In this document: positions 1 through 64,000 of the stretch, one piece after another | Position numbering within the stretch: position 1 is the stretch's first letter | Layout: each line of letters opens with the position of its first letter | Assembly (NCBI GenBank): GCA_964421635.1 | Contig: CAYQWZ010000001.1 | Span: forward strand, 71,267 to 135,266 | DNA length: 64,000 nucleotides | Reading direction: 5' to 3' | Source: an uncultured Candidatus Saccharibacteria bacterium | GTDB taxonomy: Bacteria > Patescibacteriota > UBA1384 > CAILIB01 > JAUSJZ01 | Program-made: the position numbers and the translations under genes | Notes under the pieces: model-generated | Seen by the model: the letters and a program-made list of their open reading frames with translations, nothing else | Database searches by the model: none | What the model was told of the DNA's origin: nothing

Positions 1-1
1 T

Positions 2-799
2 TTAGTTCTTTTTTATTATCAAAACTGTCTTATTTCCAACGCTAATTTCGCCCTCATCTTCAGGAATAAAATCGTGGATTGCGCTAATTAGCAAATCTGA
101 TTGGTATTCAAAGTTCGCTCCTCTTTTTGTACCTACATCGTTAGTAATAAAAGACTTTTCTTTGTAGCCCGTAATTACCAGCATATGATATCGGGGACCA
201 CCACCTCTGAAATAAGGATTTTTTAATTCCTTTCCAGCAAACGGAGCAATAATAATGTTATCTACAAGAAGCTTTTTTAGCTCTAATTCACTCGAAATCT
301 CAACCATATTTAAACTCTCTGGACTAATACTCATATAGTCAATCATTACTGTGCGTAGCTGGCGAATTGTAGTGCTAACATCTGTACCAATACTCTCTTT
401 TTCAAATTCTGAAATATTCTTTAATTCTTGATCAACCTCATTTGGGTCTAATATGGGTCTTGAATCATTAATTAACCAAGCGTTGGCGACAATAGCAGAT
501 GCCTCTTCACACATCTCATCATAGAAGTCATTCCACACTCCAAGCGGCGCTTGAGTAGCAAAGGGAATCACTCGTCGCACTTCTGTTGGTAATTGAGGTA
601 TCACTTCTTCAACTAATTCTTCTTCATTTTCATGAGCGTCTATTTCGACTTGCTTATAGGCTGAATCCTCAAGATCATTAATGCTCGACGATAGCTCTAA
701 ATAGTCAAGAGATTGAGACAGTATTGTTCTATTTCTATAAATAGAGAAGGCTACGAGAGCTAGGATTGCTAGTATTAGTAGAATATATTTGTATTTCAC
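2..799 (-). CDS. Membrane-anchored papain-fold cysteine peptidase, C39-like (Peptidase_C39_2-like). It has an N-terminal TM helix plus conserved Cys (EMCEEAS) and His (RYHMLVITGY) motifs.
   Basis: ORF track 2..808. The likely start is GTG at 799, preceded by GAGG, because the TTG at 808 would overlap the divergent neighbour. Family call is from motif recall only. Confidence 0.35.
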   Translation of the reverse strand: MKYKYILLILAILALVAFSIYRNRTILSQSLDYLELSSSINDLEDSAYKQVEIDAHENEEELVEEVIPQLPTEVRRVIPFATQAPLGVWNDFYDEMCEEASAIVANAWLINDSRPILDPNEVDQELKNISEFEKESIGTDVSTTIRQLRTVMIDYMSISPESLNMVEISSELELKKLLVDNIIIAPFAGKELKNPYFRGGGPRYHMLVITGYKEKSFITNDVGTKRGANFEYQSDLLISAIHDFIPEDEGEISVGNKTVLIIKKN

Positions 800-818
800 T
801 GACCTCAAAATAACACAA

Positions 819-1259
819 ATGAAATGTTATGCTAGATATATGATTCGTGATAACACTTGGCTAGCAAATAAATTACAACAACTATATTCTAAACATTTTA
901 GCGATGTTCCTATTAATAATCGAATATTAGTCAAGTTTGGGAAAAGGGCTAGGAGTCGTTTGGGCAGCATCTCTTTGAGACCCAAAAAAGGTTTTGATCA
1001 ACCTGTCAGCGTGATAAATATAAACAGGGTCTTGCAGCATAATGATGTGCCAGAATATGTGATAGATGCTGTTTTAGCTCACGAATTCATTCATTATGCT
1101 CATGGCTTTAATTCGCCCCTGCAACGCCTTTATCGATATCCTCACCAATCTGGTATTGTTGATAAAGAAATGATTAAGCGAGGATTAAAAAAAGAGCTGG
1201 TACTGGAAAAAGAGTGGACGAAGAGAAATTTTTCAAAAGTATATTTAATAACAAAATAA
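819..1259 (+). CDS. YgjP/DUF45-family (SprT-like) zinc metallohydrolase with an HExxH motif.
   Basis: The motif 'SRLGSIS...YVIDAVLAHEFIHYAHGF' matches the DUF45 pattern (RWGSC...HELxH). The internal ATG at 819 (or 840) is preferred over the TTG at 789. Confidence 0.5.
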   Translation: MKCYARYMIRDNTWLANKLQQLYSKHFSDVPINNRILVKFGKRARSRLGSISLRPKKGFDQPVSVININRVLQHNDVPEYVIDAVLAHEFIHYAHGFNSPLQRLYRYPHQSGIVDKEMIKRGLKKELVLEKEWTKRNFSKVYLITK

Positions 1260-1615
1260 TGTCAGATTGTATATTTTGCGCCATTGCTTCAAAAAAATCA
1301 CCAGCCAACATTGAAATAGAAACAGACAATGTGATCGCTTTTCACGATTTACACAAAGATGCTCCTGTACATATCTTAGTAGTCCCCAAAAAACATTTCG
1401 AATCCTTAAATGATATAAAAGATTCTGATGGCCTAATAATTGGAGAGCTATTTTTAGTAGCCAAACAAGTGGCCGAGAAACTGAATATAGCCAAATCTGG
1501 TTATCGCTGCATTATTAATACAAATCAGGATGCCGGACAAGTGGTCAAACATATCCATTTGCATCTTTTGGGTGGAAAACCTTTAGGTCCACTGGTACAA
1601 AAAGACTTGAAATAG
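1259..1615 (+). CDS. HIT-family (histidine triad) nucleotide hydrolase.
   Basis: C-terminal 'HIHLHLLGG' histidine triad and an N-terminal CIFCAI motif. The ATG at 1259 overlaps the upstream stop. Confidence 0.8.
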   Translation: MSDCIFCAIASKKSPANIEIETDNVIAFHDLHKDAPVHILVVPKKHFESLNDIKDSDGLIIGELFLVAKQVAEKLNIAKSGYRCIINTNQDAGQVVKHIHLHLLGGKPLGPLVQKDLK

Positions 1616-1643
1616 AAGATCTCATCTGTTAAGATATATCAGT

Positions 1644-1835
1644 ATGAAAATAGAAAGAAGACCAAGAGAAACAAATCAACAGCTTATTAGACGTTTCAGT
1701 CGTGAAATCCTGATAGATGGACGTCTTTTAGAGTTTAAAGACAAACAGTTCTTCATTAAAGAACCATCTCGTCGCATGAAACGACAGAAAGCAGTACGCT
1801 CAGCTGAAATCGCTAAGAAGTATCAAGAATACTAA
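1644..1835 (+). CDS. rpsU: 30S ribosomal protein S21.
   Basis: A 63-aa basic protein with the 'RRFSRE...RRMKRQKA' pattern typical of S21. Confidence 0.7.
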   Translation: MKIERRPRETNQQLIRRFSREILIDGRLLEFKDKQFFIKEPSRRMKRQKAVRSAEIAKKYQEY

Positions 1836-1836
1836 A

Positions 1837-2280
1837 ATGTCGATCTATCAAGATATAGAAACTCAAATAAAGCAGGCTATGAGAGACAAAAACTCCGTCG
1901 AGCTCAGCGTTTTGCGTATGTTAAAAAGCAATATTGATAGCCAAACTAAAGCAGGTGAAGAGCTAACTGATGAGCTGACTTTAAAGATGGTTAGTACTGA
2001 AGTTAAGAAAAGAAAAGAGGCAATTAAAATTTATCAAGATTCAAACAAAAATGATCGTGCTGATCAAGAAAATGCAGAACTAAAAATATTAAGTAAATAT
2101 CAGCCTAAGCAATTGGACGAAGTGGAAATAAAAAAAGTTGTTCAAGCTAAAATTGTTGAGCTTGGTGCTAAAGATATTAGTCAAATAGGTCAAGTTATGG
2201 GTCAGGTAAAAGGGGAATTACAGAATAAAGCCGATATGGGAGTAGTCTCAAAAATTGTTAAGGAAGAGCTTAGTGCTTAA
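1837..2280 (+). CDS. GatB/YqeY domain protein.
   Basis: The N-terminus 'IKQAMRDKNSVELSVLRMLKSNI' matches the YqeY family. Genes are tightly packed here. Confidence 0.6.
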   Translation: MSIYQDIETQIKQAMRDKNSVELSVLRMLKSNIDSQTKAGEELTDELTLKMVSTEVKKRKEAIKIYQDSNKNDRADQENAELKILSKYQPKQLDEVEIKKVVQAKIVELGAKDISQIGQVMGQVKGELQNKADMGVVSKIVKEELSA

Positions 2281-2675
2281 TGATTTCAATCAATTTACCT
2301 AATAAATACCGTTCAAATCAAGCACAGCTAAAAGATGCCTTTGGTTTATTGTTGGGTAAAAAGAATAAGTATAACTATTTTGTTGGAGTAAAATTTATGT
2401 CAAAGGATAAAATTCAAGCTGTAAACAAACAGTATAGAAAATTAGACAAACCGACAGATGTTTTAAGTTTTCCTCTTTTTGAAAGCATTGAAGAGCTACC
2501 AACAAACGACTGTGCTATAGGAGACTTAATACTTTGTCTAGAAATGATGGAAAATGATCATTTGAGTTTTTTTGAAAGCTTAGTACATGGAGTTATACAC
2601 CTCTTGGGTTTCGATCATGAGCAAAATGAGGCAGAATGGAATCAAGCCCGCAAAAAAGTAGCAATCTCGAAATAA
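2280..2675 (+). CDS. ybeY: Endoribonuclease YbeY (16S rRNA 3' maturation).
   Basis: Metal-binding motif 'HGVIHLLGFDHE'. Start/stop overlap (TAATG) with the upstream gene. Confidence 0.8.
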   Translation: MISINLPNKYRSNQAQLKDAFGLLLGKKNKYNYFVGVKFMSKDKIQAVNKQYRKLDKPTDVLSFPLFESIEELPTNDCAIGDLILCLEMMENDHLSFFESLVHGVIHLLGFDHEQNEAEWNQARKKVAISK

Positions 2676-2677
2676 TG

Positions 2678-3055
2678 GATAAACACCGTTTAAGAAAAAG
2701 TTTTGGCAGTGCTTTTGTTGGCTTGTTCAGATTACTACGCGATGAGCAAAATGCTCGTATCCATACCTTTATTACCGGTTTAGTTTTTATTGCGGCTATT
2801 GTTGTTGGTATTAACCGCATTGAAGCAGCTATATTATTTATGGCCGTAATACTTGTTTTTAGCATGGAGATTATCAACACTGCCATAGAAGATCTACTAG
2901 ATCATCTGCATCCTCAACAACATCGCACAGTAGCTCGTATAAAGGATGCTCTAAGTGGCGCTGTATTAATAACGGCTATTATTGCCACCGTTGTAGCTGG
3001 GTTAATTTTTCTTCCACACATACTAGACGCAATGCAGAGCCTAAAGATCATCTAG
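2678..3055 (+). CDS. dgkA: Diacylglycerol / undecaprenol kinase, DgkA family.
   Basis: 'EIINTAIEDLLD' and 'KDALSGAVLITAIIA' align to the E. coli DgkA 'EILNSAIE' and 'AKDMGSAAVLIAII' motifs. The internal ATG at 2678 was chosen so the gene does not overlap ybeY. Confidence 0.65.
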   Translation, partial: DKHRLRKSFGSAFVGLFRLLRDEQNARIHTFITGLVFIAAIVVGINRIEAAILFMAVILVFSMEIINTAIEDLLDHLHPQQHRTVARIKDALSGAVLITAIIATVVAGLIFLPHILDAMQSLKII

Positions 3056-3130
3056 AGTTAGGGTCGAGGTAAACCTTTTGACGAGCCGATATTGGCACTG
3101 TATACTAATCTTGATAGAGTAATATTGTAT

Positions 3131-4378
3131 ATGACAAAAAGAGACATCATTACAGGTATAGATATTGGTAGCAATAAAATTGCGGTCGTTGTTGGTAGAG
3201 CCCAAAACGATAATTCCATCGACATTTTAGGAGTTGGTACAGCTAAAAGTAATGGTGTCAGAAAAGGAGCCATTGTTGATTTAGAAGAGACAATTTCATC
3301 TTTGTCTGCCGCCTTAGAAGAGGCTGAGAGAATGAGTGGAGCTTCTATCAACGAAGCTTATGTCTCTATTGATGGCCAACACATTGAAACAGGCATGGCT
3401 AAAGGTGTTATTTCGGTTTCAAAAAGTGATGGTGACATTACAGAAATTGATGTCGAGCGAGTAGTTGAAGCCGCTCGCAGTGTAAGTACTCCTCCTAATA
3501 GAGAGATAATCCATTCTATTCCTCAATCCTTTATTGTTGATGGCCAAACGGGCATTAAAGACCCTGTTGGCATGACCGGTGTTAGACTGGAAGTTGAAGC
3601 TACAATGATAACCGGCTCTACTACATCGCTAAAGAATATCACTAAAAGTCTTAATCAAGCTGGCATTACCGTAATTGAATATGTTTTTTCACCTTTAGCG
3701 ACTTCTTATGCAGTTTCTAATAAGGAACAGAGGAATGTCGGTGTATCTATTATTGATATTGGTTCTGACACAACCAATTATGCAATTTATGAGGATACTC
3801 AGCTTCTTGGCGTAGGTACCATTCCTATTGGTGCTTCTCATATTACGAACGATTTGGCTATTGGATTAAGAACTAGCATAGAAGTCGCCGAAAAAATTAA
3901 GAAAGAATATAGCAACGCTATGCCAAGTCTGGTAAAAGAGAAAAAACTATCTGGCAAAAAGGTTGGCTTTGATGGCGGCGATGTCGACATGACCCTCGTG
4001 GCAGACATTATTGAAGCGCGAGTAAATGAAATTTTTATTCTTATTCGTGACAACTTAAGAAAAATTAATCGCGATAGTCTATTACCAGCCGGTGTTATCC
4101 TAACGGGCGGTGGAGCAGCCCAAAATGGCATTACTAGCTTAGCTAAAGAAACTCTAAAATTACCCGCTGCAATAGGGGAGATCGCAACCGAAATATCTGG
4201 CATGGTTGACAACGTTTCAGAGCCTCAGTATTCTACTAGTGTAGGGTTAATTATGTGGGCTATAGAAGCCAACATGAGTATGCCTCGACCCGCATCTCGG
4301 TTTAATCTCAACAGCCTCGGTAATTGGGATGAGGTAGCTGAAAAAACCAAAAAGATTTTTAAAAACTTATTACCATAA
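3131..4378 (+). CDS. ftsA: Cell division protein FtsA.
   Basis: Actin-fold ATPase with 'GIDIGSNKIAVVVG'. It lies immediately upstream of ftsZ. The ATG at 3131 is preferred over the TTG at 3092. Confidence 0.85.
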   Translation: MTKRDIITGIDIGSNKIAVVVGRAQNDNSIDILGVGTAKSNGVRKGAIVDLEETISSLSAALEEAERMSGASINEAYVSIDGQHIETGMAKGVISVSKSDGDITEIDVERVVEAARSVSTPPNREIIHSIPQSFIVDGQTGIKDPVGMTGVRLEVEATMITGSTTSLKNITKSLNQAGITVIEYVFSPLATSYAVSNKEQRNVGVSIIDIGSDTTNYAIYEDTQLLGVGTIPIGASHITNDLAIGLRTSIEVAEKIKKEYSNAMPSLVKEKKLSGKKVGFDGGDVDMTLVADIIEARVNEIFILIRDNLRKINRDSLLPAGVILTGGGAAQNGITSLAKETLKLPAAIGEIATEISGMVDNVSEPQYSTSVGLIMWAIEANMSMPRPASRFNLNSLGNWDEVAEKTKKIFKNLLP

Positions 4379-4424
4379 TATAAATTAATTGTGAACGTGA
4401 GAGGGGCTCGTTCCAGTATCGAAT

Positions 4425-5606
4425 ATGACTCACGAAACTGGACAAGATAGTACTTTTGCCTCCATAAAAGTTGTGGGGGTTGGTGGTTCTGGCGGCAATG
4501 CTGTCCAGAGAATGATTACCGCTAAGCTTAGAGGTGTTGAATTTGTTGCAATAAATACAGATTCTCAAGCTCTTGCTAATAATGATGCGCCTATAAAGAT
4601 TCAAATCGGTAAGGAAAACAATAGAGGATTAGGTGCTGGTGGTGACCCTGAATCAGGACGCAAAGCTATTGAAGAGAACAAAGATGAAGTTTATGAAGCC
4701 ATAAAGGGGGCTGATATGGTTTTTGTTACCTGCGGAATGGGAGGTGGAACGGGAACAGGAGCAGCGCCATTTGTAGCAGAGATATCTAAGGAGCTAGGTG
4801 CACTGACAGTTGGTGTAGTTACCAAACCTTTTAGTTTTGAGGGTCATCGACGAACAAAAATTGCTGAACTAGGAATACAGGAATTGAAAGACAGAGTAGA
4901 TACCTTAATTACTATTCCAAACGACAGATTACTTCAGGTTATAGATAAAAAGACTAGCTTGTTCGACGCCTTCGGAGTAGTCGACGATGTCTTGCGACAG
5001 GGTGTCCAAGGAATTTCAGATTTAATTACTCTGCACGGAATAATTAATGTTGACTTCGCTGACGTCAAAGCTATTATGCAAGATGCCGGCAGCGCTTTAA
5101 TGGGAATTGGTCGTGGCAGTGGAGACAATCGAGCAGTTGAAGCAGCGAGAGCCGCCATAGAATCTCCTTTGCTTGATATGTCTATAGATGGTGCTAAGGG
5201 TATTCTTTTTAACATCACCGGTGGTACAGATTTAGGCATGTATGAGATAGATGAAGCCGCCAAAACTATTACCGAAGCTGCAGACGATGACGCTAATATA
5301 ATATTTGGTTCAATTATCGACGAAGCTATGCAAGGAGAAGTTAAAATTACTGTTATTGCTACAGGCTTTGAAACAGAGAATAGAAAGCCAGATTTACGGG
5401 GCATGTCTACAATACAGCAGCAGCAAACCAGACAAATGGAACAGCCCCAACCGGAGCCAAGACCAGCTTTCGGTGAGGTTCCTACTGCTAAGCCAGAACC
5501 TTCTCCTTTCTCATCCTATTCAGCTGAGCCAAGAGCTGAAGATGAAGACACCAACAATGATGATGAACTTGATGTACCAGCGTTTATTCGTCGTAAGTTA
5601 AAATAG
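4425..5606 (+). CDS. ftsZ: Cell division GTPase FtsZ.
   Basis: Tubulin signature '[10 protein letters not shown]' and an acidic C-terminal tail. Confidence 0.95.
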
Positions 5607-5632
5607 TATCATTATCTGTTTGTGGAGTACTT

Positions 5633-5681
5633 ATCCACATTAAATGGACGGTCGTGGTAATTTAAGCACTACATGTAGTGT
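5633..5681. promoter_or_regulatory. Two candidate NrdR boxes upstream of nrdR-nrdJ.
   Basis: Box 2 'gCACTACATGTAGTGt' (5666-5681) is a perfect 14-bp palindrome matching the NrdR consensus acaCwAtATaTwGtgt. Box 1 'tCCACATTAAATGGa' (5634-5648) is a weaker half-palindrome. Their centres are about 32 bp apart, as is typical for NrdR operators. Confidence 0.55.
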
Positions 5682-5708
5682 AGTAAGCTGTTTTTACGTA
5701 CACAATTT

Positions 5709-6155
5709 ATGAAATGTCCAAAATGTAACAAAGATAGCCTGTCGGTGCTCGAATCACGCGATATCGATGACGATATCAGAAGGCGCCGCGAATGTAACGA
5801 ATGTCACTTTCGTTTTACTACTTACGAACGCATAGAATTTCCTCAAATCACTGTATTAAAACGTAATGGGACACGCGAACATTTTGACGAGAGTAAGGTT
5901 CGAAAAGGCATCGCTGTTAGTTGCAAAAATAGACCCATTCAACCAGAGCAGATTGACGACGCCGTAGGGAACATCGCTCGCGCCATTAAACAAGGTGACG
6001 ATCAAACTGTGTCATCTAACCAAATAGGTGAACTAGTGTTAAATGAACTGCTCACTTTAGACAAAATTGCTTATCTACGGTTTGCATCCGTTCATAGAGC
6101 ATTCAACAATATTGATTCTTTTAAAAAAGAAATTCAAAAAATTAATAGTCAATAA
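5709..6155 (+). CDS. nrdR: Transcriptional repressor NrdR (zinc ribbon plus ATP-cone).
   Basis: 'MKCPKCN...CNECHFRFTTYE' zinc ribbon. It sits directly upstream of the RNR gene. Confidence 0.9.
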   Translation: MKCPKCNKDSLSVLESRDIDDDIRRRRECNECHFRFTTYERIEFPQITVLKRNGTREHFDESKVRKGIAVSCKNRPIQPEQIDDAVGNIARAIKQGDDQTVSSNQIGELVLNELLTLDKIAYLRFASVHRAFNNIDSFKKEIQKINSQ

Positions 6156-6163
6156 GGAGGATT

Positions 6164-8845
6164 ATGGCCCCAACACCTGATAACCAAGATCAATCGTTTA
6201 CAGATAATCAATCAGTTGCTCAAAATATTGAGGTTGATGATAGAAATCAATTGCACTCTCTTGGATATAAAATCTTCCTAGATAGATACGCTGAGAAAGA
6301 TCCTAATAAAAACAATATCAAGGAAGGCGATCAGGTATTGGTTAACACAAATTTACAAACAGGGCAGAAAGAGATTGGTATAGTTAAGAATGTAGATAGA
6401 GAAAAAAAAGAAGCACTAGTACAGCTCAATGAAGGGGGCAATGTTAAGCGTTCTTTTGAACATGTAGATATTCCGCTAGAGACCCAACCCTCTCAAATGC
6501 TAGATCGCGTAGCTCAAGGAGTGGCCGCGGTTGAAATTACGGAGGCTAAGCAGAAGGAGTGGCAAGAGAAATTTCGTTGGGCATTAGATGAATGGAAGTT
6601 TGTTCCAGCCGGTCGCATTTTAGCCGCCGCTGGCACAAATCAGAATCTTACTTACTATAACTGCTATGTTATTCCGTCTCCTCATGACTCTCGCGGCGGA
6701 ATTTTTCAGACCTTGGCTAACATGGCCGAGATATTCTCGCGCGGTGGTGGAGTAGGAATGAATGTCAGTACCTTACGCCCTCGCTACGCTTATGTAAAAG
6801 GAGTAAATGGCCGTAGCTCGGGATCCGTCTCTTGGGCATCCTTATATAGTTTCGTTACTGGCTTAATTGAACAAGGAGGCTCCCGCCGCGGCGCCTTGAT
6901 GCTTATTTTAAACGATTGGCACCCAGACATTGAAGAATTTATTACTGCCAAAACTGTAAAAGGCCAAATTGAAAACGCTAACATTTCGGTCGGCATTTCA
7001 GATGAATTTATGGAAGCTGTAGAGAAGGATGCGGATTGGAACTTAGAATTCCCAGACTCTAAACACGAATGTTATGACACAGAATGGGATGGTATTTTAG
7101 AAAACTGGAAAAAGAAGGGCTATAAAACAGAAATCATAAAAACTATTAAAGCTAAAGCTCTTTGGGAAAAAATTATTGAATCTGCTTGGGCTTCAGCCGA
7201 ACCGGGCATTTGGTTCCGCGGCCGTTCTAACCATTACTCCAACTCTTGGTATTATCAACCGCTCATCTGTACTAATCCTTGTGGAGAACAGCCCCTACCA
7301 GCTTGGTCTGTCTGTAATTTAGGAGCCATCAACCTAGCTCGCTTCGTAGATGAAGAGAAGAAGGATGTAAAGTGGGAAGAGCTAAAAACTGTAACCCATT
7401 ATTCAGTCCGTTTCTTAGATAACATTATTGACACCACTCCCTATTTCTTTAATGAGAATGAAGATCAACAGAAAGGAGAGCGTCGCATAGGTCTTAATAC
7501 TATGGGCCTGGCCGAAATGATGATTAAGTTGGAAATCAAATATGGTTCTAAAGAATCATTAGATTTTATCGATAAGCTTTATGAATTCATAGTTAAAGAG
7601 TCTTATGACGAATCGACTCGGCTGGCACAAGAGAAAGGATCTTTCAAATTCCTTGATAAAGAAAAAATTGTACAAAGTGGTTATTTAAAGAATATGCCCG
7701 AAGAAATCACCACTAAAATTAAATCTCGCGGATTAAGAAATGTTACTATTTTAACTCAAGCTCCTAATGGCACAATTGGTACTATGGTTGGCACCTCAAC
7801 TGGAATTGAGCCATTTTATAACTGGACCTATTACCGTAAAAGCCGACTGGGTCTTCATGAAGAAGATGCATCTGTGGTAAGAGATTTTAAAAAGAATAAT
7901 CCAGAAAATACTCAACTGCCAGACTACTTCATTAACGCGATGGAATTAGCCCCTGAGGATCATATTAAAGTACAGGCCCAGATTCAGCACTGGGTTGACT
8001 CAGCTATCTCAAAAACCTGTAATGTTCCCGAAAATTATTCCGTCGACCAAGTAAAAGAGCTGTATGTATTAATGTACAAACTCAACTGTAAAGGTGGCAC
8101 AATTTATCGTGACAAATCTCGCAATGAACAAATTCTGATGAATAAAGATGATGATAGAGCCAAAAAAGAAATGAAAGATAACAGCGACGCTATAGACAAT
8201 AAAGATGAAGATGATAAAGATGAAAAACCTGAAGCGGAACCTGAAATTGTAGCCGAAGCTGCTAATAATATGATTATTACAGACCCTAACGAGATTGTTC
8301 GCGAGAGAGGCTCTCGCACTACTGGAGTAACGGTCAGCAAAGACACTCCAATGGGTCGCGCCTACATCACACTCAATAACGATGAAACAGGTGAACCATT
8401 AGAAGTCTTCACTAGAGTTGGCAAAGCTGGTTCAGATGTTAACGCCATGACAGACGCCATGGGTCGCCTAATCTCTTTGGTTTTGCGTCTTAAGTCTCCG
8501 GTAGCTCCACAGCTAAGAGTAAATGAAATGGTCAGACAGTTAAGAGGCATTGGCGGCGCCGACTCTCGCGGATTTGGCAAGAATAGAATTTTATCTGTGC
8601 CAGACGCGGTAGCTATCGCTATGAGTGAAGAGTACGCCCAAACAGTAACAATTGAGTCCGAAACACTAACTGCTTCTACTTTGCCTACTGCATCCGCTCA
8701 TCATCCTTCTGACACAAAATCACTTTTTGAAACCAAGTCGGGTAAAGCTACCGTAGCTGATTTATGCCCAGAATGCGGGAACACAACCTTTATTAGACAA
8801 GAAGGATGTCAGTCATGCACAACCTGTGGACACTCAAAATGCTAA
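6164..8845 (+). CDS. nrdJ: Class II (adenosylcobalamin-dependent) ribonucleotide reductase, with an acidic low-complexity insert and a C-terminal 4-Cys zinc ribbon.
   Basis: 'ICTNPCGEQPL' active-site region, an 893-aa single chain, a C-terminal 'CPECG...CQSCTTCGH' ribbon, and the RBS aaggagg 7 nt upstream. Confidence 0.85.
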   Translation: MAPTPDNQDQSFTDNQSVAQNIEVDDRNQLHSLGYKIFLDRYAEKDPNKNNIKEGDQVLVNTNLQTGQKEIGIVKNVDREKKEALVQLNEGGNVKRSFEHVDIPLETQPSQMLDRVAQGVAAVEITEAKQKEWQEKFRWALDEWKFVPAGRILAAAGTNQNLTYYNCYVIPSPHDSRGGIFQTLANMAEIFSRGGGVGMNVSTLRPRYAYVKGVNGRSSGSVSWASLYSFVTGLIEQGGSRRGALMLILNDWHPDIEEFITAKTVKGQIENANISVGISDEFMEAVEKDADWNLEFPDSKHECYDTEWDGILENWKKKGYKTEIIKTIKAKALWEKIIESAWASAEPGIWFRGRSNHYSNSWYYQPLICTNPCGEQPLPAWSVCNLGAINLARFVDEEKKDVKWEELKTVTHYSVRFLDNIIDTTPYFFNENEDQQKGERRIGLNTMGLAEMMIKLEIKYGSKESLDFIDKLYEFIVKESYDESTRLAQEKGSFKFLDKEKIVQSGYLKNMPEEITTKIKSRGLRNVTILTQAPNGTIGTMVGTSTGIEPFYNWTYYRKSRLGLHEEDASVVRDFKKNNPENTQLPDYFINAMELAPEDHIKVQAQIQHWVDSAISKTCNVPENYSVDQVKELYVLMYKLNCKGGTIYRDKSRNEQILMNKDDDRAKKEMKDNSDAIDNKDEDDKDEKPEAEPEIVAEAANNMIITDPNEIVRERGSRTTGVTVSKDTPMGRAYITLNNDETGEPLEVFTRVGKAGSDVNAMTDAMGRLISLVLRLKSPVAPQLRVNEMVRQLRGIGGADSRGFGKNRILSVPDAVAIAMSEEYAQTVTIESETLTASTLPTASAHHPSDTKSLFETKSGKATVADLCPECGNTTFIRQEGCQSCTTCGHSKC

Positions 8846-8900
8846 TTATTGCTCTGTTAGCCGCTATCAGATAATATAAATAAAAGTAAAAAAAGCTTGA

Positions 8901-9296
8901 ATGAACAACAATAACAATACTATTAGATATATCTTGGTAGCATTAATCGTTATCCTTCTTAGTTGGGCAGTAATTGCTAAAAAGAATAATCCTGTTTCTG
9001 AGCCTGAAGTTAGAGACGACGCAGCTAAAATTGAGAATTTAGAGCCTGAGGTTGAGGTTATCTCTTACGCCGGAGTTGATGGCAAGAATGCTTTAGAATT
9101 ACTAAAAGAGAATTATCAAACAGATACTACAGTTAGCGATGGTGTTGGCGAATTTGTGACCGCTATAGAGAATCAAGCAGCTGGGGAAAACCAGTTCTGG
9201 GCTTTGTATCTAAATGGCAAAATGGCTACTGTTGGCGCTAGTGAATTAGAAACTAAAAATGGGGATATAGTTGAGTGGAACCTAGAGAGCTTCTAA
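8901..9296 (+). CDS. DUF4430-domain protein with an N-terminal TM/signal anchor.
   Basis: 'GEFVTAIENQAAGENQFWALYLNGKMATVGASELETKNGDIVEW' fits the DUF4430 pattern (W.Y.NG...G...Y.L..GD.I.W). Confidence 0.55.
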   Translation: MNNNNNTIRYILVALIVILLSWAVIAKKNNPVSEPEVRDDAAKIENLEPEVEVISYAGVDGKNALELLKENYQTDTTVSDGVGEFVTAIENQAAGENQFWALYLNGKMATVGASELETKNGDIVEWNLESF

Positions 9297-9850
9297 ATAA
9301 TAACCGCCAAAATATTAGATGGGCAAGCGTTGCTCTAATAGCTTTCGTTACAATTTTACTTCGTATTATTCCGCACACTCCCAATATCGCTGCCGTTGGA
9401 GCGATTGCTATGGTGTCAGGCTTTTATCTACCAGGGCGTTGGCACTACATTGTTCCTCTTTTAGTAATTGGCATCTCAGATGCTTTCATTGGCTTCTACG
9501 ATATTAAAGTACTGGCCGCTGTCTATATCAGCTACCTTGTTATGGTCTGGCTAGGCTCGAAAGCTAATCGCGGTTTTAGTCTTGTTGGCAACACTGTACT
9601 AGGCTCCGTATCCTTTTTTCTAATTACTAACGCCGCCGTCTGGGCTTTTGGCACTATGTATGCACCCAATCTAGAAGGATTAATTGCATCTTACATTAAC
9701 GCTATTCTGTTTTTTAGAAACAGCCTTTTCTCAGATTTGACTTTTACGACATCATTTTTTATTATTGTTGAATTAAATGCCATCTTTCTGCCTCCCTTCT
9801 CCGCTATACTAAAGCTGTGGGGCAAGACTATTTACCAAAAACACCAATAA
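9275..9850 (+). CDS. Small 6-TM membrane protein. It may be an ECF-type substrate-capture (S) component or a vitamin transporter.
   Basis: 191 aa and strongly hydrophobic. It overlaps both neighbours, so it is probably co-transcribed with nrdJ and the DUF4430 gene. The family call is weak. Confidence 0.35.
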   Translation: MEPRELLNNNRQNIRWASVALIAFVTILLRIIPHTPNIAAVGAIAMVSGFYLPGRWHYIVPLLVIGISDAFIGFYDIKVLAAVYISYLVMVWLGSKANRGFSLVGNTVLGSVSFFLITNAAVWAFGTMYAPNLEGLIASYINAILFFRNSLFSDLTFTTSFFIIVELNAIFLPPFSAILKLWGKTIYQKHQ

Positions 9851-11226
9851 AGGAGCTTCCCAAACCACCCGGTTTGCGCAAGATGATAGGCCCAAGCCTG
9901 ATTCTTTTAGGTTTAGGATTAGGCAGCGGCGAAGTAATTTTATGGCCATACCTTTCGGCTAATTTTGGGTTAGGAATTATTTGGGCAGCGCTTGCAGGCA
10001 TCACCATTCAATTTGTTTTGAATATGGAAGTCGAGCGTTACGCCGTGATAAAAGGGGAGAGTGTTTTCATTGGCTTCGCTCGTCTTTACAGGCGCTTGCC
10101 AATTTGGTTTATTATCTCTACTTTTATAGGATTCGGTTGGCCCGGTATTATCGCCGCCTCCGCTAAAGTCTTAGCTCAACCTTTAGGAATTAAGAACTTT
10201 GAACTTTTAGCAATTGGGCTTTTAATTTTAATTGGCGTCATTCTGACTTTGGGGCCAATCCTTTATAAGACAGTGGAGACTTATCAAAAAGTTGCTATAT
10301 CGATTGGCATTCCAATAATTTTTTATTTAGTTTTCAAAACTACTACTATAGCTGAGACTTCAGATTTATTCGCCGGATTAATGGGACAGGGGAACGGATA
10401 TCAATTTATTCCTAAAGGTTTGCCTCTGTTCACTTTTTTGGGTGCTTTGGCCTATGCTGGCGCCGGCGGCAATCTGAATTTAGCACAGTCTTTTTATGTA
10501 CGAGATAAAGGATACGGAATGGGTAAGTACGGCGGACGCATAACTAGTTTAATTACAGGCACAGCTGAAAAGGTTCAAATTACGGGCAGCACTTTTCAGG
10601 TCAACGCTAAAAACGAGAAACTCTTCAAAAAATGGTGGCGACTAGTTAATTTAGAGCACGGCATTGTCTTTTGGGGTATAGGATTTTTCACTATCTCAAT
10701 GCTAGCCTTACTGTCATACAGCACCACTTTTGGCCAAGCGGGTAATGCTGAAGGAATTAATTTTATTTTGAATGAGGGAAACGCTATTACTAATTTAGTG
10801 GGGCCAACACTAGCCGTAATTTTCTTCCTAGTAGCAGCCTTAATGCTTTTTGGTACTCAGCTCACTGTTTTAGATAGCACCTCGCGCATAATGACTGAGA
10901 ACTATTTAATTGCTCGTTTTAATAGAAAAAATGTAAAACCGCCAACAATTTATTACACTGTCTTGTGGCTACAAATTTTATTCGGTATTGCTGTATTCTT
11001 ACTTGGATTTTCAGAACCAATCACTCTAATCGTCTTGGGCTCAGTAATTAATGCCATAGCTATGTTGGTGTCATTTGTTTTAATCCTTATATTAAATAAT
11101 ACGCATTTAGCAAAAAGTTTGCGCCCTGGAATTATCCGTAAATCAGTTCTTATTGCTGCCATAATTTTCTTCACTTATTTCTCTTACATTGCTTTCACTG
11201 AAGCTCTTGCTAAGATCATCTCCTAA
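9817..11226 (+). CDS. Nramp-related (APC/LeuT-fold) membrane transporter with a non-canonical TM1 motif.
   Basis: 11-12 TM helices with Nramp-like spacing. TM1 reads 'GLGSGE' instead of DPGN, and TM6 reads 'AGAGGNLNLAQSFYV' instead of MPH. Confidence 0.4.
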   Translation: MGQDYLPKTPIKELPKPPGLRKMIGPSLILLGLGLGSGEVILWPYLSANFGLGIIWAALAGITIQFVLNMEVERYAVIKGESVFIGFARLYRRLPIWFIISTFIGFGWPGIIAASAKVLAQPLGIKNFELLAIGLLILIGVILTLGPILYKTVETYQKVAISIGIPIIFYLVFKTTTIAETSDLFAGLMGQGNGYQFIPKGLPLFTFLGALAYAGAGGNLNLAQSFYVRDKGYGMGKYGGRITSLITGTAEKVQITGSTFQVNAKNEKLFKKWWRLVNLEHGIVFWGIGFFTISMLALLSYSTTFGQAGNAEGINFILNEGNAITNLVGPTLAVIFFLVAALMLFGTQLTVLDSTSRIMTENYLIARFNRKNVKPPTIYYTVLWLQILFGIAVFLLGFSEPITLIVLGSVINAIAMLVSFVLILILNNTHLAKSLRPGIIRKSVLIAAIIFFTYFSYIAFTEALAKIIS

Positions 11227-11263
11227 TTTGCCAAACAAATACCGAACACGGTATAATTAATAA

Positions 11264-14137
11264 GTGAAAGAAAAACTTTTTGAAGGATTAACTTTAGAGC
11301 AAAGAAAAGCCGTCACGCATTTAAGTGGGCCCGCTTTGGTTATCGCTGGCGCAGGAACAGGCAAGACAAAAGTACTGACTCATCGCATCGCATATTTAAT
11401 AGATAAAAAGTTTATCAAACCAGAAGAAGTTTTAGCTCTAACCTTTACCGAAAAAGCAGCCGCTGAAATGCAAGAACGGGTAGATCAGCTTCTACCTTTG
11501 GGTACGAACACTTCTACGATTACTACCTTCCATAGCTTCACCACCGAACTACTTCGACAATACGCTCACTTCCTAGCTATTCCGGCCGATTTCTCGTTGT
11601 TAACTCAAGAAGAAGAATTGGTTTTCTTACAAGATCATTTATTTGAGTTACCTCTAAAAATTCTGCGGCCCGGCTCAAATCCTGAAAAGTTCTTGCAACC
11701 AATTTTGATCTTTTTTAATCGTTTGAAAGACGAAGCCATCTCATTCGACGACCTAGATAAGCTCGGCCAGAAAAAAACAAAGTCAAATGACAATGCCGAA
11801 CATGATGAAGGATTACAACTAATTGAGCTAGCAGTTACTTATAAAAAGTATGAAGAATTATTAAAAGAAGAAGGATACCTCACTTTTGGCCACTGTATTA
11901 CAGAAACTATCAAACTGTTTAAATTACGGCCATCCGTATTACGCGAAGTAAAAAAATCTTACAAACAAATTTTAATTGATGAGTACCAAGACACTAACTG
12001 GGCACAGACAGAACTGGCGTCTTTAATTGCCGGTAAAAAAGGTAACATTATGGCTGTCGGCGATGATGATCAGGCCATCTATCGTTTTCGCGGCGCTGCC
12101 TCCTCAAACTTAATATCATTTCTTGATCGTTTTCCCAAAGCAAAAAGAGTCGTGTTAACAAAAAACTTTCGCTCTACTCAACAAATTTTAGACACTGCTT
12201 ATCGAACCATTCAACATAATAATCCTGACCGTTTGGAGTATAGAGAAAAAATAGACAAACGATTAATTGGTCAAACTAAAGGATTAGAGCCGCAAGTAAT
12301 TCTGTACGATAGGCTTAACTCCGAGTTAGCGGGCATCACCAAGTTAGTGCAAGACATGTTAGATGAAGGAACTTCTCCCGAAGAGATCGCTGTTTTAACT
12401 CGTACCCGTAATCACGCTAATAAAATTTCAAACTCACTTAAAGATGCTGGCATTCCGGTTAATAATCCAGCGGCCAATAAATTATACAACCAGCCAGTGG
12501 TCAAGAACATTATGGCGTTTTTGAATTTACTGAAAGACACGCGCGACAATTTATCTTTCTATAATGTTTTTTCAAATACACCTTTTAAGCTAGATGCCAA
12601 AACTTTTAATCAAATTTTGGCTCGCCGCTTCTATAAAGAAGATTCATTCTTCGTTCACACAACTGAACTTATCAAACAAGACCCCGCCTGGATTAATAAA
12701 AAATCTAAAACTACTATTCAAAAAGTTTTAAAGCTACATCAAGATATATCTGAATATTTAAACGAACGACCAACCCTTGCTATCCTTCATTATATTCACC
12801 AGTCTGGTCTTTATAAAAAGCTGGCCAAAAGTAAAAAGGTAATTGCAGAAATTCAATTAGAACAAATTGGACGACTGTTCGACGAAGCGCAAAATTATGA
12901 AGAACGCCACCGTCACGCTGACTTAATTCAATTTCTTAATTATTTAGAGATCGCCATTGAAAATAATATTGATGCCAAAATTGAAGATTTTAGTACTGAC
13001 CCTTTTATGGTTAATGTTATGACTATCCATCAAAGCAAAGGCTTAGAATTTGATTCTGTAATAATTGCTCATTGTGCCAACGGTCGGTTTCCAAGTCGTA
13101 ACAGACGCGATGTTTTTACTGTTCCAGCTGAGCTAGCTAAAGAACCCTTACCAGAAGGCGACTGTCATTTAGAAGAAGAGCGCCGTTTATTTTATGTAGC
13201 CATGACTCGTGCTCGAAAACAGGCATTTTGTACTGCCTCCACTTATTACGGAGAAGGAAATCGTAAATCAAAAATATCTCCGTTTATGTTTGAGGCTTTT
13301 TCAGAAGAAGTAGCGAAGTTGAATGCTTTATCTTTTAAATCAACCGAGTACTTACAGATGCCACTAGATCTAACTGAGCAGGAATATCAAATGATTGAAC
13401 CCGTACCTCAATTTATTACAGTCAGCCAAACAGATTTAGACACCTACATTGGTTGTCCTCGTCAATACCGGTACAAAAAGATTTTAAAAATTAAAGTACA
13501 TCCGGCTGCCGCTCTCTCATTTGGCATCGCCGTTCATAACACCCTACGCGCTTACTTTGATTTGAAAAAAAGAAATCAAAGACCCAAAATAGAAGAGCTG
13601 CTTAATGAATATTGGATAAGTGGCGGTTTTGAATCTAAAAAACATGAAAGTGACCGAAAGAAAGAAGGATTAGATGCGCTAAGAAAAATGGAAGTGTCGT
13701 TGCAGAAACTTAATCCAGAAAAAATGGAATGGTCTTTCAACTTTCCGCTGGCATCAGGCGATAGGTTACGAGGGCGCATCGATCGAGTTGATAGAGTAGG
13801 GAAGAATCTGGTTGAAATTGTTGACTACAAAACTGGCAGCCCAAAAGAAGAATCAAAGATAAAAAAAGATTTACAGCTCGGCACCTATATCTTAGCGGTT
13901 GAAAGTAAAACCAAAGATCGGGTAAAACAGGTTACCCTAGATTATGTTGTATATAATAAGAAGGTCAAAGTAAATCGCGATCAATTTGAGCTGCAGAAAG
14001 TAAAAGAAAAAATTGCTCAGGCAATTACCAGTCTGAAAAAAGATATGGGTGAAGATAATTTTATTGCCAAACCTGAGAAAATGAAATGTTCTTTCTGCGA
14101 CTTTAAATCTATCTGTCCTTATCGCTATACTGAATAA
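11264..14137 (+). CDS. UvrD/PcrA-type SF1 helicase fused to a C-terminal PD-(D/E)xK nuclease with a Cas4/AddB-type 4-Cys Fe-S motif.
   Basis: Walker A 'GAGTGKT'. Nuclease motifs 'IDRVDR...EIVDYKTG'. Cys at 'IGCPRQYRY' plus 'CSFCDFKSICPY'. Confidence 0.75.
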   Translation: MKEKLFEGLTLEQRKAVTHLSGPALVIAGAGTGKTKVLTHRIAYLIDKKFIKPEEVLALTFTEKAAAEMQERVDQLLPLGTNTSTITTFHSFTTELLRQYAHFLAIPADFSLLTQEEELVFLQDHLFELPLKILRPGSNPEKFLQPILIFFNRLKDEAISFDDLDKLGQKKTKSNDNAEHDEGLQLIELAVTYKKYEELLKEEGYLTFGHCITETIKLFKLRPSVLREVKKSYKQILIDEYQDTNWAQTELASLIAGKKGNIMAVGDDDQAIYRFRGAASSNLISFLDRFPKAKRVVLTKNFRSTQQILDTAYRTIQHNNPDRLEYREKIDKRLIGQTKGLEPQVILYDRLNSELAGITKLVQDMLDEGTSPEEIAVLTRTRNHANKISNSLKDAGIPVNNPAANKLYNQPVVKNIMAFLNLLKDTRDNLSFYNVFSNTPFKLDAKTFNQILARRFYKEDSFFVHTTELIKQDPAWINKKSKTTIQKVLKLHQDISEYLNERPTLAILHYIHQSGLYKKLAKSKKVIAEIQLEQIGRLFDEAQNYEERHRHADLIQFLNYLEIAIENNIDAKIEDFSTDPFMVNVMTIHQSKGLEFDSVIIAHCANGRFPSRNRRDVFTVPAELAKEPLPEGDCHLEEERRLFYVAMTRARKQAFCTASTYYGEGNRKSKISPFMFEAFSEEVAKLNALSFKSTEYLQMPLDLTEQEYQMIEPVPQFITVSQTDLDTYIGCPRQYRYKKILKIKVHPAAALSFGIAVHNTLRAYFDLKKRNQRPKIEELLNEYWISGGFESKKHESDRKKEGLDALRKMEVSLQKLNPEKMEWSFNFPLASGDRLRGRIDRVDRVGKNLVEIVDYKTGSPKEESKIKKDLQLGTYILAVESKTKDRVKQVTLDYVVYNKKVKVNRDQFELQKVKEKIAQAITSLKKDMGEDNFIAKPEKMKCSFCDFKSICPYRYTE

Positions 14138-14140
14138 ACC

Positions 14141-15250
14141 ATGGAAACACTACTATATATTTTGATTATCCTTCTGATTGCCACCCTGTTTGGTATGTTT
14201 GTAATCCTTAAAAAAATAAAAGCTCCGTCAGTTAGCATGGGGTCAGATATCGCTCAAAGTGTTAGTGAGAATCTTTTTAAACAGTTACAGTCTGCTAATG
14301 AACAGCTAATTACTTTAGCTAATGACAAGTTAGGGGCAGAGCGAAAAAATATTAACACTGATTTGCAAAATAAAAAAGAGGCGATTGAGAATTTAATGAA
14401 TGAGATTCGCAAGGATTTAAGAAATGTTGAGCAAATTCGAGTAGGCAGCTTTAAAGATTTAGAACGCGGGCTCAAAGAACACCAAGAGATAACCAAACAA
14501 CTCTCAGCCACCACAGACAGCCTTAAAAGAATCCTTTCTAATAATAGGCTACGCGGTCAGTTCGGTGAGCAGGTAGCTGAAAATTTATTAAAGATGGCCG
14601 GATTTGTCAAAGGAATAGACTACCAGTTTAACAAAGCTCAAGATACTTCAAGTTCGCGACCTGATTTTACAGTCTTTTTGCCAGATAAAACAAAAATTAA
14701 TGTTGATGCTAAATTTCCATACGACAACTTGCAACGCTCAATAGAGAGTGAGAATGAAGAAACGAAGCAAGAATATTTTAAGAAGTTTAAACAAGATGTT
14801 AAAGAAAAGATTAGACAGGTCACTACCAGAGATTATATTAATCCTGAAGAAAAAACCGTAGATTTCGTAATTTTATTTGTACCAAATGAAATGATCTTCT
14901 CATATATTTATGACCAAATGAATGATGTTTGGTTAGAAGCAATGAAATCAAAAGTAATGATGGCCGGCCCTTTTAGTTTTACAGCCATTTTGCGCATGGT
15001 GCGACAATCTTATGATAATTTCAGATATCAAAATAATGTACAAAACATCATCACCTATATTAAACAGTTTGAAAAAGAGTTTGAAAAATATACTACTGAG
15101 TTTATAAAAATTGGTACACGCATTAAATCACTTGATGATCAATATAATTTAGTTGATAGAACTCGCACCAATCAGTTGAAGCGCACTGTTGATAAAATTA
15201 AGATAGAAGAAGGCACAAGTGACGAGCCGAAATTATTAGATGATAATTAA
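14141..15250 (+). CDS. rmuC: DNA recombination protein RmuC.
   Basis: N-terminal TM, coiled coil and a C-terminal 'VDFVILFVPNEMIFSYI' RmuC-domain motif. Confidence 0.7.
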   Translation: METLLYILIILLIATLFGMFVILKKIKAPSVSMGSDIAQSVSENLFKQLQSANEQLITLANDKLGAERKNINTDLQNKKEAIENLMNEIRKDLRNVEQIRVGSFKDLERGLKEHQEITKQLSATTDSLKRILSNNRLRGQFGEQVAENLLKMAGFVKGIDYQFNKAQDTSSSRPDFTVFLPDKTKINVDAKFPYDNLQRSIESENEETKQEYFKKFKQDVKEKIRQVTTRDYINPEEKTVDFVILFVPNEMIFSYIYDQMNDVWLEAMKSKVMMAGPFSFTAILRMVRQSYDNFRYQNNVQNIITYIKQFEKEFEKYTTEFIKIGTRIKSLDDQYNLVDRTRTNQLKRTVDKIKIEEGTSDEPKLLDDN

Positions 15251-15252
15251 GG

Positions 15253-16179
15253 ATGATAATTAAGATTGACCAAAATTTAGTCGGGCAAAGATTAGACTTA
15301 GCTCTTTCACAATCCTTGAAAGTAAGTCGATCAAAAGCGGCTAGTTTAATTAAAACAAAAGAAGTAACTGCAGAGAAAGAAATTAAACCCAGCACTTTAT
15401 ATAGTGAAAGCTTGGTACTGAAAAGAAATAAACCCGCCTTTTTAAAAGAAAAAAAGACAACCGCAAAACTAGATATCATCTTTGAAGATAATGACATCAT
15501 TGTTATCAATAAACCAAGTGGTGCTGTGGTGCATCCGGGAGTAGGGAATAAGGTTAATACTATCTCTCAGGCTTTAATTAATTACTATCCTCAATCTATT
15601 ACTGCTACCTTTGATAACAGTGATCTGTCGAAAGATAGAGCAGGAATTGTGCATCGGCTCGACAAAGATACTTCAGGTGTAATGGTATTAGCCAAAAATA
15701 AATTGTCACTCAATAATTTACAAAAACAGTTCCAAGATCAAGTTGTGCAAAAAGAATATATCTTCGTTTGTGCCGGAAAGCTTACTAGTCAAACAGTCGA
15801 CATGCCTATTGCGCGAGATTCTAAGAACAGAATGAAAAAGAAGGTACGGCTCGAAGGTAAGAACGCAATAACAGTATTTGAACTTCAATCATTTTCTAAA
15901 ATAGATACTCACACTTTGTCTTATATAAAGGCCTTACCAAAAACTGGCCGCATGCACCAAATTAGAGTGCACGCCAGCTATCTTGGTAATCCTATATTAG
16001 GAGATATTATATATGGGAATAAGGAATCAAAAAGGATTTCAAATGATTTGAATATTAAAAGAGTAATGCTGCACGCTCAAAAAATAACCTTCGAGCACCC
16101 AACGAGTGGTGAGAGTATTTCATTCAGTGCCCCTGTAGCTACAGACTTATCCACAATAATAAATAAGATAACCTCATAA
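15253..16179 (+). CDS. rluD: RluA-family pseudouridine synthase (RluD-like, S4 domain plus catalytic domain).
   Basis: Catalytic motif 'HRLDKDTSGVMVLAKN'. Confidence 0.8.
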   Translation: MIIKIDQNLVGQRLDLALSQSLKVSRSKAASLIKTKEVTAEKEIKPSTLYSESLVLKRNKPAFLKEKKTTAKLDIIFEDNDIIVINKPSGAVVHPGVGNKVNTISQALINYYPQSITATFDNSDLSKDRAGIVHRLDKDTSGVMVLAKNKLSLNNLQKQFQDQVVQKEYIFVCAGKLTSQTVDMPIARDSKNRMKKKVRLEGKNAITVFELQSFSKIDTHTLSYIKALPKTGRMHQIRVHASYLGNPILGDIIYGNKESKRISNDLNIKRVMLHAQKITFEHPTSGESISFSAPVATDLSTIINKITS

Positions 16180-16234
16180 TTGAGATTAATTTATACTCTT
16201 GTAATTCGGTTTTAGGCTGTGATAGCATAGATTT

Positions 16235-16858
16235 ATGAAAAGAATTCGTATCACCATATCAATCTCAAAAGATGTAGCCACAGAAGTAGATAATCTTGTA
16301 GATGGAACAAGAATTCGCAACAGATCTCACGCCATTGAATCTCTCCTGTCAGAAGGTCTTAAAATGTCTTCTATAAAAACTGCTGTTATTTTAGCTGGTG
16401 GTAAGAATGTTACTAATCGAGCAGCTGCTATTAAAGATGCTATGGCACAATTGCAATCCTTCGGTATATTTAGTATTACTATCGCTGTTGGCTTTTTAGG
16501 TAATGAACTTTTAGAGAATCTTAACCTTAAAGAAGATAACAATATTTCTGTTCATCGTTCTAATAATGGAACAGGTGGTTCGCTTTATGAATTGAAGTCA
16601 AAGTTAAAAAAGCCTTTCTTTGTAGTAAATGTAAATGAAAAAACTAAGGTAGATTTGCAAAACCTCGTGAAGTTTCATAACGAACATAAACCAACTGCTA
16701 CTATCGCTACCAAAAGCTTACGAGATTTAAATGGTTTTTATTTGCTTGAGCCAGACATCTTTAGCTATATCCCCAAGGGTTTTTCTAGCCTTGAGGACGA
16801 TGTATTTGTTAAACTGACAAAAGATGGCAAATTACTGTCTTATCCTGTTTTAACTTAA
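16235..16858 (+). CDS. Ribbon-helix-helix domain fused to a sugar-nucleotidyltransferase-like domain.
   Basis: N-terminal 'RIRITISISKDVATEVDNLVDG' is RHH-like. 'AVILAGGK...GTGGSLYEL...LEPDIFSYI' resembles NTP_transferase motifs. Confidence 0.35.
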   Translation: MKRIRITISISKDVATEVDNLVDGTRIRNRSHAIESLLSEGLKMSSIKTAVILAGGKNVTNRAAAIKDAMAQLQSFGIFSITIAVGFLGNELLENLNLKEDNNISVHRSNNGTGGSLYELKSKLKKPFFVVNVNEKTKVDLQNLVKFHNEHKPTATIATKSLRDLNGFYLLEPDIFSYIPKGFSSLEDDVFVKLTKDGKLLSYPVLT

Positions 16859-16859
16859 T

Positions 16860-18113
16860 ATGAGGAAAAAATATTTTAGTCAGTTTGTTTTATTTTGGGT
16901 TATTTTTATAATAGCCTTGTTTGTTAATCTTCCTATTTCAAACGGATTCAAAATTGGCAACTGGCAGAAAGATCTCAAACTGCATAAAGGTTTAGATTTA
17001 GTCGGAGGCACTCAGCTAGTCTATGAGCTAAAAACAGAAGGATACGCAGGCAGCCAAGATGAAGCTACTAGTAGAGCTAGCGAAGTTATTCGTCTGAGAG
17101 TTGACGCTCTGGGTGTAGCTGAACCTGTTATTCAATCTACAAAAATAAATGGTAATGCTGCTATTCTAGTTGAGTTGCCGGGCATCGACGATACAGATCT
17201 AGCTAGAGATATTATTGGACAAACTGCCCAACTATTATTTATGACTACCGATGGGGAGGTGGTGTTGACCGGAAACGAAGTTGTTGATGCTAGCCCTACT
17301 TTCGATCAAACCACCAATCAGCCAAATGTACGATTAGAGCTCAATGCTGAAGGAGGAGAAGCTTTTGCTAAAGCTACAGAAGCAAACATAGGCCAACCAA
17401 TATTTATCTTGTTAGATAATCAAATTATTTCTAATCCGGTAGTACAAGAAAAGATTCCAAACGGTGTAGCTACTATCACCATAGGTGAACAGAATAGAAC
17501 TGAAGCTGTAAAAACTGTTAATCAACTGACGACACAAATTAATTCTGGCGCCTTGCCTGTACCTATGGAGCTGGTTGAAGAGAGAACAGTGGGAGCAAGT
17601 TTGGGTCAAGAGTCTGTTAGACAAAGCATCTTTGCCGGCATCGTTGGCTTTACTGGACTGCTTCTATTTATGATTGTTGTTTACGGATTATCTGGTTTAG
17701 TAGCCGTTCTAAGTTTAATTTTATATACATTCATAATGTTTTTCTTTATTCAATTAATTCCAATTACTCTGACTTTAGCTGGAATCGCAGGTATCATTCT
17801 TACCTTGGGTGTTACTGTCGATGCTAACATCCTCACCTTCGAGCGTATGAAGGAAGAAGTAAGAGAAGGCAAAGATATGAGCTTCGCTGTTAAAGAAGGC
17901 GCTAAGCGTGCATGGAGCAGTATTAGAGATGCCAACTATTCATCCTTAATTACAGCAGTTATTCTATTTTACTTTGGCACCGGTCCTATTAAAGGATTCG
18001 CTCTAATTCTAATAGTTGGAGTATTGGTAGGAATTTTCAGCGCCATTTATATGACTCGCATATTACTTAACTTTTTACTGATGACAAGATTTAAGGATAA
18101 ACTGATCAAATGA
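16860..18113 (+). CDS. secD: Protein translocase subunit SecD.
   Basis: 'LDLVGGTQLVYEL' and 'AGIAGIILTLGVTVDANILTFERM'. Confidence 0.85.
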   Translation: MRKKYFSQFVLFWVIFIIALFVNLPISNGFKIGNWQKDLKLHKGLDLVGGTQLVYELKTEGYAGSQDEATSRASEVIRLRVDALGVAEPVIQSTKINGNAAILVELPGIDDTDLARDIIGQTAQLLFMTTDGEVVLTGNEVVDASPTFDQTTNQPNVRLELNAEGGEAFAKATEANIGQPIFILLDNQIISNPVVQEKIPNGVATITIGEQNRTEAVKTVNQLTTQINSGALPVPMELVEERTVGASLGQESVRQSIFAGIVGFTGLLLFMIVVYGLSGLVAVLSLILYTFIMFFFIQLIPITLTLAGIAGIILTLGVTVDANILTFERMKEEVREGKDMSFAVKEGAKRAWSSIRDANYSSLITAVILFYFGTGPIKGFALILIVGVLVGIFSAIYMTRILLNFLLMTRFKDKLIK

Positions 18114-19009
18114 TTATCAAACGAAGAAAAATTTGGTATATAATTTCCACAATTTTAGTGGTAACTAGTTTGTTCGGCATCTTTGTCATTGGACTACCTT
18201 TAGGGTTAGATTTCACCGGCGGAAATATTGCCGAAGTAGAGGTCAGCGAAAATCTTAATGCCTCAGAAATTGCTCAGAGATTAGAAGATAATAACATCAC
18301 TAGCTCTGTTCAATCAACAGAACTGAATAATTATATTATCAAATTCAATAGCAACTCAGGGCAAGAGAATGGGGGAATACCATCACAAAAAGAGTTAAGC
18401 TCAATCTTCGATGACCAAATAATTATTAACAAGTTTGATTCTATTGGCCCTACAGTTAGTCATGATCTTCAACAGAAAGCCGCCGAGGCTATGTTAATTG
18501 CTATGGTTGGTATTATTTTATATATTGCTTGGGCATTCAAAAATTCGTCTAAAACAACCTCTGCTTGGTCTTTAGGAGTAATTGCCGTTATTGCATTAAT
18601 ACACGACAGCGTTATAGTAACTGGAGTTTTCTGTCTTTTGAGTCAATCTAGTACCAGACTGGTGATTGATACCTACTTTATTACCGCTATCTTAACAATT
18701 ATTGGATATTCCGTAAACGATACCATAGTCATTTTCGATCGTCTGAGAGAAATAATTAGAAAGAATCCTACATTATCATTGCTCGAAGCAACAGAAAGGG
18801 GAGTGCAAAGTACAATGGCACGATCACTAAATACATCTTTCACAGTACTAATAGTAATTGCTTCTATGCTTTTGCTTGGCGGCAGTTCACTATTTTCATT
18901 TCTTCTTGCATTATTGCTTGGAGTAATAGTTGGAACATACTCTTCTATCTTTATAGCCGCCCCTCTTTTCGTTTCTTGGAACAACTTTTTAGAACATCGC
19001 CGCCGCTAA
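18110..19009 (+). CDS. secF: Protein translocase subunit SecF.
   Basis: 'GLDFTGG' motif and a 4-nt overlap with secD. Confidence 0.85.
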   Translation: MIIKRRKIWYIISTILVVTSLFGIFVIGLPLGLDFTGGNIAEVEVSENLNASEIAQRLEDNNITSSVQSTELNNYIIKFNSNSGQENGGIPSQKELSSIFDDQIIINKFDSIGPTVSHDLQQKAAEAMLIAMVGIILYIAWAFKNSSKTTSAWSLGVIAVIALIHDSVIVTGVFCLLSQSSTRLVIDTYFITAILTIIGYSVNDTIVIFDRLREIIRKNPTLSLLEATERGVQSTMARSLNTSFTVLIVIASMLLLGGSSLFSFLLALLLGVIVGTYSSIFIAAPLFVSWNNFLEHRRR

Positions 19010-19052
19010 TCGTTGTCTTTAGTTAATCTCTTTTGTAGAATTATATTAACTT

Positions 19053-19424
19053 ATGTATATTGCATTGTTAGGATTAATTTTTGGAGTAGCACTGGGTGCC
19101 ATCTTTCCTATTACCATTCCTTTGATTTATGCCCGCTACACGGCTGTAGCAATTATTGGCTTACTAGATAGCGTCATTGGAGCACTACGAGCCAACATGC
19201 AGAAGCAGTACGATACTTCAATCTTTCTAACTGGAGTATTAATTAATATGGTTTTTGCTATGGCTCTTACATATCTCGGAGATAGGCTATCGCTCGATTT
19301 ATACTTAGCAGTAGTCGTAGTATTTGTCTTTAGGATTTTCAGAAACATGGCTCAAATGAGATACAGTATGTTAACTAGCTATCTTGGAAAGAAACGCGTG
19401 AACGAAGAGTTACACAAAGAATAG
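19053..19424 (+). CDS. Small basic membrane protein, DUF1290 (B. subtilis Sbp/YlxX-like).
   Basis: Strong resemblance to Sbp ('LLDSVIGALRANMQKQYD...GDRLSLDLYLAVVVVFVFRIF'). Confidence 0.55.
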   Translation: MYIALLGLIFGVALGAIFPITIPLIYARYTAVAIIGLLDSVIGALRANMQKQYDTSIFLTGVLINMVFAMALTYLGDRLSLDLYLAVVVVFVFRIFRNMAQMRYSMLTSYLGKKRVNEELHKE

Positions 19425-19432
19425 AACAACTT

Positions 19433-19478
19433 TCACTCCCCTCAGCATTTACGAGACCGGTGGGGGAGTGATTTTTAA
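19433..19478 (+). terminator. Rho-independent terminator after the sbp-like gene.
   Basis: Perfect 9-bp stem tcactcccc/ggggagtga with a 21-nt loop, followed by TTTTTAATT. Confidence 0.6.
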
Positions 19479-19820
19479 TTAATTATAGTTAATTGCACCA
19501 AGATAGAGCGAGCACAGCGCAGTAATGTAATGCAATTATTGTTTATTGTATTAATTATCAATCATATCTTTATGCGATGTAGGAAGAGAGAGTGAATATT
19601 TAGCTGTCTTTTCATGTCGCATAATGTTTCTTCTACGACGTTCTAACTTCGCCCCTGAGAGTATATAAATAGTTACTTGATATAGATATCATCTTGTATT
19701 ACATGTTATTACGCTGTAATACTTATTACAGTTTTTCCTATTAGCCTTCTAGTTTTGTAATAATTTTAAACGCCCATTTTGCTGTTCCCTCTTTTTGAGA
19801 TAGCAAATGGGCGAGTGATT

Positions 19821-22610
19821 TTAATTTACTGTAGGCTCAGTAGTAAGCTCAGTCTTTTCGTCTTTCTTTTTGAATCGATCTTGTTCACGAGCTATGGCAA
19901 TATCAAGCGGTTCACCAACAAACCATTTCAAACCGCCACGCTGTGAATGTTCTTTATAGGCGCGATTACCAATGACTTTTAATAGCTTGGGTTTGTATTC
20001 CTTTTTTTCTTTTGTAATTTCTTCTGCTGCCTCACTTCCCTGCTCCATATTAATAGGCTCAACAGAATTTTTAACTGTTGATTTAACTTCTTCTGGCGCT
20101 CTCTCCCCTACCACCTTATTTGGCTCTGCTGGTATATATTTCTTTTCATTCACCCGCTCTTGGGCTGAACGCAACACCTCCCCTACTTCACGAGACTTAA
20201 GTCTAGATTCCATTTTTTCTTTAATGCCACTCCACTTCTCAATTGTTGCCTCAACTTCATTTCTTGGCGTTGAGTACTTACGCCTTGATTTATCGTAAAT
20301 CTCCTCTCTGTGCTCATTATTCATTTCTGGAGGAGACAGCGTAAAGGCAGAGAAAGCCGGCGGGGATAACCCGTCAATAAGCAGTTTGATATAAATATGA
20401 TATTTCTCTAAATTAACCAAGTCTTCTTCTTCGAATGGCTTTAGCTCTTTCGTTAAGGCAGCTGCATCGGGCGCTCCTACTCTAAACGACACAATTGTAC
20501 CTACATTACCGAAAACAGCGTCTCTGACCTCTTCTGGCATCTGAGCGACATACTGGTGAGCAAGAGTCAGCCCTAAACTATACTTACGAGCCTCAGATAA
20601 AATAACAGAGAAAGATTCAGTGGCAAAATTCTGGAATTCATCAACATATAAGAAAGATTCCGGGCGCTCCTCACGAGTGACATCCGCACGACTCATAGCA
20701 GCTAGCTGCACTTTAGTAATCATCATGGCACCCATAAGGGCAGCGTTATCTTCACCAATTTTACCGCGCGAAAGATTTACAATAAATATCTTCTGTTTAT
20801 CCATCATGCCTCTAACATTAATAGAGCTTCGTTTCTGACCAACAATATTACGGATTGTTGGAGTAGATAAAAACTGACCAACTTTGTTTAAAATAGGGCT
20901 AACTGCTTCTGACTGGAACTTTTGATCCATGGCGCCAAATTCATTGACCCAGAAATCTTGAATGACCGGATCTTTAACATAATCTATAACTTTTTCTCTA
21001 AAAGCTTTTTCAGTTAACATTTTTGGAATTGAAAGCATTGTCGAATCAGGATAATCGAGCAAAGCCAAAACCGTATTGCGCAAGATATGCTCGAGTCGAG
21101 GGCCCCAAGAGTAGCCAAAGATCTTTTTAAAAATTCCTACAAAGCCCGAAGCCACCATGCCCTTAAAGTCATCATCTACTTGTTCAAGCAGATTGAAAGC
21201 AATTGGGAACTCTCTATCTGCTGGGTCAAAGACAACTACATCATCTATTCTCGATGGCGGCACAATAGCAATAGTTTCGTCTGCTAGCTCTCCATGAGGG
21301 TCAACTACAATAACTCCCCTGCCCTCATCAATGTCATCCTTAATCATATTGAGCATCAGCTTAGATTTACCCACACCAGATTTACCAATAATGTAGACAT
21401 GCTGCAGGCGGTCTAGCATTTTAATACCAAACTCTTTCTCATTATTTCTAAAGTCGGTTCGGCCAAGTAGCGTTATTTGATCATCATCATGTTCCCCTTT
21501 TATTGGTAGATTGACTGGAGCTTCACTTTTTTTACTACCTGCCCAAGTCAGATTGGGTGTCATTACACTTTGATTTGGAAAATGGTAAATTGACGCTAAT
21601 TCTTCTGTATTAAATATATTCCCCTTCTTCTCAAGGTTTCTATTCACATATTCAGACCATAGCTTGGCATCGTTAACCTTCACTTCCCCACTCTTAAATC
21701 CGTTCATATTCGTAGTATTAAACTGCTTGAAGGCTCCCAATAAGCTTTGCAGTCTAGTTTTGGCGTTAAGAGGATTATCAGAAATGGAAATTGCTCGAAT
21801 AATTACTTCATAGCCAAGCTTTGTTACTTTAGTCTCTATTCCGCTCATTGCCTCACTAACAGGGCCGGCCAACTCTTTCGGTCCATCGTCTCCCCCACCA
21901 CCCGATGAGCCAGGTGTGATAATCTCTTTAAATACATCTTGAGCTAATCTTGAGGCTGAATGCCCTACACCTGTCTTTTTTCCTATACTTCCTGACTTGA
22001 CAGCTTTAATATAGTTTAATCCTTTTTTTTGCCAGTCATCATTTACCGGCTTCATTACTAGCTGTAACCAAACCTGCTCTTGATTCGCCAGCTTCGACAG
22101 CACGGCTGTAATTGCTGCTAATGGGTCAACCTCGAAATTATTAAAGGTTCTAACTGGGTACACATCTTCTTTGTTCAAACCAATTTCAGTTAACGCAATG
22201 GTCATATTCTGCACATCGACAGATTTGGTATAGTCATCAACTTTTTCTATGCTGACATCAGGGTATTGAGCATAAATTTGGCCCTCTACGAAATCTTGTA
22301 GATGCACCGGTAAAAAGATATAAAACTGAATATAATTAACAGTGGATACAATTTCAAAGCTAATATGCTCCTGAATAATATTGTCGTCTCGCAGTATCCC
22401 ATGAATAGATGAGAAGAACTGTTCCGCTGACAGAGGGGTTTTCTCATTATTACGCGGCACATCAATTTTTAGAGTAATGAAGGTTAAGGATTCTAAGAAG
22501 TCTGACCGGCGAGCAAGTTTTTTAGATTTTAACCAGTAATTAAAAGCAATAAAAGGAGTTACCAATATAATGGCTACTATGATACCCGCTAAAATTGCTG
22601 CTGCACTCAT
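19821..22610 (-). CDS. Membrane-anchored VirD4/TraG- or VirB4-like (FtsK-HerA superfamily) P-loop ATPase, copy 2 (929 aa).
   Basis: N-terminal TM. Walker A 'GKSGVGKS'. 'VVDPHGEL' (DPKGE-like). C-terminal 'YVDEFQNF...ARKYSLGLTLAHQYVAQ...GNVGTIVSFRV' (TraG-D_C-like). ATGA overlap with copy 1. Confidence 0.55.
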   Translation of the reverse strand: MSAAAILAGIIVAIILVTPFIAFNYWLKSKKLARRSDFLESLTFITLKIDVPRNNEKTPLSAEQFFSSIHGILRDDNIIQEHISFEIVSTVNYIQFYIFLPVHLQDFVEGQIYAQYPDVSIEKVDDYTKSVDVQNMTIALTEIGLNKEDVYPVRTFNNFEVDPLAAITAVLSKLANQEQVWLQLVMKPVNDDWQKKGLNYIKAVKSGSIGKKTGVGHSASRLAQDVFKEIITPGSSGGGGDDGPKELAGPVSEAMSGIETKVTKLGYEVIIRAISISDNPLNAKTRLQSLLGAFKQFNTTNMNGFKSGEVKVNDAKLWSEYVNRNLEKKGNIFNTEELASIYHFPNQSVMTPNLTWAGSKKSEAPVNLPIKGEHDDDQITLLGRTDFRNNEKEFGIKMLDRLQHVYIIGKSGVGKSKLMLNMIKDDIDEGRGVIVVDPHGELADETIAIVPPSRIDDVVVFDPADREFPIAFNLLEQVDDDFKGMVASGFVGIFKKIFGYSWGPRLEHILRNTVLALLDYPDSTMLSIPKMLTEKAFREKVIDYVKDPVIQDFWVNEFGAMDQKFQSEAVSPILNKVGQFLSTPTIRNIVGQKRSSINVRGMMDKQKIFIVNLSRGKIGEDNAALMGAMMITKVQLAAMSRADVTREERPESFLYVDEFQNFATESFSVILSEARKYSLGLTLAHQYVAQMPEEVRDAVFGNVGTIVSFRVGAPDAAALTKELKPFEEEDLVNLEKYHIYIKLLIDGLSPPAFSAFTLSPPEMNNEHREEIYDKSRRKYSTPRNEVEATIEKWSGIKEKMESRLKSREVGEVLRSAQERVNEKKYIPAEPNKVVGERAPEEVKSTVKNSVEPINMEQGSEAAEEITKEKKEYKPKLLKVIGNRAYKEHSQRGGLKWFVGEPLDIAIAREQDRFKKKDEKTELTTEPTVN

Positions 22611-25111
22611 GACAATATTTGGTTCTCTTCTTTATTATCGTTAATTGGAATCTGGTCAATCCTACTTCTCTTTAATATCATTTCTGAGACAGCTTTACCA
22701 TCTTTTCCGAACTTTAGTCGCGAAAGCTCTTTAATTGCTGCTCCTAATTTCTCGCTGCCCCCTTCGTTCCAGTCGCTTGACTTGCCTGTAAAAGGATTAG
22801 TTGGTGCTCCATCAATTAAGGTTTTTAAGTAAAAATATCTTTTTTCAATGCTAGTCATATCGTTAATAGCAATACCATCAAACTCATTGGTTAGAAAATC
22901 TGCATCGGTAGCGCCAACTCTAAACACAACAGATGTTCCAACATTACCAATAACCGCATCTCTCAACTCTTCCGTTAACTGAGCAATATACTGGTTAGTA
23001 ATATTTAAACTCAATTTATACTTTCTAGCCTCAGATAAAATTGTGGCAAAAGTTTCAGTGGTAAAGTTTTGAAACTCATCAACATACAGATAAAACGGTA
23101 CTCTCTGACTCTCTGGAACTTCTTGGCGTGAAAATGCCGCCAGCTGTAATTTAGAAACAATGATCATTCCCAAAAGATGTGAGTTCACTTCCCCTACTAA
23201 TCCTTTAGACAAATTAACTAGAAGGATCTTTTTATTGTCCATTATCTCTCGAAAATCAAAGCTGCTCTGCGGCTGGCCAATAATATTGCGCATCATATCA
23301 TTAGTCATAAAACGACCGAACTTGGAAACGAAATAATTTAACATCTCACTTTTACTTTGAGCTGAGGTTTGAGCCATCTGCTTCTCCCAGAAGGCTTTAA
23401 CTACTGGGTCAGTCACATGCGCTACACTGGCTTTTTCAAACTCTTTATCAACAAATAGGCGTGGAATTTCAACCAAGGTTCCCCCTTCCGGATTACTCAT
23501 TAAAGTTAGTGCTGCATTTCTAAGCCAGTGCTCGAACTGTGGCCCGACAATTCCTGTCTGATTAGGGTCAAACAGTTTATAAAACATTGAGACTGCCTCT
23601 TGCACTAAAAAGTCTTTATCTTCCGGTTTTTTCCACTCTAGCAGGTTTAAGCCAAACGGTCTGCCTGTATCTGCCGGATTAAAATAGACAACATCTTCTG
23701 CTCGCTCTTTTGGAATGCGACTTAAAATCCATTCAATAGCATCACCGTTAGGGTCAATGTAACAAACGCCATGGCCGGCCTGAATATCTTGCTCAATCAT
23801 ATTTTCAAATAGAACCGTTTTACCAACACCCGTTTTACCAATCATAAACAGATGCCGCATTCTATCATCAGGTTGTATATAGATTGGCTTTGTCTCTCCG
23901 CGATATACTGACTCCCCTATCTTAATTCCTTCCTTTGGCATATTAGATGGCGGCGATAATTTTCGCGAACCAAGCCAGGCAATATTCGGAGTATCTACAT
24001 TGGCGTTCGGTAAATGATAAACAGAGGCAATCTCTTTAGTGTTCAAAATCATAGTTGGCGAACTGCCAAACCGGCGAAAAATATAATCCTTAATAATGAC
24101 ATCGGGTTTTCTTTTGTTAACTCGAAATCCGTTTCTGTCTGGCGAGTTGAATTGGCCAAAAGCAGATATTATATTATTCAAATGATTTTTGGCCTCAATC
24201 TCTGTATTCGAGCTAGTGACACATCTTATCTGAACATCTAGTGCTTGGTCAGACATCTTCTCTTTCAAAAGCTCAATTAACACCTGATTTTTTGGCGAGA
24301 CCGTTTTTTGCTCCGGCAACGCTTGTGACTTATTATCACTTCCTCTGACAATCTCTTTTCCAATATCTCCCAATAAATTACCAGCCGAGCTCTTCCAATC
24401 CTTCGCTTCTTCTATATCTTTTCCATCCATTAATTCAGCCAACGCCTTCTCAATATTTTCCTGCCATTTTGCCTGTCGTGGTCTAATTAAAACCTGAACG
24501 GCACCGTTCGTTTCGGTCCCTAATTTAGAAAGCGCGCTGGAAATTGGGTTAAGTGTATCGACTTCAATATCGGGATAAGTTTTAATCGGAATCATATACG
24601 AGCGATTCAACTCCAAGTAAGCGGCATCGTAAGGCTTGTCCTGACCATTAAATAGTTGAAAATCTTTTGCCTCCTCAATTTGCGCCGAAGGATAAATAGA
24701 ATGAATTTGTCGCTCAATTAAATCTTTATGCAAAGCCGGCGTTGCTATGTAGAAAAATATCTCACTATTCTTAGCTAAAATTTCTAAAGAGAATGTTGGC
24801 TGAACCGGCTTGTTGAACATTGAAGGATTTTCAAAGATTGTTGTCAAACTATCTAACAGTGGTTCGAATATTGAGATTAGGTCTTTGTAATCTTTCTTCT
24901 CTTCGTCGTTACTCCCCTGCTCTTTGGGCACTAAAATTTTTAGAAAAATCAAATTCTTCGCCGCCGCTGTTTGGCCGACAATCGATTTCGCTTTATTTTT
25001 TCGCGTCAACCACCAAAAAACCAAAAAAGCAGCCACCAAAAAAATTATTAGTAAAGCTACCCCACTCTGGTTTGATTGTGTCGCTGCACCTTCAAAAAAG
25101 GGGTCGTTCAT
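22607..25111 (-). CDS. Membrane-anchored VirD4/TraG- or VirB4-like P-loop ATPase, copy 1 (834 aa), a paralogue of 19821-22610.
   Basis: Walker A 'GKTGVGKT'. 'YIDPNGDA'. 'YVDEFQNFTTETF...ARKYKLSLNITNQYIAQ'. N-terminal TM helix. Confidence 0.55.
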   Translation of the reverse strand: MNDPFFEGAATQSNQSGVALLIIFLVAAFLVFWWLTRKNKAKSIVGQTAAAKNLIFLKILVPKEQGSNDEEKKDYKDLISIFEPLLDSLTTIFENPSMFNKPVQPTFSLEILAKNSEIFFYIATPALHKDLIERQIHSIYPSAQIEEAKDFQLFNGQDKPYDAAYLELNRSYMIPIKTYPDIEVDTLNPISSALSKLGTETNGAVQVLIRPRQAKWQENIEKALAELMDGKDIEEAKDWKSSAGNLLGDIGKEIVRGSDNKSQALPEQKTVSPKNQVLIELLKEKMSDQALDVQIRCVTSSNTEIEAKNHLNNIISAFGQFNSPDRNGFRVNKRKPDVIIKDYIFRRFGSSPTMILNTKEIASVYHLPNANVDTPNIAWLGSRKLSPPSNMPKEGIKIGESVYRGETKPIYIQPDDRMRHLFMIGKTGVGKTVLFENMIEQDIQAGHGVCYIDPNGDAIEWILSRIPKERAEDVVYFNPADTGRPFGLNLLEWKKPEDKDFLVQEAVSMFYKLFDPNQTGIVGPQFEHWLRNAALTLMSNPEGGTLVEIPRLFVDKEFEKASVAHVTDPVVKAFWEKQMAQTSAQSKSEMLNYFVSKFGRFMTNDMMRNIIGQPQSSFDFREIMDNKKILLVNLSKGLVGEVNSHLLGMIIVSKLQLAAFSRQEVPESQRVPFYLYVDEFQNFTTETFATILSEARKYKLSLNITNQYIAQLTEELRDAVIGNVGTSVVFRVGATDADFLTNEFDGIAINDMTSIEKRYFYLKTLIDGAPTNPFTGKSSDWNEGGSEKLGAAIKELSRLKFGKDGKAVSEMILKRSRIDQIPINDNKEENQILS

Positions 25112-25147
25112 ACTTCTTATTTTACCCCAAAATCTACCTATTAGGGC

Positions 25148-25441
25148 CTATATTTCAGGCCCAAAAAGATCATTCTCTAATACACTAGGCTGACTGTCGC
25201 TATTGATATCATTTGTAGTCTGTAAGTTTGGCTCAACTTTTGATGTTTCATTTGTCGCAGCCTCTGTTTGAGAATGCAGATTAACTTCCATTTTTTGCGG
25301 AATTAACTGTTTAGACTCAGATTCAACAGCCAGCTCTTTAACAGAAGGATTACTGTTTACTTTAACTGGCTGCTGTAATTTCTCTGGTTGTGGCGGTAGT
25401 TCTAACCCACCAATTTTATTTTCCACAATTTTATTTTCCAT
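25148..25441 (-). CDS. Small acidic, probably disordered protein leading the ATPase pair.
   Basis: 97 aa, E/Q/P/S-rich, no TM. The start lies 4 nt after the tgt stop. Confidence 0.3.
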   Translation of the reverse strand: MENKIVENKIGGLELPPQPEKLQQPVKVNSNPSVKELAVESESKQLIPQKMEVNLHSQTEAATNETSKVEPNLQTTNDINSDSQPSVLENDLFGPEI

Positions 25442-25445
25442 GTAT

Positions 25446-26630
25446 CTATTTTATACCAAATGTCTGACAAAACTTTTCATACTTATTATCTCGAATTGCA
25501 TTCTGCGAATGTTTAATAATATTTTGAATAAAAGTTAAGTTGTGTAAAGTAAATTCCTGCATAATACCAATCTCTTTCTCTTTATATAAATGATTAATAA
25601 AGGATTGCTTGATCTCTCTTCTCTCTTGAGCATTGTAGATCTCTTCGTTCTCGTCTGAGTTTTGATACTTTGCTTTAGGAAAAGTGTGTTTCTCAATTGT
25701 AATTTTTTTCGCTTCAGCCAGTTTCTTTGTGTCTAATTCCCAAAAAGCATCAATGTCTTCTTTTTTACCTTTGAGTTGCCAAATTACTCCATGTCTAGCC
25801 AATCTGGTTGGCAAAACACAATCGAACATATCTATTCCGCATTTTATAGCGTGCATAATATCTTCAGGCTCACCTACTCCCATTAAATATCTGGGTTTGT
25901 TGGTCGGCAATAAATTGGCAGTGTATTCAATTGTTTCATACAGCTTTTTCTTCGACTCCCCCACTGCCAGACCGCCAATTGCATTGCCATCTAAATTTAG
26001 ATTAGCTACAAATTCTGCCGATTGAGCTCTCAAAGTTTTATTTGTGCCTCCTTGCACAATACCAAACAAAGCCGGCTTTTTACTCTTAAGTGATCGCCAG
26101 TAAATAGCTGCTTCTGCCAACCAATTATGTGTTCGCTGTAAAGCTCGCTTAAGCTCATCTGAATTTGCCCCCGCCTCTGCACAATCATCAAGAGGCATAG
26201 CAATATCTACTCCCAATTTTGTTTGAATATCAATAACTTTTTTTGGAGTAAATCTGTGAGTTGAGCCATCATAGTGTGAAGTGAAAGTCACTCCTAGCTC
26301 ATCAATTTTAGCTAGCTTGCCACCTCTTTTTCGTCCTAAAGAAAACACTTGGTATCCTCCGCTATCAGTTAGGATTGGCCCAGAATAACCAATAAAATTA
26401 TGTAATCCTTGCGCATTCTCAATTACTTTCAGACCCGGCCGCAAATATAGATGATAAGTATTAGCCAGAAAGATTTGAGCACCCGTATTTTTTAGCTGAT
26501 CAAAATTAATAGTCTTGATGAATCCTTTAGTACCCACTGTCATAAAAGCGGGCGTAGTAAAATCTCCATGAGCGGTTTTGACCACACCTAAACGAGCACC
26601 TCCATCTTTCTTGCTTAGTTTAAATTCCAT
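25446..26630 (-). CDS. tgt: Queuine tRNA-ribosyltransferase (tRNA-guanine transglycosylase).
   Basis: 'FMTVGTKG', 'LTDSGGYQVFSL' and a C-terminal zinc-site region. Confidence 0.85.
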   Translation of the reverse strand: MEFKLSKKDGGARLGVVKTAHGDFTTPAFMTVGTKGFIKTINFDQLKNTGAQIFLANTYHLYLRPGLKVIENAQGLHNFIGYSGPILTDSGGYQVFSLGRKRGGKLAKIDELGVTFTSHYDGSTHRFTPKKVIDIQTKLGVDIAMPLDDCAEAGANSDELKRALQRTHNWLAEAAIYWRSLKSKKPALFGIVQGGTNKTLRAQSAEFVANLNLDGNAIGGLAVGESKKKLYETIEYTANLLPTNKPRYLMGVGEPEDIMHAIKCGIDMFDCVLPTRLARHGVIWQLKGKKEDIDAFWELDTKKLAEAKKITIEKHTFPKAKYQNSDENEEIYNAQERREIKQSFINHLYKEKEIGIMQEFTLHNLTFIQNIIKHSQNAIRDNKYEKFCQTFGIK

Positions 26631-27241
26631 TAGGGTAAATCTCTTAGCTCCTTAAATTTTTTGTTTTCAAAGACAAGTGTATTGGTGCTTAAATTGTCAA
26701 CCTTATTTTTTTGCTTAAAATCATGATATGAAATTCCTAAAGTTGAACATATTGCCACAATAATTGGATCCCCATGCGAGACAACTAAAACATGAGACAG
26801 ATTTTTAGCTAAAGTCTGTTTAATAAATTTCTGCATCCGGCTTTGCATTTGCACGAAGGATTCAAACTTCTGACCCTCAACTTCCACCGGCAATTGGTAA
26901 GGATCTTGATCGTAGATAGCTTTTAGCTTGGCGTACTTTCCACTATTCCAAACTCTGCGGCTCATACCTTGTGTGATATATACCCACTCAATTATTTCTT
27001 TTGTGTACTCAATTTCAATCTGTGGTAATGCTTCTTTTTTTACTATTTGTGCTGTTTGCTTCGTTCGTTCTAGTGGGCTTGAGATTATTAGTTGGTAAGG
27101 ATTATTCTTTAAATCATTGGCTTTCTTCTTCGTATTTTTAACACCAATCGCTGATAAAAAATATCCTTCGAGCGCTCCATAAATTATCTCTTTTTTATTT
27201 TCTACTTCTGCATGTCTTAAGAAAGTTATATATTGAGTCAT
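26630..27241 (-). CDS. Histidine phosphatase superfamily (phosphoglycerate mutase-like) protein.
   Basis: N-terminal 'ITFLRHAEV' RH motif and a later 'VVSHGDPI' His motif. Confidence 0.6.
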   Translation of the reverse strand: MTQYITFLRHAEVENKKEIIYGALEGYFLSAIGVKNTKKKANDLKNNPYQLIISSPLERTKQTAQIVKKEALPQIEIEYTKEIIEWVYITQGMSRRVWNSGKYAKLKAIYDQDPYQLPVEVEGQKFESFVQMQSRMQKFIKQTLAKNLSHVLVVSHGDPIIVAICSTLGISYHDFKQKNKVDNLSTNTLVFENKKFKELRDLP

Positions 27242-27262
27242 ACTATATTTGATTTATACAAC

Positions 27263-27294
27263 AAAACGCCCTCAAGTAGGGCGTTTTGTTTTTA
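27263..27294. terminator. Bidirectional rho-independent terminator between rplL and the downstream operon.
   Basis: aaaacgccct-caagt-agggcgtttt (10-bp stem), flanked by an A-run upstream and a T-run downstream. Confidence 0.7.
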
Positions 27295-27306
27295 TGTTCA
27301 CCTTAT

Positions 27307-27753
27307 TTATTTAAGCTCAACCTTGGCACCAGCCGCTTCTAGCTTTTTCTTGGCTTCTTCTGCGTCATCTTTTGCCATAGCCTTAGCTACAGTTTTAGGA
27401 GCAGCTTCAACTAAATCTTTTGCATCCTTCAAGCCTAGGTTTTGGTCAATTTCACGCACTGCTTTAATGACAGCTATCTTCTGTGAACCAGCGTCAGCTA
27501 GAACAACATCATACTCACTTTTTGCTTCCTCTTCTTCTGCGGCTTCACCTGCAGCAGAACCACCGGTCATCATTATAGGAGCAGCAGCTGAAACGCCAAA
27601 TTTATCTTCAAGCACCTTTACGAACTCGGAAAGTTCTACTGCACTCATCTCTTCAATTTTTTTTACTAAGTCAGCAAACTTTGGGTCTACTGCTTTTGTT
27701 TCTTCTTTTGACTCCTCTTTTGGAGCCTCTTTTGTATCTTTTTCTTCGGCCAT
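27307..27753 (-). CDS. rplL: 50S ribosomal protein L7/L12.
   Basis: Ala/Glu-rich hinge and a C-terminal '[29 protein letters not shown]...AKVELK'. Confidence 0.95.
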
Positions 27754-27757
27754 AATA

Positions 27758-28282
27758 CTAATTTATTTTTTTACTTTGTACTTGATTCAAAACATTAACT
27801 AATCCTGAAAGTGGACCACGAATTACATTTACCAAGCCAGTCAATGGTGAGGCGATGACAAAAACTGTTTGTGCAAGTAACTGTTCTTTTGAAGGCAGAG
27901 ACGCTAGCTGTAACACAATATCTTTTTCAACCACCTTACCTTCGTATATTCCACCGACAACTTCTAGAACTTCTAATCTCTTAGCAAATTCATTAATGTC
28001 TTTTGAAACCTGAGCTTCATCTGTAGCTGAGGATGCAATAGCTAAAGGTTGACTATAGAATTCATCTGGCAGTTCAAGTTTGTTTTTCTTTAGCGCTAAC
28101 TTTAGTAAGTTGTTTTTGACAATTACGAAATCTTCATTATTTTCAAAAAACTTCTGTCTAATGTTTTCTGATTCCTCTACTGGTAATCCTTTATATCCTA
28201 AAATAACCGTCATTTTAGAACCGTCAATGACTTCGTGGTACTTGTTTACTAACTTCTCTTTTTGTACTCTTGTTTTTGGCAT
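27758..28282 (-). CDS. rplJ: 50S ribosomal protein L10.
   Basis: Position upstream of rplL, size and the '[11 protein letters not shown]' L10 pattern. Confidence 0.85.
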
Positions 28283-28440
28283 TTAAAAAACTGACTTATT
28301 AAAGTCAGAGATATTTAGAGATTATGCACGATTTGCGCGCTGTTCGTCTCGGCAGGACTTATGCTTGCCTGCTGTCTCTGACTTACTGAATTAGATTACC
28401 AAATTAGCAGGATTGTGTCAAACAATAATAAAAAAACCGC
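28283..28440 (-). promoter_or_regulatory. Candidate structured 5' leader of the rplJ-rplL operon (L10-leader-like).
   Basis: Several hairpins lie upstream of rplJ, for example ctgactt-att-aagtcag and ggcagg..cctgcc. The placement matches the known L10(L12)4 autoregulatory leader. The structure was not verified. Confidence 0.3.
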
Positions 28441-28470
28441 CGGCTTCTTTCGAAGTCGACGGGGAGTTCG

Positions 28471-28740
28471 TCAGGCCCGGTTGGGTGGCTTTTGAAGCTT
28501 GTTGGCCAGCACTTGGATTCCGAGCCATGCAACAGCTGAGATACCCAAAACGATGAGCATTACTGTTGGTAGACCCACCACAATCAACACCACCCCAACT
28601 GCCAAAGTGACCCTGGCGTTGGTCCTCATGCACTCGGCCGTACGAGGCACGAAGCTCTCTAGTCGATTGCTGTTGTAGATGCCCAACAGACTGAAGACGC
28701 TCACTGCCAGCCCGAGCCACAGACACCAGTAGATTCCCAC
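28471..28740 (-). CDS. Small 2-3-TM membrane protein encoded in a GC-rich patch.
   Basis: 89 aa. GTG start preceded by 'agaaaggggg'. Local GC is about 55% against a background of about 37%. Confidence 0.35.
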   Translation of the reverse strand: MGIYWCLWLGLAVSVFSLLGIYNSNRLESFVPRTAECMRTNARVTLAVGVVLIVVGLPTVMLIVLGISAVAWLGIQVLANKLQKPPNRA

Positions 28741-29071
28741 TGTGTGCCCCCTTTCTGTCTTTTAATATAACAAAAATACCCCTCTGATGCACGGTTTTTT
28801 TGGTTTTATCTAGATAATCATATTGTAATGTACTGTCATCTATAATTTAATTGATCACTATTCCAACAAGAAAGGAGGTGATCAGGCTAGTTACGGCACA
28901 AAAGACCTGGGTACCGGTAACTCAACTTTCAACGCCTCTAGCGTTGGCAAGATGACCGGTTCCAGCTCCAGTCAGGCAGCTGCTGCAGGCCACGCTGCTC
29001 GAGACGACATGCAGTCGTCTGGCGATATGGGGGTCTCTCCCAGCCGGGGCAAGTCGTGATCCTCAACTCAT

Positions 29072-29102
29072 GTCGGGGAGCTTCTCCCCGACACTTTTTT
29101 CT
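29072..29102 (+). terminator. Strong rho-independent terminator.
   Basis: gtcggggag-ctt-ctccccgac (9-bp perfect stem) followed by acTTTTTTcT. Confidence 0.65.
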
Positions 29103-29117
29103 GCTAAGTTCAAGCTA

Positions 29118-29462
29118 ATGAAAAAACCGGTAAATATTAATGAGAAAACCTGGGCTTTCTTAAATAAAAAACTTGGTACGAAGGATATTCAAAAAACCTT
29201 AGATAATCCTGGAAAAGTTTTGTTTGAACTGGGTTTTTTAAACAATCCTCAATTAGTAGTTGGCACAGTAATAGAAATGCCAAATGAAATTGAATATATG
29301 ATTACTGATCAAGGAGCAAAACAGCTTGCTGAAAATAACAATAATATAGAACTTAGAACCGTTTATGACCCAAGGTTGGAAATGTATCCAAAGGATGAAG
29401 TAATAAAAGCTTTGGTAGAAGGATTAATTTTTGACCAAGTAGATTCTACTCAACCAGCTTGA
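29118..29462 (+). CDS. Hypothetical protein.
   Basis: ORF track 29070..29462. The ATG at 29118 is preferred because the ATG at 29070 lies inside the terminator hairpin. It converges on and overlaps the rplA 3' end. Confidence 0.4.
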   Translation: MKKPVNINEKTWAFLNKKLGTKDIQKTLDNPGKVLFELGFLNNPQLVVGTVIEMPNEIEYMITDQGAKQLAENNNNIELRTVYDPRLEMYPKDEVIKALVEGLIFDQVDSTQPA

Positions 29463-30189
29463 CCTTTATTCCAGGGCCCATGGTAGTAGACAGTGTGATG
29501 CTCTTTATTTTAGTAGAAACTAGCGCGTCAATAACTGCTTGGACATTAGCTACAATTTCTTCGGCATTTGAACTAGTTTGACCTACTACCATATGAATAT
29601 TCTTGCCGTCATCTGTTCTATATTCAACTTTGCCACTCTCTAACTCTTTGCGAACACCTGCAATATCTTCCGTGACAGTGCCGCTTTTAGGATTAGGCAT
29701 TAAGCCTTTTGGCCCAAGACTTCGAGCGAACTTAGCAATCTTTGGCATTTGAGCCGGAGTAGCTAGCAAGACATCAAAATTGACATTGCCTTTCTCAAGC
29801 TCAGCAATTGTTTTGTCATCAGCTTCAGCTACAACGCGTTTCTTGCCAGTTGGTTTTGGCAGCTGAACTGAGCCTCTAATTTCATTTGATAAATTTAAGT
29901 GTAGTTCAACAGAACTCTTGAACTTGGTAGTACTTGTTTTTAAAACCAACGCTGCAGCTTCTGCTAAAGGATACTTCACAGAAACATCGTTATCTTTGAC
30001 TAACTTTTGGTATTTCTTTGAACGAGGGTCTCTTGGCGGGTTAGCCACCTGCTTCTTTCCTTTGGTTTTTTTAGCCGCTTCGGCTTTAGCTTTAGTTCGT
30101 TTTTTTGGTCCAGCTTTTGGCCCAGCCTTCGGCACAGCAGTTTTTTTTGTTTCTTTTTTGATTTCTTTTTTTTCTTCTTTCTTAGCCAT
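29446..30189 (-). CDS. rplA: 50S ribosomal protein L1 with a roughly 55-aa Lys/Ala/Pro-rich (histone-H1-like) N-terminal extension.
   Basis: 'GPKGLMPNPKSGTVTEDIA' L1 signature. N-terminal 'KKEIKKETKKTAVPKAGPKAGPKKRTKAKAEAAKK'. Confidence 0.9.
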   Translation of the reverse strand: MAKKEEKKEIKKETKKTAVPKAGPKAGPKKRTKAKAEAAKKTKGKKQVANPPRDPRSKKYQKLVKDNDVSVKYPLAEAAALVLKTSTTKFKSSVELHLNLSNEIRGSVQLPKPTGKKRVVAEADDKTIAELEKGNVNFDVLLATPAQMPKIAKFARSLGPKGLMPNPKSGTVTEDIAGVRKELESGKVEYRTDDGKNIHMVVGQTSSNAEEIVANVQAVIDALVSTKIKSITLSTTMGPGIKVKLVE

Positions 30190-30190
30190 T

Positions 30191-30772
30191 TTATATATGA
30201 ATCGTTACTTGCTCAAATTCTTTTTGACCAATTGAACTTAGCATGTACTCAACCGCTTTGTCAACCACTTCTTTCACTTTTTTCTCATCAGTTTTTTTGA
30301 ATTTAGACAAAACAAAACCGGCTAAATCGTCATCGTCAATATTGTTATCTTTCTTTCCGACCTCAGGTTTTGGCCCGACACCAATTCGAATACGAATAAA
30401 ATCTTTTAAAACAATACTCTCAATAACCGATTTTACGCCATTATGCCCGCCACTTGAACCGTCAATTCTGACCCGCAAATTTCCGACATCAACATTGACA
30501 TCATCAAAAACCAGAATCATATCTTTAGCCGTCAAATTATTTTTAGCTAAGACTTTTTTAACAACTGGCCCCGACACATTCATAAAAGATGCTGGCTTAA
30601 TTAAAATAACTTTCTCGCCAGAAATTTCCCCTTCCGCTCGCTGATAATTCTTCATATTCTTCCATTTCAGCCCCATCTCTTTAGCCAAGGCTTCAACCGT
30701 CCAATGACCAACATTGTGTTTTGTTTTGAAATATTTCTTTTTATAGTTTCCCAGCCCCACAATTATTTTCAT
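30191..30772 (-). CDS. pth: Peptidyl-tRNA hydrolase.
   Basis: 'MKIIVGLGNYKKKYFKTKHNVGH' with catalytic His, and 'GGHNGVKS'. Confidence 0.9.
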   Translation of the reverse strand: MKIIVGLGNYKKKYFKTKHNVGHWTVEALAKEMGLKWKNMKNYQRAEGEISGEKVILIKPASFMNVSGPVVKKVLAKNNLTAKDMILVFDDVNVDVGNLRVRIDGSSGGHNGVKSVIESIVLKDFIRIRIGVGPKPEVGKKDNNIDDDDLAGFVLSKFKKTDEKKVKEVVDKAVEYMLSSIGQKEFEQVTIHI

Positions 30773-30773
30773 A

Positions 30774-31070
30774 TTAAAATCCTGGAAGATTAAGACTGCC
30801 CGCTACTTCTTTCATCTGCTCCGCCGCAATAGCTTGTGATTTAGAAATTGCTTGTGAAACAACATTAACAATCTCTTTTTCAAGTTGAAACTTATTGCCG
30901 GCTGACAGCGCACTCTCTGAAATTTCAATGCTCTTTATATGTTGCTCCCCATTGAAAACAACTCGCACACTGCCGTCTTTCGCAGCCGCTTCAATTTCAG
31001 TATTCTTTAATTCTTTTTGGATTTTTTTAGCCTTCTTCACTAGGCTCATGGCATCTGTAAATTTAGACAT
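30774..31070 (-). CDS. ybaB: Nucleoid-associated protein YbaB/EbfC.
   Basis: 98 aa, 'MSKF...NLPGF' C-terminus and the family length and pattern. Confidence 0.75.
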   Translation of the reverse strand: MSKFTDAMSLVKKAKKIQKELKNTEIEAAAKDGSVRVVFNGEQHIKSIEISESALSAGNKFQLEKEIVNVVSQAISKSQAIAAEQMKEVAGSLNLPGF

Positions 31071-31074
31071 ATTC

Positions 31075-32133
31075 TTATTTATTTGTTTTTAGATATCCGT
31101 TAATAAAGACAGATAGGTTTCCGTCAAGCACATCTTCGGCGTTCTTACTCTCAACTTTGGTACGGTGATCTTTGACTAACTTGTAAGGATGCAGAACATA
31201 CGATCTAATTTGACTGCCCCACTCGTTCTTATCTACTTGCCCTCTTACTTTATCAGTTTCCGCCCTGTTTTGCTCTATTTTTTTAGCTAACAGTTTAGAT
31301 TTTAATATCTCCATCGCTTTGGCTTTATTCTGCCCCTGCGAACGCTCGTTTTGAATACTAACTACAATTCCTGAAGGATTATGAGTAATTCTTACGGCAC
31401 TATCGGTGGTGTTAACACTTTGGCCTCCCTTGCCAGACGATCGAAAAACATCAATTCTTAAATCTTTCTCGTCTATTTCAATTTCATCTGACTGTGCAAT
31501 TTGGGGAATTATATCAACTAGGGCAAAACTTGTTTGGCGTAAATTCTTTGAATTAAACGGTGAAAGTCTTACTAGTCGGTGAACGCCAGCTTCGGCTTTT
31601 AGTAATCCATAAGCATAATTGCCTTTAATAATTGTAGTGACATTTTTTAATCCTGCTTCCTCACCTTTAGATGAATCAACCATTTCAATGCCCCAATTTG
31701 AGCGGTCAACTATTGCCTCATCGTCTGACTTTCCGCGCTCAACATAGCGCTGATACATTCTAAGCAGCATAGCCGCCCAGTCTTGAGCATCAGTACCCCC
31801 AGCTCCAGCTTTGATAGATAAAATAGCGTTATGGTCATCATGTGGCCCACCAAGTAATGCTCTCTTCTCAAGCGGCTCTAGAGCCTCTTCAACCAACTTA
31901 GCCATATCTTCGCTCGATTCGTCCACTACTTCACGAACCGCGTCAAACTCGTCTACAATCTTTTTAATATCTGATGCCCGCTGCGATACATCTCGAGCAA
32001 TTTCATTATTATTCCAAAAATCAGGCTCATTCATTTGAGCCTCAAGCTCTTTCAAATCCTGACGCTTCTTACCAATGTCTAAACTAGTCTCAATCGATTC
32101 TAACCGTTTCTTGTTATTATCCATTAGTTTCAT
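31075..32133 (-). CDS. prfB: Peptide chain release factor 2 (SPF and GGQ motifs), encoded without a programmed frameshift.
   Basis: 'RLSPFNS' (SPF marks RF2) and 'SGKGGQSVNTTDSAVR'. Confidence 0.85.
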   Translation of the reverse strand: MKLMDNNKKRLESIETSLDIGKKRQDLKELEAQMNEPDFWNNNEIARDVSQRASDIKKIVDEFDAVREVVDESSEDMAKLVEEALEPLEKRALLGGPHDDHNAILSIKAGAGGTDAQDWAAMLLRMYQRYVERGKSDDEAIVDRSNWGIEMVDSSKGEEAGLKNVTTIIKGNYAYGLLKAEAGVHRLVRLSPFNSKNLRQTSFALVDIIPQIAQSDEIEIDEKDLRIDVFRSSGKGGQSVNTTDSAVRITHNPSGIVVSIQNERSQGQNKAKAMEILKSKLLAKKIEQNRAETDKVRGQVDKNEWGSQIRSYVLHPYKLVKDHRTKVESKNAEDVLDGNLSVFINGYLKTNK

Positions 32134-32186
32134 TTAATCAAAATAGGAGGTTATTACGAAACCTCCTATTTCTCACTGTCTCTTAT

Positions 32187-33791
32187 TCAAAGAACTGATA
32201 TACCTGATGCAGCCCGTGCTAGAGCCTTTTTTGCCTTCGCATAGCGAAGAGTTGTGGCACCACTGGTTCCAAGGGCAAACAAAGCGAAAGCAATATCTGC
32301 TGGTCCGGTTATTGGAAGGATTGGGGTTGGCTCTACCGGAGTAGTAACAACTTCTTCCTTCTCTTCTGCTGGAACTTCTACTTTAATAAAGGCATCAGCA
32401 TCAACACTATCTGTCTCATCGGCAGTAGCTGTGGCGATGTTTCTTAATCTGTCGCCATCGTTGTTGCCTGACCCAACTTTAGCTTGAAAATAGATTGTAA
32501 TCTCTTCACCAGGTTTTAAGGCAGAACTTAAGGTGTATCCGTTGCCAGAAATAATGTTATCGTTAATGGCTACTCGAACACCGTCTCGCTCTAGCTGAAC
32601 TGACCCAACTTCAAAGTTAATTCCGCTTTGTAGTAAATCTTTAATATTTACATTGTGAGCATATTCAGCACTAACATTCTTAACGCGAATTCTGTATTCA
32701 ACTACATCATTGCGCTTAGTGTTAACCTCATCGCGCCAGTCAAAGCTTTGAGTTACATTTTTAACCTGTTTCTCAATAGTTAATGCTGGTCGTCCTGTTG
32801 GCGGCTCAATAGGAATATCAATGCGGTTTCCGTAGACATTTGTCATTACGAAGTTACCGTTAGCTGACCATTCAGATTCTGGTTTAACCTGCACATCAAA
32901 TGTACGAATTGCTATTTCGCCAGGCTTAATATCTACAGCCGGATAGCTTACTGTGCCACCTTTTAGACTGCCTGAATCAGATGCAGAAATAAAATTTGCA
33001 TACTCTAAGATATCACTAATGTCGTCTTCTACTACATATGCAGTTGATACTCGTTGTCCACGGTTTTCAGTTATTAGAGTATATACAATTGTATCTGCAG
33101 CATTTGCCTTAACTAAAGTTGCATCAACTCCTTGTGTAACATTATAAGCTCTCTTTGAACGAACAATGTCTGGGTTTCCAGCCGGATTAACTATGACATC
33201 GAATGTAACGAATCCTGAGTACTGCCAGCATCCGGTAATATCTCCAATGTTGATTCCTTCAGCAGTAATAATTGCATCTCCAGATTGGCCATTAGGTAGC
33301 ACAGTAGGTGTATTTGAACCATTCGGGTACCATTTGACTGACCCTGACACCATATTTAGAGAGGTTACATTATCAGTATTAATAGTTAAACCTGGTTGTC
33401 CAACTTCTTGACCATTAACAAATGTACCAGCAACTGCTCCTGCGTTATCTGCAGATAAACGAGCAGACAGTACATGAGATGTAGCGTCAGTGGTTGGCAG
33501 AGTTACGCTAATTTTGGTGTTTCTGGCTGCTTCCCCGTTTTGACCATTGTCAGTTAAAGCGTTGTTATGGTAAAAAACTCGAACGCGAACTGTGTCGTTA
33601 TCTGTAGCCGTTACTGGGTCAGAATAACTTGATTGACCAGCTGTAATATTGCGGCCTGTCAGTAACTCTAAATCTCCATCTAATTGGTTAAAGCGAGGAG
33701 TATTGTCAGCTAAAGCAGCAGATGGCAAAACTAAAGTTAATGCTGTTAAAGCTCCAATTACTACCTTTTTAATGCTTTTAAATAGATTCAT
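32187..33791 (-). CDS. Secreted DUF11 (conserved-repeat-domain) surface protein with a C-terminal LPITG sortase-type sorting signal.
   Basis: Signal peptide. DUF11-like 'RNDVVEYRIRVKNVS...NVNIKDLL'. C-terminus 'LPITG' plus a hydrophobic segment plus 'RYAKAKKALAR'. Confidence 0.6.
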   Translation of the reverse strand: MNLFKSIKKVVIGALTALTLVLPSAALADNTPRFNQLDGDLELLTGRNITAGQSSYSDPVTATDNDTVRVRVFYHNNALTDNGQNGEAARNTKISVTLPTTDATSHVLSARLSADNAGAVAGTFVNGQEVGQPGLTINTDNVTSLNMVSGSVKWYPNGSNTPTVLPNGQSGDAIITAEGINIGDITGCWQYSGFVTFDVIVNPAGNPDIVRSKRAYNVTQGVDATLVKANAADTIVYTLITENRGQRVSTAYVVEDDISDILEYANFISASDSGSLKGGTVSYPAVDIKPGEIAIRTFDVQVKPESEWSANGNFVMTNVYGNRIDIPIEPPTGRPALTIEKQVKNVTQSFDWRDEVNTKRNDVVEYRIRVKNVSAEYAHNVNIKDLLQSGINFEVGSVQLERDGVRVAINDNIISGNGYTLSSALKPGEEITIYFQAKVGSGNNDGDRLRNIATATADETDSVDADAFIKVEVPAEEKEEVVTTPVEPTPILPITGPADIAFALFALGTSGATTLRYAKAKKALARAASGISVL

Positions 33792-33793
33792 CT

Positions 33794-35782
33794 TTATAAG
33801 TTACTTCCGTTAGGAGCTTGTACTTCTAGGCGAATAATAGCTGCGTCGTGAATCTCAGCAGTATTATTATTGGCTCTTAAATAGGTTGTGTTAACTAAAT
33901 CGTGTAAGCCTAGAATTGGACAGTCAATTACTCGAACATCAAATTCGAAGCGTTTGGTTACACCTGGGTAAATTGAGAAGTTTCCTAATCCTCCAGCAAA
34001 GAAACGGTCGTCGTCTGTAATTGGCGTAGCTGAAATATGAGGATCCATTACTAATGAATTATCAACATAGTTGGTGAATTGCGGTAATACATCGCGAATT
34101 GAGTTAATTTGCAGTTGAGTGTTTCCAGTATTAACAATGTCAATTCGGTAACGAATGGTATCGCCTTCTTTTACTCGAGTAGCTGTAGTTTCAGCCCAGT
34201 CGTTTGTACGAGGGTCTCTTACCCACTTTGAAACGGTGTAGCCTGAAGTTACGCCGACTGTAATGTAGGCATTATCTGTGTCTTCAGTTCCATTAGTAGT
34301 AAAAACTTCACTTCTGTTTGTAAGAGTAATAGTTCCTGCAGGTAATCCTGAAGTATTTACCCTTACTATGAATCGGATATCAAAACCGTTTGTATTTCCA
34401 GGTTGAACAGTTCCAAGAGTCATTCCGGTTCCAAATAATGCATTTGCTCTACTGTCAGAAACTGGAGCATATGCACTCTCAGGAGAAGCTGAGCCTTTAA
34501 TTAACACAGCCCCATCGCGTGCAACATGAGCTGGTAGTATATCTTTAGCAAAAGCTTCAACAGCAGTGTTACCCGTGTTAACTACTCTTAGAGTGTATTC
34601 TACGGTGTCACCAGGGTTAGCTGGAACAGCTACATCATCTTGCAGCAAACTGCCTATAGTTATGTTTCGTACAGTTTTCTCAATATCAAAGTCAATAACA
34701 GCATCTGGTGTTCGAACTACATTGATAAATACCTGGTTCGTATTAGCAGATACGGCACTTCCGTTAGAAGTGCCAGCAACAGTAGCTTTGTTTAATAGAC
34801 GAGTGGTACCAATAGGAAAACTGTTATTTCCGTCAAGTGTAGCCTGAAAATATAGATGGATCGCGCGAGATGGAATAGCAGGAATATCTGAAAAGGCCCA
34901 GGTTAGAGTTTTTCCATTAAAAGCAATATATGAATCTGAAATGTTGTAACGAACATCTACGCCCGCATCGTTTCTGGTAATCATATATGACGAATTTGGC
35001 TTGTAGGTTAATTTATTATCAAGAGTATCTGTAACTGTAGGATTTTTTAAAACTGATCCGTTCTCACCATTATTCTCTACATAGACATGGAAAGCAGCTA
35101 CATTGCCAGGGGTGGTTGATACTCCGTCACGATGCCAAGTGTTGTCTATATTAGAAATAGCAACCTCTTTATAAGTTGAGATTTTAGCGTTACCGTGTGG
35201 CACATAAGTTGCAGAAAAGGTAATGGCTCTTAAGTAAGGCCAGCATCCCTTAATTGATCCTAGGTTTAATCCGTTATCTGTAAATAGACTGTTAGTATTG
35301 CCAATTGCTTGCTCAACATACTGACCGTTTTGGTTAATATAATGTTTAACAGAGCTAGTATCAACCTGAAGTTCTCCTGTGTTGGCAAGATTAACAGTGA
35401 CATTCTCGTTTACGCGAGTAGCATTATCGGCCCAGACTGATCCTTTTATAATATGTTGATTTGAAGCACCGGTAGGAATTTTTGCACTTACTTTAGTATT
35501 TGTAGCAGTTGAGTTCTCGACAGTGTTATGAACATACATGAAAAACTGAACAGTTTCCCCTTCATTTAGATTTACTGAGTTAGACCAATGAGTAGCACCG
35601 GCTTTTCTGACCTGAATAGTTGGCTCATCATTGGCATGATTATTGAAAATTGGAGTAGGATTAGCCTCAGCCTTTTTAATTTGTAACGGAAAGTTAGAAC
35701 CTAAAACTGTTGAAGTTAAAAGTCCTAATGCCAGAAACGGCACCAAAATTTTCTTTAAAATGTTTTTCATACCTATGTTCAT
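33794..35782 (-). CDS. Secreted DUF11-repeat surface protein (662 aa) without a sorting signal.
   Basis: Signal peptide. 'PGDTVEYTLRVVNTGNTAVEAFAKDILP' and 'EGDTIRYRIDIVNTGNTQLQINSIRDVLP' match TIGR01451-like repeats. It shares a 'GCW' N-domain motif with its neighbour. Confidence 0.6.
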   Translation of the reverse strand: MNIGMKNILKKILVPFLALGLLTSTVLGSNFPLQIKKAEANPTPIFNNHANDEPTIQVRKAGATHWSNSVNLNEGETVQFFMYVHNTVENSTATNTKVSAKIPTGASNQHIIKGSVWADNATRVNENVTVNLANTGELQVDTSSVKHYINQNGQYVEQAIGNTNSLFTDNGLNLGSIKGCWPYLRAITFSATYVPHGNAKISTYKEVAISNIDNTWHRDGVSTTPGNVAAFHVYVENNGENGSVLKNPTVTDTLDNKLTYKPNSSYMITRNDAGVDVRYNISDSYIAFNGKTLTWAFSDIPAIPSRAIHLYFQATLDGNNSFPIGTTRLLNKATVAGTSNGSAVSANTNQVFINVVRTPDAVIDFDIEKTVRNITIGSLLQDDVAVPANPGDTVEYTLRVVNTGNTAVEAFAKDILPAHVARDGAVLIKGSASPESAYAPVSDSRANALFGTGMTLGTVQPGNTNGFDIRFIVRVNTSGLPAGTITLTNRSEVFTTNGTEDTDNAYITVGVTSGYTVSKWVRDPRTNDWAETTATRVKEGDTIRYRIDIVNTGNTQLQINSIRDVLPQFTNYVDNSLVMDPHISATPITDDDRFFAGGLGNFSIYPGVTKRFEFDVRVIDCPILGLHDLVNTTYLRANNNTAEIHDAAIIRLEVQAPNGSNL

Positions 35783-35957
35783 ACTTTTTATGATTGTTCT
35801 TAATTAATCAGTTATTGCTCTGTTTGTCAATATCAGAGCAACTTCTGCCCGAGCAGATAAAGTTATTTATCTATTCGGGGGAAGGGGCGACCCGCTAGGC
35901 TTTCACCTATTGTGCGGGTCGCCCTCCGAAAGCAGCCGACTGTTGTCGGCCGGTGCG

Positions 35958-37220
35958 CTAGCGGCTGGTCGGGGTGAAACCCCAGACCGTTTCCCCATTG
36001 CTCGAAGCAACGGGGCGCAGCTGCGCGGTGCGTGTCCACGGCGATGTCGAGCGCGGTTGACCGTCACGGTCGATGCCGGTAGCGGCGTTAGCGCCCTGAC
36101 CGTTCCCTTGGTCAGCACTGCTGCCCTGCGCCGGTATGGGCACCGTGCTGTTGTCCGGGTTGGGCACCGATGCCGGCGGTGTGTTGACCGCTTCGTCGGG
36201 GCCCTCGCCTACCGTCGCCGGTCCACCGGGGTTAGCGGCGGGGGGTGCCGGCGTTGTGGGCTCCGGAGCATCCGGCTGTGGCAGGTCGCCGGCCGGTGGC
36301 GGTGGCTCGTCAGGGCACTGCTCATCCGGCTTCGGCTCGTCGGGCTCAGGCTCAGGCTTGGGCTCAGGCTGCTTCTCAGCCTTGCGGCTGGGAAAAAGCA
36401 CCACACCAGCGTTAACGCTGATGCGTGTCCGCTCCGTCACCTGTCGCGGCCCAGACTGGACCGTGCCCACATCGTCTCGTTCGACCATCGCGCTAAGCAC
36501 GATGCCCGTAGCGGCGTTGACATAGACATTGACCACCTGGACTTGGGCCTGTTCCTGTTCGATGGTGCAGGCTTCAGCCGGCGGTCCCGGAGGCCCTTGC
36601 GGACCCGGCTCTCCAGGCTTGCCACGATCACCTTGCAGACCAGGCTTACCAGGTTTTCCCGGCTCGCCTCGCTCACCTTGGATGCCAGGAATTCCAGGAC
36701 GTTCAGGAGGGCAAGGCTCGAAGACCTTGTCGCCGAACGCCATGTTGGCACACTCCCGAGGGATCACAAGGCTACCTTCGAGCTTGGCGTTCGATGGCCC
36801 CGGATAGAGCACATTGAGCACATACGCCCATGCCTTGTGCCGCAACTTGACCTGATCCTTGATGGACTTGCCATCGCCGAAGGTCATGTTGTCGAACACA
36901 TAGCCCGCCGGAAACTCCAGCAGGTAGACGCCGTGCTCTTCCGAGCCCGGTTCTACCAACCCGACTGCCATCCGCTCGGTGATATCACGCATGATAACCA
37001 ACCGAGCAGCGCGGTCGTTGACGTTGGCCAGATCCAAGACATGGCTGACATCGTTGTATCCGCGCTGTGAATCCAGATGAGCCCTCAGAGCTTCAAAGCT
37101 CTGAATGCCACCCGGAACACGCGGGTTTCGGTCAAGGCTGACCGGAATTGGCGCCGCCTCAAGCGGCGCTACCATGACCATCATGACGATGGCCAGTACG
37201 CTTACCTTCAACCGCTTCAT
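35958..37220 (-). CDS. Secreted collagen-like triple-helix-repeat protein, encoded in the GC-rich island.
   Basis: Signal peptide '[17 protein letters not shown]'. About 14 G-X-Y triplets ('[39 protein letters not shown]'). '[16 protein letters not shown]' linker. RBS aaaggagg. About 65% GC. Confidence 0.6.
36596..36725 (-). repeat. Collagen G-X-Y triplet repeat-coding tract.
   Basis: Periodic ggN-ccN-NNN codons on the minus strand. Confidence 0.6.
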
Positions 37221-37338
37221 GGCGGCCTCCTTTTGTTCAGTCGTTAGATTGTTCAGTATTCCTCAGTTTGTCCCACCGAAGTGTGGCAAACAGTTGGACA
37301 GGCGAACGGTTGTTACACCGCTCGCCCAGGTTAGCAGA

Positions 37339-38679
37339 TCACTCTGCCCCTTCTCCTCCCAAAGGCGGCGAAGGTAGCTGGGCACTGAAAGCGCCCAGCA
37401 GGTCTGACTCATCCGGATTGCCCCAGACGAGCGTCCGCGACTCCGTCCCCTGATGAACGGGGACAATGTCGCCGTTGAATCCGCCCTCGGCGTAGTGCCA
37501 CGCCAAACCACTACTGGCTAGCGTGTCACCCACCGCCTCCGAATGGGCCAGCACCGCGTACTTCATGTCGTCGTAACAGGCATTGATCACCTGTTGGTTG
37601 ATGACGAACATGACATCACACGTGTCAGCCCCGGTCCAGTAAAGGACCAACGGATGGACTGCCCTACCAGCCAGCCGCTCTTTGACAGCAGCGGGTAGCT
37701 CGATGGAGGCTTTGCCGTTCGCATCCGGCCTGACCAGCGCTAGGCTGGCTTGCCGAGATGCGAATCTCTGCAGGGGCTGGCAGATGGATTCGGTCGAAAC
37801 CTCCTCCACCTTGTCAGGGTCAACGAATAGCACCAGCGCCACCATGCGAGGTGAATGCTTGGCCTTTCTCCCCTCCGCATCGCGGAATTTGACTTCCACG
37901 AACGGAGCGTTCGACCATAGCTGCGATTGCGGTCGCTGAGCGTGGTAAAACGCTCCCATGCCGCCGTTTACCGGATCAGCTTTGCTCCAGCCGACCATGC
38001 GGTAGAACCGCACGATCTCTCGCAGCGTTTCCGCCGGCACGGGTGTATCAGCCAAGACCGAAGCCAAGGCATCACCACCATCGGCAGGCTGCCACCCCTG
38101 CCAGTTGGTGAATTCAACCTCCACCGTCTGGGATATCCAGAGGTTGGAGTGTCGAACATTGTGGAAAAAGAGTAAAAAGGTGTCCGTCATGCGGACTCCC
38201 TTCTCTATCTCCACCACCAGCTGGAACCGCATGACCTGGCGAAACTCACCAGGGTTGCTGGCCCGATACAGGAGCTGGATTCGTACCAGATCTTCGTACC
38301 GAAGCCAAACCACCTGGTTGACAGCGTCGAAGACGCCGTACGCCTCCTCACTGCCAGCCAACTGGAACCAGGCTCGTTTGACAGCCTTGCCTTCGGTGGC
38401 AAGGTTGAGGTGCGCTTCAAGCTCACCTCCCCAGCCGAACACCGACCTCAACGAAGCCAGTGACACCGCCACCCACTCACGACCCATTCCGGGCGCTTCG
38501 CGGCGAGCGGTGTACGCGAGGTACGGAATCCCCATCTGGGGATTGACTCGTTCCTCCCGCTGTTCGAGCAAAGGCGCCGAAGCGTTAACGCCGACAGCGG
38601 GCTCAACACTCTGCGCCGGGATGGCGCAGGCCAGGACGGCGATCATAGCCGCCGCCATCGCTAGACGCAGATTACGCAT
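37339..38679 (-). CDS. Secreted hypothetical protein (446 aa), encoded in the GC-rich island.
   Basis: Signal peptide 'LAMAAAMIAVLACAIPAQS'. RBS aaggagaagga. About 62% GC. No recognisable family. Confidence 0.45.
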   Translation of the reverse strand: MRNLRLAMAAAMIAVLACAIPAQSVEPAVGVNASAPLLEQREERVNPQMGIPYLAYTARREAPGMGREWVAVSLASLRSVFGWGGELEAHLNLATEGKAVKRAWFQLAGSEEAYGVFDAVNQVVWLRYEDLVRIQLLYRASNPGEFRQVMRFQLVVEIEKGVRMTDTFLLFFHNVRHSNLWISQTVEVEFTNWQGWQPADGGDALASVLADTPVPAETLREIVRFYRMVGWSKADPVNGGMGAFYHAQRPQSQLWSNAPFVEVKFRDAEGRKAKHSPRMVALVLFVDPDKVEEVSTESICQPLQRFASRQASLALVRPDANGKASIELPAAVKERLAGRAVHPLVLYWTGADTCDVMFVINQQVINACYDDMKYAVLAHSEAVGDTLASSGLAWHYAEGGFNGDIVPVHQGTESRTLVWGNPDESDLLGAFSAQLPSPPLGGEGAE

Positions 38680-38839
38680 TTCGATCCTTCTCCTTGTTCT
38701 CGTATCCTTTTGGATTTTCAGGTTCAGCGTCCTAAGACGCCGACAGCCGCCTATAAGCGCTTTTAGAGCAACTTTTAGACAGCTTGTCGATGCCGTAACA
38801 CTAACATAAAATTACCTTATTGTCAACCAATTAGCCTCT

Positions 38840-41623
38840 TTAGAAACCACTATTAGCCCCAACTTGCGCTTCAGCCAAGTTTTGGGCCTCAGCTTCCGCT
38901 TCTTCTATCTTTTCCGGAGTAATGTGAACGCCTGAATACCTGTGGTCAAAACCGTCCTCGGGAACATTCATTTCAAACGGTTCCTCAACAGGCTCTACAC
39001 CTGTTGGAACAGCCGCTTGAGCAGCCTCTGAACTCTCTGACATAATGTCAGGCTCCACCACACCGCCAGCCACCTGAGCTTCATCTGTTGTTAACGAAGT
39101 GTTCCCCGCAGTCATTTCTGGCTCATCAAGCTCATTGCCTCCAATAGTGACATCGCTGTCTTCGCTATACAGCGCATGCTCAGTAACAGACAAATCTGAA
39201 TCAACAGACTCGGGTATATCAACCTCATTAATAGAAGGATTATCAACTTCAGGAATTTCTCCATCTGCGACAGTTGTGTCACTATCAAATAAATTTGTTT
39301 CAACACTAGCCGCACTATCACTATCTAAATCAATTGATTCACTGCCCTCACCAACAACATTTCCAGCTGTTTCATGGGCATCCACAACAGCCGAATTCTC
39401 TGAATTTTTAATTCCAAACAATTCATTTATAAATCCGTCATTTTGGGTTGGAGGTGCATCTGCAGCATCAGGCACGGCTGGTGGCTCAACAGCATCAGAC
39501 ACAGTAGAATCTTCTGCGGCTTCACGAGCAACGGCTTCAGCAGCATCACGAGCTTCATTAGCAGCACTTTTAATAGCCCGTACAATTTCGGCTCTTTGCT
39601 CAAATGCATTTCTCACACTAATTCCGTGACCAGTACAATTTTCATTTAAGAATAATTGCACTTTTGCATTCAAAGTCTGAGATAGTTCACTGACTACCTG
39701 AACCTGACCAGAATCGTCAACACTCCAGCTATCAGCCAGATGAGTTCCAGCATTTTTTACACTCTCTACAAAACTAGTTCTTAAAGTATCTAATGCTCCG
39801 CTCATATCTGATCCTTCTGGTAAATCTACATCTGACAAACCAGCTTTTGCCAAAACTTCACCGACACGATATTCAACGAATCCTCCTCCTCCAAAAACTT
39901 TCTCAATAGCTGAGTTCATAGCAGTTTGAGTAACATTATCAGCGTTAAAAATTATAGTTCCTGATCCTTCGTGGATAGTACCGATATTCGAACCAAACCC
40001 ATTCACATGAGCGGCTAAATTGTGTATATCAATATCACCGGCATTATTAATAATGTCAGCATCTACTACTCCATGTTCATGAAGGATTGCCTCTGCTAGA
40101 TGAGCACGCAATGAGTGGGCAGCATAATCAACATCTTCCAAAGATGTGTCTGAACCAGTCAACTCTCTGAATTCAGAATTCAGTTGCTCAAGCTGGTGAA
40201 CTAATCCAGCATCGTGACCTTTTAATTGCAACTGTGCAATAATTTCTCTTGATCGCTCAATACAGCTATTAACGCTGTTAACATTTTCCGCTGCAACTTC
40301 AATATCTAGTTGCTCAAACACTGTTTGGTGAATATTCTCAGGCGTACCTAATGTAGACGCTGATTGCTCATATAATTCGTGAACATGCTGGCGAACTTTT
40401 TCAACTTGAGCTGCAGTATAACCCATCGCAGGTACCGGTGCAGCAGGCGCATCTGTTACTGTATCATGATCAGCTCTTAGAGCTGCTAGATACCCACCAC
40501 CAATTGCAGCACCTAAAACTCCAATTCCAATAGAAATCCATGTCTTTGTACTTCGTCTTCGTCTGGCAAAATTGATTTCACTTTGCATAGCAACTATAGC
40601 GTCCTCCTCAGACAATCCACTATCAATTAACACCCTAAACAAAAGTCTCTGATAAGTTTTTTCATCTTGCTCCGACATTGACTGACCTCGCCTCTGCAAT
40701 CTAGTAGAGTAAAGGTGGGCATCAGCTAGTTTTCGTCTTGCTTCCCCAACACTCATATTTGGTAAATTTTCACCTTGCGTTTCATCATCTGCACCTTCTT
40801 CAACACTTTCTGTATTACCAAATATATCCTCACTAGACAATAAGAACTCTTCTTCTCTTAACTGACGAGCTTTTACTAATCTAGCAAAAGGATGCCAAAC
40901 CGAAACATCATTACCTTTACCTGAACCTAAATTTCTGATTAAAGCCCCAAATCTTTGTAAGCCGTTTCCCTTATAAGCCCAACTTCTAGCAGTTATCTTT
41001 TCTACAGTAGTTTTAGCCGACAGAAAACCAAAAAGTCCTCCAACAAATCCTCCCGCACCGCCAAGCATAGCGGCTCTTTTAATTTCCCTTCTGGTAATAA
41101 AACTAACTGCCGCTCCTGTTACCCCACCAATAATGGTATGAGTAGCTCCAAAAAGACCTAAGCTAAGAATTTTTTTAATTCCGAAATTAGTTCTGTGTAT
41201 AATATCCTCGACTCTTTCTAATAAGTTTGGATCAGTAATTTCCTTTACAGCATCAATAGCAATATCTTCTAAAATTGTCGCCATTACTTCTGCTTGTTCA
41301 GCGTCTATTTCTATATCTGTGACATCTTCACAGTTAGCAATTATTTCTCTTACTTGAACCAACTGCTCTGTTTCATCATAAGAAAATTCACCCATTCCAG
41401 TAACTCTTTCAATGGTTAATTGAAATTGCCCCTCAGCAACAGGTTCTATAGAATCTTCAATAGTTGGTACTGTAAGCGCAGACGCAACTACTGGCTCATC
41501 CTGCACAATATAATCTCCGGATTCATCAAAACCAGCTACAAAATTAGCACCAGGAATTAATAGCTCACCAGTTGGGCCAACTATTGGCTCACCGCCACCA
41601 AATTCAGGACTTTGAGATGTCAT
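38840..41623 (-). CDS. Large (927 aa) acidic protein with central glycine-zipper/TM segments and a long disordered D/E-rich C-terminus.
   Basis: 'LGLFGATHTIIGGVTGAAV', 'AAMLGGAGGFVGGLFGFLSA' and 'ISIGIGVLGAAIGGGYLAAL'. No N-terminal signal peptide. Translationally coupled to the upstream 90-aa ORF. Confidence 0.45.
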   Translation of the reverse strand: MTSQSPEFGGGEPIVGPTGELLIPGANFVAGFDESGDYIVQDEPVVASALTVPTIEDSIEPVAEGQFQLTIERVTGMGEFSYDETEQLVQVREIIANCEDVTDIEIDAEQAEVMATILEDIAIDAVKEITDPNLLERVEDIIHRTNFGIKKILSLGLFGATHTIIGGVTGAAVSFITRREIKRAAMLGGAGGFVGGLFGFLSAKTTVEKITARSWAYKGNGLQRFGALIRNLGSGKGNDVSVWHPFARLVKARQLREEEFLLSSEDIFGNTESVEEGADDETQGENLPNMSVGEARRKLADAHLYSTRLQRRGQSMSEQDEKTYQRLLFRVLIDSGLSEEDAIVAMQSEINFARRRRSTKTWISIGIGVLGAAIGGGYLAALRADHDTVTDAPAAPVPAMGYTAAQVEKVRQHVHELYEQSASTLGTPENIHQTVFEQLDIEVAAENVNSVNSCIERSREIIAQLQLKGHDAGLVHQLEQLNSEFRELTGSDTSLEDVDYAAHSLRAHLAEAILHEHGVVDADIINNAGDIDIHNLAAHVNGFGSNIGTIHEGSGTIIFNADNVTQTAMNSAIEKVFGGGGFVEYRVGEVLAKAGLSDVDLPEGSDMSGALDTLRTSFVESVKNAGTHLADSWSVDDSGQVQVVSELSQTLNAKVQLFLNENCTGHGISVRNAFEQRAEIVRAIKSAANEARDAAEAVAREAAEDSTVSDAVEPPAVPDAADAPPTQNDGFINELFGIKNSENSAVVDAHETAGNVVGEGSESIDLDSDSAASVETNLFDSDTTVADGEIPEVDNPSINEVDIPESVDSDLSVTEHALYSEDSDVTIGGNELDEPEMTAGNTSLTTDEAQVAGGVVEPDIMSESSEAAQAAVPTGVEPVEEPFEMNVPEDGFDHRYSGVHITPEKIEEAEAEAQNLAEAQVGANSGF

Positions 41624-41625
41624 AA

Positions 41626-41898
41626 TTAAGCTATAGCTTTATTTAATTTTTCTTGAGCTTCGCGCAAAACTTCCAATTCTACATCTTTATAAACGGCAAT
41701 AATGTCAATCTCCCACTTATTTTCGAAATCAATTAAAGATTCAGAATCAAACTTGTTCTCCAACACATTCAGAAAATCAGCCAAAGCGTCTTGGCCAAAA
41801 TTATTCTGAATATATACAAAAACACGAGCTTCTACCGCTCGCTCAAATGCACCCCTAATTTTTTTATCTTCAATTTTCATAATAATATTTTCGATCAA
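41626..41898 (-). CDS. Small acidic cytoplasmic protein (90 aa), a possible chaperone or partner of the 927-aa protein.
   Basis: Its stop lies 2 nt before the start of the next gene. No TM. Confidence 0.35.
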   Translation of the reverse strand: MIENIIMKIEDKKIRGAFERAVEARVFVYIQNNFGQDALADFLNVLENKFDSESLIDFENKWEIDIIAVYKDVELEVLREAQEKLNKAIA

Positions 41899-42057
41899 AT
41901 ATCTAGCCAGAGGCGAGGCCTGATAACAGAAACAACATCACTCTGCGCTAAGCGCATTTAACGATATTGCCGTTGAGGATCTGTTATACAATAATCCGCC
42001 ACCTCCAGCCAGGTATTTGACCAAAACTTGTCATGTAATTATCGAAGAAATCATAGC

Positions 42058-42090
42058 AAAATAAAGGGGTTTTGTCAACCCCAAAGCGAA
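42058..42090 (-). terminator. Rho-independent terminator after the Doc-family gene.
   Basis: Minus-strand ggggtt-gacaa-aacccc followed by TTTATTTTG. Confidence 0.5.
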
Positions 42091-42099
42091 CTATCGCAT

Positions 42100-42711
42100 C
42101 TATTTCTTAGATCTTTTTTTACCTATTCTTATAGCTCTTCGTCTATGCTTGTTTTTTTGTTTTTTCTCTTTGGGCTGGTTTTGATTTTTTTGTCGACGAC
42201 GGCGAATCCAGTATACCGGAGTAATTAAGCCCAAAGCCCACCAAATGCGTCGAAATATTCCCGCATTTTTAATCTTGCTCTTCTTCTTTACATTCTTATC
42301 TAACCAGCTGGTAATTTTTTGTAGTATCTCATTTCGCTCATCGGCTCTAGATTTTGCAATCCTTACTGCCCAAACATAAATTCCTCTTTGTTCGCTATCT
42401 AGCCAATGGTTGTTTAAATATAAAAATACTAAAAGCGCGGTGGTGGCAATTCTTTTGTTGCCATTAGAAAAAGGATGGTTCTTAATCAACGCATAAAACA
42501 TAACGGCGGCCTTAGCAGCCAATGTAGGATAAAGTTCTTTGCGACCAAATGTGGCTCGCGGTAGTGATAAGGCTGAATCTAAAAGAGCTGGTATATGCTT
42601 GTCAAAGGTGGGAATTGGTTCATTATATTCAGAAAAATAAGATTTAGCTAAACGGTGCGTCACCTCTTGCATTAGCTCTGAGGTGAGATAAACAGTTCGA
42701 CGGGCCATCAC
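42100..42711 (-). CDS. Doc/Fic-family toxin (Fic motif HPFSNGNKR) with a C-terminal TM helix and polybasic tail.
   Basis: 'HPFSNGNKRIATTALLVFL' matches the Doc HxFx(D/N)GNKR motif. C-terminal 'IWWALGLITPVYWI' plus 'RRRRQKNQNQPKEKKQKNKHRRRAIRIGKKRSKK'. Confidence 0.7.
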   Translation of the reverse strand: MMARRTVYLTSELMQEVTHRLAKSYFSEYNEPIPTFDKHIPALLDSALSLPRATFGRKELYPTLAAKAAVMFYALIKNHPFSNGNKRIATTALLVFLYLNNHWLDSEQRGIYVWAVRIAKSRADERNEILQKITSWLDKNVKKKSKIKNAGIFRRIWWALGLITPVYWIRRRRQKNQNQPKEKKQKNKHRRRAIRIGKKRSKK

Positions 42712-42857
42712 TCATCTCCTAATTTCTTCAAGACATCACCATACTCATGGACAATTTTGTCTACCACTGTCTCAATTTTACGCTCCATCTTTTTTGAAAG
42801 CTTTCTGTTCTGCTTCTTCTTCTTGGCTATAATTTTTCTTTTTTTCTTTCTACGCAT
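42708..42857 (-). CDS. Candidate small antitoxin-like ORF (about 50 aa, highly basic N-terminus) coupled to the Doc gene.
   Basis: Its stop TGA overlaps the Doc ATG (TGATG). The product reads 'MRRKKKRKIIAKKKKQNRKLSKKMERKIETVVDKIVHEYGDVLKKLGDE'. It is below the ORF-track size cut-off. Confidence 0.3.
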   Translation of the reverse strand: MRRKKKRKIIAKKKKQNRKLSKKMERKIETVVDKIVHEYGDVLKKLGDE

Positions 42858-42861
42858 TGCA

Positions 42862-44070
42862 TTAATTTAAAAACGCAAACAATTCATTATTTAAATATTT
42901 TATAGTTTTTACCTTGTTCGCTTCACACACTTCATTATTAAGATACTCGTGTAATGCCGCCAAAGCCTTGGGTAAATTCAAATCACTCGCCACTTCTTCT
43001 TTAATTTTTTGCACTACTGCTTTATTGATTTCGCCCTTTCCTTCAGATTTGTCAGCAGCCAATATTTCTTCTAATTTCTTTCTGCCACTCTTTGCAGCTT
43101 CTAATGCTTGCCAAGTAAAGTTCTGTTTTTTTCTGTAATGTGTTTGGCAAATTAAATATCTGTAATCTAGAGGTGAGAAATTTTTCTTTTTCAAATCTTG
43201 CAGTGTGTAGGCATTTCCCTGACTCTTCCCCATTCGCTTACCATCTACTAACAGATGCTCAATGTGCATCCAAATGTCTACGAACTTCTTGCCCGTAGCA
43301 GCTTCGCTTTGTGCCAGCTCATTTTGATGATGCGGAGATAATAAATCAATTCCTCCTAAATGAAGGTTAACCGTCTTCCCACTCGTTAATTTCATAGCCA
43401 TTACTGAACATTCAATGTGCCAGCCAGGAAATCCTTTACCTTCAATTCCTAAAGGATTCTCCCATTCCATATCTCGCTTCTCACCCTTTGGAGAGAATTT
43501 CCATAAAGCAAAATCTGTAGCGTTCTTCTTCTCTTCATTCTTTTCAACCCTAGCTCCCTCTTTAATGCCAGCCAAATCTAGATTCGATAGCTCGCCATAT
43601 TTATTAAACTGCTTCGTATTAAAATAAATTCCGTCCGATGTTTGATATGTAAACTCTTTCTCTGCCAGCTGCTCAATAAGTTTTTTCATTTCCTCAACAC
43701 AATCCGTCGCCCGATAAATCTTATCTGGATTTTGTATGTTCAGCTTCTTCATATCAATCTCAAACTTCTTTATATTCTCGTTGGCTACTTCTATGGCCGA
43801 TTTTCTTTCCAACTTGGCCTGCTTGGCAATTTTGTCTTCTCCCGTATCTGCATCTGAGGTTAAGTGCCCAACATCTGTATAATTCATTCCCCAAACTACC
43901 TCTTGCCCACCAAAGCGCAACGCCCTCACCAAAAAGTCATACATTAAGAATGTTCGCCAATTGCCTAATGTAGCTTCGTTATATACTGTTGGGCCGCAAC
44001 TATATACTGAAAGCTCTTTTACTTTTGGCATATCCTCATTCGTTTTTGAGGCAGTGTTATATATTTTCAT
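42862..44070 (-). CDS. cysS: Cysteinyl-tRNA synthetase-like class I aaRS (short, with a degenerate HIGH motif).
   Basis: 'CGPTVYN', 'GWHIECS', 'SPHHQNELAQS' and 'GKRMGKSQGN' align to CysS. HIGH is replaced by 'TLGNW'. Confidence 0.65.
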   Translation of the reverse strand: MKIYNTASKTNEDMPKVKELSVYSCGPTVYNEATLGNWRTFLMYDFLVRALRFGGQEVVWGMNYTDVGHLTSDADTGEDKIAKQAKLERKSAIEVANENIKKFEIDMKKLNIQNPDKIYRATDCVEEMKKLIEQLAEKEFTYQTSDGIYFNTKQFNKYGELSNLDLAGIKEGARVEKNEEKKNATDFALWKFSPKGEKRDMEWENPLGIEGKGFPGWHIECSVMAMKLTSGKTVNLHLGGIDLLSPHHQNELAQSEAATGKKFVDIWMHIEHLLVDGKRMGKSQGNAYTLQDLKKKNFSPLDYRYLICQTHYRKKQNFTWQALEAAKSGRKKLEEILAADKSEGKGEINKAVVQKIKEEVASDLNLPKALAALHEYLNNEVCEANKVKTIKYLNNELFAFLN

Positions 44071-44678
44071 TAAAATTCTTTTCTTCCTTCTAGGGCGCGT
44101 ATCAAGGTTGTCGGATCAGCGTACTCGACATCACTCCCCATGGGTAATCCTCTAGCAATTTGGGTAACCACCACTTTGGCATTCACTTTGTTAATTTCAG
44201 ATTTGAGATAATCGGCTGTTGCTTCTCCCTCTAAAGAAGGATTCATAGCCAGAATCACTTCCGCCTCAGTCAAATTGGTCAGCCTGTTTAATAATTGTAC
44301 TATTCGTAACTGCTCAGGGCCAACCCCGTCTATTGGTGACAAAATTCCTCCCAATACATGATATGTTCCATTATATGAGTTTGAGCGCTCAAAAGCTACT
44401 ACATCAAGGGAACTCTCAACTACACATATCTGATTATTATTTCTACTTTCACTCTGACAGATTGGGCAAAGCTCCGCATCTGCAATTAAACCGCAACCAC
44501 TACACTGCCGCAGTGATTCCGTTATTCCTTCAATAGCACTGGTGATTTGTTTGATATCATCAGTCCCCTTCTGTAATAAATAAAAAGCCAACCGAGAGGC
44601 CATTTTAGGGCCAACACCTGGCAGCTTAGACAAAACCTCAATCAGCTCATTTACTGAACTTGGTAATATTGAACTCAC
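44070..44678 (-). CDS. recR: Recombination protein RecR.
   Basis: 'LPGVGPKMASRLAFYLL' HhH motif, 'CSGCGLIADAELCPIC' zinc finger and a Toprim C-terminus. Confidence 0.9.
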   Translation of the reverse strand: MSSILPSSVNELIEVLSKLPGVGPKMASRLAFYLLQKGTDDIKQITSAIEGITESLRQCSGCGLIADAELCPICQSESRNNNQICVVESSLDVVAFERSNSYNGTYHVLGGILSPIDGVGPEQLRIVQLLNRLTNLTEAEVILAMNPSLEGEATADYLKSEINKVNAKVVVTQIARGLPMGSDVEYADPTTLIRALEGRKEF

Positions 44679-44710
44679 AAACTTACTTTAGCAAAAAGAG
44701 ATGAAAGAGC

Positions 44711-46873
44711 TTAATCTTCGTCTTTGTTTTTCTGTTTCTGTTTTTGTTCTATTAAAGCGATATCTGCTTTGGTTTGTTCTAAATGCGGGGTAGCAACCGG
44801 CTTTACTTCAATTTTCTCTTCTCTGTCTTTAGCCGCAGTTTTTCCCTTTCCTTTACCTTTTCCTTTACCGTAAGTTTTACCACTAGCCAAATCAGCCAGC
44901 TTCTTATCTAAAGATTTCTGGTCTAACCCCCAAAGAGCAAAATCACATTTAGGATATCCTTCACAACCAAAGAAGGTTTTTCCACGACGAGTTCTTTTAG
45001 CCACTAATTTTTTGCCGCAGATAGGACAGGTGACATCTACTTTATCAGCGATGTTTTCAGTATGTTTACAGTCTGGGAAACCGGTACAAGCCTTAAACTT
45101 ACCAAACCGACCATGCTTAATAATAATTGGTTTACCACATTTAGGGCATTTTTCATCTGTCTCTTCATCAGAAACGACTTTTTCAATCTCATCAGTTTTT
45201 TTAGCTACTAACTTAGAGAATGGACCATAAAAGTCTCCTATAATTTTTTGCCACTTTTTATTCCCCTCAGCCACTTCATCTAAATCTTCTTCCATTTTGG
45301 CAGTGAACTCTACATCAACAATATTTGGAAAATGCTCTGCTAAAAGCTCAATAACTTTAAAACCAATATCTTGTGGCACCAACGCTTTTCCTTCTCTTAT
45401 AATATAGTTTCTATTATAGAGTGTAGAAATAGTTGGAGCATAGGTAGATGGACGACCAACGCCAGACTCTTCTAAAATTTTAATTAAGGATGCTTCATTA
45501 AAACGAGCGGGCGGTTCAGTTTCATGCTCTTGTGCATTAATGTCTTTTAAGTCAACTTTATCGCCTTTTTTCAATATCGGCAGCATTACTTCATTGGTGG
45601 TTTTACCTAAAGCCCTAAAGTGACCCTCGAATAGTAATCTTAATCCGTTAGCTTTCAATAAATGTTTATCAGCCAAAATTGAAACAGATGTTTTTTTAAC
45701 TTTTGCTGGTTTCATTTGTGAAGCCACGGCTCGACGCCAAATTAAATCGTACAGTCGACCTTCGTCTTTGCCAATTTTTGAAGCCACAGTTTCGGGCAAG
45801 GTACGAACATGAGTCGGTCTAATTGCTTCATGCGCTTCTTGAGCAGATCTTTTAGATTTATAAGCATTGGCCTGTTCTGGCACAAATTCATCGCCATACT
45901 CTTTCTGAATAACTGCTCTAATTTCTTGCACTGCTGAGGTAGCTAAGTTATGTGAATCGGTTCTCATATAAGTAATGTGCCCAGATTCATATAGTTTCTG
46001 AGCACCTACCATTGTTTTTTTAGCAGAAAAGCCTAAGGCATTGGCTGCGGTTTGCTGCAGTGTAGAAGTGATAAATGGTGGTTTAGGATGACGGAATTGA
46101 TCTTGCTCATCAACATCGTCAACTATCAATTTAGCTTTTTTAATCTGTTCGAGCGTTTTCTCACTAACTTCTACTTTTTCTATAAAGTGCTCATCTTTTT
46201 TATATTTTTGTTTTTTTTCTCCAGCATACTTGGCGATAAATTCTTTTTTGGCTTTTTCAATAGTTGCTTCAATTAACCAATATTTTTTTGATTTGAAAGC
46301 TTTTCGTTCATTCTCTCTATCTACAATAAATTTCAAAGCCACAGATTGAACTCGGCCAGCTGATAACCCTTTAAACAATTTCTGCCATAAAAGGGGCGAT
46401 AAAGTGTAGCCAACCAAGCGGTCTAGTACTCGACGAGCTTGCTGGGCATCAATTTTCTTTTCATCTAAATCTGTTGGTACTTTAATGGCTTCTAAAATAG
46501 CCGGCTTAGTAATTTCGTGAAAAGTGATTCTTTTTATTTCTGCTTTATTATTATCGGCCTTGAGAACTTCACTGACATGCCAAGCAATTGCTTCTCCTTC
46601 GCGGTCGGGGTCAGTAGCTAGCCAAATAGTCTTGACACCCTTTGCCTCTTTTTTCAGCGCAGTAACATTCTTTGAGTTTTTACGCGGAACAATATATTCA
46701 GGTTCAAAATTTTTCTCAACATTAACACCTAATTTTGACTTAGGTAAATCTCTGACATGACCATAGCTGGCTACAACTTTATAATCTGACCCTAAATAAT
46801 TTTCAATAGTTCCTGCTTTCGATGGAGACTCAACAACAACTAGATTTTCTTTTTTACTCATATAACATAACAA
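44711..46873 (-). CDS. topA: DNA topoisomerase I.
   Basis: Toprim 'LVVVESPSKAGTI' and a C-terminal array of C4 zinc ribbons. Confidence 0.9.
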   Translation of the reverse strand: MLCYMSKKENLVVVESPSKAGTIENYLGSDYKVVASYGHVRDLPKSKLGVNVEKNFEPEYIVPRKNSKNVTALKKEAKGVKTIWLATDPDREGEAIAWHVSEVLKADNNKAEIKRITFHEITKPAILEAIKVPTDLDEKKIDAQQARRVLDRLVGYTLSPLLWQKLFKGLSAGRVQSVALKFIVDRENERKAFKSKKYWLIEATIEKAKKEFIAKYAGEKKQKYKKDEHFIEKVEVSEKTLEQIKKAKLIVDDVDEQDQFRHPKPPFITSTLQQTAANALGFSAKKTMVGAQKLYESGHITYMRTDSHNLATSAVQEIRAVIQKEYGDEFVPEQANAYKSKRSAQEAHEAIRPTHVRTLPETVASKIGKDEGRLYDLIWRRAVASQMKPAKVKKTSVSILADKHLLKANGLRLLFEGHFRALGKTTNEVMLPILKKGDKVDLKDINAQEHETEPPARFNEASLIKILEESGVGRPSTYAPTISTLYNRNYIIREGKALVPQDIGFKVIELLAEHFPNIVDVEFTAKMEEDLDEVAEGNKKWQKIIGDFYGPFSKLVAKKTDEIEKVVSDEETDEKCPKCGKPIIIKHGRFGKFKACTGFPDCKHTENIADKVDVTCPICGKKLVAKRTRRGKTFFGCEGYPKCDFALWGLDQKSLDKKLADLASGKTYGKGKGKGKGKTAAKDREEKIEVKPVATPHLEQTKADIALIEQKQKQKNKDED

Positions 46874-46894
46874 TTATTAACAAATAGTTTGACG

Positions 46895-47716
46895 CTAGAC
46901 AAGAAAAATTTTTCCCGTCTCGTCTCGTTGTAAGATTTTATCTGCCTCTGCTTCTAAAATGAGAGAGGCGAAATCACCAACGCTAATGTTTAGCTTATCA
47001 AGAATATTGGTTGGCTCAAACTCACCTGTTTTTAATACTTCAATTAATAATTTGTATCTTTCATCATTTTTTTTAATTTTTGTATCAAGATTCAGCAATC
47101 CTAAAATATCATCAGGATGCAGAATAACTTGTGCTCCAGTGCTTAATAATTTGTTCGTTAATTCATGTTTCTGACTGTATATTTCGGCCGGCACCGTAGC
47201 AACAATTTTATTTAAATCGACCGCCTGTTTAAGTGTATTATGTGTACCAGATTTAAAAGCCGCTTCGGGCGCAAAAACCACATCTGCTGCGGCCGCTAAA
47301 AGTCTGTTTCTTAATAAAAATAAATTCTTATAAATATGCTTTACATTTTTATGCTCCGAAATTAGCGCTCCCTTCTTTTGCACTAACATATAGGATATAA
47401 AATTTTTATGGGCAGTAGGCTGAATATTGTTAATTCCTGTCGGACAAATACACAAAACTTTTCCACCGTTATGAACGGCTGTCTTTAGAGCTAGTATATC
47501 TATGCCATAGGCCAAGCCAGACACAACTGTACAGTAAGGTGCCACCGCTGCAATAAACTGAGTTATGACGCTTACAGAGTAATTCGTGGGCTTTCTAGGA
47601 CCAACCACAGTTAAATATGGACCAGCAGCTAGGCTGCCTTCTATATATAGATGCTTTAAGATTGGGTCAACCTCTAAAAACCGATCTAAAAAATATTTAT
47701 TATTTAGCTCTTCCAC
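46895..47716 (-). CDS. dprA: DNA processing protein DprA (Smf).
   Basis: 'TVVGPRKPTNYSV...VSGLAYGID' Rossmann-fold DprA motif. Confidence 0.75.
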   Translation of the reverse strand: MEELNNKYFLDRFLEVDPILKHLYIEGSLAAGPYLTVVGPRKPTNYSVSVITQFIAAVAPYCTVVSGLAYGIDILALKTAVHNGGKVLCICPTGINNIQPTAHKNFISYMLVQKKGALISEHKNVKHIYKNLFLLRNRLLAAAADVVFAPEAAFKSGTHNTLKQAVDLNKIVATVPAEIYSQKHELTNKLLSTGAQVILHPDDILGLLNLDTKIKKNDERYKLLIEVLKTGEFEPTNILDKLNISVGDFASLILEAEADKILQRDETGKIFLV

Positions 47717-49617
47717 AAATTAACTATGTCGGAAGATAGATTAAGTTTTGATGAACCAATCTTCATCTTTTCTACTGCTCGTTTCAATAATCTTGAATAT
47801 AGGACTAATCCTATAGACTCCATATTGCCATGCTGCCTTTTTCCAAGCAGTGTGCCTGCTCCACGAATTTCTAAATCTTTCAGTGCTATACTCCAGCCGT
47901 CACCAATTTTGGCTGAATCGGCAATTATCTCTAGCCGCGCTTTGGCAGTAGCTGAAATATTCTTCTCTCCTTTTAGTGGGTTATCCCCTATCACTAACAA
48001 AGCGTAAGCCTGTTTGTCGCGTCTTCCCACCCGACCTCGCAGTTGATATAAATCGGCTAAACCAAAGTTCTCTGCCCTCTCAACTATTAATGTATTGGCG
48101 TTAGGATTATCAAGACCGTTCTCTATAATTGAAGTAGTAATTAACATGTCAATTTCGCCTGAGAAAAATTGATGCATAATTCTCTCTAGCTTTTTAGATG
48201 GCGTTTGCCCATGAGCCACAGCATAGCGCAATATTTTTTTGCTAGATCTAAATTTACTGAGCATATAATGAGGCTCAACCATATCTTTTATTCGTCTTAG
48301 TGTTGAAGGCAGAGTTTGCACTCTATTGTGCACATAATAAATTTGTCCATCTCTTTTTTTCTCCCTGTCTATAGCATTGAATATCGTTTCTTTATTATAG
48401 GCAGTAACTTTTGTTTGCACTCCTTTTCTTTGCCCAGGCGCAGTTTTAATAGTACTCATATTTCTTAATCCTGAAAGTCCCATATAAAGCGTGCGCGGAA
48501 TTGGCGTCGCGGTCAGTGATAAGACATCAATTTTAGATCTTAAACTTTTAAAGTATTCCTTTTGCTTGACACCGAATCTCTGCTCTTCATCAATTATTAA
48601 TAATCCTAAATTATCAAAATTCAGTTCGCGAGAAAAAACCTTGTGCGTACCTATAATGCAGTCGTATTTGCCAGTATTGATTTTATTAATCTCTTCTTTT
48701 GTAGTTTTTGAAATACGACTCATTTTTATTATTTTGACTGGAAAGTCTTTGTATCGGTCAGACCAAACATGATAATGCTGCTCGGCTAATACAGTTGTCG
48801 GCACCAACACTAAGACCTGCTTACCACTTTCTATAACACTAGTAGCTGCACGAATGGCGACCTCTGTTTTTCCAAATCCTACATCACCAGTTAGTAACCT
48901 ATCCATTGGCTCAGGTCTTTCGCTCAAATCAACATTAATATCTGCTTGCGCCCGTACTTGGTCTTTAGTTAAAATATGGGCAAAACTTTTATTAAGCATC
49001 TTCTGCCATTTTTTTGCCTGCTGATATTTTGGTCGCTCAACTAATTTTCTTTTTGCCTGAATAATAATTAAGTTTTGTGCAATTTCATATATATCTTTCT
49101 CAATCCTTTTTTTTGTTTTGGTCCAAGCAGCTGAATGCAAACGCGTCAATCTCGGTGTCTTCTTGCCGTAATATGGCATTAGCTCTGACTCTCTTTTCTG
49201 GGGAAAATACACTTGATCGTTTCCCGCATACTCTAAACACAAGAAAGGTTTATTTCGACCACTGTATTTTTTAATCCTTCTTCCTCTATATAAAGCAATG
49301 CCAAATTGAGGATGTACTAAGTAACCATCTATATCTACAATCCCATCTTCCGTAATTAAGCGATTGTCTTTTAGTTCAATTTTATGGCGTTGGCTTTTCT
49401 TTTCTTTTATGTTCTCAAGCTGGTCGCCAAAATAATCTAGTTTTGTTACAGAATTTGTCTCCGCTGGAATAATAGTTATCTGATCTCCCTGAACATTATA
49501 TTCTCCAGCCACATCTAAAACATCTACCCTTTTGTAACCGTGATTTTTTAAATACCTGAGTAATTGGTAGTAGTTATGCTGTCCATTCTCTAATTCAATA
49601 GTTTCATAAGTTTGCAT
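47704..49617 (-). CDS. mfd: Mfd-like transcription-repair coupling factor lacking the N-terminal UvrB-homology domains (637 aa).
   Basis: CarD/RID-like 'DGYLVHPQFGIALYRG'. SF2 motifs 'GDVGFGKTEVAIRA' and 'LIIDEEQRFGV'. Confidence 0.7.
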   Translation of the reverse strand: MQTYETIELENGQHNYYQLLRYLKNHGYKRVDVLDVAGEYNVQGDQITIIPAETNSVTKLDYFGDQLENIKEKKSQRHKIELKDNRLITEDGIVDIDGYLVHPQFGIALYRGRRIKKYSGRNKPFLCLEYAGNDQVYFPQKRESELMPYYGKKTPRLTRLHSAAWTKTKKRIEKDIYEIAQNLIIIQAKRKLVERPKYQQAKKWQKMLNKSFAHILTKDQVRAQADINVDLSERPEPMDRLLTGDVGFGKTEVAIRAATSVIESGKQVLVLVPTTVLAEQHYHVWSDRYKDFPVKIIKMSRISKTTKEEINKINTGKYDCIIGTHKVFSRELNFDNLGLLIIDEEQRFGVKQKEYFKSLRSKIDVLSLTATPIPRTLYMGLSGLRNMSTIKTAPGQRKGVQTKVTAYNKETIFNAIDREKKRDGQIYYVHNRVQTLPSTLRRIKDMVEPHYMLSKFRSSKKILRYAVAHGQTPSKKLERIMHQFFSGEIDMLITTSIIENGLDNPNANTLIVERAENFGLADLYQLRGRVGRRDKQAYALLVIGDNPLKGEKNISATAKARLEIIADSAKIGDGWSIALKDLEIRGAGTLLGKRQHGNMESIGLVLYSRLLKRAVEKMKIGSSKLNLSSDIVNLWKS

Positions 49618-49689
49618 ACTATTGCATATAATATAATTTCAAATCTTGACAAACACTAATATCTTTGATTAAATATTAATGCATAAAGA

Positions 49690-49790
49690 GTCGTTTCGCC
49701 TGCCAATGCTCGCGATGTTTTTAGCCCCTCCTTTGGCATCGTAGAGTCAGTTCTCTGACTCAAGCATTGGTAGATGAAACGACTTTTTTT
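49690..49790 (+). other. About 100-nt three-way-junction RNA structure ending in a U7 tract. It is either a small ncRNA or a complex bidirectional terminator.
   Basis: Outer 21-bp imperfect stem (gtcgtttcgcctgccaatgct / agcattggtagatgaaacgac) encloses hairpins cgatg..catcg and gagtcag-ttct-ctgactc, then TTTTTTT. A TTGACA box lies at 49646. Confidence 0.4.
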
Positions 49791-49803
49791 ATTATCAAAA
49801 ATA

Positions 49804-50232
49804 TTAGAACTTTTCGACCTCAACGCCCATACTGCGAGCAGTACCAGCAATAATTTTCTTTGCTTGCTCCATATCTCTAGCACTGATATCTTCCATTTTT
49901 ATTTCAGCGATTTTTTCTATATCTTTTTGAGAAATCTTTCCGACTTTTTCAGCCTTGGGATTACCTGAACCTTTCTCTAATTTAATAGCTTCTTTTATTA
50001 AAACAGCCGCTGGCGATGATTTAACAACAAACTCAAAACTTCTATCTTTGAAGATAGTGATATCTATTGGCATAATGGTGCCCATTTGATCTTTTGTTCT
50101 TTCATTAAACTGAGTTACAAAAGCATTCATATCAATGCCATGTGGACCAAGTGCTGTACCAACAGGAGGCGCTGGAGTAGCTTTGCCACCCGGAATCTGT
50201 AACTTCAGTTGTACCATTATTTCTTTAGCCAT
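49804..50232 (-). CDS. rplK: 50S ribosomal protein L11.
   Basis: 'PPVGTALGPHGI' L11 signature. Confidence 0.9.
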   Translation of the reverse strand: MAKEIMVQLKLQIPGGKATPAPPVGTALGPHGIDMNAFVTQFNERTKDQMGTIMPIDITIFKDRSFEFVVKSSPAAVLIKEAIKLEKGSGNPKAEKVGKISQKDIEKIAEIKMEDISARDMEQAKKIIAGTARSMGVEVEKF

Positions 50233-50234
50233 AA

Positions 50235-50894
50235 TTACATCTTTTTAACCTGTAAATAATCAAGAGTTACTGGAGTCTCTCTACCAAACATTGAAACTAA
50301 TACCCTAACCTTTCCTTTCTTAGCGTCGACATCTGTAATCTTGCCTTCAAAATTCTTTAGTGCTCCATCTTCAATTCTAACCAAGTCGTCTATCTTTAAG
50401 TCAATCTCTACAGTTGGGTCTTCCACACTCATACGACGAAATATCTCGTCAAGTTCAGTCTTTGCTAACGGAGTTGGACGAACGCCAAAACCAATGAATC
50501 CAGTAACATTTGGAGTGTTTCGTACTATATACCATGAGTCATCTGTGACAACCATATCTACCAAAACATAACCGGGGAAAATTTTCTTCTCAACTGTTTT
50601 TCTTTTTCCACCTCGCATCTCTACTTGGCGCTCAATTGGTACTAAAACATCAAAGATTTTGTCACCCATACTTAGTGACTCAATGCGTTGCTTTAAACTT
50701 TCAGCTACTTGCTCTTCAAAGCCTGAATAGGTATGGATAACATACCAGTTTCTCTCCCCTGACTGACGACCAATAGAGCGTCCAATGATATTCTGCGCAT
50801 CTTCCCCTTCATCAGAAAGCTTAGCTTTTTTAGCCTTTTCTTCGGGAGTTAAAATTTTCTCCTCATCCAAGTTTTGATTTTGTTCTTCACTCAT
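50235..50894 (-). CDS. nusG: Transcription antiterminator NusG with an acidic N-terminal extension.
   Basis: 'NWYVIHTYSGFEEQV' NGN domain and a C-terminal KOW domain. Lies in the secE-nusG-rplK context. Confidence 0.85.
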   Translation of the reverse strand: MSEEQNQNLDEEKILTPEEKAKKAKLSDEGEDAQNIIGRSIGRQSGERNWYVIHTYSGFEEQVAESLKQRIESLSMGDKIFDVLVPIERQVEMRGGKRKTVEKKIFPGYVLVDMVVTDDSWYIVRNTPNVTGFIGFGVRPTPLAKTELDEIFRRMSVEDPTVEIDLKIDDLVRIEDGALKNFEGKITDVDAKKGKVRVLVSMFGRETPVTLDYLQVKKM

Positions 50895-51082
50895 TAGATT
50901 AATACTGACTTAACAATTAATTGTAATGCGAAATCGATAATTAACACAGCTACTGTAGCCATTGCTATACTCAAAATCACTACCCAAAAACTTCTTTGAA
51001 ACCGTTTCTTCGTCGGCCACTGTACCTTTTTAAATTCTGTCTTTACTCCAGTAAAGTAGGTTGTGATTGGAGATTTCTTCAT
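50894..51082 (-). CDS. secE: Preprotein translocase subunit SecE.
   Basis: 62 aa with a single C-terminal TM helix, directly upstream of nusG. Confidence 0.75.
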   Translation of the reverse strand: MKKSPITTYFTGVKTEFKKVQWPTKKRFQRSFWVVILSIAMATVAVLIIDFALQLIVKSVLI

Positions 51083-51390
51083 ACAATGTTTTGAATTTCC
51101 AGCTCTGTAATATCTTGTCTATGACCAAGCTTTCTATAATATCTTTTTTTGGGCTTGAACTTTGCCGCCGTTATCTTCTTGCTCTTGGAATGTTTAATAA
51201 CTTTAGCTTTTACTTTCGCACCTAAAACTGTAGGATTACCGACTTTTGTTTTTGAATCTTCAACGATGCTTAGGATATCTTCTATATCAAAACTATCGCC
51301 TTCTTTAACGCTAATTCGGTTAACAAAAATTTTGTCTCCTTCAGCTACTAAGTGCTGGGTTCCACCAATTTGTATTACTGCTCTTTTCAT
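51079..51390 (-). CDS. rplU: 50S ribosomal protein L21.
   Basis: 'AVIQIGGTQHLVAEGD...GAKVKAKVIKHSKSKKITAAKFKPKKRYYRKLGHRQ' is a strong match to L21. The internal ATG was chosen as the start. Confidence 0.8.
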   Translation of the reverse strand: MKRAVIQIGGTQHLVAEGDKIFVNRISVKEGDSFDIEDILSIVEDSKTKVGNPTVLGAKVKAKVIKHSKSKKITAAKFKPKKRYYRKLGHRQDITELEIQNIV

Positions 51391-51437
51391 ACCAATATAG
51401 GCTACCAAATGTAAAGAGGATTGTCTAGTCTTAAACA

Positions 51438-52556
51438 CTAATAAAAAGTTATACGCTTATAGCGAACAACCACACTTTGCACGATACCCAGAGCTGCCAT
51501 AACAGTCAACATAGAGGAACCACCGAAACTTATTAGAGGCAGTGTAATACCCGTAACTGGTAATAACTGTAAATTCATACCAACATTAATAATCAGCTGA
51601 ATAAGCATCATGGCGGCTATTCCACTACATAGAAGCATTGAAAAATCATCCTTTGCTATGGTGGCGGCGTTAATTATCCTTCCTATTAACAAACCATACA
51701 AAATAAGAACGAAAACTGAACCAACAAAACCCCAAGACTCAGCAATAGAGGCAAAGATGAAATCGGTGTGAGCAACTGGTAAAAAGTTCAATTGCGATTG
51801 ACTTCCAAAACCTAAACCTGTTCCCGAAATGCCACCAGAACCAACAGCAATAACAGCCTGTAAAACATTATATCCGGCGCCAGAAGGGTCTAAATCAGGA
51901 TTAATAAAAGTTATCACTCTCTCTCGCTGGTAATCCTTCACTAACCCTTTGAAGGGAGTGACATTGTTCCAAGCCAAAACCGCTGCTAAAGCCATTACTA
52001 ATCCGAATATAATAAACCCTAACCACTGTTTTTTTGAAATTCCAGCCGCCACCATGACCGAAAATCCGGTTAAACTTAGTACTATTGCTGAGCCTAAATC
52101 GGGCTGTGTGAGAACCATGAATACAGGAATAAGGGTGAGCAGTATTCCCATAAACAACCGCCTTGAATGAATGCGTTTTACTCTGTTTGTGAATAGGGTA
52201 GCCAAAACAAAGATGACTGCTAATTTAGCAAGCTCACTTGGCTGAAACTGAAAGAAGCCAAAATCAATCCAGCGCTGAGAACCGAAAGTGGTTTGGCCGA
52301 AAATTCTTACTAATAAAAGTGAACACAATGTGAGGACAAAGAACGGCCAAGCCCAAGATCTTATCGCTCTATAATCTATAAATGTAAAGAAGAAATAAAT
52401 TATTAATCCTAGTATTACAGAAACAAACTGTCTGATAGCCAACGATGCTCCAGTCGAAGTTAGGGTAATAGAATAGATAACTGCAATTCCTAATCCTGCT
52501 AAAAAGAGGGGCAGTAATAGTAGCCAAATATCAGCGGTTTTAAACTTTGAGAACAT
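51438..52556 (-). CDS. ftsW: SEDS-family peptidoglycan glycosyltransferase (FtsW/RodA).
   Basis: 10 TM helices, 'FQPSELAKL' and a 'VAHTDFIF' motif. Confidence 0.8.
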   Translation of the reverse strand: MFSKFKTADIWLLLLPLFLAGLGIAVIYSITLTSTGASLAIRQFVSVILGLIIYFFFTFIDYRAIRSWAWPFFVLTLCSLLLVRIFGQTTFGSQRWIDFGFFQFQPSELAKLAVIFVLATLFTNRVKRIHSRRLFMGILLTLIPVFMVLTQPDLGSAIVLSLTGFSVMVAAGISKKQWLGFIIFGLVMALAAVLAWNNVTPFKGLVKDYQRERVITFINPDLDPSGAGYNVLQAVIAVGSGGISGTGLGFGSQSQLNFLPVAHTDFIFASIAESWGFVGSVFVLILYGLLIGRIINAATIAKDDFSMLLCSGIAAMMLIQLIINVGMNLQLLPVTGITLPLISFGGSSMLTVMAALGIVQSVVVRYKRITFY

Positions 52557-55381
52557 TAGTTAATCTCAAACGAAATTGTTTTATTATCGTTTAAAGAAAT
52601 TTTTCGCTCTTTTTCGTTTTCATCAAAGCTAGCATTTAAATCTACATCTTTAGCTAATTTTGTAATTTCGACTTCAGAAAAATTTGAATTATTCATTATT
52701 TTTAGATTGGCATTTTCGCTAGGTTGTAATTTTGCACTTTTGCGTGCAGATTGAAATGCTCTAGTAATTTCACGCTCGTCTGCTTCTTCCTTTAGTTCTG
52801 GAGTTAATTTCGTATCAAGCTCAACTGCTAACTTGTCTGCCACTTTTACCTCTAATTTTTTAATGTTCGTTTCTAGCAAAATCATCTCCTGTTCATTCTG
52901 ACTGAGCTGCTCATCACTTTTTACAACCACTTTAGCTAAAGGTTGTCTGACTTTTATCTTCACCTCTTGTCTTTTAATATGGATTAATTCAACTACATCT
53001 CTCACTAAATTCATTTTGACTAAAGCTTTTTCGTTAACCTTCCGGTCTTTTGGCCAATCTGTAAGATGAACTGACTCAATATCTTTGTCATTTTTTAGTT
53101 CTTGCCAAACATGTTCCGCCATAAATGGTGTGAACGGTGAAATTATTGTGGCATAACTTTGCAGTACAGAATGAAGAGTGTTGAAAAACTCATCTGTCTT
53201 TCTCTCGCGGCTGCGCCTGATATACCATAAAGATAAATCTTGTAAAAATTCTATTATCAAACGAGAAGCAGCCGTAATATCATAGTTATCCATAGCCATA
53301 CTCACTTCCTCTGCTAACTTATCGACTAAGGATTCAACCCAAATATCAAGTTCATTCTTAGATTTTAAAGTTTTTTTGTAGCTGAATTTCTCAGGCTTAT
53401 AGGTTAAATAGAAATTTAGCACATTCATTAATAGCATCTGATTCTTTCGATAGGATGTAGTCAAATCTTTCATTGAGAAACGCTTCGTCTGGCCTGGTTG
53501 ATTCATTGAGTACATAAACAGTCTTATGGCATCCATACCAAATTCCTCCGCCGTGGCCATTGGGTCTAAAATGTTGCCTAAAGATTTACTCATCTTCTTG
53601 CCCTTATCATCGTTAATATGACCCAAGCTTATAACATTCAAATATGGAGGATTATCCTTACCCATTAACACCGCGACAGCCTGTAGAGTATAAAACCATC
53701 CGCGCGTCTGATCTATTGCTTCAGAAATATAATCAGCTGGGTAACGGCCGGCTTTGTCTTCACCTGAGGCGAAAGGCATTGCGCCTGAGTCAAACCAGAC
53801 ATCACAGATAACTCCTTCGAAATTATAATCGTTGCCATCTGAATCTTGTAAAATAACATCATCAACAAAAGGTCTATGCGGGTCAAAATCTTCCGGCACC
53901 ATAGACTTGTCTTTAGCCTGCTGTCGTAACTCTTCGACAGAGCCTACAACTATGTGCTTACCACTAGTTTTGTTAGTCCAAACAGGCAATGGTGTGCCCC
54001 AATAGCGATTTCTAGAGAATGACCAGTCACGAAGTTCTCTCAGCCACTCACCCATCCGTCCGTCTTTTAAGTGGGCTGGAATCCAGTTGATTTTTTGATT
54101 GTTAGAAATTAACTGATCTTTCAATTTGGTCATCTCAATAAACCAAGAGTCTTTGGCGTAATATAACAGTTTAGATTTACATCGCCAGCAGAAAGGATAA
54201 CTATGTTTGTACTGTTCTTGCTTGAAAAGCAATCCTTTTTCTTTCAAGGCCGCAATTATTTGGTCTGTTGATTCATGTACATCAAGGCCCGCGAATTCCT
54301 TTACAATTGTCAAGAACTTGCCATCTTCGCCGACTGTATGAATGCGCGGTAAATCTTGAGCTTTAGCGGCTTCGTAATCATCTACTCCATACATAGCAGC
54401 AGTGTGTACAACTCCCGTACCTTCTTCCGTGGTTACAAAATCGGCCGTAATTATTTGGTGAACATTTTTTGCCTTAACTAATTTATCAACACTAAATAAA
54501 GATTTATATGTTTTGCCAATTAAATCTTGGGCCACTAATTTTTCTAAACTTTCAACTTCTTTTCCTTTAAAGACAGACTCAACAAGCTCGGTCGCCAATA
54601 TATATTTAGCTCCCTCGCTTTCAACTTTACTGTACTCAATATCACGACTTACCGCTAAAGCCACATTTCCGGGTAAAGTCCACGGAGTAGTAGTCCAAGC
54701 CAAAATAAAAGTGCCCGGCTCATCTTTTAATTCAAATTTTACCGTAACAGTTTTATCGACGATGTCTTGATACTCCTGCGCTACTTCGTGAGTTGAAAGG
54801 GGAGTTCCGCAACGCGCGCAGTAGGGAACAACTTTATGCGATTTTGCAAGTAATCCTTGCTCATTAACCTTTTTGATTATTCCCCAAAGTTCTTCTATGT
54901 ATTCTTTTTCGTATGTAATATAAGGATTTTCTAAGTCTAGCCAGTAGCCCATTCTAGATGTGAACTCTTCCCAATCCTTAATATTTTTCCAAACATTTTC
55001 ACGACATTTTTTATTAAAAAGTTTGATGCTCTCTTTGACATCTCCTTTTACTAAGTTCTCAATATCTTGCTTATTTTTTAAACCAAGTTTTTTCTCTACT
55101 TGCACTTCAACGGGTAATCCGTGGGTGTCCCAGCCAGCTCGACGATTAACCTGCTTTCCCTGCAAAGTTTGATAACGAGCTATAACATCTTTATAAGCTC
55201 GCGAAATCATATGATGAATTCCCGCTTTGGCGTTTGCGGTTGGGGGACCCTCATAAAAAACAAATTGTTCAGCGCCTTGTCGGTTATTTACAGATTTTTC
55301 AAATATTTTATTCTTTTGCCAAAAATCTAAAACCTTGAGTTCTGCTTCCACTACTTGATTGTTTTTGTTATCCTTATTCAT
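52556..55381 (-). CDS. ileS: Isoleucyl-tRNA synthetase.
   Basis: 'PPTANAKAGIHH', 'KMSKSLGN' and a 941-aa class I editing aaRS. Confidence 0.9.
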   Translation of the reverse strand: MNKDNKNNQVVEAELKVLDFWQKNKIFEKSVNNRQGAEQFVFYEGPPTANAKAGIHHMISRAYKDVIARYQTLQGKQVNRRAGWDTHGLPVEVQVEKKLGLKNKQDIENLVKGDVKESIKLFNKKCRENVWKNIKDWEEFTSRMGYWLDLENPYITYEKEYIEELWGIIKKVNEQGLLAKSHKVVPYCARCGTPLSTHEVAQEYQDIVDKTVTVKFELKDEPGTFILAWTTTPWTLPGNVALAVSRDIEYSKVESEGAKYILATELVESVFKGKEVESLEKLVAQDLIGKTYKSLFSVDKLVKAKNVHQIITADFVTTEEGTGVVHTAAMYGVDDYEAAKAQDLPRIHTVGEDGKFLTIVKEFAGLDVHESTDQIIAALKEKGLLFKQEQYKHSYPFCWRCKSKLLYYAKDSWFIEMTKLKDQLISNNQKINWIPAHLKDGRMGEWLRELRDWSFSRNRYWGTPLPVWTNKTSGKHIVVGSVEELRQQAKDKSMVPEDFDPHRPFVDDVILQDSDGNDYNFEGVICDVWFDSGAMPFASGEDKAGRYPADYISEAIDQTRGWFYTLQAVAVLMGKDNPPYLNVISLGHINDDKGKKMSKSLGNILDPMATAEEFGMDAIRLFMYSMNQPGQTKRFSMKDLTTSYRKNQMLLMNVLNFYLTYKPEKFSYKKTLKSKNELDIWVESLVDKLAEEVSMAMDNYDITAASRLIIEFLQDLSLWYIRRSRERKTDEFFNTLHSVLQSYATIISPFTPFMAEHVWQELKNDKDIESVHLTDWPKDRKVNEKALVKMNLVRDVVELIHIKRQEVKIKVRQPLAKVVVKSDEQLSQNEQEMILLETNIKKLEVKVADKLAVELDTKLTPELKEEADEREITRAFQSARKSAKLQPSENANLKIMNNSNFSEVEITKLAKDVDLNASFDENEKERKISLNDNKTISFEIN

Positions 55382-55592
55382 CTATTTCGAAATATTTTAT
55401 TTTACTTCCCTCTCCCCTTTTTAACCAAATTTTGCTTTTAGGAATATCTAGATAGTCAGCTAAAAGAGCCTGCACTGCTCTATTGGCTTCATTGTTTTTG
55501 GGCTTAGCAGTAGTTTGTACAAAAAATTGATTGTCAGCAATCTGTTCAACTAAATTCTGTTTTGAGTTTGGTCTGACCTTTACCTCAAGCAT
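55374..55592 (-). CDS. DUF167 (YggU-like) small protein.
   Basis: 72 aa with the 'ANRAVQALLADYLDIPKSKIWLKRGEGSKIKYFEI' family pattern. Confidence 0.5.
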   Translation of the reverse strand: MLEVKVRPNSKQNLVEQIADNQFFVQTTAKPKNNEANRAVQALLADYLDIPKSKIWLKRGEGSKIKYFEIDE

Positions 55593-55992
55593 TATCTAAA
55601 GCCTCGTTTACAAGAGCATCTGCATCTTTATTCTTTTCTCTCTTCACATGTTTGAAACTAGTTTTAATATTTAATAGGTTCAAACAATTCTCAACATTCA
55701 TCTTAATTACTGCCAAATTTTTGTCTTTTACTTTATATTCACCCTTCATCTGTTTGACAACCAGCTCACTGTCTAGGACAAACTCCACTTCATCTTTACT
55801 CTTTACCTTTCCTTCTAATAAATGACAGGCAAAAAGTAGTGCTCTATATTCGGCTTGATTATTAGTAGCAATACCAATAAATCGTTTCTTTTTTTCAATT
55901 TTACCATCACCTTGCGTAATGACTACGCCAATTGCCGCTGGCCCAGGATTTCCCCTTGAACCACCATCTGTATTGATAATTATTTTCGCCAT
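55585..55992 (-). CDS. rnhA: Ribonuclease H-like (RNase HI family).
   Basis: 'INTDGGSRGNPGPAA', 'AEYRAL' and 'NKDADALVNEALD'. Confidence 0.75.
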   Translation of the reverse strand: MAKIIINTDGGSRGNPGPAAIGVVITQGDGKIEKKKRFIGIATNNQAEYRALLFACHLLEGKVKSKDEVEFVLDSELVVKQMKGEYKVKDKNLAVIKMNVENCLNLLNIKTSFKHVKREKNKDADALVNEALDNA

Positions 55993-56031
55993 TACTCTGT
56001 TAATTTACTCTGTTTAACCAATTTTCTCAAG

Positions 56032-56838
56032 CTAGAAAGGCAGGTAGAGCCTATCGGTTACTTCTTCTGCTTCCTCACTGAATCCTTCGTCAGAACGCCA
56101 GCGCAAATCATCTCTGTATAAAATTACGGCGTCTGTAACAGCATTAGCCACCTGCCACTGATACTCTTCATCTATGATGCGAGTCCGCTCCGCATCGTTA
56201 GAAATAAACCCCGGTAAAATTACTATTGTTGGCGCATCTATTACAAAAGCAGAATTACGAGTAAAGACTCCCCTACTAGTAACATCAAAGCTATTTAATC
56301 TTTCTGTTAGGGCAGTTTCCAATTCTCGAGAGAAAGCGACTCTTTGCTTATAGTTTTGGGACCAATCAACTTTTTTATAATCAATTATCTCAAAACCCGT
56401 ATACAGCGGATCATTATAATATTCATTAATATATATAGCTATCGACAAATCTGCACCAATCTGTTCAGCCTTCTCTTTTCGCTCTAGCGCATTCACAAAC
56501 ACATCACTCTGCCTTGATAATATTGAATTGACACCCTCTTTCGTCAAAGCTCTCTGCACCGCCTCAGCAATAGTAAGATTTAAATCTTTACCAACTATCT
56601 CAGGGCTTTTACTATTTTGCGGGTACACCGCTCCTAGCTCATCTCCCCCATCTCCAGGATGAATAAAGACTATAAAGTTCTCATCGACAGTGGGTGCTTC
56701 GACTTTTGGCTCCGATACTTTTCTCTCACCCCTCGGCCAAAATATTATTACAATTAAAAATATTACTGCGTAAACAATTATCTTTTGTCTTCGCTTCTTC
56801 TGTTGCAGCTGAATACTTCGCCAACTTCTCAATGCCAT
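56032..56838 (-). CDS. Membrane-anchored N-acetylmuramoyl-L-alanine amidase-like (Amidase_3-like) cell-wall hydrolase.
   Basis: N-terminal TM. 'FIHPGDGGDELGAVY...ADLSIAIYINEY' resembles the Amidase_3 pattern. Confidence 0.4.
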   Translation of the reverse strand: MALRSWRSIQLQQKKRRQKIIVYAVIFLIVIIFWPRGERKVSEPKVEAPTVDENFIVFIHPGDGGDELGAVYPQNSKSPEIVGKDLNLTIAEAVQRALTKEGVNSILSRQSDVFVNALERKEKAEQIGADLSIAIYINEYYNDPLYTGFEIIDYKKVDWSQNYKQRVAFSRELETALTERLNSFDVTSRGVFTRNSAFVIDAPTIVILPGFISNDAERTRIIDEEYQWQVANAVTDAVILYRDDLRWRSDEGFSEEAEEVTDRLYLPF

Positions 56839-57752
56839 TAAATAATTTTAAGCACTCTCATTTTAGCACTACGGGAGCGCACATTACTAGACACCTCAAT
56901 ATCTCCTGCAACAATAATCTTTTTATTTAATAAAACCGCAATTGGCTTTTCATAAGTTCCATCCTCCAAACTCTTCTTTATACAATAATTTTTAAAAGAT
57001 CTTTTTACTAATCTATCTTCAAGGGAATGAAAGCTGATAATAGCCACTACACAACCTTTTGGCAACTTCGGCACCTCATCATCTAAAAATAACTTCAGCT
57101 CATCTAGCTCTTTATTGACTGCAATTCTTAGCGCTTGAAATGTTTTAGTAGCCGGATTAATCTTACTTTTCTTTCTAGGTATAGGTACCACTCTCTCAAC
57201 AATCTCTCTTAATTCTTTTGTTGTTTTTATTCGATGATCTCTCCTAATATCTAACACTCTATTAACAATTCGTTTAGCAAACCTCTCTTCTCCATATTTT
57301 TTTAAAATTCTCTCTAACTCAATTTTATTACATCCATTAATTATATCGGCAGCTGAAAGCAGAGATAAATCTGTTTGATCATAGCGCATATCTAGCGGTC
57401 CATCTTTCATAAAGGATAATCCTTTTTGGGCATCGGACATTTGGTCTGAGGAGTAGCCCAGATCTAAAAGCACCATAGAAACATCTTTCAGTTTATCTTT
57501 GGCGATAATTTTTAAATCGGCGTACGAGCCAACCCAGAACTCCGTTCGTTCTTTGTATTTTTTTAAGCGATCTTTGGCTCTGTCAACTGCATCGGGATCT
57601 CGATCAATACCAATAACTTTAAGTTTGCTTTGTTTTAGAACTTCTAAGCTGTGTCCACCCGAACCTAAAGTACCATCAACAAAAATTCCGCCCCGAGACA
57701 GAAATGATAATACTTCTTCAAGCAAAACTGGCTGATGAACAATCTTACTCAT
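56838..57752 (-). CDS. rsmH: 16S rRNA (cytosine1402-N4)-methyltransferase RsmH (MraW).
   Basis: 'HQPVLLEEVLSFL...GIFVDGTLGSGGHS'. Confidence 0.9.
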   Translation of the reverse strand: MSKIVHQPVLLEEVLSFLSRGGIFVDGTLGSGGHSLEVLKQSKLKVIGIDRDPDAVDRAKDRLKKYKERTEFWVGSYADLKIIAKDKLKDVSMVLLDLGYSSDQMSDAQKGLSFMKDGPLDMRYDQTDLSLLSAADIINGCNKIELERILKKYGEERFAKRIVNRVLDIRRDHRIKTTKELREIVERVVPIPRKKSKINPATKTFQALRIAVNKELDELKLFLDDEVPKLPKGCVVAIISFHSLEDRLVKRSFKNYCIKKSLEDGTYEKPIAVLLNKKIIVAGDIEVSSNVRSRSAKMRVLKII

Positions 57753-58737
57753 TTAAACCTATACCAATAGCTTTTTTAACTTCCATCAAAGTTTTCTGTA
57801 CTTCAGCTCGAGCTTTTTTAGTACCTTCATTTAATATCTTTTCTAATTGCGCGTCTACTAATTTAGCTCGTTTATTTCTCATTGGTTCAATAATCTTTTC
57901 TAAAGCCACAATTAACTTCTCTTTCACTTCTACATCTCCTACTTCTCCCTTTTTATATCTCTTCTTTAAATCAGTAACTTCAGCCTTATTTTCATTAAAG
58001 GCGTCGTGATATTGAAAGACAGGGTTTCCTTCTACTTTTCCTGGATCAGTCGCCTTGGCCCGATTTGGATCAGTAAACATTCCCATCACCTTCTTTTTGA
58101 CATCTTCTTTTGAATCAGACAAAAGAATTGTATTGCCTATACTTTTGCTCATTTTAGCTTGCCCATCTGTACCGACTAAACGAGAGATCTCTTGTAAATA
58201 TGGCTTTGGCAGTTTAAATACTTCCTGCCCAGCAATTGTATTTGCTTTCTTGGCTAGCTCCCTAGTAATCTCAATATGCGACAGCTGATCTTCTCCGACC
58301 GGTACTAGACTAGCGTTAAAACTTAAAATATCTGCTGCTTGTAATACTGGGTAGCCAAGTAACCCAAATGAGGGTTTGCTAATATGTAAATCTGTCATTA
58401 CTTCTTTTAGGGTTGGAATACGCTGCAATCTATTGACTGTTGTCAGCATGCCCAAAATTGTAGCTAACTGACAAATTTCTGGAATATCTGATTGTAAAAA
58501 GAAAGTAACTTTTTTAGGATCAACTCCAGCTGCAATATTATCAGCTAAAACACCCAAAATATTTTTCTTCAAATTGTCTGGGTTTGGTTTAGTAGTTAGG
58601 GTATGTAAATCGGCAATTAAAATATAGGTTTCAAATTCGTCTTGAAACTGAATTCTAGATTGCAAGCTGCCTACCAAATGCCCAATATGAAGTGGGCCAG
58701 TTGGTCTGTCACCAGTTAATATTCGTTTTTTACTCAT
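57745..58737 (-). CDS. trpS: Tryptophanyl-tRNA synthetase.
   Basis: 'TGDRPTGPLHIGHLVGSL' and 'KMSKSIGN'. Confidence 0.9.
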   Translation of the reverse strand: MSKKRILTGDRPTGPLHIGHLVGSLQSRIQFQDEFETYILIADLHTLTTKPNPDNLKKNILGVLADNIAAGVDPKKVTFFLQSDIPEICQLATILGMLTTVNRLQRIPTLKEVMTDLHISKPSFGLLGYPVLQAADILSFNASLVPVGEDQLSHIEITRELAKKANTIAGQEVFKLPKPYLQEISRLVGTDGQAKMSKSIGNTILLSDSKEDVKKKVMGMFTDPNRAKATDPGKVEGNPVFQYHDAFNENKAEVTDLKKRYKKGEVGDVEVKEKLIVALEKIIEPMRNKRAKLVDAQLEKILNEGTKKARAEVQKTLMEVKKAIGIGLNE

Positions 58738-58746
58738 GTTCTAACC

Positions 58747-59733
58747 TTATTCGACCACTTCCACCCTGTCAACCGCATATATGGCATTATCGAATATTCC
58801 TAGTATTTTATTTGTCGATCTGTCTATTAATCCTTTTAGTCTTCTTTCTGTTCCAGTACTCTTGCCAACTACTTCAATGGTAGTAATTCCGTTATCAAAC
58901 GGTACTAAGGAATTGCTGCTATTTTTGGTCTGCAATGCGAAATTCAACTCCCCTAGGTCCGTTCCGTCAGTCGGTGCAAAGTACTGAATTGTCACCGTAC
59001 GAGCGTTATTATAGGAAGCTCCTCCGGCCCCTATTCCTAAAGTACTCACTAGTTGAAAGCTAGAGCCTCCTCCTTGCGTAATTGCATCACGGGTATTATT
59101 GGCTAAATTGTAAACAGATTTCACTATTATTTGTCCGTTTTCATCTATGCCTGTTACTACCACCGCTCCCTTTGTTATATTCATGTTGTTAGTGGCAGTT
59201 GGAATATTCTCAGGCTCAGCTCTCAAATAAACCTCCGTGTTAACCTCTTTTTTGAAAGTATAGGTTTCGTCATAGCTCAATTTTCCTAAAGCTGACTCAG
59301 CATCCTGACATTGATTGACTAATCGCCCCTCCACCGCTGCGTAGAAACAGCTCTCCTTACCCAAAAAATAAGTTTGGTTATACATTAAAACTTCAAAAGA
59401 TTGATCAGATGAGCTTAACCGACACAAAGTTGAATCGTCGTGACAAAGGGGAGTTGCATTCATAGCTGGTTTAGTTCCCATCGCTTTAGCGACAATTTTT
59501 ATACTAGGATTACTTTTAACCTGTTCGCTAATCATAGCGTCAGGATTCAATTTATATTGTAGTAGTGCGTACTCCATGCCAGCTTCTGCCGCATGATAAG
59601 CCCTTAATGCTGAATCGTTTATACTGGCAATACGAATTTGTACAATAGCTATTCGCGCTACGCCAAAACCTACTACCGAAATTAAAGCCACCACTAGAAG
59701 CGCAATTAAAACTGCTGATCCTTTATTTTTCAT
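58747..59733 (-). CDS. PilX/ComGG-like minor pilin (non-canonical N-terminal hydrophobic segment).
   Basis: 'MKNKGSAVLIALLVVALISVVGFGVA' resembles PilX_N and ComGG. It is the last gene of the pseudopilin cluster. Confidence 0.45.
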   Translation of the reverse strand: MKNKGSAVLIALLVVALISVVGFGVARIAIVQIRIASINDSALRAYHAAEAGMEYALLQYKLNPDAMISEQVKSNPSIKIVAKAMGTKPAMNATPLCHDDSTLCRLSSSDQSFEVLMYNQTYFLGKESCFYAAVEGRLVNQCQDAESALGKLSYDETYTFKKEVNTEVYLRAEPENIPTATNNMNITKGAVVVTGIDENGQIIVKSVYNLANNTRDAITQGGGSSFQLVSTLGIGAGGASYNNARTVTIQYFAPTDGTDLGELNFALQTKNSSNSLVPFDNGITTIEVVGKSTGTERRLKGLIDRSTNKILGIFDNAIYAVDRVEVVE

Positions 59734-60476
59734 AAACTCTGGCTTTGGTTATAAAATCTGGGCGAAATTGAGGTTTGATATGTCTTTTGACGAAGAATAT
59801 TTGTACCGCTAAATTGACCAACCTTAATTTTTATTTGTAAAATAACTGGAGCAGTTTCATCTATCGCCGCCGGATCAAGGGTTAAATTACCAGCTTCACT
59901 ACCAGCTAAAGTAGCGCTAAACTTAGAAACTTTAAATGGTCGATTAGCAGCAGTTGCATCCCACAGCACTTTCGTGTATGGGTCAAAAGAATAAGTATTA
60001 GAACCAACAGGAGTAGTGAAACCGCAATCTGCTCTGGCACCATTTAGAGTTGTCGCTTCAAAAACATTCTCTGAAAATGAATAATAATCTACAGCATTGC
60101 CTCTAATTAAAAAATGATGAATTCTATAAATATCTGGATTGCTGCTCACTTTAACATTGATATATACACCACTAGAGCTATTCGCTCCCCCCGTGCTACT
60201 TATTTCTATTATCCCCTCTCTAGCAGCTAAACTTTTGGGGTCAGTCTGCCCCTGACATATAAAATCTCCATTGCCATCTTTGGCAGCTGTGGCATATCTA
60301 GCAATTCGCGCTACTGTTTGCGTCATTTCAAAACCGGCAACTGACACTTTGCGATCTTCTTCATTTAAAACAGAGAATTTGGTTACTGAACTTAAAGATG
60401 TAAGAGCGGAAAGCAAAACGGCAGCAAAAATTGTTGATGCAATCAAAAGTTCAATTAGACTATATCCTTTTTTCAT
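59730..60476 (-). CDS. Prepilin-type N-terminal cleavage/methylation domain protein (pseudopilin).
   Basis: 'KKGYSLIELLIASTIFAAVLL' matches the G-[FY]-[ST]-L-[IL]-E class III signal. Confidence 0.7.
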   Translation of the reverse strand: MKKGYSLIELLIASTIFAAVLLSALTSLSSVTKFSVLNEEDRKVSVAGFEMTQTVARIARYATAAKDGNGDFICQGQTDPKSLAAREGIIEISSTGGANSSSGVYINVKVSSNPDIYRIHHFLIRGNAVDYYSFSENVFEATTLNGARADCGFTTPVGSNTYSFDPYTKVLWDATAANRPFKVSKFSATLAGSEAGNLTLDPAAIDETAPVILQIKIKVGQFSGTNILRQKTYQTSISPRFYNQSQSL

Positions 60477-61003
60477 AAGACTGCCGGCTGCCAGTTAGTG
60501 ATAATACTACTCAATGAATACTGACTATTATTTACTACTCCATTCCATTTAATATCAACCTCTATTAGTAAATAATCGTCTTTATATTGATTGTGTTCTA
60601 GCTCTTCAGTGTTACCCGAGTTACTATTTTGAAAACTCAAAAACGGTAAACTGTTGTCACTGTTACGATAAATACACACCCGTTTTTCGTATACTGTATC
60701 TGTGACCGGCGACCAATTACTGCATCTATTTATATTTACTCCAGCATAAGACAGGACATTTTGATCCCAGTTAGCCACTGCTGAATCAATAGCTCTAGAA
60801 TCATTCCAGTTTTTATCTTTGTTATATCTAATATTCTCTAATTCTTGCTGCGCTATTAAAGCAGCCCCCGACCTTTCGTTAGCCCGCGCTGTATTTCTAT
60901 TAATACTTGAGCTAACACCATAAAATACTAAAACCAGTGTTGCCAATATTGCACTGGCAATTAATGTTTCTGCTAATCCGAATCCGGCTTTTTGTAACTT
61001 CAT
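60473..61003 (-). CDS. Prepilin-type pseudopilin.
   Basis: 'KAGFGLAETLIASAILATLVLV' carries the G-F-x-x-x-E signal. Confidence 0.65.
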   Translation of the reverse strand: MKLQKAGFGLAETLIASAILATLVLVFYGVSSSINRNTARANERSGAALIAQQELENIRYNKDKNWNDSRAIDSAVANWDQNVLSYAGVNINRCSNWSPVTDTVYEKRVCIYRNSDNSLPFLSFQNSNSGNTEELEHNQYKDDYLLIEVDIKWNGVVNNSQYSLSSIITNWQPAVL

Positions 61004-61006
61004 TTA

Positions 61007-61510
61007 TTAATTAGTAATGATGCCTGTACTAAAGTTGATAGTAACTATATCGCTTAAACCAGAAGAATCTTGAACTATATAAATAAAAGCAGAATTGCTT
61101 AATGCTACCGAGCCGCTTCCGTCACTGTTGCGTGCCTCGCCAGAAACTAAGTAAGGATTATCTGTAGAGAATTTTATTACAACTACTGGTTTGCCTTTCA
61201 CAATCTCTTTCAGAGTGTATCCGTTATCAATAGTATATTCGTTGTAGTTTTCTGTCGCACCGTTTGTCACAGCCACAACATTACAGCTTCTATTACTTAC
61301 TACCGCTTGATACTCGTCTATTTCATGAGAGCTTGGGGCCTGTGCTTTAGCCTTAGCCTCAGCTATACAGCTAGAAATCAAATTTACAGTATTTTCTTTA
61401 CTCTTTTGATCTTCCAATTTAGATAACGAAGGAATTGAGGCAACAGCTAAGAGCGCCAATATGCCTACCGTTACTAATATCTCTAAAAGAGAAAAACCTC
61501 TTTTTTTCAT
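61007..61510 (-). CDS. Type IV pilin-like protein (probable major pilin).
   Basis: Canonical 'KKRGFSLLEILVTVGILALLAV'. Confidence 0.75.
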   Translation of the reverse strand: MKKRGFSLLEILVTVGILALLAVASIPSLSKLEDQKSKENTVNLISSCIAEAKAKAQAPSSHEIDEYQAVVSNRSCNVVAVTNGATENYNEYTIDNGYTLKEIVKGKPVVVIKFSTDNPYLVSGEARNSDGSGSVALSNSAFIYIVQDSSGLSDIVTINFSTGIITN

Positions 61511-62307
61511 AAATAATATCCTAAATACCAGTTTACTATCTGCTGTCCATAAAGTAGAGCAAAAAACCCGCCCAAAACTAAAGCCGGAGCAAAAGCAATT
61601 GTGGTATATTTATTTTTACCTTTATTTTGATACAAAATTGACAGTCCCATAAGTGAACCAATTATGAAGGATAAAAACAGAGCCACATAAATATTTGGCG
61701 TCCCAACCATTAGGCCAATCATCGCTCCAATATAAATATCTCCAACCCCCATAGCCTCTTGTTTAGCAATCTTGGTGGCTAGAAATCTGAGCAATAATAA
61801 AAACACCGCCGCAATAACAGCCGCTAATATTGCATTAGATAAATATGTAATACCGCGAGTCCATTGTAAAATTACCGCTAAAAATATGCTCAAATACATT
61901 GTTTGATCTTGAATATACATTGTGCGCGCATCATATAAATATATTACTACCCAAGCAGAAATAATTATTAAAAGTAATATAAACTGCCACCAAAGCAGAA
62001 TTGGACTCATTTCAATATAAGTTAATCCATAAATAATTGCTGTTGCTATCTCAATAAATAAATAACTACTAGCTATTTTTTTAGTACACTTGCGACATTT
62101 ACCATACTGAATCAAATAACTAAATATAGGAATCAATTCATACCATTTTAGTTCTTCTTTACACTTTGGGCAGGCGCTTCTACCAATTAATATTTTTCGG
62201 TAATCTGGAATAGCTAAAGCTACAACATTCAAAAACGAACCAGCAAAAGTACCGATGCCGGCTACTATGATAAGTTCCGCCATAAATGATAGAAAATACC
62301 CCTCCAT
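61507..62307 (-). CDS. pilD: Prepilin peptidase (A24 family).
   Basis: N-terminal 'CPKC...CRKC' zinc motif and a polytopic membrane protein of A24 length and pattern. It sits upstream of the pilin genes. Confidence 0.75.
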   Translation of the reverse strand: MEGYFLSFMAELIIVAGIGTFAGSFLNVVALAIPDYRKILIGRSACPKCKEELKWYELIPIFSYLIQYGKCRKCTKKIASSYLFIEIATAIIYGLTYIEMSPILLWWQFILLLIIISAWVVIYLYDARTMYIQDQTMYLSIFLAVILQWTRGITYLSNAILAAVIAAVFLLLLRFLATKIAKQEAMGVGDIYIGAMIGLMVGTPNIYVALFLSFIIGSLMGLSILYQNKGKNKYTTIAFAPALVLGGFFALLYGQQIVNWYLGYYL

Positions 62308-62346
62308 ATACCTCCATGCTACAATATGCTAGAACAATAAACAATT

Positions 62347-63069
62347 ATGCAAACTAATATCATTGAAGTATCAAGGCTTTCAAAACACTATCAAATTTCT
62401 TTTAATAAATCCTTCGTTGCCCTTAAGCAAGCTTCCTTTGAAGTAAGAGCCGCTGAGATTGTCAGTTTTATTGGAGCCAATGGCGCCGGCAAGAGCACAT
62501 TACTTAAAGTTCTAGCCGGTATTAATCAGCCGACAGAAGGATCCGTAAAAATATTTAATCAGCTAAATAACTCTCAAGTCGCCAAAAATAAAATTGCTTT
62601 TATGCCTGAAAATCCTCAATTTTTTGGTGAATTAAATGCCTTACAAACTCTCAAACTATTCGCCTCTTTTTATAATGATCCTGTCGAAGATGTCTCTGCT
62701 TTACTTAAATTAGTAGGATTAGAAAATGCCACTAAAAAACCAATTAACAACTTCTCAAAAGGAATGAAACAAAGACTAGGTTTCGCTCAGTGTTTAGTTG
62801 GTAATCCTTTGGTCATTTTTTTAGATGAACCTCTGGACGGGCTTGACCCAATTGGTCGAAGAGAATTAAAACAAAACTTCATTAACCTTAAAAAGAAGGG
62901 GGTAACGATAGTTTTATGTTCACACATATTAAGCGACATAGATGAAGTCTCAGACCGCATTGGAGTTATTCATCGGGGAAAAGTGCTAAAGTTGACGACT
63001 CCCAAACAGTTTAAACAGAATCATAGTCTAGAGCAGGCTTTCTTTAAGTTTATTAAATCGCGATCATGA
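62347..63069 (+). CDS. ABC transporter ATP-binding protein.
   Basis: Walker A 'GANGAGKSTLL'. Signature-region 'FSKGMKQRLGF'. Walker B 'IFLDEP'. Confidence 0.9.
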   Translation: MQTNIIEVSRLSKHYQISFNKSFVALKQASFEVRAAEIVSFIGANGAGKSTLLKVLAGINQPTEGSVKIFNQLNNSQVAKNKIAFMPENPQFFGELNALQTLKLFASFYNDPVEDVSALLKLVGLENATKKPINNFSKGMKQRLGFAQCLVGNPLVIFLDEPLDGLDPIGRRELKQNFINLKKKGVTIVLCSHILSDIDEVSDRIGVIHRGKVLKLTTPKQFKQNHSLEQAFFKFIKSRS

Positions 63070-63827
63070 AATCATTTATTGCCATTACTAAATTAACTGC
63101 TCTGCAAGTGATAAAGGGTCGAGTATTCAATTTGTCGTTACTATTATCTGTTTTGCTGACAATAATGGTAATCGCTTTTTCAGATATCTCTCTTGACCAA
63201 AATATTCGCATCATTCAAAACTTCGGCCTAGCTGGTACTTTTCTGCTAGCTATTATAATTAGTATTGTGTCGGCAGCCAATATTGTCAGTAGCGAACAGC
63301 AGAAAGGTAATATCTATTTAATCAAGCCCAAACCTGTTTCCGATCTTTCCTATGTAGCCGGTAAGTTTTTTGGATTAACTTTAAGTCTACTTGTAATTTA
63401 CACCGTCTCATTTTTCATACTTTTTATTACAGCTAATTTCTTTTTTGAACTGAACATCCCTCAAATATTTATTCCTTTCTTTTTTTCATTTTTTGAAATT
63501 GCAATTTTAATTGCTGTGGCTATCCTTTTTTCATCTTTCTCTACAGCAATATTCTCTACACTTCTCACTCTAGCCGTTTTTGTTGTCGGACATTCTCTAA
63601 GCTTAATTTTAAGCGCCGCCACTCAAACAGGTGGCGTAGCTGAACTTGTTGGCAAACTAATTTACTATGTTATGCCAAATTTAGAGAAATTTAATTTACG
63701 AGAAACAATTTACACACTACCTCAATTATCTAGCAGCTTTTATATTTGGTCAGCCATCTACGCTCTTTTTTATATCTGCCTGTGTATAAGTCTGGCAACG
63801 CTGGCTACCAAAAAACGAGAATGGTGA
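63066..63827 (+). CDS. ABC-2-type transporter permease.
   Basis: 6-TM hydrophobic protein overlapping the ATPase gene by 4 nt. Confidence 0.7.
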   Translation: MKSFIAITKLTALQVIKGRVFNLSLLLSVLLTIMVIAFSDISLDQNIRIIQNFGLAGTFLLAIIISIVSAANIVSSEQQKGNIYLIKPKPVSDLSYVAGKFFGLTLSLLVIYTVSFFILFITANFFFELNIPQIFIPFFFSFFEIAILIAVAILFSSFSTAIFSTLLTLAVFVVGHSLSLILSAATQTGGVAELVGKLIYYVMPNLEKFNLRETIYTLPQLSSSFYIWSAIYALFYICLCISLATLATKKREW

Positions 63828-64000
63828 AAGATCAATATTTAAATATTCTATCTCTTGTTTGGACCGCTCTAATTTTACTAACAGCCGGTTTGGCTCAAGC
63901 CAAGACTGACCAAATTTTACATCAAGAATATTTGCAATTAAATATTAAACAGGTTCCTCCTACAAATTATTTATCAGTAGACAATATTAAAAAGATTAAT
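63823..64000 (+). CDS. Partial (5' end only) secreted protein with a signal peptide.
   Basis: ATG overlaps the permease stop. 'ILSLVWTALILLTAGLAQA' is signal-peptide-like. The ORF runs off the window. Confidence 0.3.

Follow-up and report, generated by a model that had tools for sequence, protein, structure and literature searches.

The window, which is the whole 64-kb stretch of DNA that was analysed, holds housekeeping genes and carries two large genes, here termed A and B, on the minus strand. These genes, the domains and motifs of their products and the genes directly upstream are located as follows.

19821..22610, minus strand: gene B, an ORF of 929 aa, B-type paralogue of A
20625..20648, minus strand: Walker B block of B, YVDEFQNF, motif checked at its coordinates
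21363..21386, minus strand: Walker A of B, GKSGVGKS, motif checked at its coordinates
21456..22493, minus strand: DUF8128 of B, residues ~40-385, from alignment with A and precomputed Pfam
22542..22598, minus strand: N-terminal TM helix of B, residues 5-23
22607..22610, minus strand: ATGA stop/start overlap of A and B, read directly as '...TTG TCA TGA' / 'ATG AGT GCA'
22607..25111, minus strand: gene A, an ORF of 834 aa, A-type DUF8128 plus T4CP ATPase
22772..23926, minus strand: T4CP motor of A, residues 396-780, aligned by hhalign with TrwB over A 413-747
23063..23086, minus strand: Walker B block of A, YVDEFQNF with D678/E679, motif checked at its coordinates
23237-23626, minus strand: all-alpha domain inside the motor of A, residues 496-625, helices in the AF2 model
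23816..23839, minus strand: Walker A of A, GKTGVGKT, motif checked at its coordinates
23927..24964, minus strand: DUF8128 of A, residues 50-395, cytoplasmic, with a VirB4-NTD-like predicted fold
25007..25063, minus strand: N-terminal TM helix of A, residues 17-35, Kyte-Doolittle 2.75, with 4 K/R directly after
25148..25441, minus strand: small ORF of 97 aa, acidic and of low complexity, 36 nt upstream of A
25446-26630, minus strand: tgt, Pfam TGT E 4e-119, context upstream of the small ORF
26630-27241, minus strand: histidine phosphatase, Pfam His_Phos_1 E 4e-28, context upstream of tgt

Adjacent genes in the string running from the histidine phosphatase through tgt, the 97-aa ORF and A to B either overlap or lie no more than 36 nt apart. 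This tight spacing supports one transcription unit, the minus-strand operon that a sequence-only reading of the locus had proposed. A 13-bp palindromic hairpin was found upstream of the string at 27260-27290, after rplL. A promoter scan returned 28 sites against 23.7 expected, and Rfam and tRNA scans of the window gave nothing at gathering score. The genes around A and B are core housekeeping genes that are syntenic in relatives (tgt, the histidine phosphatase, SecDF, ribosomal proteins), and the GC content is at genome level. No VirB4, PrgI/VirB3, VirB6 or relaxase gene was recognised across the 64 kb and no conjugative element is present, in agreement with the description of the pair as an orphan in the window.

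A and B are not chance ORFs, as each query gave more than 1,500 significant homologues; among the matches listed, homologues were 50-100% identical to the query. The two proteins share 35% identity over 770 aa (E 6e-149), and their description as tandem, translationally coupled paralogues stands. They belong to distinct clades, the B clade being monophyletic in 50/50 bootstraps. Both begin with a single hydrophobic helix followed by 4-5 K/R, implying an N-out/C-in topology, and a helix of this kind is present in 102 of 114 family members. The DPNGD/DPHGE, ARKY, GNVGT and FRVGA motifs were also located at their coordinates, so that every motif quoted earlier, like the one TM helix per protein, was confirmed. 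Walker A, Walker B (D678/E679 in A numbering), R696 and Q707 are invariant over 34 A- and B-type sequences. A was modelled by AF2 with a pLDDT of 82. Identity in the all-alpha domain is 0.58 within A and 0.77 within B, and falls to 0.33 between A and B, compared with 0.53 for the C-terminal motor region. B carries in addition a K/E-rich C-terminal tail (residues ~766-929).

The 97-aa ORF upstream of A was found to be acidic as previously noted, with 16 D+E against 8 K+R, and ends in '..SVLENDLFGPEI'. Family searches of it (Pfam, NCBIfam, PADLOC, phrog) gave no match. A small ORF occupies the same position at 69 of 84 related loci; the 97-aa ORF is only 27% identical to its counterpart in a genome where A is 79% identical. 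The small upstream ORFs of different classes are not supported as one family: only the three Microgenomatia clusters were related to each other (83%), and all other pairs reached at most 1%.

It is near certain that A and B are type IV coupling proteins (T4CP, VirD4/TrwB class) of the FtsK/HerA superfamily. Above the Pfam gathering cut-offs, A matched TrwB_AAD_bind (PF10412, 31.2 bits), T4SS-DNA_transf (PF02534, 31.0) and TraG-D_C (PF12696, 26.8), while B matched DUF87 (PF01935, 30.8 bits) and TrwB_AAD_bind (PF10412, 23.1). Alignment of A to TrwB by hhalign (95%, E 2e-8) spans the motor and the all-alpha domain and includes the DPNGD motif; the helical block 496-625 of A falls within the continuous alignment to TrwB 118-410. 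A PDB profile search found DotL and TrwB. The best curated-family matches of both proteins (Pfam, NCBIfam) are thus T4CP families, not families outside the T4SS ATPase clades, which bears out the T4SS-ATPase hallmarks that the sequence-only reading had recognised. The NCBIfam T4CP equivalogs (TraD, CD1115, TrbC, CedD) scored at best 36-65 bits, below their cut-offs of 250-800, and PADLOC mad8 and phrog_5156, neither of which is labelled T4SS, outscore the curated T4CP families. The T4CP traits present are the P-loop motor with Walker A and B, the inserted all-alpha domain (in the model of A) and the N-terminal membrane anchor; T4SS and relaxase neighbours are the trait that is absent, none being found in the 64-kb window.

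The N-domains had been called uncharacterised, which proved to be only partly so. DUF8128 (PF26449) is assigned to A by precomputed Pfam, as it is to B and to their homologues among the matches listed, directly N-terminal to the motor. An N-domain profile retrieved 3,553 cluster representatives, and among the matches listed with an intact N-terminus the domain starts at about residue 35-80. The AF2 model of DUF8128 from A (pLDDT 85.6, pTM 0.83) was searched against the PDB with Foldseek, where the top 13 matches were all TrwK/VirB4 (E 1.5e-6, TMq 0.44-0.51) and matches at E<5e-4 were VirB4 chains only. A scan of 16 N-domains at E<=10 gave no sequence-level link to any Pfam family, and hhalign against the VirB4 N-domain (TrwK, a Bacillus VirB4 and a three-member monoderm VirB4 alignment) was negative. 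Judged from the predicted model, DUF8128 and the VirB4 N-terminal domain are alike in fold only. The DUF8128 architecture also occurs in plasmids of monoderm bacteria, of haloarchaea and of Sulfolobus and in large Bacillus phages, and for this reason bears on the divergence of the two T4SS ATPase families.

Within the CPR, A is present in each class sampled, with 40-55% identity across classes; T4SS parts such as VirB6, VirB8 and the pilins can hardly be recognised. This better conservation of A is more in keeping with a cargo or partner common to all lineages than with lineage-specific effectors. Apart from the small ORF upstream, no phylum-wide conserved functional neighbour of A was found. 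Its neighbours are housekeeping genes that depend on the lineage (tgt/SecDF, Xer/FtsB-like, GyrBA, DnaX); the tgt cluster (c13, 10 loci) directly precedes A or its small ORF in Berkelbacteria-like loci alone. The neighbour clusters c14 and c73 have no homologues in the 64-kb window, and they and the small upstream ORFs showed no remote homology to plasmid Replic_Relax relaxases. The genes dprA, recR and the pseudopilins, which had been cited as nearby support for DNA uptake, are not conserved neighbours and hence lend no support to such a role. In a published survey, T4CP-profile hits occurred in 2,918 of 3,035 CPR genomes and VirB4 in only 2,417 (PMC12102498). In some genomes the ATPases may thus persist where a T4SS is absent, a comparison confounded by MAG incompleteness. 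Only B was counted there as 'the' T4CP homologue (PMC12102498).

Published transposon sequencing (Tn-seq) of Southlakia epibionticum ML1 (Wang et al. 2023, PMC10633639) covers both genes. We infer that SEML1_0142 is the orthologue of A, from nine-gene synteny and DUF8128, and SEML1_0293 that of B, from a motor at residues 361-795 and linkage to a Sigma70_r4 + HARE-HTH gene. SEML1_0142 was called ES/ES/ES, that is essential (Tables S1/S2 of PMC10633639). The T4SS is also essential in this species, the only genetically tractable one among the Patescibacteria; in its cluster, SEML1_0006-0019, which is without a recognisable T4CP, most genes are ES like SEML1_0142 and SEML1_0012 is NE (PMC10633639).

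The reading that we prefer, although at about even odds, is that A and B act as motors that feed substrates to the CPR T4SS, whose genes lie elsewhere in the genome; in this reading we infer both the T4SS link and the cargo. A and B would each assemble into a membrane-anchored hexameric ring that, driven by ATP, receives a macromolecular substrate and hands it to the Patescibacteria T4SS. DUF8128 may serve as a docking or oligomerising module on the VirB3/VirB4/TrsD inner-membrane platform and the all-alpha domain as cargo selector. A, which is essential in S. epibionticum, would be the constitutive motor; B would play an accessory part, its all-alpha domain being specialised in another way. 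The acidic 97-aa protein encoded before A could be a fast-evolving, lineage-specific partner, either adaptor or substrate. Several observations count against coupling to a T4SS: VirB4 lies within 10 kb of A in 1 of 84 related loci, only 148 of 5,713 T4CP hits are near T4SS genes (PMC12102498), relaxases are nearly absent from the CPR (PMC12102498), and B (SEML1_0293) is dispensable where the T4SS is essential (PMC10633639).

A less likely account is that of an exapted coupling protein working as a T4SS-independent translocase that drives another essential membrane process. Candidates are the movement of DNA/nucleoprotein or of unfolded protein through a different channel, such as the ComEC/type IV pilus route of uptake or else an unknown pore. 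Such a role would suit ATPases that are unlinked from the T4SS and more widespread than VirB4, whose motor and all-alpha domain are very highly conserved across classes and whose housekeeping neighbours differ by lineage, and exaptation was left open by the authors of PMC12102498. Against it, no alternative channel or partner is conserved beside A and B, and A is essential just as the T4SS is. In S. epibionticum, moreover, a comEC deletion is viable and A is essential, so that the essential role of A is not ComEC-dependent uptake. A genuine FtsK also exists there (SEML1_0096, canonical and essential, with 4TM, alpha and gamma domains). The latter rules out A or B as a replacement for FtsK and makes a related proposal, an FtsK-like pump for chromosome segregation or dimer resolution, highly improbable; A and B have no gamma domain, and FtsK_SpoIIIE was matched below cut-off and in some relatives only. 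What speaks for such a pump is the membrane-anchored motor of the FtsK/HerA superfamily and a nearby Xer-type recombinase gene at 18 loci, in many cases accompanied by a DivIC/FtsB-like gene; these two were identified by visual inspection of the sequences.

The sequence-only reading had itself suggested a minimal translocon, here taken as an obligate hetero-oligomer of A and B that acts alone. The ATGA overlap implies co-expression in the source genome, catalytic residues are kept in both proteins, and PDB entry titles describe VirB4, whose NTD fold DUF8128 resembles, as solved in the form of dimers and of a trimer of dimers. The pair is nonetheless not an obligate one. B lies within 10 kb of A solely in Berkelbacteria-like loci, and Microgenomatia have one T4CP hit per genome in the sampled part of Table S3 (PMC12102498). 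The S. epibionticum orthologues are ~140 kb apart and unlinked, with unequal essentiality, which argues against this proposal, and subunits with a single TM helix each would hardly make a pore. We consider it improbable. Least credible of all is that the pair is a part or remnant of a mobile element, prophage or anti-phage system (a conjugative element, a phrog_5156-type gene or a HerA/MADS-type ATPase), despite the mad8 match (E 7e-17), weak HerA matches, the full-length phrog_5156 match and homologues on 317 plasmid records and 50 phage records. The flanks are all core and syntenic, and GC is at genome level; no relaxase, integrase, other MADS gene or HerA partner adjoins A and B; and the S. 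epibionticum tables mark each of the two families as 'core' and 'Patescibacteria-enriched' (PMC10633639). A defence system or mobile element was accordingly rejected on gene context.

Substrate feeding of the T4SS remains the preferred reading. The Patescibacteria account for a large part of bacterial diversity and are obligate epibionts, and coupling proteins are the substrate receptors of the T4SS. If A, through SEML1_0142, is the missing T4SS receptor, it would offer a direct handle on the material injected into or extracted from hosts; if A acts without a T4SS, it would be an essential phylum-specific motor. More speculatively, and in our view rather doubtful, A-type proteins with their small upstream partner could be an essential, Patescibacteria-specific, T4SS-independent translocation motor, for example importing or handing over host-derived macromolecules for biosynthetically crippled cells, and B a second motor for different cargo. 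DUF8128 proteins would then be a lineage of the VirB4/VirD4 superfamily in which a coupling-protein motor has kept a VirB4-like N-domain, and an evolutionary intermediate among the T4SS ATPases. This combination of a VirB4-like N-domain and a VirD4-like motor is relevant to how both T4SS ATPase families diverged.

Among known systems, FtsK/SpoIIIE shares the ATPase superfamily, with no FtsK_SpoIIIE match, gamma domain or 4TM in A or B. The mad8 protein of MADS and HerA belong to this superfamily too, with likeness in the motor only, and no MADS or HerA partner genes adjoin A and B. VirB4 (TrwK of R388, reference sequence NC_028464) resembles A in its ~800 aa and two-part architecture, the full-length models aligning over ~920 columns. 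The motor of A and B is however unlike that of VirB4: it has no Pfam AAA_10, P-loop_TraG or CagE_TrbE_VirB match, TIGR00929 reached 14 bits against a cut-off of 643, and hhalign of A with TrwK gave only 3.7%, a 94% match to the monoderm VirB4 alignment reflecting the shared superfamily core only. CPR genomes, furthermore, encode VirB4 apart from A and B. Coupling proteins of the TrwB/VirD4/TraD/TraG type share GxxGxGK[ST], DPNGD, the hhhhDE Walker B, the RK..L...Q block and membrane anchoring with A and B, and the soluble domain of TrwB superposes on the model of A with a TM-score of 0.62. Canonical T4CPs usually have two TM helices. A and B differ from the TrwB type in having one, in the extra 350-aa DUF8128 between anchor and motor, in standing without relaxase or T4SS neighbours and in being duplicated into two phylum-wide paralogues.

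Full-length relatives were found on phages and plasmids. phrog_5156 matches over the full length (E 8e-99 for B, 2e-86 for A) and includes Bacillus phage G gp156, adjoined by the VirB4-like gp155, as well as genes of SPO1-like and CP-51-like phages and phage D6E, at 21-25% identity. Plasmid homologues reached tblastn E values of up to 2e-71. WP_345805471.1, the gene in T4CP position of a conjugation operon on the 27.5-kb B. subtilis plasmid NZ_CP154917, aligns with the full-length A-type including DUF8128 (hhalign 100%, E 1e-45, 647 columns) and adjoins a Replic_Relax relaxase and a separate VirB4 (AAA_10, E 8e-116); unlike A and B it is without the N-terminal TM helix. The same arrangement, PrgI-VirB4-homologue-relaxase, surrounds WP_331738717.1 on the Embleya plasmid NZ_CP108778. 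The single CPR VirB4 examined (L074) is very close to the Embleya VirB4 (E 5e-113), which agrees with a type of donor shared by the CPR VirB4 and the A/B ATPases. Such monoderm T4CP-position genes are like A and B in size (812-885 aa) and full-length homology, at an identity of only 23-29%, and on sequence comparison A and B are a variant of the T4CP of monoderm conjugation operons.

The sequence-only reading had placed two giant paralogous ATPases and a small acidic leader protein in one minus-strand operon with tgt and a histidine phosphatase gene. ORF coordinates confirmed the positions of all three genes:

19821-22610, minus strand: gene B, ORF of 929 aa
22607-25111, minus strand: gene A, ORF of 834 aa
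25148-25441, minus strand: small acidic ORF of 97 aa

A ends and B begins within the proposed ATGA (22607-22610), and the genes form a single string in the order His_Phos-tgt-97aa-A-B with overlaps or gaps of no more than 36 nt. Paralogy was likewise borne out (35% identity across 770 residues, E 6e-149), as was the acidity of the 97-aa product, which is of low complexity with 16 acidic vs 8 basic residues. A palindromic hairpin having a 13-bp perfect stem with T-runs at 27260-27290, between rplL and the histidine phosphatase gene, is likely a terminator or attenuator heading the string. The surroundings are chromosomal and housekeeping in nature (ftsA/Z, RNR, UvrD, RmuC, SecDF, ribosomal proteins, RF1, recR, topA, dprA, mfd, ftsW, pseudopilins and prepilin peptidase), and the window matches an ENA metagenome contig, with Berkelbacteria/Patescibacteria as its closest named relatives. 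In agreement with the orphan status claimed for the pair, VirB4, PrgI/VirB3, VirB6 and relaxase were all unrecognised anywhere in the 64-kb window. Scans of positions 1-64000 returned no tRNA genes and no Rfam families at gathering score.

Several further observations were made in the window. The nusG-rplK-rplA-rplJ-rplL cluster is split into two parts roughly 20 kb apart, rplA-rplJ-rplL at 27307-30189 and nusG and rplK, assigned by eye, at 49804-50894; pth, ybaB, prfA, genes for CLIPPER-domain proteins, a high-GC island, Fic, cysS, recR, topA, dprA and mfd lie in between. The rplA-rplJ gap holds an insert of ~1.1 kb (28275-29462) vs 123 bp in the relative represented by locus L001. Within it are a full-length, sub-threshold L10 leader match (28275-28399, minus strand; 28.7 bits vs a gathering score of 44), GC-rich segments (0.48-0.59) with an 89-aa ORF of three hydrophobic helices (28471-28740, minus strand) and an opposite-strand 130-aa ORF (29070-29462). 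A 701-nt stretch of this insert folds better than shuffled sequences (z -3.45 and -2.5 for the minus and plus strands, respectively). The high-GC island (35958-38679; GC 0.62 vs ~0.38 for the genome) contains two ORFs (420 and 446 aa) whose N-termini resemble signal peptides; the 446-aa product has no Pfam match on record. Contig k141_439172 from the same ENA sample ends inside the island, k141_78828 may do so depending on orientation, and the island has the appearance of a horizontal acquisition at which assemblies break. Between the island and cysS/recR/topA/dprA, a stretch of GC ~0.49 (38840-42711) carries a 927-aa ORF without a Pfam family (38840-41623); a 90-aa ORF and a Fic-domain gene (42100-42711) come before it.

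The assignment of A and B to the T4SS ATPases held. Every motif quoted for them was found at the checked coordinates, and A scored above Pfam cut-offs for TrwB_AAD_bind, T4SS-DNA_transf and TraG-D_C (residues ~400-780), B for TrwB_AAD_bind and DUF87 in its C-terminal half; neither came near NCBIfam equivalog cut-offs. TrwB of R388 aligned to the family profile over the motor and the all-alpha domain, its DPNGD included (hhalign 95%, E 2e-8), and a PDB profile search retrieved DotL and TrwB, VirB4 not being among the matches. Both proteins begin with a single strongly hydrophobic helix followed by a K/R cluster, which gives an N-out/C-in topology with the remainder, including the ATPase, in the cytoplasm. 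An alignment of 34 A- and B-type sequences shows no variation in Walker A, Walker B (D678/E679), R696 or Q707, so catalytic function seems intact in both paralogues.

The N-domains, described earlier as uncharacterised, do belong to a catalogued family, since residues ~50-395 correspond to Pfam DUF8128 (PF26449) in precomputed annotation from public collections; the domain is unmentioned in the literature searched. Its profile finds 3,553 representatives of 50% identity clusters. When the N-domain was modelled alone with AlphaFold (pLDDT 85.6, pTM 0.83), the top 13 PDB matches were all VirB4 chains (E 1.5e-6 to 5e-4, TMq 0.43-0.51), followed by unrelated ferredoxin-like proteins. Sequence-profile tests of this resemblance were negative and the likeness is therefore at the level of fold only; homology between DUF8128 and the VirB4 N-terminal domain is no more than plausible.

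A scan of species-representative genomes returned 80 loci, with record titles that include Berkel-, Sacchari-, Doudna-, Woese-, Davies-, Curtiss-, Levy-, Roizman-, Shapiro-, Magasanik- and Staskawicz-bacteria. Contigs with typical CPR (Patescibacteria) genes in L012, L013, L016, L022, L055, L065, L070, L073 and other loci carry titles such as 'uncultured Gammaproteobacteria', 'Methylomirabilota', 'Bathyarchaeia archaeon', 'Limisphaerales' and 'Pristimantibacillus', and look like mislabelled or contaminated MAG bins. In neighbour-joining trees with 50 bootstraps, a simple method in which rooting with plasmid and phage homologues is provisional, the A clade (43/50) held all single-copy loci of every class sampled, the B clade was recovered in 50/50, and CPR A and B were joined weakly (31/50). 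This branching points to a single acquisition and a later, though old, duplication. Only in Berkelbacteria-like loci is B found less than 10 kb from A, and there the two are overlap-joined, as in the window, or have a 175-aa gene between them, with or without a Sigma70_r4 + HARE-HTH gene. A neighbour cluster, c14 (175-290 aa, no family match; e.g. L006 9460-9987), occurs in L006, L008-L010, L012, L015, L017, L027 and L036, either separating A from B or immediately following A, and is missing from the window. Four loci (L012, L017, L036 and L083) have a DnaX-like gene downstream of A, which directly follows c14 in L017 only.

The all-alpha domain of known coupling proteins recognises substrates or partners. 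Within each paralogue its conservation equals that of the motor (A 0.58, B 0.77), and between paralogues it falls to 0.33 vs 0.53 for the C-terminal motor region, which indicates that it is specialised differently in A and B.

Of 84 loci, 69 have a co-directional ORF that starts the approach to A from no more than 300 bp upstream. Most of these ORFs span 60-200 aa, a few being ordinary larger genes such as tgt; they are lineage-conserved and usually combine a disordered acidic or P/Q-rich N-part with a helical C-part. Homology between classes was undetected except among three Microgenomatia clusters. The 97-aa protein of the window shares only 27% identity with its counterpart in a genome where A is conserved at 79%, and the two have a C-terminal '..(V/L)LE..LFG' motif in common. 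It is best read as a putative fast-evolving partner, adaptor or substrate.

Two proteins of the A/B architecture are listed for Southlakia epibionticum in Tables S1/S2 of Wang et al. 2023 (PMC10633639), both flagged 'core' and 'Patescibacteria-enriched'. SEML1_0142 (1,019 aa, 'TraM recognition domain-containing', P-loop 381-800) was called ES/ES/ES by Tn-seq, insertions dropping from 114 in the input to ~10, and SEML1_0141 (139 aa), just upstream, had zero insertions, possibly through polarity on SEML1_0142. SEML1_0293 (921 aa, PF10412 at 402-719) was NE/NE/NE and is preceded by SEML1_0294, an essential Sigma70_r4 + HARE-HTH gene annotated 'RpoS' (PMC10633639). The order SEML1_0138-0146 (YifB(-), small, small, ATPase, 193 aa(-), 535 aa(-), GyrB, GyrA) recurs with matching gene lengths around the A-type DUF8128 gene of the Saccharibacteria loci compared, which identifies SEML1_0142 as the A orthologue; SEML1_0293 is the B orthologue by its HARE-HTH linkage, as in L008-L010. 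A Sigma70_r4 + HARE-HTH gene of ~346 aa directly upstream of the B-type ATPase was noted in Berkelbacteria-like loci (L008 13117-14157, L009, L010) and in Saccharibacteria, with no homologue in the window. SEML1_0142 and SEML1_0293 are unlinked from each other and from SEML1_0006-0019, an essential T4SS cluster described by the authors as without a recognisable coupling protein (PMC10633639). The non-essential coupling-protein homologue mentioned for this S. epibionticum strain in PMC12102498 is evidently SEML1_0293; the essential A-type paralogue is discussed in neither paper.

Full-length homologues, N-domain included, were found by tblastn at 21-31% identity on phages (Bacillus phage G gp156, SPO1-like and CP-51-like phages, phage D6E) and on 317 plasmid records (Streptomyces 93, Bacillus 74, Staphylococcus 28, also haloarchaeal and Sulfolobus). 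The PHROGs family phrog_5156 matches B (E 8e-99) and A (E 2e-86) over full length. The phage genes (records H1-H25, e.g. L092 3959-6436, L094 3776-6496), from thermophilic D6E and large Bacillus phages, bear assorted wrong annotations, 'MsbA-like' and 'lipid A export ATP-binding/permease' among them. A 27.5-kb B. subtilis plasmid carries the homologue at the head of a classic Gram-positive conjugation operon; after it come a Replic_Relax relaxase, conjugal-transfer proteins, a separate VirB4 (AAA_10, E 8e-116), a large, possibly VirB6-like conjugal transfer protein without a Pfam match, and a cell-wall hydrolase. An Embleya plasmid has the order PrgI-VirB4-homologue-relaxase-NlpC/P60, and in both operons the homologue fills the coupling-protein position. 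The CPR profile aligned to the Bacillus plasmid protein over 647 columns (hhalign 100%, E 1e-45), spanning A residues 95-784 and thus most of DUF8128. The sole VirB4 found near a CPR A gene (L074) matched the Embleya VirB4 (E 5e-113) and phage G gp155 (2e-61), in agreement with the origin in monoderm conjugation machinery concluded for the CPR T4SS in PMC12102498; an element of that type is thereby suggested as the source of A and B. On the linear plasmid of Embleya (Actinomycetota) and in phage G, VirB4 directly adjoins the DUF8128 homologue (compared loci: L074 11480-13892, L090 7915-13911, L092 2294-6436).

We consider it an evenly balanced proposition that the CPR T4SS has A and B as its coupling ATPases, with DUF8128 as docking module. 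Their genes would have been relocated away from the T4SS locus, DUF8128 would dock or oligomerise at the VirB3/VirB4/TrsD platform, and A would act constitutively, with B as an accessory motor for other cargo. The main rival, exaptation for an essential translocation task independent of the T4SS, is less probable and draws on the lack of linkage to T4SS genes, on conservation far above that of T4SS structural parts and on a distribution wider than VirB4. Matches to coupling proteins numbered 5,713 in 2,918 of 3,035 genomes, just 148 of them near virB4, and VirB4 was present in 2,417 genomes (PMC12102498). In the rows of Table S3 sampled, near-adjacent t4cp2 pairs occur in several Paceibacteria and a single coupling-protein match in Microgenomatia (PMC12102498). 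The 'minimal translocon' first suggested, taken as an obligate A/B heteromer, is unlikely, since A has no need of B in S. epibionticum and many lineages show A alone. Readings as a mobile element or defence system are disfavoured by the housekeeping context, and that as an FtsK analogue by the separate canonical essential FtsK of S. epibionticum, which rules out A or B as its replacement.

A 2025 paper counted the family as orphan coupling-protein homologues. Four points were not found in the literature searched: the division into an A clade, present in all classes sampled, and a B clade; the resemblance of the N-domain fold to VirB4; the relationship over full length to coupling proteins of monoderm conjugative plasmids and to Bacillus phage genes; and the link to an essential, overlooked S. 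epibionticum paralogue. The Tn-seq data were already published, not previously connected to this family, and reading A and B as coupling ATPases is directly testable. In the AlphaFold model of full-length A (pLDDT 82, pTM 0.70), the best PDB matches were full-length VirB4 (TrwK of R388; E 1e-15, ~920 aligned columns), whereas TrwB was matched over the motor half only, with a TM-score of 0.62 on TrwB.

Follow-up and report, generated by a model that had tools for sequence, protein, structure and literature searches.

A GC-rich, strongly folded pair of secreted-protein genes at one site in three bacterial lineages

Two adjoining genes for secreted proteins of 446 and 420 aa form a sharply bounded GC-rich island in the window, the 64,000-nt stretch of bacterial DNA analysed here, and occupy one site, with order and orientation unchanged, in three lineages. 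Judging from the sequence comparison, the best explanation is that the island genes are old, were already present in the common ancestor of the three lineages and were inherited vertically. It is tentatively proposed that they belong to an old row of envelope genes and that selection on the transcripts of these two may keep their GC content and folding, by a mechanism that we infer.

Gene content and neighbourhood

All six co-directional minus-strand ORFs listed in the initial annotation, from 41898 down to 32187, were recovered (Table 1). The idea of a cell-surface locus holds for the content of this run, which comprises two CLIPPER/DUF11 paralogs, two secreted proteins and a membrane protein whose C-terminal region is acidic, but not for the recent capture of foreign DNA or the single operon that came with it.

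Table 1. Coordinates of genes and sequence features at the locus
Feature	Position	Strand	Remarks
Small acidic protein, 84 aa	41626..41880	-	Orphan; alternative TTG start at 41898 gives 90 aa
927-aa orphan membrane protein	38840..41623	-	ORF; starts 2 nt after the 84-aa gene
446-aa secreted protein	37339..38679	-	Fold without assignment; GC 0.60, GC3 0.70
420-aa secreted protein	35958..37220	-	GC 0.63, GC3 0.69
662-aa signal-peptide protein	33794..35782	-	'GCW' N-terminal domain, 3-4 CLIPPER/DUF11 Ig-like repeats, no LPxTG
534-aa paralog	32187..33791	-	CLIPPER/DUF11 and TIGR04226; C-terminal LPITG, hydrophobic segment, basic tail
Compositional island, whole	35880..38790	.	GC 0.57-0.69 vs 0.37-0.42; borders sharp, at gene boundaries
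Fic/Doc flanking gene	42100-42711		PF02661 49.6 bits; TIGR01550 48.5 bits (cut-off 38.65)
Sigma-70-like promoter upstream of 84-aa gene	42050..42078	-	TTGACA-17-TATGAT, TG extension; 11/12 matches, best of the region
446-aa gene promoter-like site	38798..38826	-	TTGACA 38826-38821, 17-nt spacer, TGnTAGTGT extended -10 (hexamer 38803-38798)
446-aa gene leader, about 110 nt	38680..38790	-	Conserved; long 5'-terminal hairpin, second hairpin GGCGUC...GACGCU, open A-rich stretch
Terminator-like GC hairpin after 446-aa gene	37301..37326	-	Compensating changes; kept in three lineages
Perfect 11-bp GC hairpin after 420-aa gene	35885..35924	-	
Adhesin-pair promoter-like site	35802..35830	-	TTGACA 35830-35825, 17-nt spacer, TTAATT; TTGAC core invariant in three lineages

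The first ORF had been described as a 90-aa protein. An ORF of that extent is present (41626-41898), but the start is most likely ATG 41880, since 84 aa is the length of the ortholog and of the public gene calls, and conservation begins at the Met of this codon. The protein shares 64% identity with its ortholog in a second lineage, L004, including the invariant core AFERAVEARVFVYIQNNFGQ. Its gene is indeed separated from the 927-aa gene by 2 nt; the L004 gap measures 8 nt. The 927-aa protein opens with some 150 aa of acidic sequence. It has Gly-zipper-like hydrophobic segments at about 152-203 and 361-383, then a mostly helical stretch (386-700) and a disordered, low-complexity acidic tail. 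Three Gly-zipper or TM-like segments had been noted, of which two exceed the Kyte-Doolittle threshold (184-203 and 361-383) and the third is weaker (about 152-176); the tail is strongly acidic as described (24.7% D+E, 1.3% K+R) but covers about 227 aa (701-927) and not about 300. Identity with the L004 ortholog is only 34% at a dN/dS of 0.29, indicating fast divergence, and the AlphaFold model is unusable (pLDDT 38.6). Neither protein of the pair has a match in Pfam, NCBIfam, PADLOC, PHROGs, PDB sequences or 5.8 billion proteins, nor did the 927-aa protein show strong homology to any housekeeping family.

The pair had been likened to a chaperone/effector or membrane-insertion toxin module, a suggestion that gains no support from proteins without database matches, which speak neither for nor against it. 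Tight coupling of the two genes, rapid divergence of the larger product, its Gly-zipper segments and the adjoining Fic/Doc toxin gene would suit such a module, in which case the downstream genes would be unrelated neighbours. It is nevertheless quite improbable: Pfam, NCBIfam, PADLOC and PHROGs reveal no toxin, immunity, secretion-signal or defence domain, there is no polymorphic C-terminal toxin architecture but an acidic, low-complexity tail, the pair resides in the core chromosome of at least two lineages, and the Fic/Doc gene already has a 49-aa upstream partner of its own. We read the pair as a small cytoplasmic partner and a membrane-anchored acidic envelope protein, not as a toxin. The Fic/Doc gene is not a member of the surface cassette. 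It resembles a Doc/Fic-Phd type toxin-antitoxin pair in its domain, which scores above the cut-off, and in the small overlapping ORF that precedes it; it differs in that this ORF is extremely basic and without family match, and in that the Fic protein bears a long Lys/Arg-rich C-terminal extension found in the window copy only. The genes dprA and recR lie near the locus, and next to the window there is a type IV pilus cluster.

Both GC-rich ORFs begin with signal-like hydrophobic segments, in agreement with their annotation as secreted proteins. The 420-aa protein consists of an N-terminal domain (about 25-170), 13-14 collagen-like GXY triplets (174-214), a beta-rich middle segment and a Pro-rich acidic linker that leads to a conserved C-terminal end. 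The GXY run passes the Pfam Collagen model (32.8 bits vs 27.2), and together with the signal peptide and the N-terminal globular region it recalls the bacterial collagen-like surface proteins Scl1/Scl2, BclA and Lcl. Unlike these, the 420-aa protein has only some 13-14 triplets and no LPxTG, and its NCBIfam match to Lcl is far below the cut-off (16 bits vs 500). In the ortholog from the third lineage, L008, the run is replaced by a duplicated Pro-rich repeat, which argues that the conserved feature is an extended spacer and not a triple helix.

The two large proteins downstream match DUF11 as annotated (PF01345; 38.9 and 41.5 bits, gathering score 24.6) and also TIGR04226 (40.4 and 35.0 bits, cut-off 30). 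DUF11 is now named CLIPPER and serves fibrillar adhesins as an isopeptide stalk domain of CnaA-like type (bioRxiv 10.1101/2025.04.25.650565). The 'GCW' N-domain said to be shared by the two lies inside their alignment, which identifies them as paralogs (BLASTP E = 6e-19), and the 534-aa and 662-aa proteins are predicted to be paralogous isopeptide-type adhesin or pilin proteins. Like sortase-anchored fibrillar adhesins and pilins (CnaA-like; PF01345; TIGR04226, RrgB-type), each carries a signal peptide and a non-repeat domain at the N-terminus, together with Ig-like CLIPPER repeats in tandem, and the 534-aa protein ends in the LPxTG motif, hydrophobic segment and basic tail already annotated, kept as LPITG/LPISG in two orthologs. 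They differ from that class in that the 'GCW' domain has no family match, the 662-aa paralog lacks a sorting signal, the isopeptide triads and pilin-motif lysine are putative, and no sortase or pilus-assembly gene occurs within the roughly 82 kb of genome read. That the window itself has no sortase was correctly noted, the TLxTC motif being found in no window ORF of at least 100 aa, and a PF04203 gene is also absent from the roughly 18 kb beyond its ends.

Composition and origin of the island

The GC content changes in steps much as first described (about 0.37-0.42, 0.45-0.46, 0.57-0.69 and 0.39-0.41), and within the 82 kb the island is the sole stretch with a 500-nt GC of at least 0.52. No codon family is exempt from the codon shift, amino-acid usage also deviates, and GC in the spacers of the island is 43-53% against 23-40% elsewhere. 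GC3 switches at the gene borders, falling to 0.30 in the first 150 nt of the 662-aa gene; it is mildly raised over the final 300 nt of the 927-aa gene (0.38-0.44). The island is not an assembly chimera, since the window sequence recurs at 100% identity, both junctions included, in three independent assemblies.

Such a segment had been taken for captured foreign DNA. Recent insertion of GC-rich donor DNA into the surface locus would explain a composition that at all codon positions and in amino-acid usage is that of a genome of about 60% GC, as well as the foreign-looking Shine-Dalgarno usage and a 10-nt word, AGAGCAACTT, near both island borders. The sharp anomaly and atypical translation signals are also those of acquired genomic islands that have yet to ameliorate, a model reportedly developed by Lawrence and Ochman. 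Comparison of the window with L004 (Crystal Geyser) and L008 (GCA_030647115.1) points elsewhere, within the limited power that three lineages afford. The whole order is present in L004 (Fic-84-918-458-421-661-535-RF2), and L008 has the order 436-359-667-537-RF2. Housekeeping proteins are 46-84% identical across the three. Identities of the window proteins to those of L004 and L008 are 73/63% for RF2, 71/52% for L1, 71/60% for the 662-aa protein, 66/31% for the 446-aa protein and 60/41% for the 420-aa protein, and the trees of the island proteins have the same topology as those of the flanks. The synteny covers all neighbouring housekeeping genes too, and gene order is therefore no proof that the six genes function jointly. 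Island GC3 is 0.69-0.77 in each lineage, against 0.26-0.37, 0.32-0.43 and 0.51-0.57 in the flanks, and among residues that all three share, four-fold sites have 72/73/70% GC in the island and 28/40/59% in the flanks. Between the window and L004, 50-64% of the four-fold sites differ in the island and 48-73% in the flanks. Synonymous sites are thus near saturation while island GC is unchanged, which implies that the GC level is actively maintained.

Recent capture is already contradicted by this synteny and saturated synonymous change. It is made extremely unlikely by an island at one site in lineages so deeply diverged that RF2 is only 63-73% identical, with congruent topology and no decay towards host composition. 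Neither mobility genes such as an integrase nor a tRNA or flanking, att-like repeats accompany the island, and no donor family was detected among 1.84 billion representative proteins, GTDB genomes and phage, plasmid and viral collections. The 10-nt word is only partly conserved: what remains is AAGT.GCT upstream of the 446-aa gene in the window and L004 and, upstream of the 662-aa gene, an AAG core. Its position differs relative to the two promoters.

Composition would also fail to decay if homologous recombination with DNA of a GC-rich partner or host repeatedly replaced both genes. The nearby dprA and recR and the type IV pilus cluster make DNA uptake plausible, and the sharp island borders would fit. 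This re-supply is very unlikely, however, given that clusters at 90% or 50% identity contain no second copy of either protein in a GC-rich context, that all contigs carrying the genes have low-GC flanks, that the island trees match those of the flanks, and that folding beyond what composition predicts would be left unexplained.

Transcription units and expression signals

The six genes had been regarded as a single operon. Conserved promoter-like boxes and compensated terminator-like hairpins instead indicate at least three putative transcription units in the region, and probably four. The promoter of the 84-aa gene coincides in part with a terminator-like hairpin downstream of the Fic/Doc gene, and the promoter-like site of the 446-aa gene is conserved in the alignment of all three lineages. 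Both island genes have strong, conserved Shine-Dalgarno sites in a genome that hardly uses them: AAGGAG (38695-38690), located in the open A-rich stretch of the 446-aa leader, and AAGGAGG (37232-37226) ahead of the 420-aa gene. In the L004 copy of the hairpin that follows the 420-aa gene, a C-to-T change in one arm is matched by a G-to-A change in the other and pairing is kept.

The host is a small-genome groundwater bacterium, probably of Patescibacteria/CPR type judging by sample type and gene content. In the proposed arrangement the first unit would express the 84-aa gene, translationally coupled to that of the 927-aa membrane protein, the second the 446-aa secreted protein and the third the 420-aa secreted protein with its collagen-like or Pro-rich stalk. 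The fourth would supply the two CLIPPER/DUF11 paralogs, the 534-aa one being anchored to the wall by a sortase whose gene lies elsewhere. The second and third units, which make up the island, may have reached a composition equilibrium of their own, with a four-fold-site GC of about 71%, independent of the genome background.

S-layer genes pair strong promoters with mRNAs whose stability is 6-10 times the average, and a stem-loop at the 5' terminus makes mRNA more stable (PMC8056022; Emory et al. 1992 cited there). The likeness to genes for S-layer or other major surface proteins lies in the strong ribosome-binding site and terminator hairpin of each island gene and in the strong promoter and 5'-terminal hairpin within the long leader of the 446-aa gene. 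SLH or other S-layer domains are absent here, and GC enrichment and over-folding of a whole coding region have not been described for S-layer genes.

Folding of the island genes and its possible causes

Excess folding is given in kcal/mol per 120 nt relative to each gene's own synonymous-codon permutations. The three orthologs reach -9.5, -8.0 and -2.9 for the 446-aa gene, strongest in the window (z about -8), and -4.1, -6.1 and -5.4 for the 420-aa gene. The 48 other window genes average 0.04 ± 1.08 (range -2.8 to +2.0), the L004 and L008 flanks mostly fall between -1.5 and +1, and 16 GC-matched pWW0 genes yield z between -3.4 and +2.7. Against dinucleotide-shuffled sequences, z is -7.0 for the 446-aa gene (1 kb) and -1.0 for the 662-aa gene. 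The excess is greater on the sense than on the antisense strand in three of six genes and equal on both in the other three, and thus a DNA-level cause would also fit.

One such cause is a local neutral bias, either GC-biased gene conversion at a recombination hot spot or template switching that creates GC-rich quasi-palindromes. It would embrace the shifted codon families, spacers and amino-acid usage, the raised GC3 at the end of the 927-aa gene, over-folding on both strands, hairpins that turn over and are not conserved pair by pair, and the 18 perfect 7-bp stems of the window 446-aa gene, where 4.6 are expected. This bias is unlikely to be the answer: the stem excess is missing in most orthologs, the abrupt fall of GC3 at the 662-aa gene means that there is no gradient on that side, and in bacteria biased gene conversion is known to move GC3 by a few points and not by 40. 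The larger sense-strand excess of three genes is also unaccounted for, and the conservation of expression signals at each gene suggests a function.

Alternatively, the nucleic acid itself may be functional, with large structured RNAs or a DNA structural element overlapping both ORFs. Structured RNA classically shows up as GC-rich patches in an AT-rich genome, and folding z values of -7 to -9 are unusual for coding sequence. Within about nt 110-250 of the 446-aa gene lie three hairpins in which, between the window and L004, 0 of 40 pairs are broken and 3 changes are compensatory. Over the whole gene covariation is nonetheless weak: where both partners of a base pair have changed, pairing survives in 50% (pooled), compared with about 39% in shifted controls, and one direction of this analysis gives no signal. 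Rfam yields no matches, both ORFs are under purifying selection (pN 0.24-0.28 vs pS 0.59-0.66) and remain intact in three lineages, with signal peptides and Shine-Dalgarno sites, all of which renders this alternative decidedly unlikely.

Selection on transcripts is the reading tentatively preferred here. Pervasive secondary structure, arising from GC content and the synonymous codon arrangement of both coding regions, would combine with the expression signals to yield abundant surface proteins from mRNAs that are translated heavily and live unusually long. Against it stand the weak conservation of base pairs between the window and L004, the over-folded RF2 gene in the L004 flank (z = -4.7) and the local ribosomal protein genes, which are not GC-rich (GC3 0.33 for L1) though presumably highly expressed. 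Selection for mRNA stability is also not known to move a whole gene by 30-40 GC3 points and to shift its amino-acid usage. Overall, these genes resemble freshly imported DNA but appear to be long resident, which would mean that something actively keeps them in a GC-rich, hairpin-rich state.

Layout and products of the locus

The locus comprises six co-directional minus-strand ORFs, present just as the initial annotation described, which encode proteins of 84, 927, 446, 420, 662 and 534 aa. The steps in GC content along it are likewise confirmed, rising from ~0.37-0.42 to 0.45-0.46 at the 3' end of the 927-aa gene and to 0.57-0.69 across the island that carries the genes for two secreted proteins (~35.9-38.8 kb), then returning to ~0.40. 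The first gene is real, but its product, earlier given as 90 aa, is most likely an 84-aa protein starting at an ATG, in agreement with its ortholog and with public gene calls. The reading as a surface locus is supported and the reading as one operon is not, as conserved promoter-like sites and hairpins would divide the region into at least three, and probably four, transcription units. The coordinates of these and neighbouring features are collected below.

Coordinates of the features discussed (positions in the window unless stated; strand where given)
Feature	Position	Strand
Six-gene run	32187-41898	minus
GC-rich island	35880-38790	
End of 927-aa gene with raised GC3	38840-39140	minus
Start of 84-aa gene	41880	minus
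Fic/Doc gene with upstream ORF	42100-42857	minus
Cysteinyl-tRNA synthetase gene	42862-44070	
Cysteinyl-tRNA synthetase gene, Crystal Geyser relative (L004)	4518-5903	
RF2 gene, Crystal Geyser relative (L004)	16582-17640	
Gene with clear Shine-Dalgarno site, ribonucleotide reductase	6164	
Gene with clear Shine-Dalgarno site, Fic	42711	
Gene with clear Shine-Dalgarno site, prepilin peptidase (gene start)	62307	
Converging gene orientations	~19400-19850	
Tandem 929-aa and 834-aa genes	19821-25111	minus
rplJ-rplA gap	28283-29445	
L10-leader match	28275-28399	
89-aa ORF	28471-28740	minus
130-aa ORF	29070-29462	plus
Prepilin peptidase and pilin-like gene	61007-62307	
Type IV pilus cluster, right flanking sequence (L011)	1275-11264	

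The 534-aa and 662-aa proteins are paralogs (E = 6e-19) and, as previously annotated, both carry DUF11 and share a 'GCW' N-terminal domain, which lies within their alignment. Both exceed the cut-offs for PF01345 in Pfam (38.9 and 41.5 bits, gathering score 24.6), TIGR01451 in NCBIfam (43.7 and 67.2 bits, cut-off 24) and the isopeptide-forming fimbrial domain TIGR04226 (40.4 and 35.0 bits, cut-off 30). DUF11, since renamed CLIPPER, adopts an Ig fold of the CnaA-like type with an isopeptide bond formed within the molecule, and fibrillar adhesins have stalks built of such domains (bioRxiv 10.1101/2025.04.25.650565). The 534-aa protein ends, as had been noticed, in a sorting-signal layout composed of LPITG at residue 495, the hydrophobic segment PADIAFALFALGTSGATTL and the basic tail RYAKAKK; the motif is kept as LPITG in the ortholog of the Crystal Geyser relative (L004) and as LPISG in that of GCA_030647115.1 (L008), whereas the 662-aa paralog is without an LPxTG signal. 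Since a fibrillar-adhesin stalk domain is here combined with a sorting signal, the 534-aa protein is a putative adhesin or pilin-like protein anchored to the wall. The pair is a new but unexceptional addition to an already known protein class, and brings a conserved CLIPPER protein with an LPxTG anchor into the surface repertoire of these organisms. The earlier statement that the window holds no sortase gene stands, the TLxTC sortase motif being absent from every window ORF of at least 100 aa, and no PF04203 gene is found in the sequence flanking the window ends (~18 kb past both ends, L011 and L013, for a readable genome of ~82 kb in all). With no sortase beside the pair and LPxTG in one protein of the two, a sortase-assembled pilus cluster was rejected.

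The 420-aa island protein opens with a signal peptide and a conserved N-terminal domain; a short collagen-like run and a beta-rich middle come next, then a Pro-rich acidic linker and a conserved C-terminal end. It matches the collagen family PF01391 (32.8 bits against 27.2), and the GXY run is kept in L004 and replaced by Pro-rich repeats in L008; it therefore probably acts as a spacer and not as a conserved triple helix. For the N-terminal domain, a similarity to the clostridial collagenase collagen-binding domain (PDB, E about 0.4) was lost with a three-sequence profile and is put down to chance, and matches to tail fibres in PHROGs arise solely from the collagen repeat. The 446-aa island protein is also secreted, and its structure model from a three-sequence alignment reached a pLDDT of 45. 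A word-indexed search of 5.8 billion proteins returned only the protein itself and the L004 ortholog (62% identity); full HMMER across 1.84 billion representatives brought in the L008 ortholog (E = 3e-23) and one doubtful protein, P0012. This 1608-aa protein has eight tandem repeats of ~130 aa, each matching a 65-residue stretch (residues 324-388) of the 446-aa profile (summed E = 8e-12), and is treated as spurious, probably a compositional or repeat artefact. Scans of GTDB genomes and JGI metagenomes, tblastn of phages and plasmids, and IMG/VR yielded no new homolog.

The 927-aa protein has an ortholog of only 34% identity in L004; two large searches returned the protein itself alone, and plasmids and IMG/VR hold no homolog. 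It has no match in Pfam, NCBIfam, PADLOC or PDB sequences and one insignificant family in PHROGs (E = 0.042), and its single-sequence structure model is mostly helical but unreliable (pLDDT 38.6). The acidic tail described earlier is present, but spans ~227 aa with 24.7% D+E and not ~300 aa; of its three Gly-rich segments, two are clearly hydrophobic enough to span the membrane and the third is weaker. By the positive-inside rule the N-terminus would lie inside and a Gly-zipper hairpin would lead into a basic cytoplasmic loop, after which a third span would place ~545 acidic residues on the outer side. No family matches the 84-aa protein, which is acidic too. The proposal that the two form a toxin/immunity or chaperone/effector pair is not supported, as no toxin, effector, secretion-signal or chaperone domain is recognised in Pfam, NCBIfam, PADLOC or PDB sequences, and PHROGs gives weak matches only (E of at least 0.0095), all of them to function-unknown families.

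Upstream of these genes, the Fic/Doc gene matches TIGR01550 (48.5 bits) and also the PADLOC candidate system PDC-S23. It is preceded by an extremely basic 49-aa ORF with a 4-nt overlap, kept in L004, which is likely the antitoxin. The window Fic carries an additional Lys/Arg-rich C-terminal tail of ~60 aa that is absent in L004. Cysteinyl-tRNA synthetase is 402 aa long in the window against 461 aa in L004, the C-terminal ~59 residues (CysS_C region) being absent.

The window is core chromosome, with ftsA, ftsZ, ribonucleotide reductase, an AddA-like helicase-nuclease, rmuC, secDF, two VirD4-like ATPases, tgt, rplK/A/J/L, prfB, pth, cysS, recR, topA and dprA. The bacterium is probably of the Patescibacteria/CPR type. 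Gene orientations converge at one point (plus-strand to the left, minus-strand to the right) where cumulative GC skew is maximal, the pattern expected of a replication terminus. Genes for proteins of 929 and 834 aa lie in tandem and overlap; each has matches to coupling-protein ATPase domains of the VirD4/TrwB type (PF10412, PF02534, PF12696), and no other type IV secretion genes are recognisable beside them. The rplJ-rplA gap is ~1.16 kb long against 124-142 nt in L004 and L008 and looks like a small lineage-specific insertion; in it lie an L10-leader match below threshold (28.7 bits, threshold 44) and two ORFs, one of 89 aa for a membrane protein with two spans, which has a strong terminator, the other of 130 aa and without a family match. 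Its GC content is 0.43-0.49, and 700 nt of it fold at z = -3.45. A type IV pilus cluster with two N_methyl pilins, a PilC-like protein, two PilB/PilT-like ATPases and a PilO-like protein adjoins the window on the right, and the window itself has a prepilin peptidase gene and a pilin-like one.

Age and base composition of the island

An assembly chimera is ruled out, since three independent assemblies agree with the window at 100% identity over both junctions between low-GC and high-GC DNA. Comparison with relatives, which the initial annotation had suggested, recovers the island in two further lineages. In the closest relative, from the Crystal Geyser aquifer (L004), the genes follow the window order (Fic, 84 aa, 918 aa, 458 aa, 421 aa, 661 aa, 535 aa, RF2), and in GCA_030647115.1 (L008) the order is 436 aa, 359 aa, 667 aa, 537 aa, RF2, YbaB, Pth, L1. 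The island is thus old and occupies one site in all three known lineages, with neither patchy presence nor incongruent identities, and from the identities listed below its proteins branch as the flanks do while evolving somewhat faster. The simplest history consistent with these alignments is that the island was already in the common ancestor and has since descended vertically.

Protein identity between the window and its two relatives
Protein	Window-L004	Window-L008
RF2	73%	63%
L1	71%	52%
Pth	73%	46%
662-aa	71%	60%
446-aa	66%	31%
420-aa	60%	41%

The composition of the island has been held constant over this history. GC3 of the 446-aa and 420-aa genes is 0.70 and 0.69 in the window, 0.73 and 0.70 in L004, and 0.77 and 0.74 in L008, against flank values of 0.26-0.37, 0.32-0.43 and 0.51-0.57 respectively. 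Counted at residues conserved across all three lineages, GC at four-fold sites is 72, 73 and 70% in the island and 28, 40 and 59% in the flanks, so that the backgrounds have shifted by 30 points and the island has not moved. Between the window and L004, 50-64% of four-fold sites differ in the island and 48-73% in the flanks, the island value being near the ceiling of ~0.71 that its base composition sets. Both island ORFs are under purifying selection, as judged from pS of 0.59-0.66 against pN of 0.24-0.28. The island composition is maintained and is not a leftover of foreign origin, and the island behaves in a manner opposite to the amelioration model.

Codons ending in G and in C are both raised in every codon family, and Ala, Pro, Gly and Arg are used more and Ile, Lys and Asn less. 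Translational codon selection is rejected as the cause of the high GC3 because the rise extends to all families and ribosomal protein genes are not GC-rich. The spacers of the island show a weaker form of the same shift (43-53% GC against 23-40% elsewhere). GC3 switches abruptly at the island gene borders. The last ~300 nt of the 927-aa gene have a GC3 of 0.38-0.44 against 0.12-0.28 upstream, a mild gradient into the island seen on this side only.

No flag of recent horizontal transfer is in wider use than an atypical GC content, and the island, whose base composition and codon usage are aberrant with a GC3 of 0.69-0.70 against 0.24-0.37, was initially taken for captured foreign DNA. The data contradict a recent capture: the island sits at the same site in three lineages with congruent identities, it has no tRNA, no convincing border repeats and no integrase among neighbouring genes, and un-ameliorated foreign DNA is incompatible with synonymous sites rewritten to G or C. 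The flag is wrong here, the anomaly being ancient, confined to one place and constant while neutral-site GC of the three host genomes ranges from 28% to 59%. The 10-nt word AGAGCAACTT near both island borders was rejected as an insertion scar, and no over-represented words or uptake-like motifs are common to the three islands. Repeated re-supply of the island genes from an unseen GC-rich partner is very improbable. GTDB representative genomes and phage, plasmid and IMG/VR collections hold no homolog of the island.

Folding, expression signals and proposed selection on transcripts

The coding regions of both island genes fold more stably than expected. Synonymous codons were permuted within each gene, keeping protein, codon usage and GC content, and against this null the folding signal is strong and replicated across the lineages.

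Excess folding stability of the island genes over synonymous permutations (kcal/mol per 120 nt)
Gene	Source	Excess stability	z
446-aa	window	9.5	-8.0
446-aa ortholog	L004	8.0	-9.0
446-aa ortholog	L008	2.9	-3.1
420-aa	window	4.1	-4.7
420-aa ortholog	L004	6.1	-4.7
420-aa ortholog	L008	5.4	-4.2

Under the same permutation 48 other window genes average 0.04 +/- 1.08 (range -2.8 to +2.0), and flanking genes of L004 and L008 resemble them with the exception of L004 RF2, which reaches z = -4.7 against about -1.1 to -1.5 for window RF2. Sixteen natural genes of 48-73% GC from the Pseudomonas plasmid pWW0 have z between -3.4 and +2.7. Dinucleotide shuffles of 1 kb of the 446-aa gene give z = -7.0 for the sense and -6.1 for the antisense strand, and z = -1.0 for the 662-aa gene. 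The excess is distributed across the entire ORF, and it is greater on the sense than on the antisense strand in three of the six genes. A local bias at the level of DNA, either biased gene conversion or palindrome-generating template switching, is an unlikely source of these features.

Individual base pairs are weakly conserved between the window and L004, as pairs changed on both sides are still paired in 50% of cases (pooled) against ~39% in shifted controls. A three-hairpin block at nt ~110-250 of the 446-aa gene keeps 40 of 40 pairs with three compensatory changes. Rfam gives no match in the window at gathering threshold, the sole match in the island being a 15-bit chance hit, and a structured RNA or DNA element overlapping the ORFs is considered improbable.

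The island genes also carry conserved expression signals. A promoter-like site precedes the 446-aa gene in all three lineages, with TTGACA, a 17-nt spacer and an extended -10 element, TGnTAG(T/A)(G/T)T, and the 5' end of its leader is predicted to form a long hairpin followed by an open A-rich stretch bearing AAGGAG. Strong Shine-Dalgarno sites are found on both island genes in all three lineages, whereas about 50 of the 56 window genes have no recognisable one and about three of the 54 non-island genes have a strong one; ribonucleotide reductase, Fic and prepilin peptidase stand out clearly beside the island genes. GC hairpins lie 3' of both genes and show compensating substitutions between lineages. 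The adhesin pair has its own conserved promoter-like site containing TTGAC, and the best promoter match in the whole region is upstream of the 84-aa gene.

S-layer genes have a strong-promoter, stable-mRNA design (PMC8056022), which the island resembles and well exceeds in that its whole coding sequence is reshaped. The tentatively favoured explanation is selection on the transcripts of the two island genes. These would be two autonomously expressed, strongly translated mRNAs with a shielded 5' end and with GC-rich, over-folded sequence along their whole length, and their products are probably abundant surface proteins. The age of the island, the upkeep of its GC content, the excess folding and the conserved signals are shown by the comparisons above; that expression is high, that the mRNAs are long-lived and that these are the traits under selection is inferred. 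It is tentatively proposed, as a possible rather than a probable reading, that both genes have been kept at their own equilibrium (~71% four-fold GC) through the family- or order-level history of the clade regardless of the surrounding genome, with pervasive, largely non-position-specific structure arising from synonymous codons. They would form a gene-specific 'isochore' upheld by selection on how the transcript behaves physically, such as an mRNA that lasts exceptionally long in very small cells poor in ribosomes; neither horizontal transfer nor translational codon selection nor biased gene conversion would account for it.

If selection on transcripts is true, the island would rank among the most clear-cut examples in nature of whole genes whose synonymous evolution is dominated by the structure and composition of the mRNA, and not by the protein or the match between codons and tRNAs. 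The two secreted island proteins would then probably be major surface components of this uncultivated lineage, and the locus offers a concrete case for asking how far GC content and coding-region structure control the life of bacterial mRNA.
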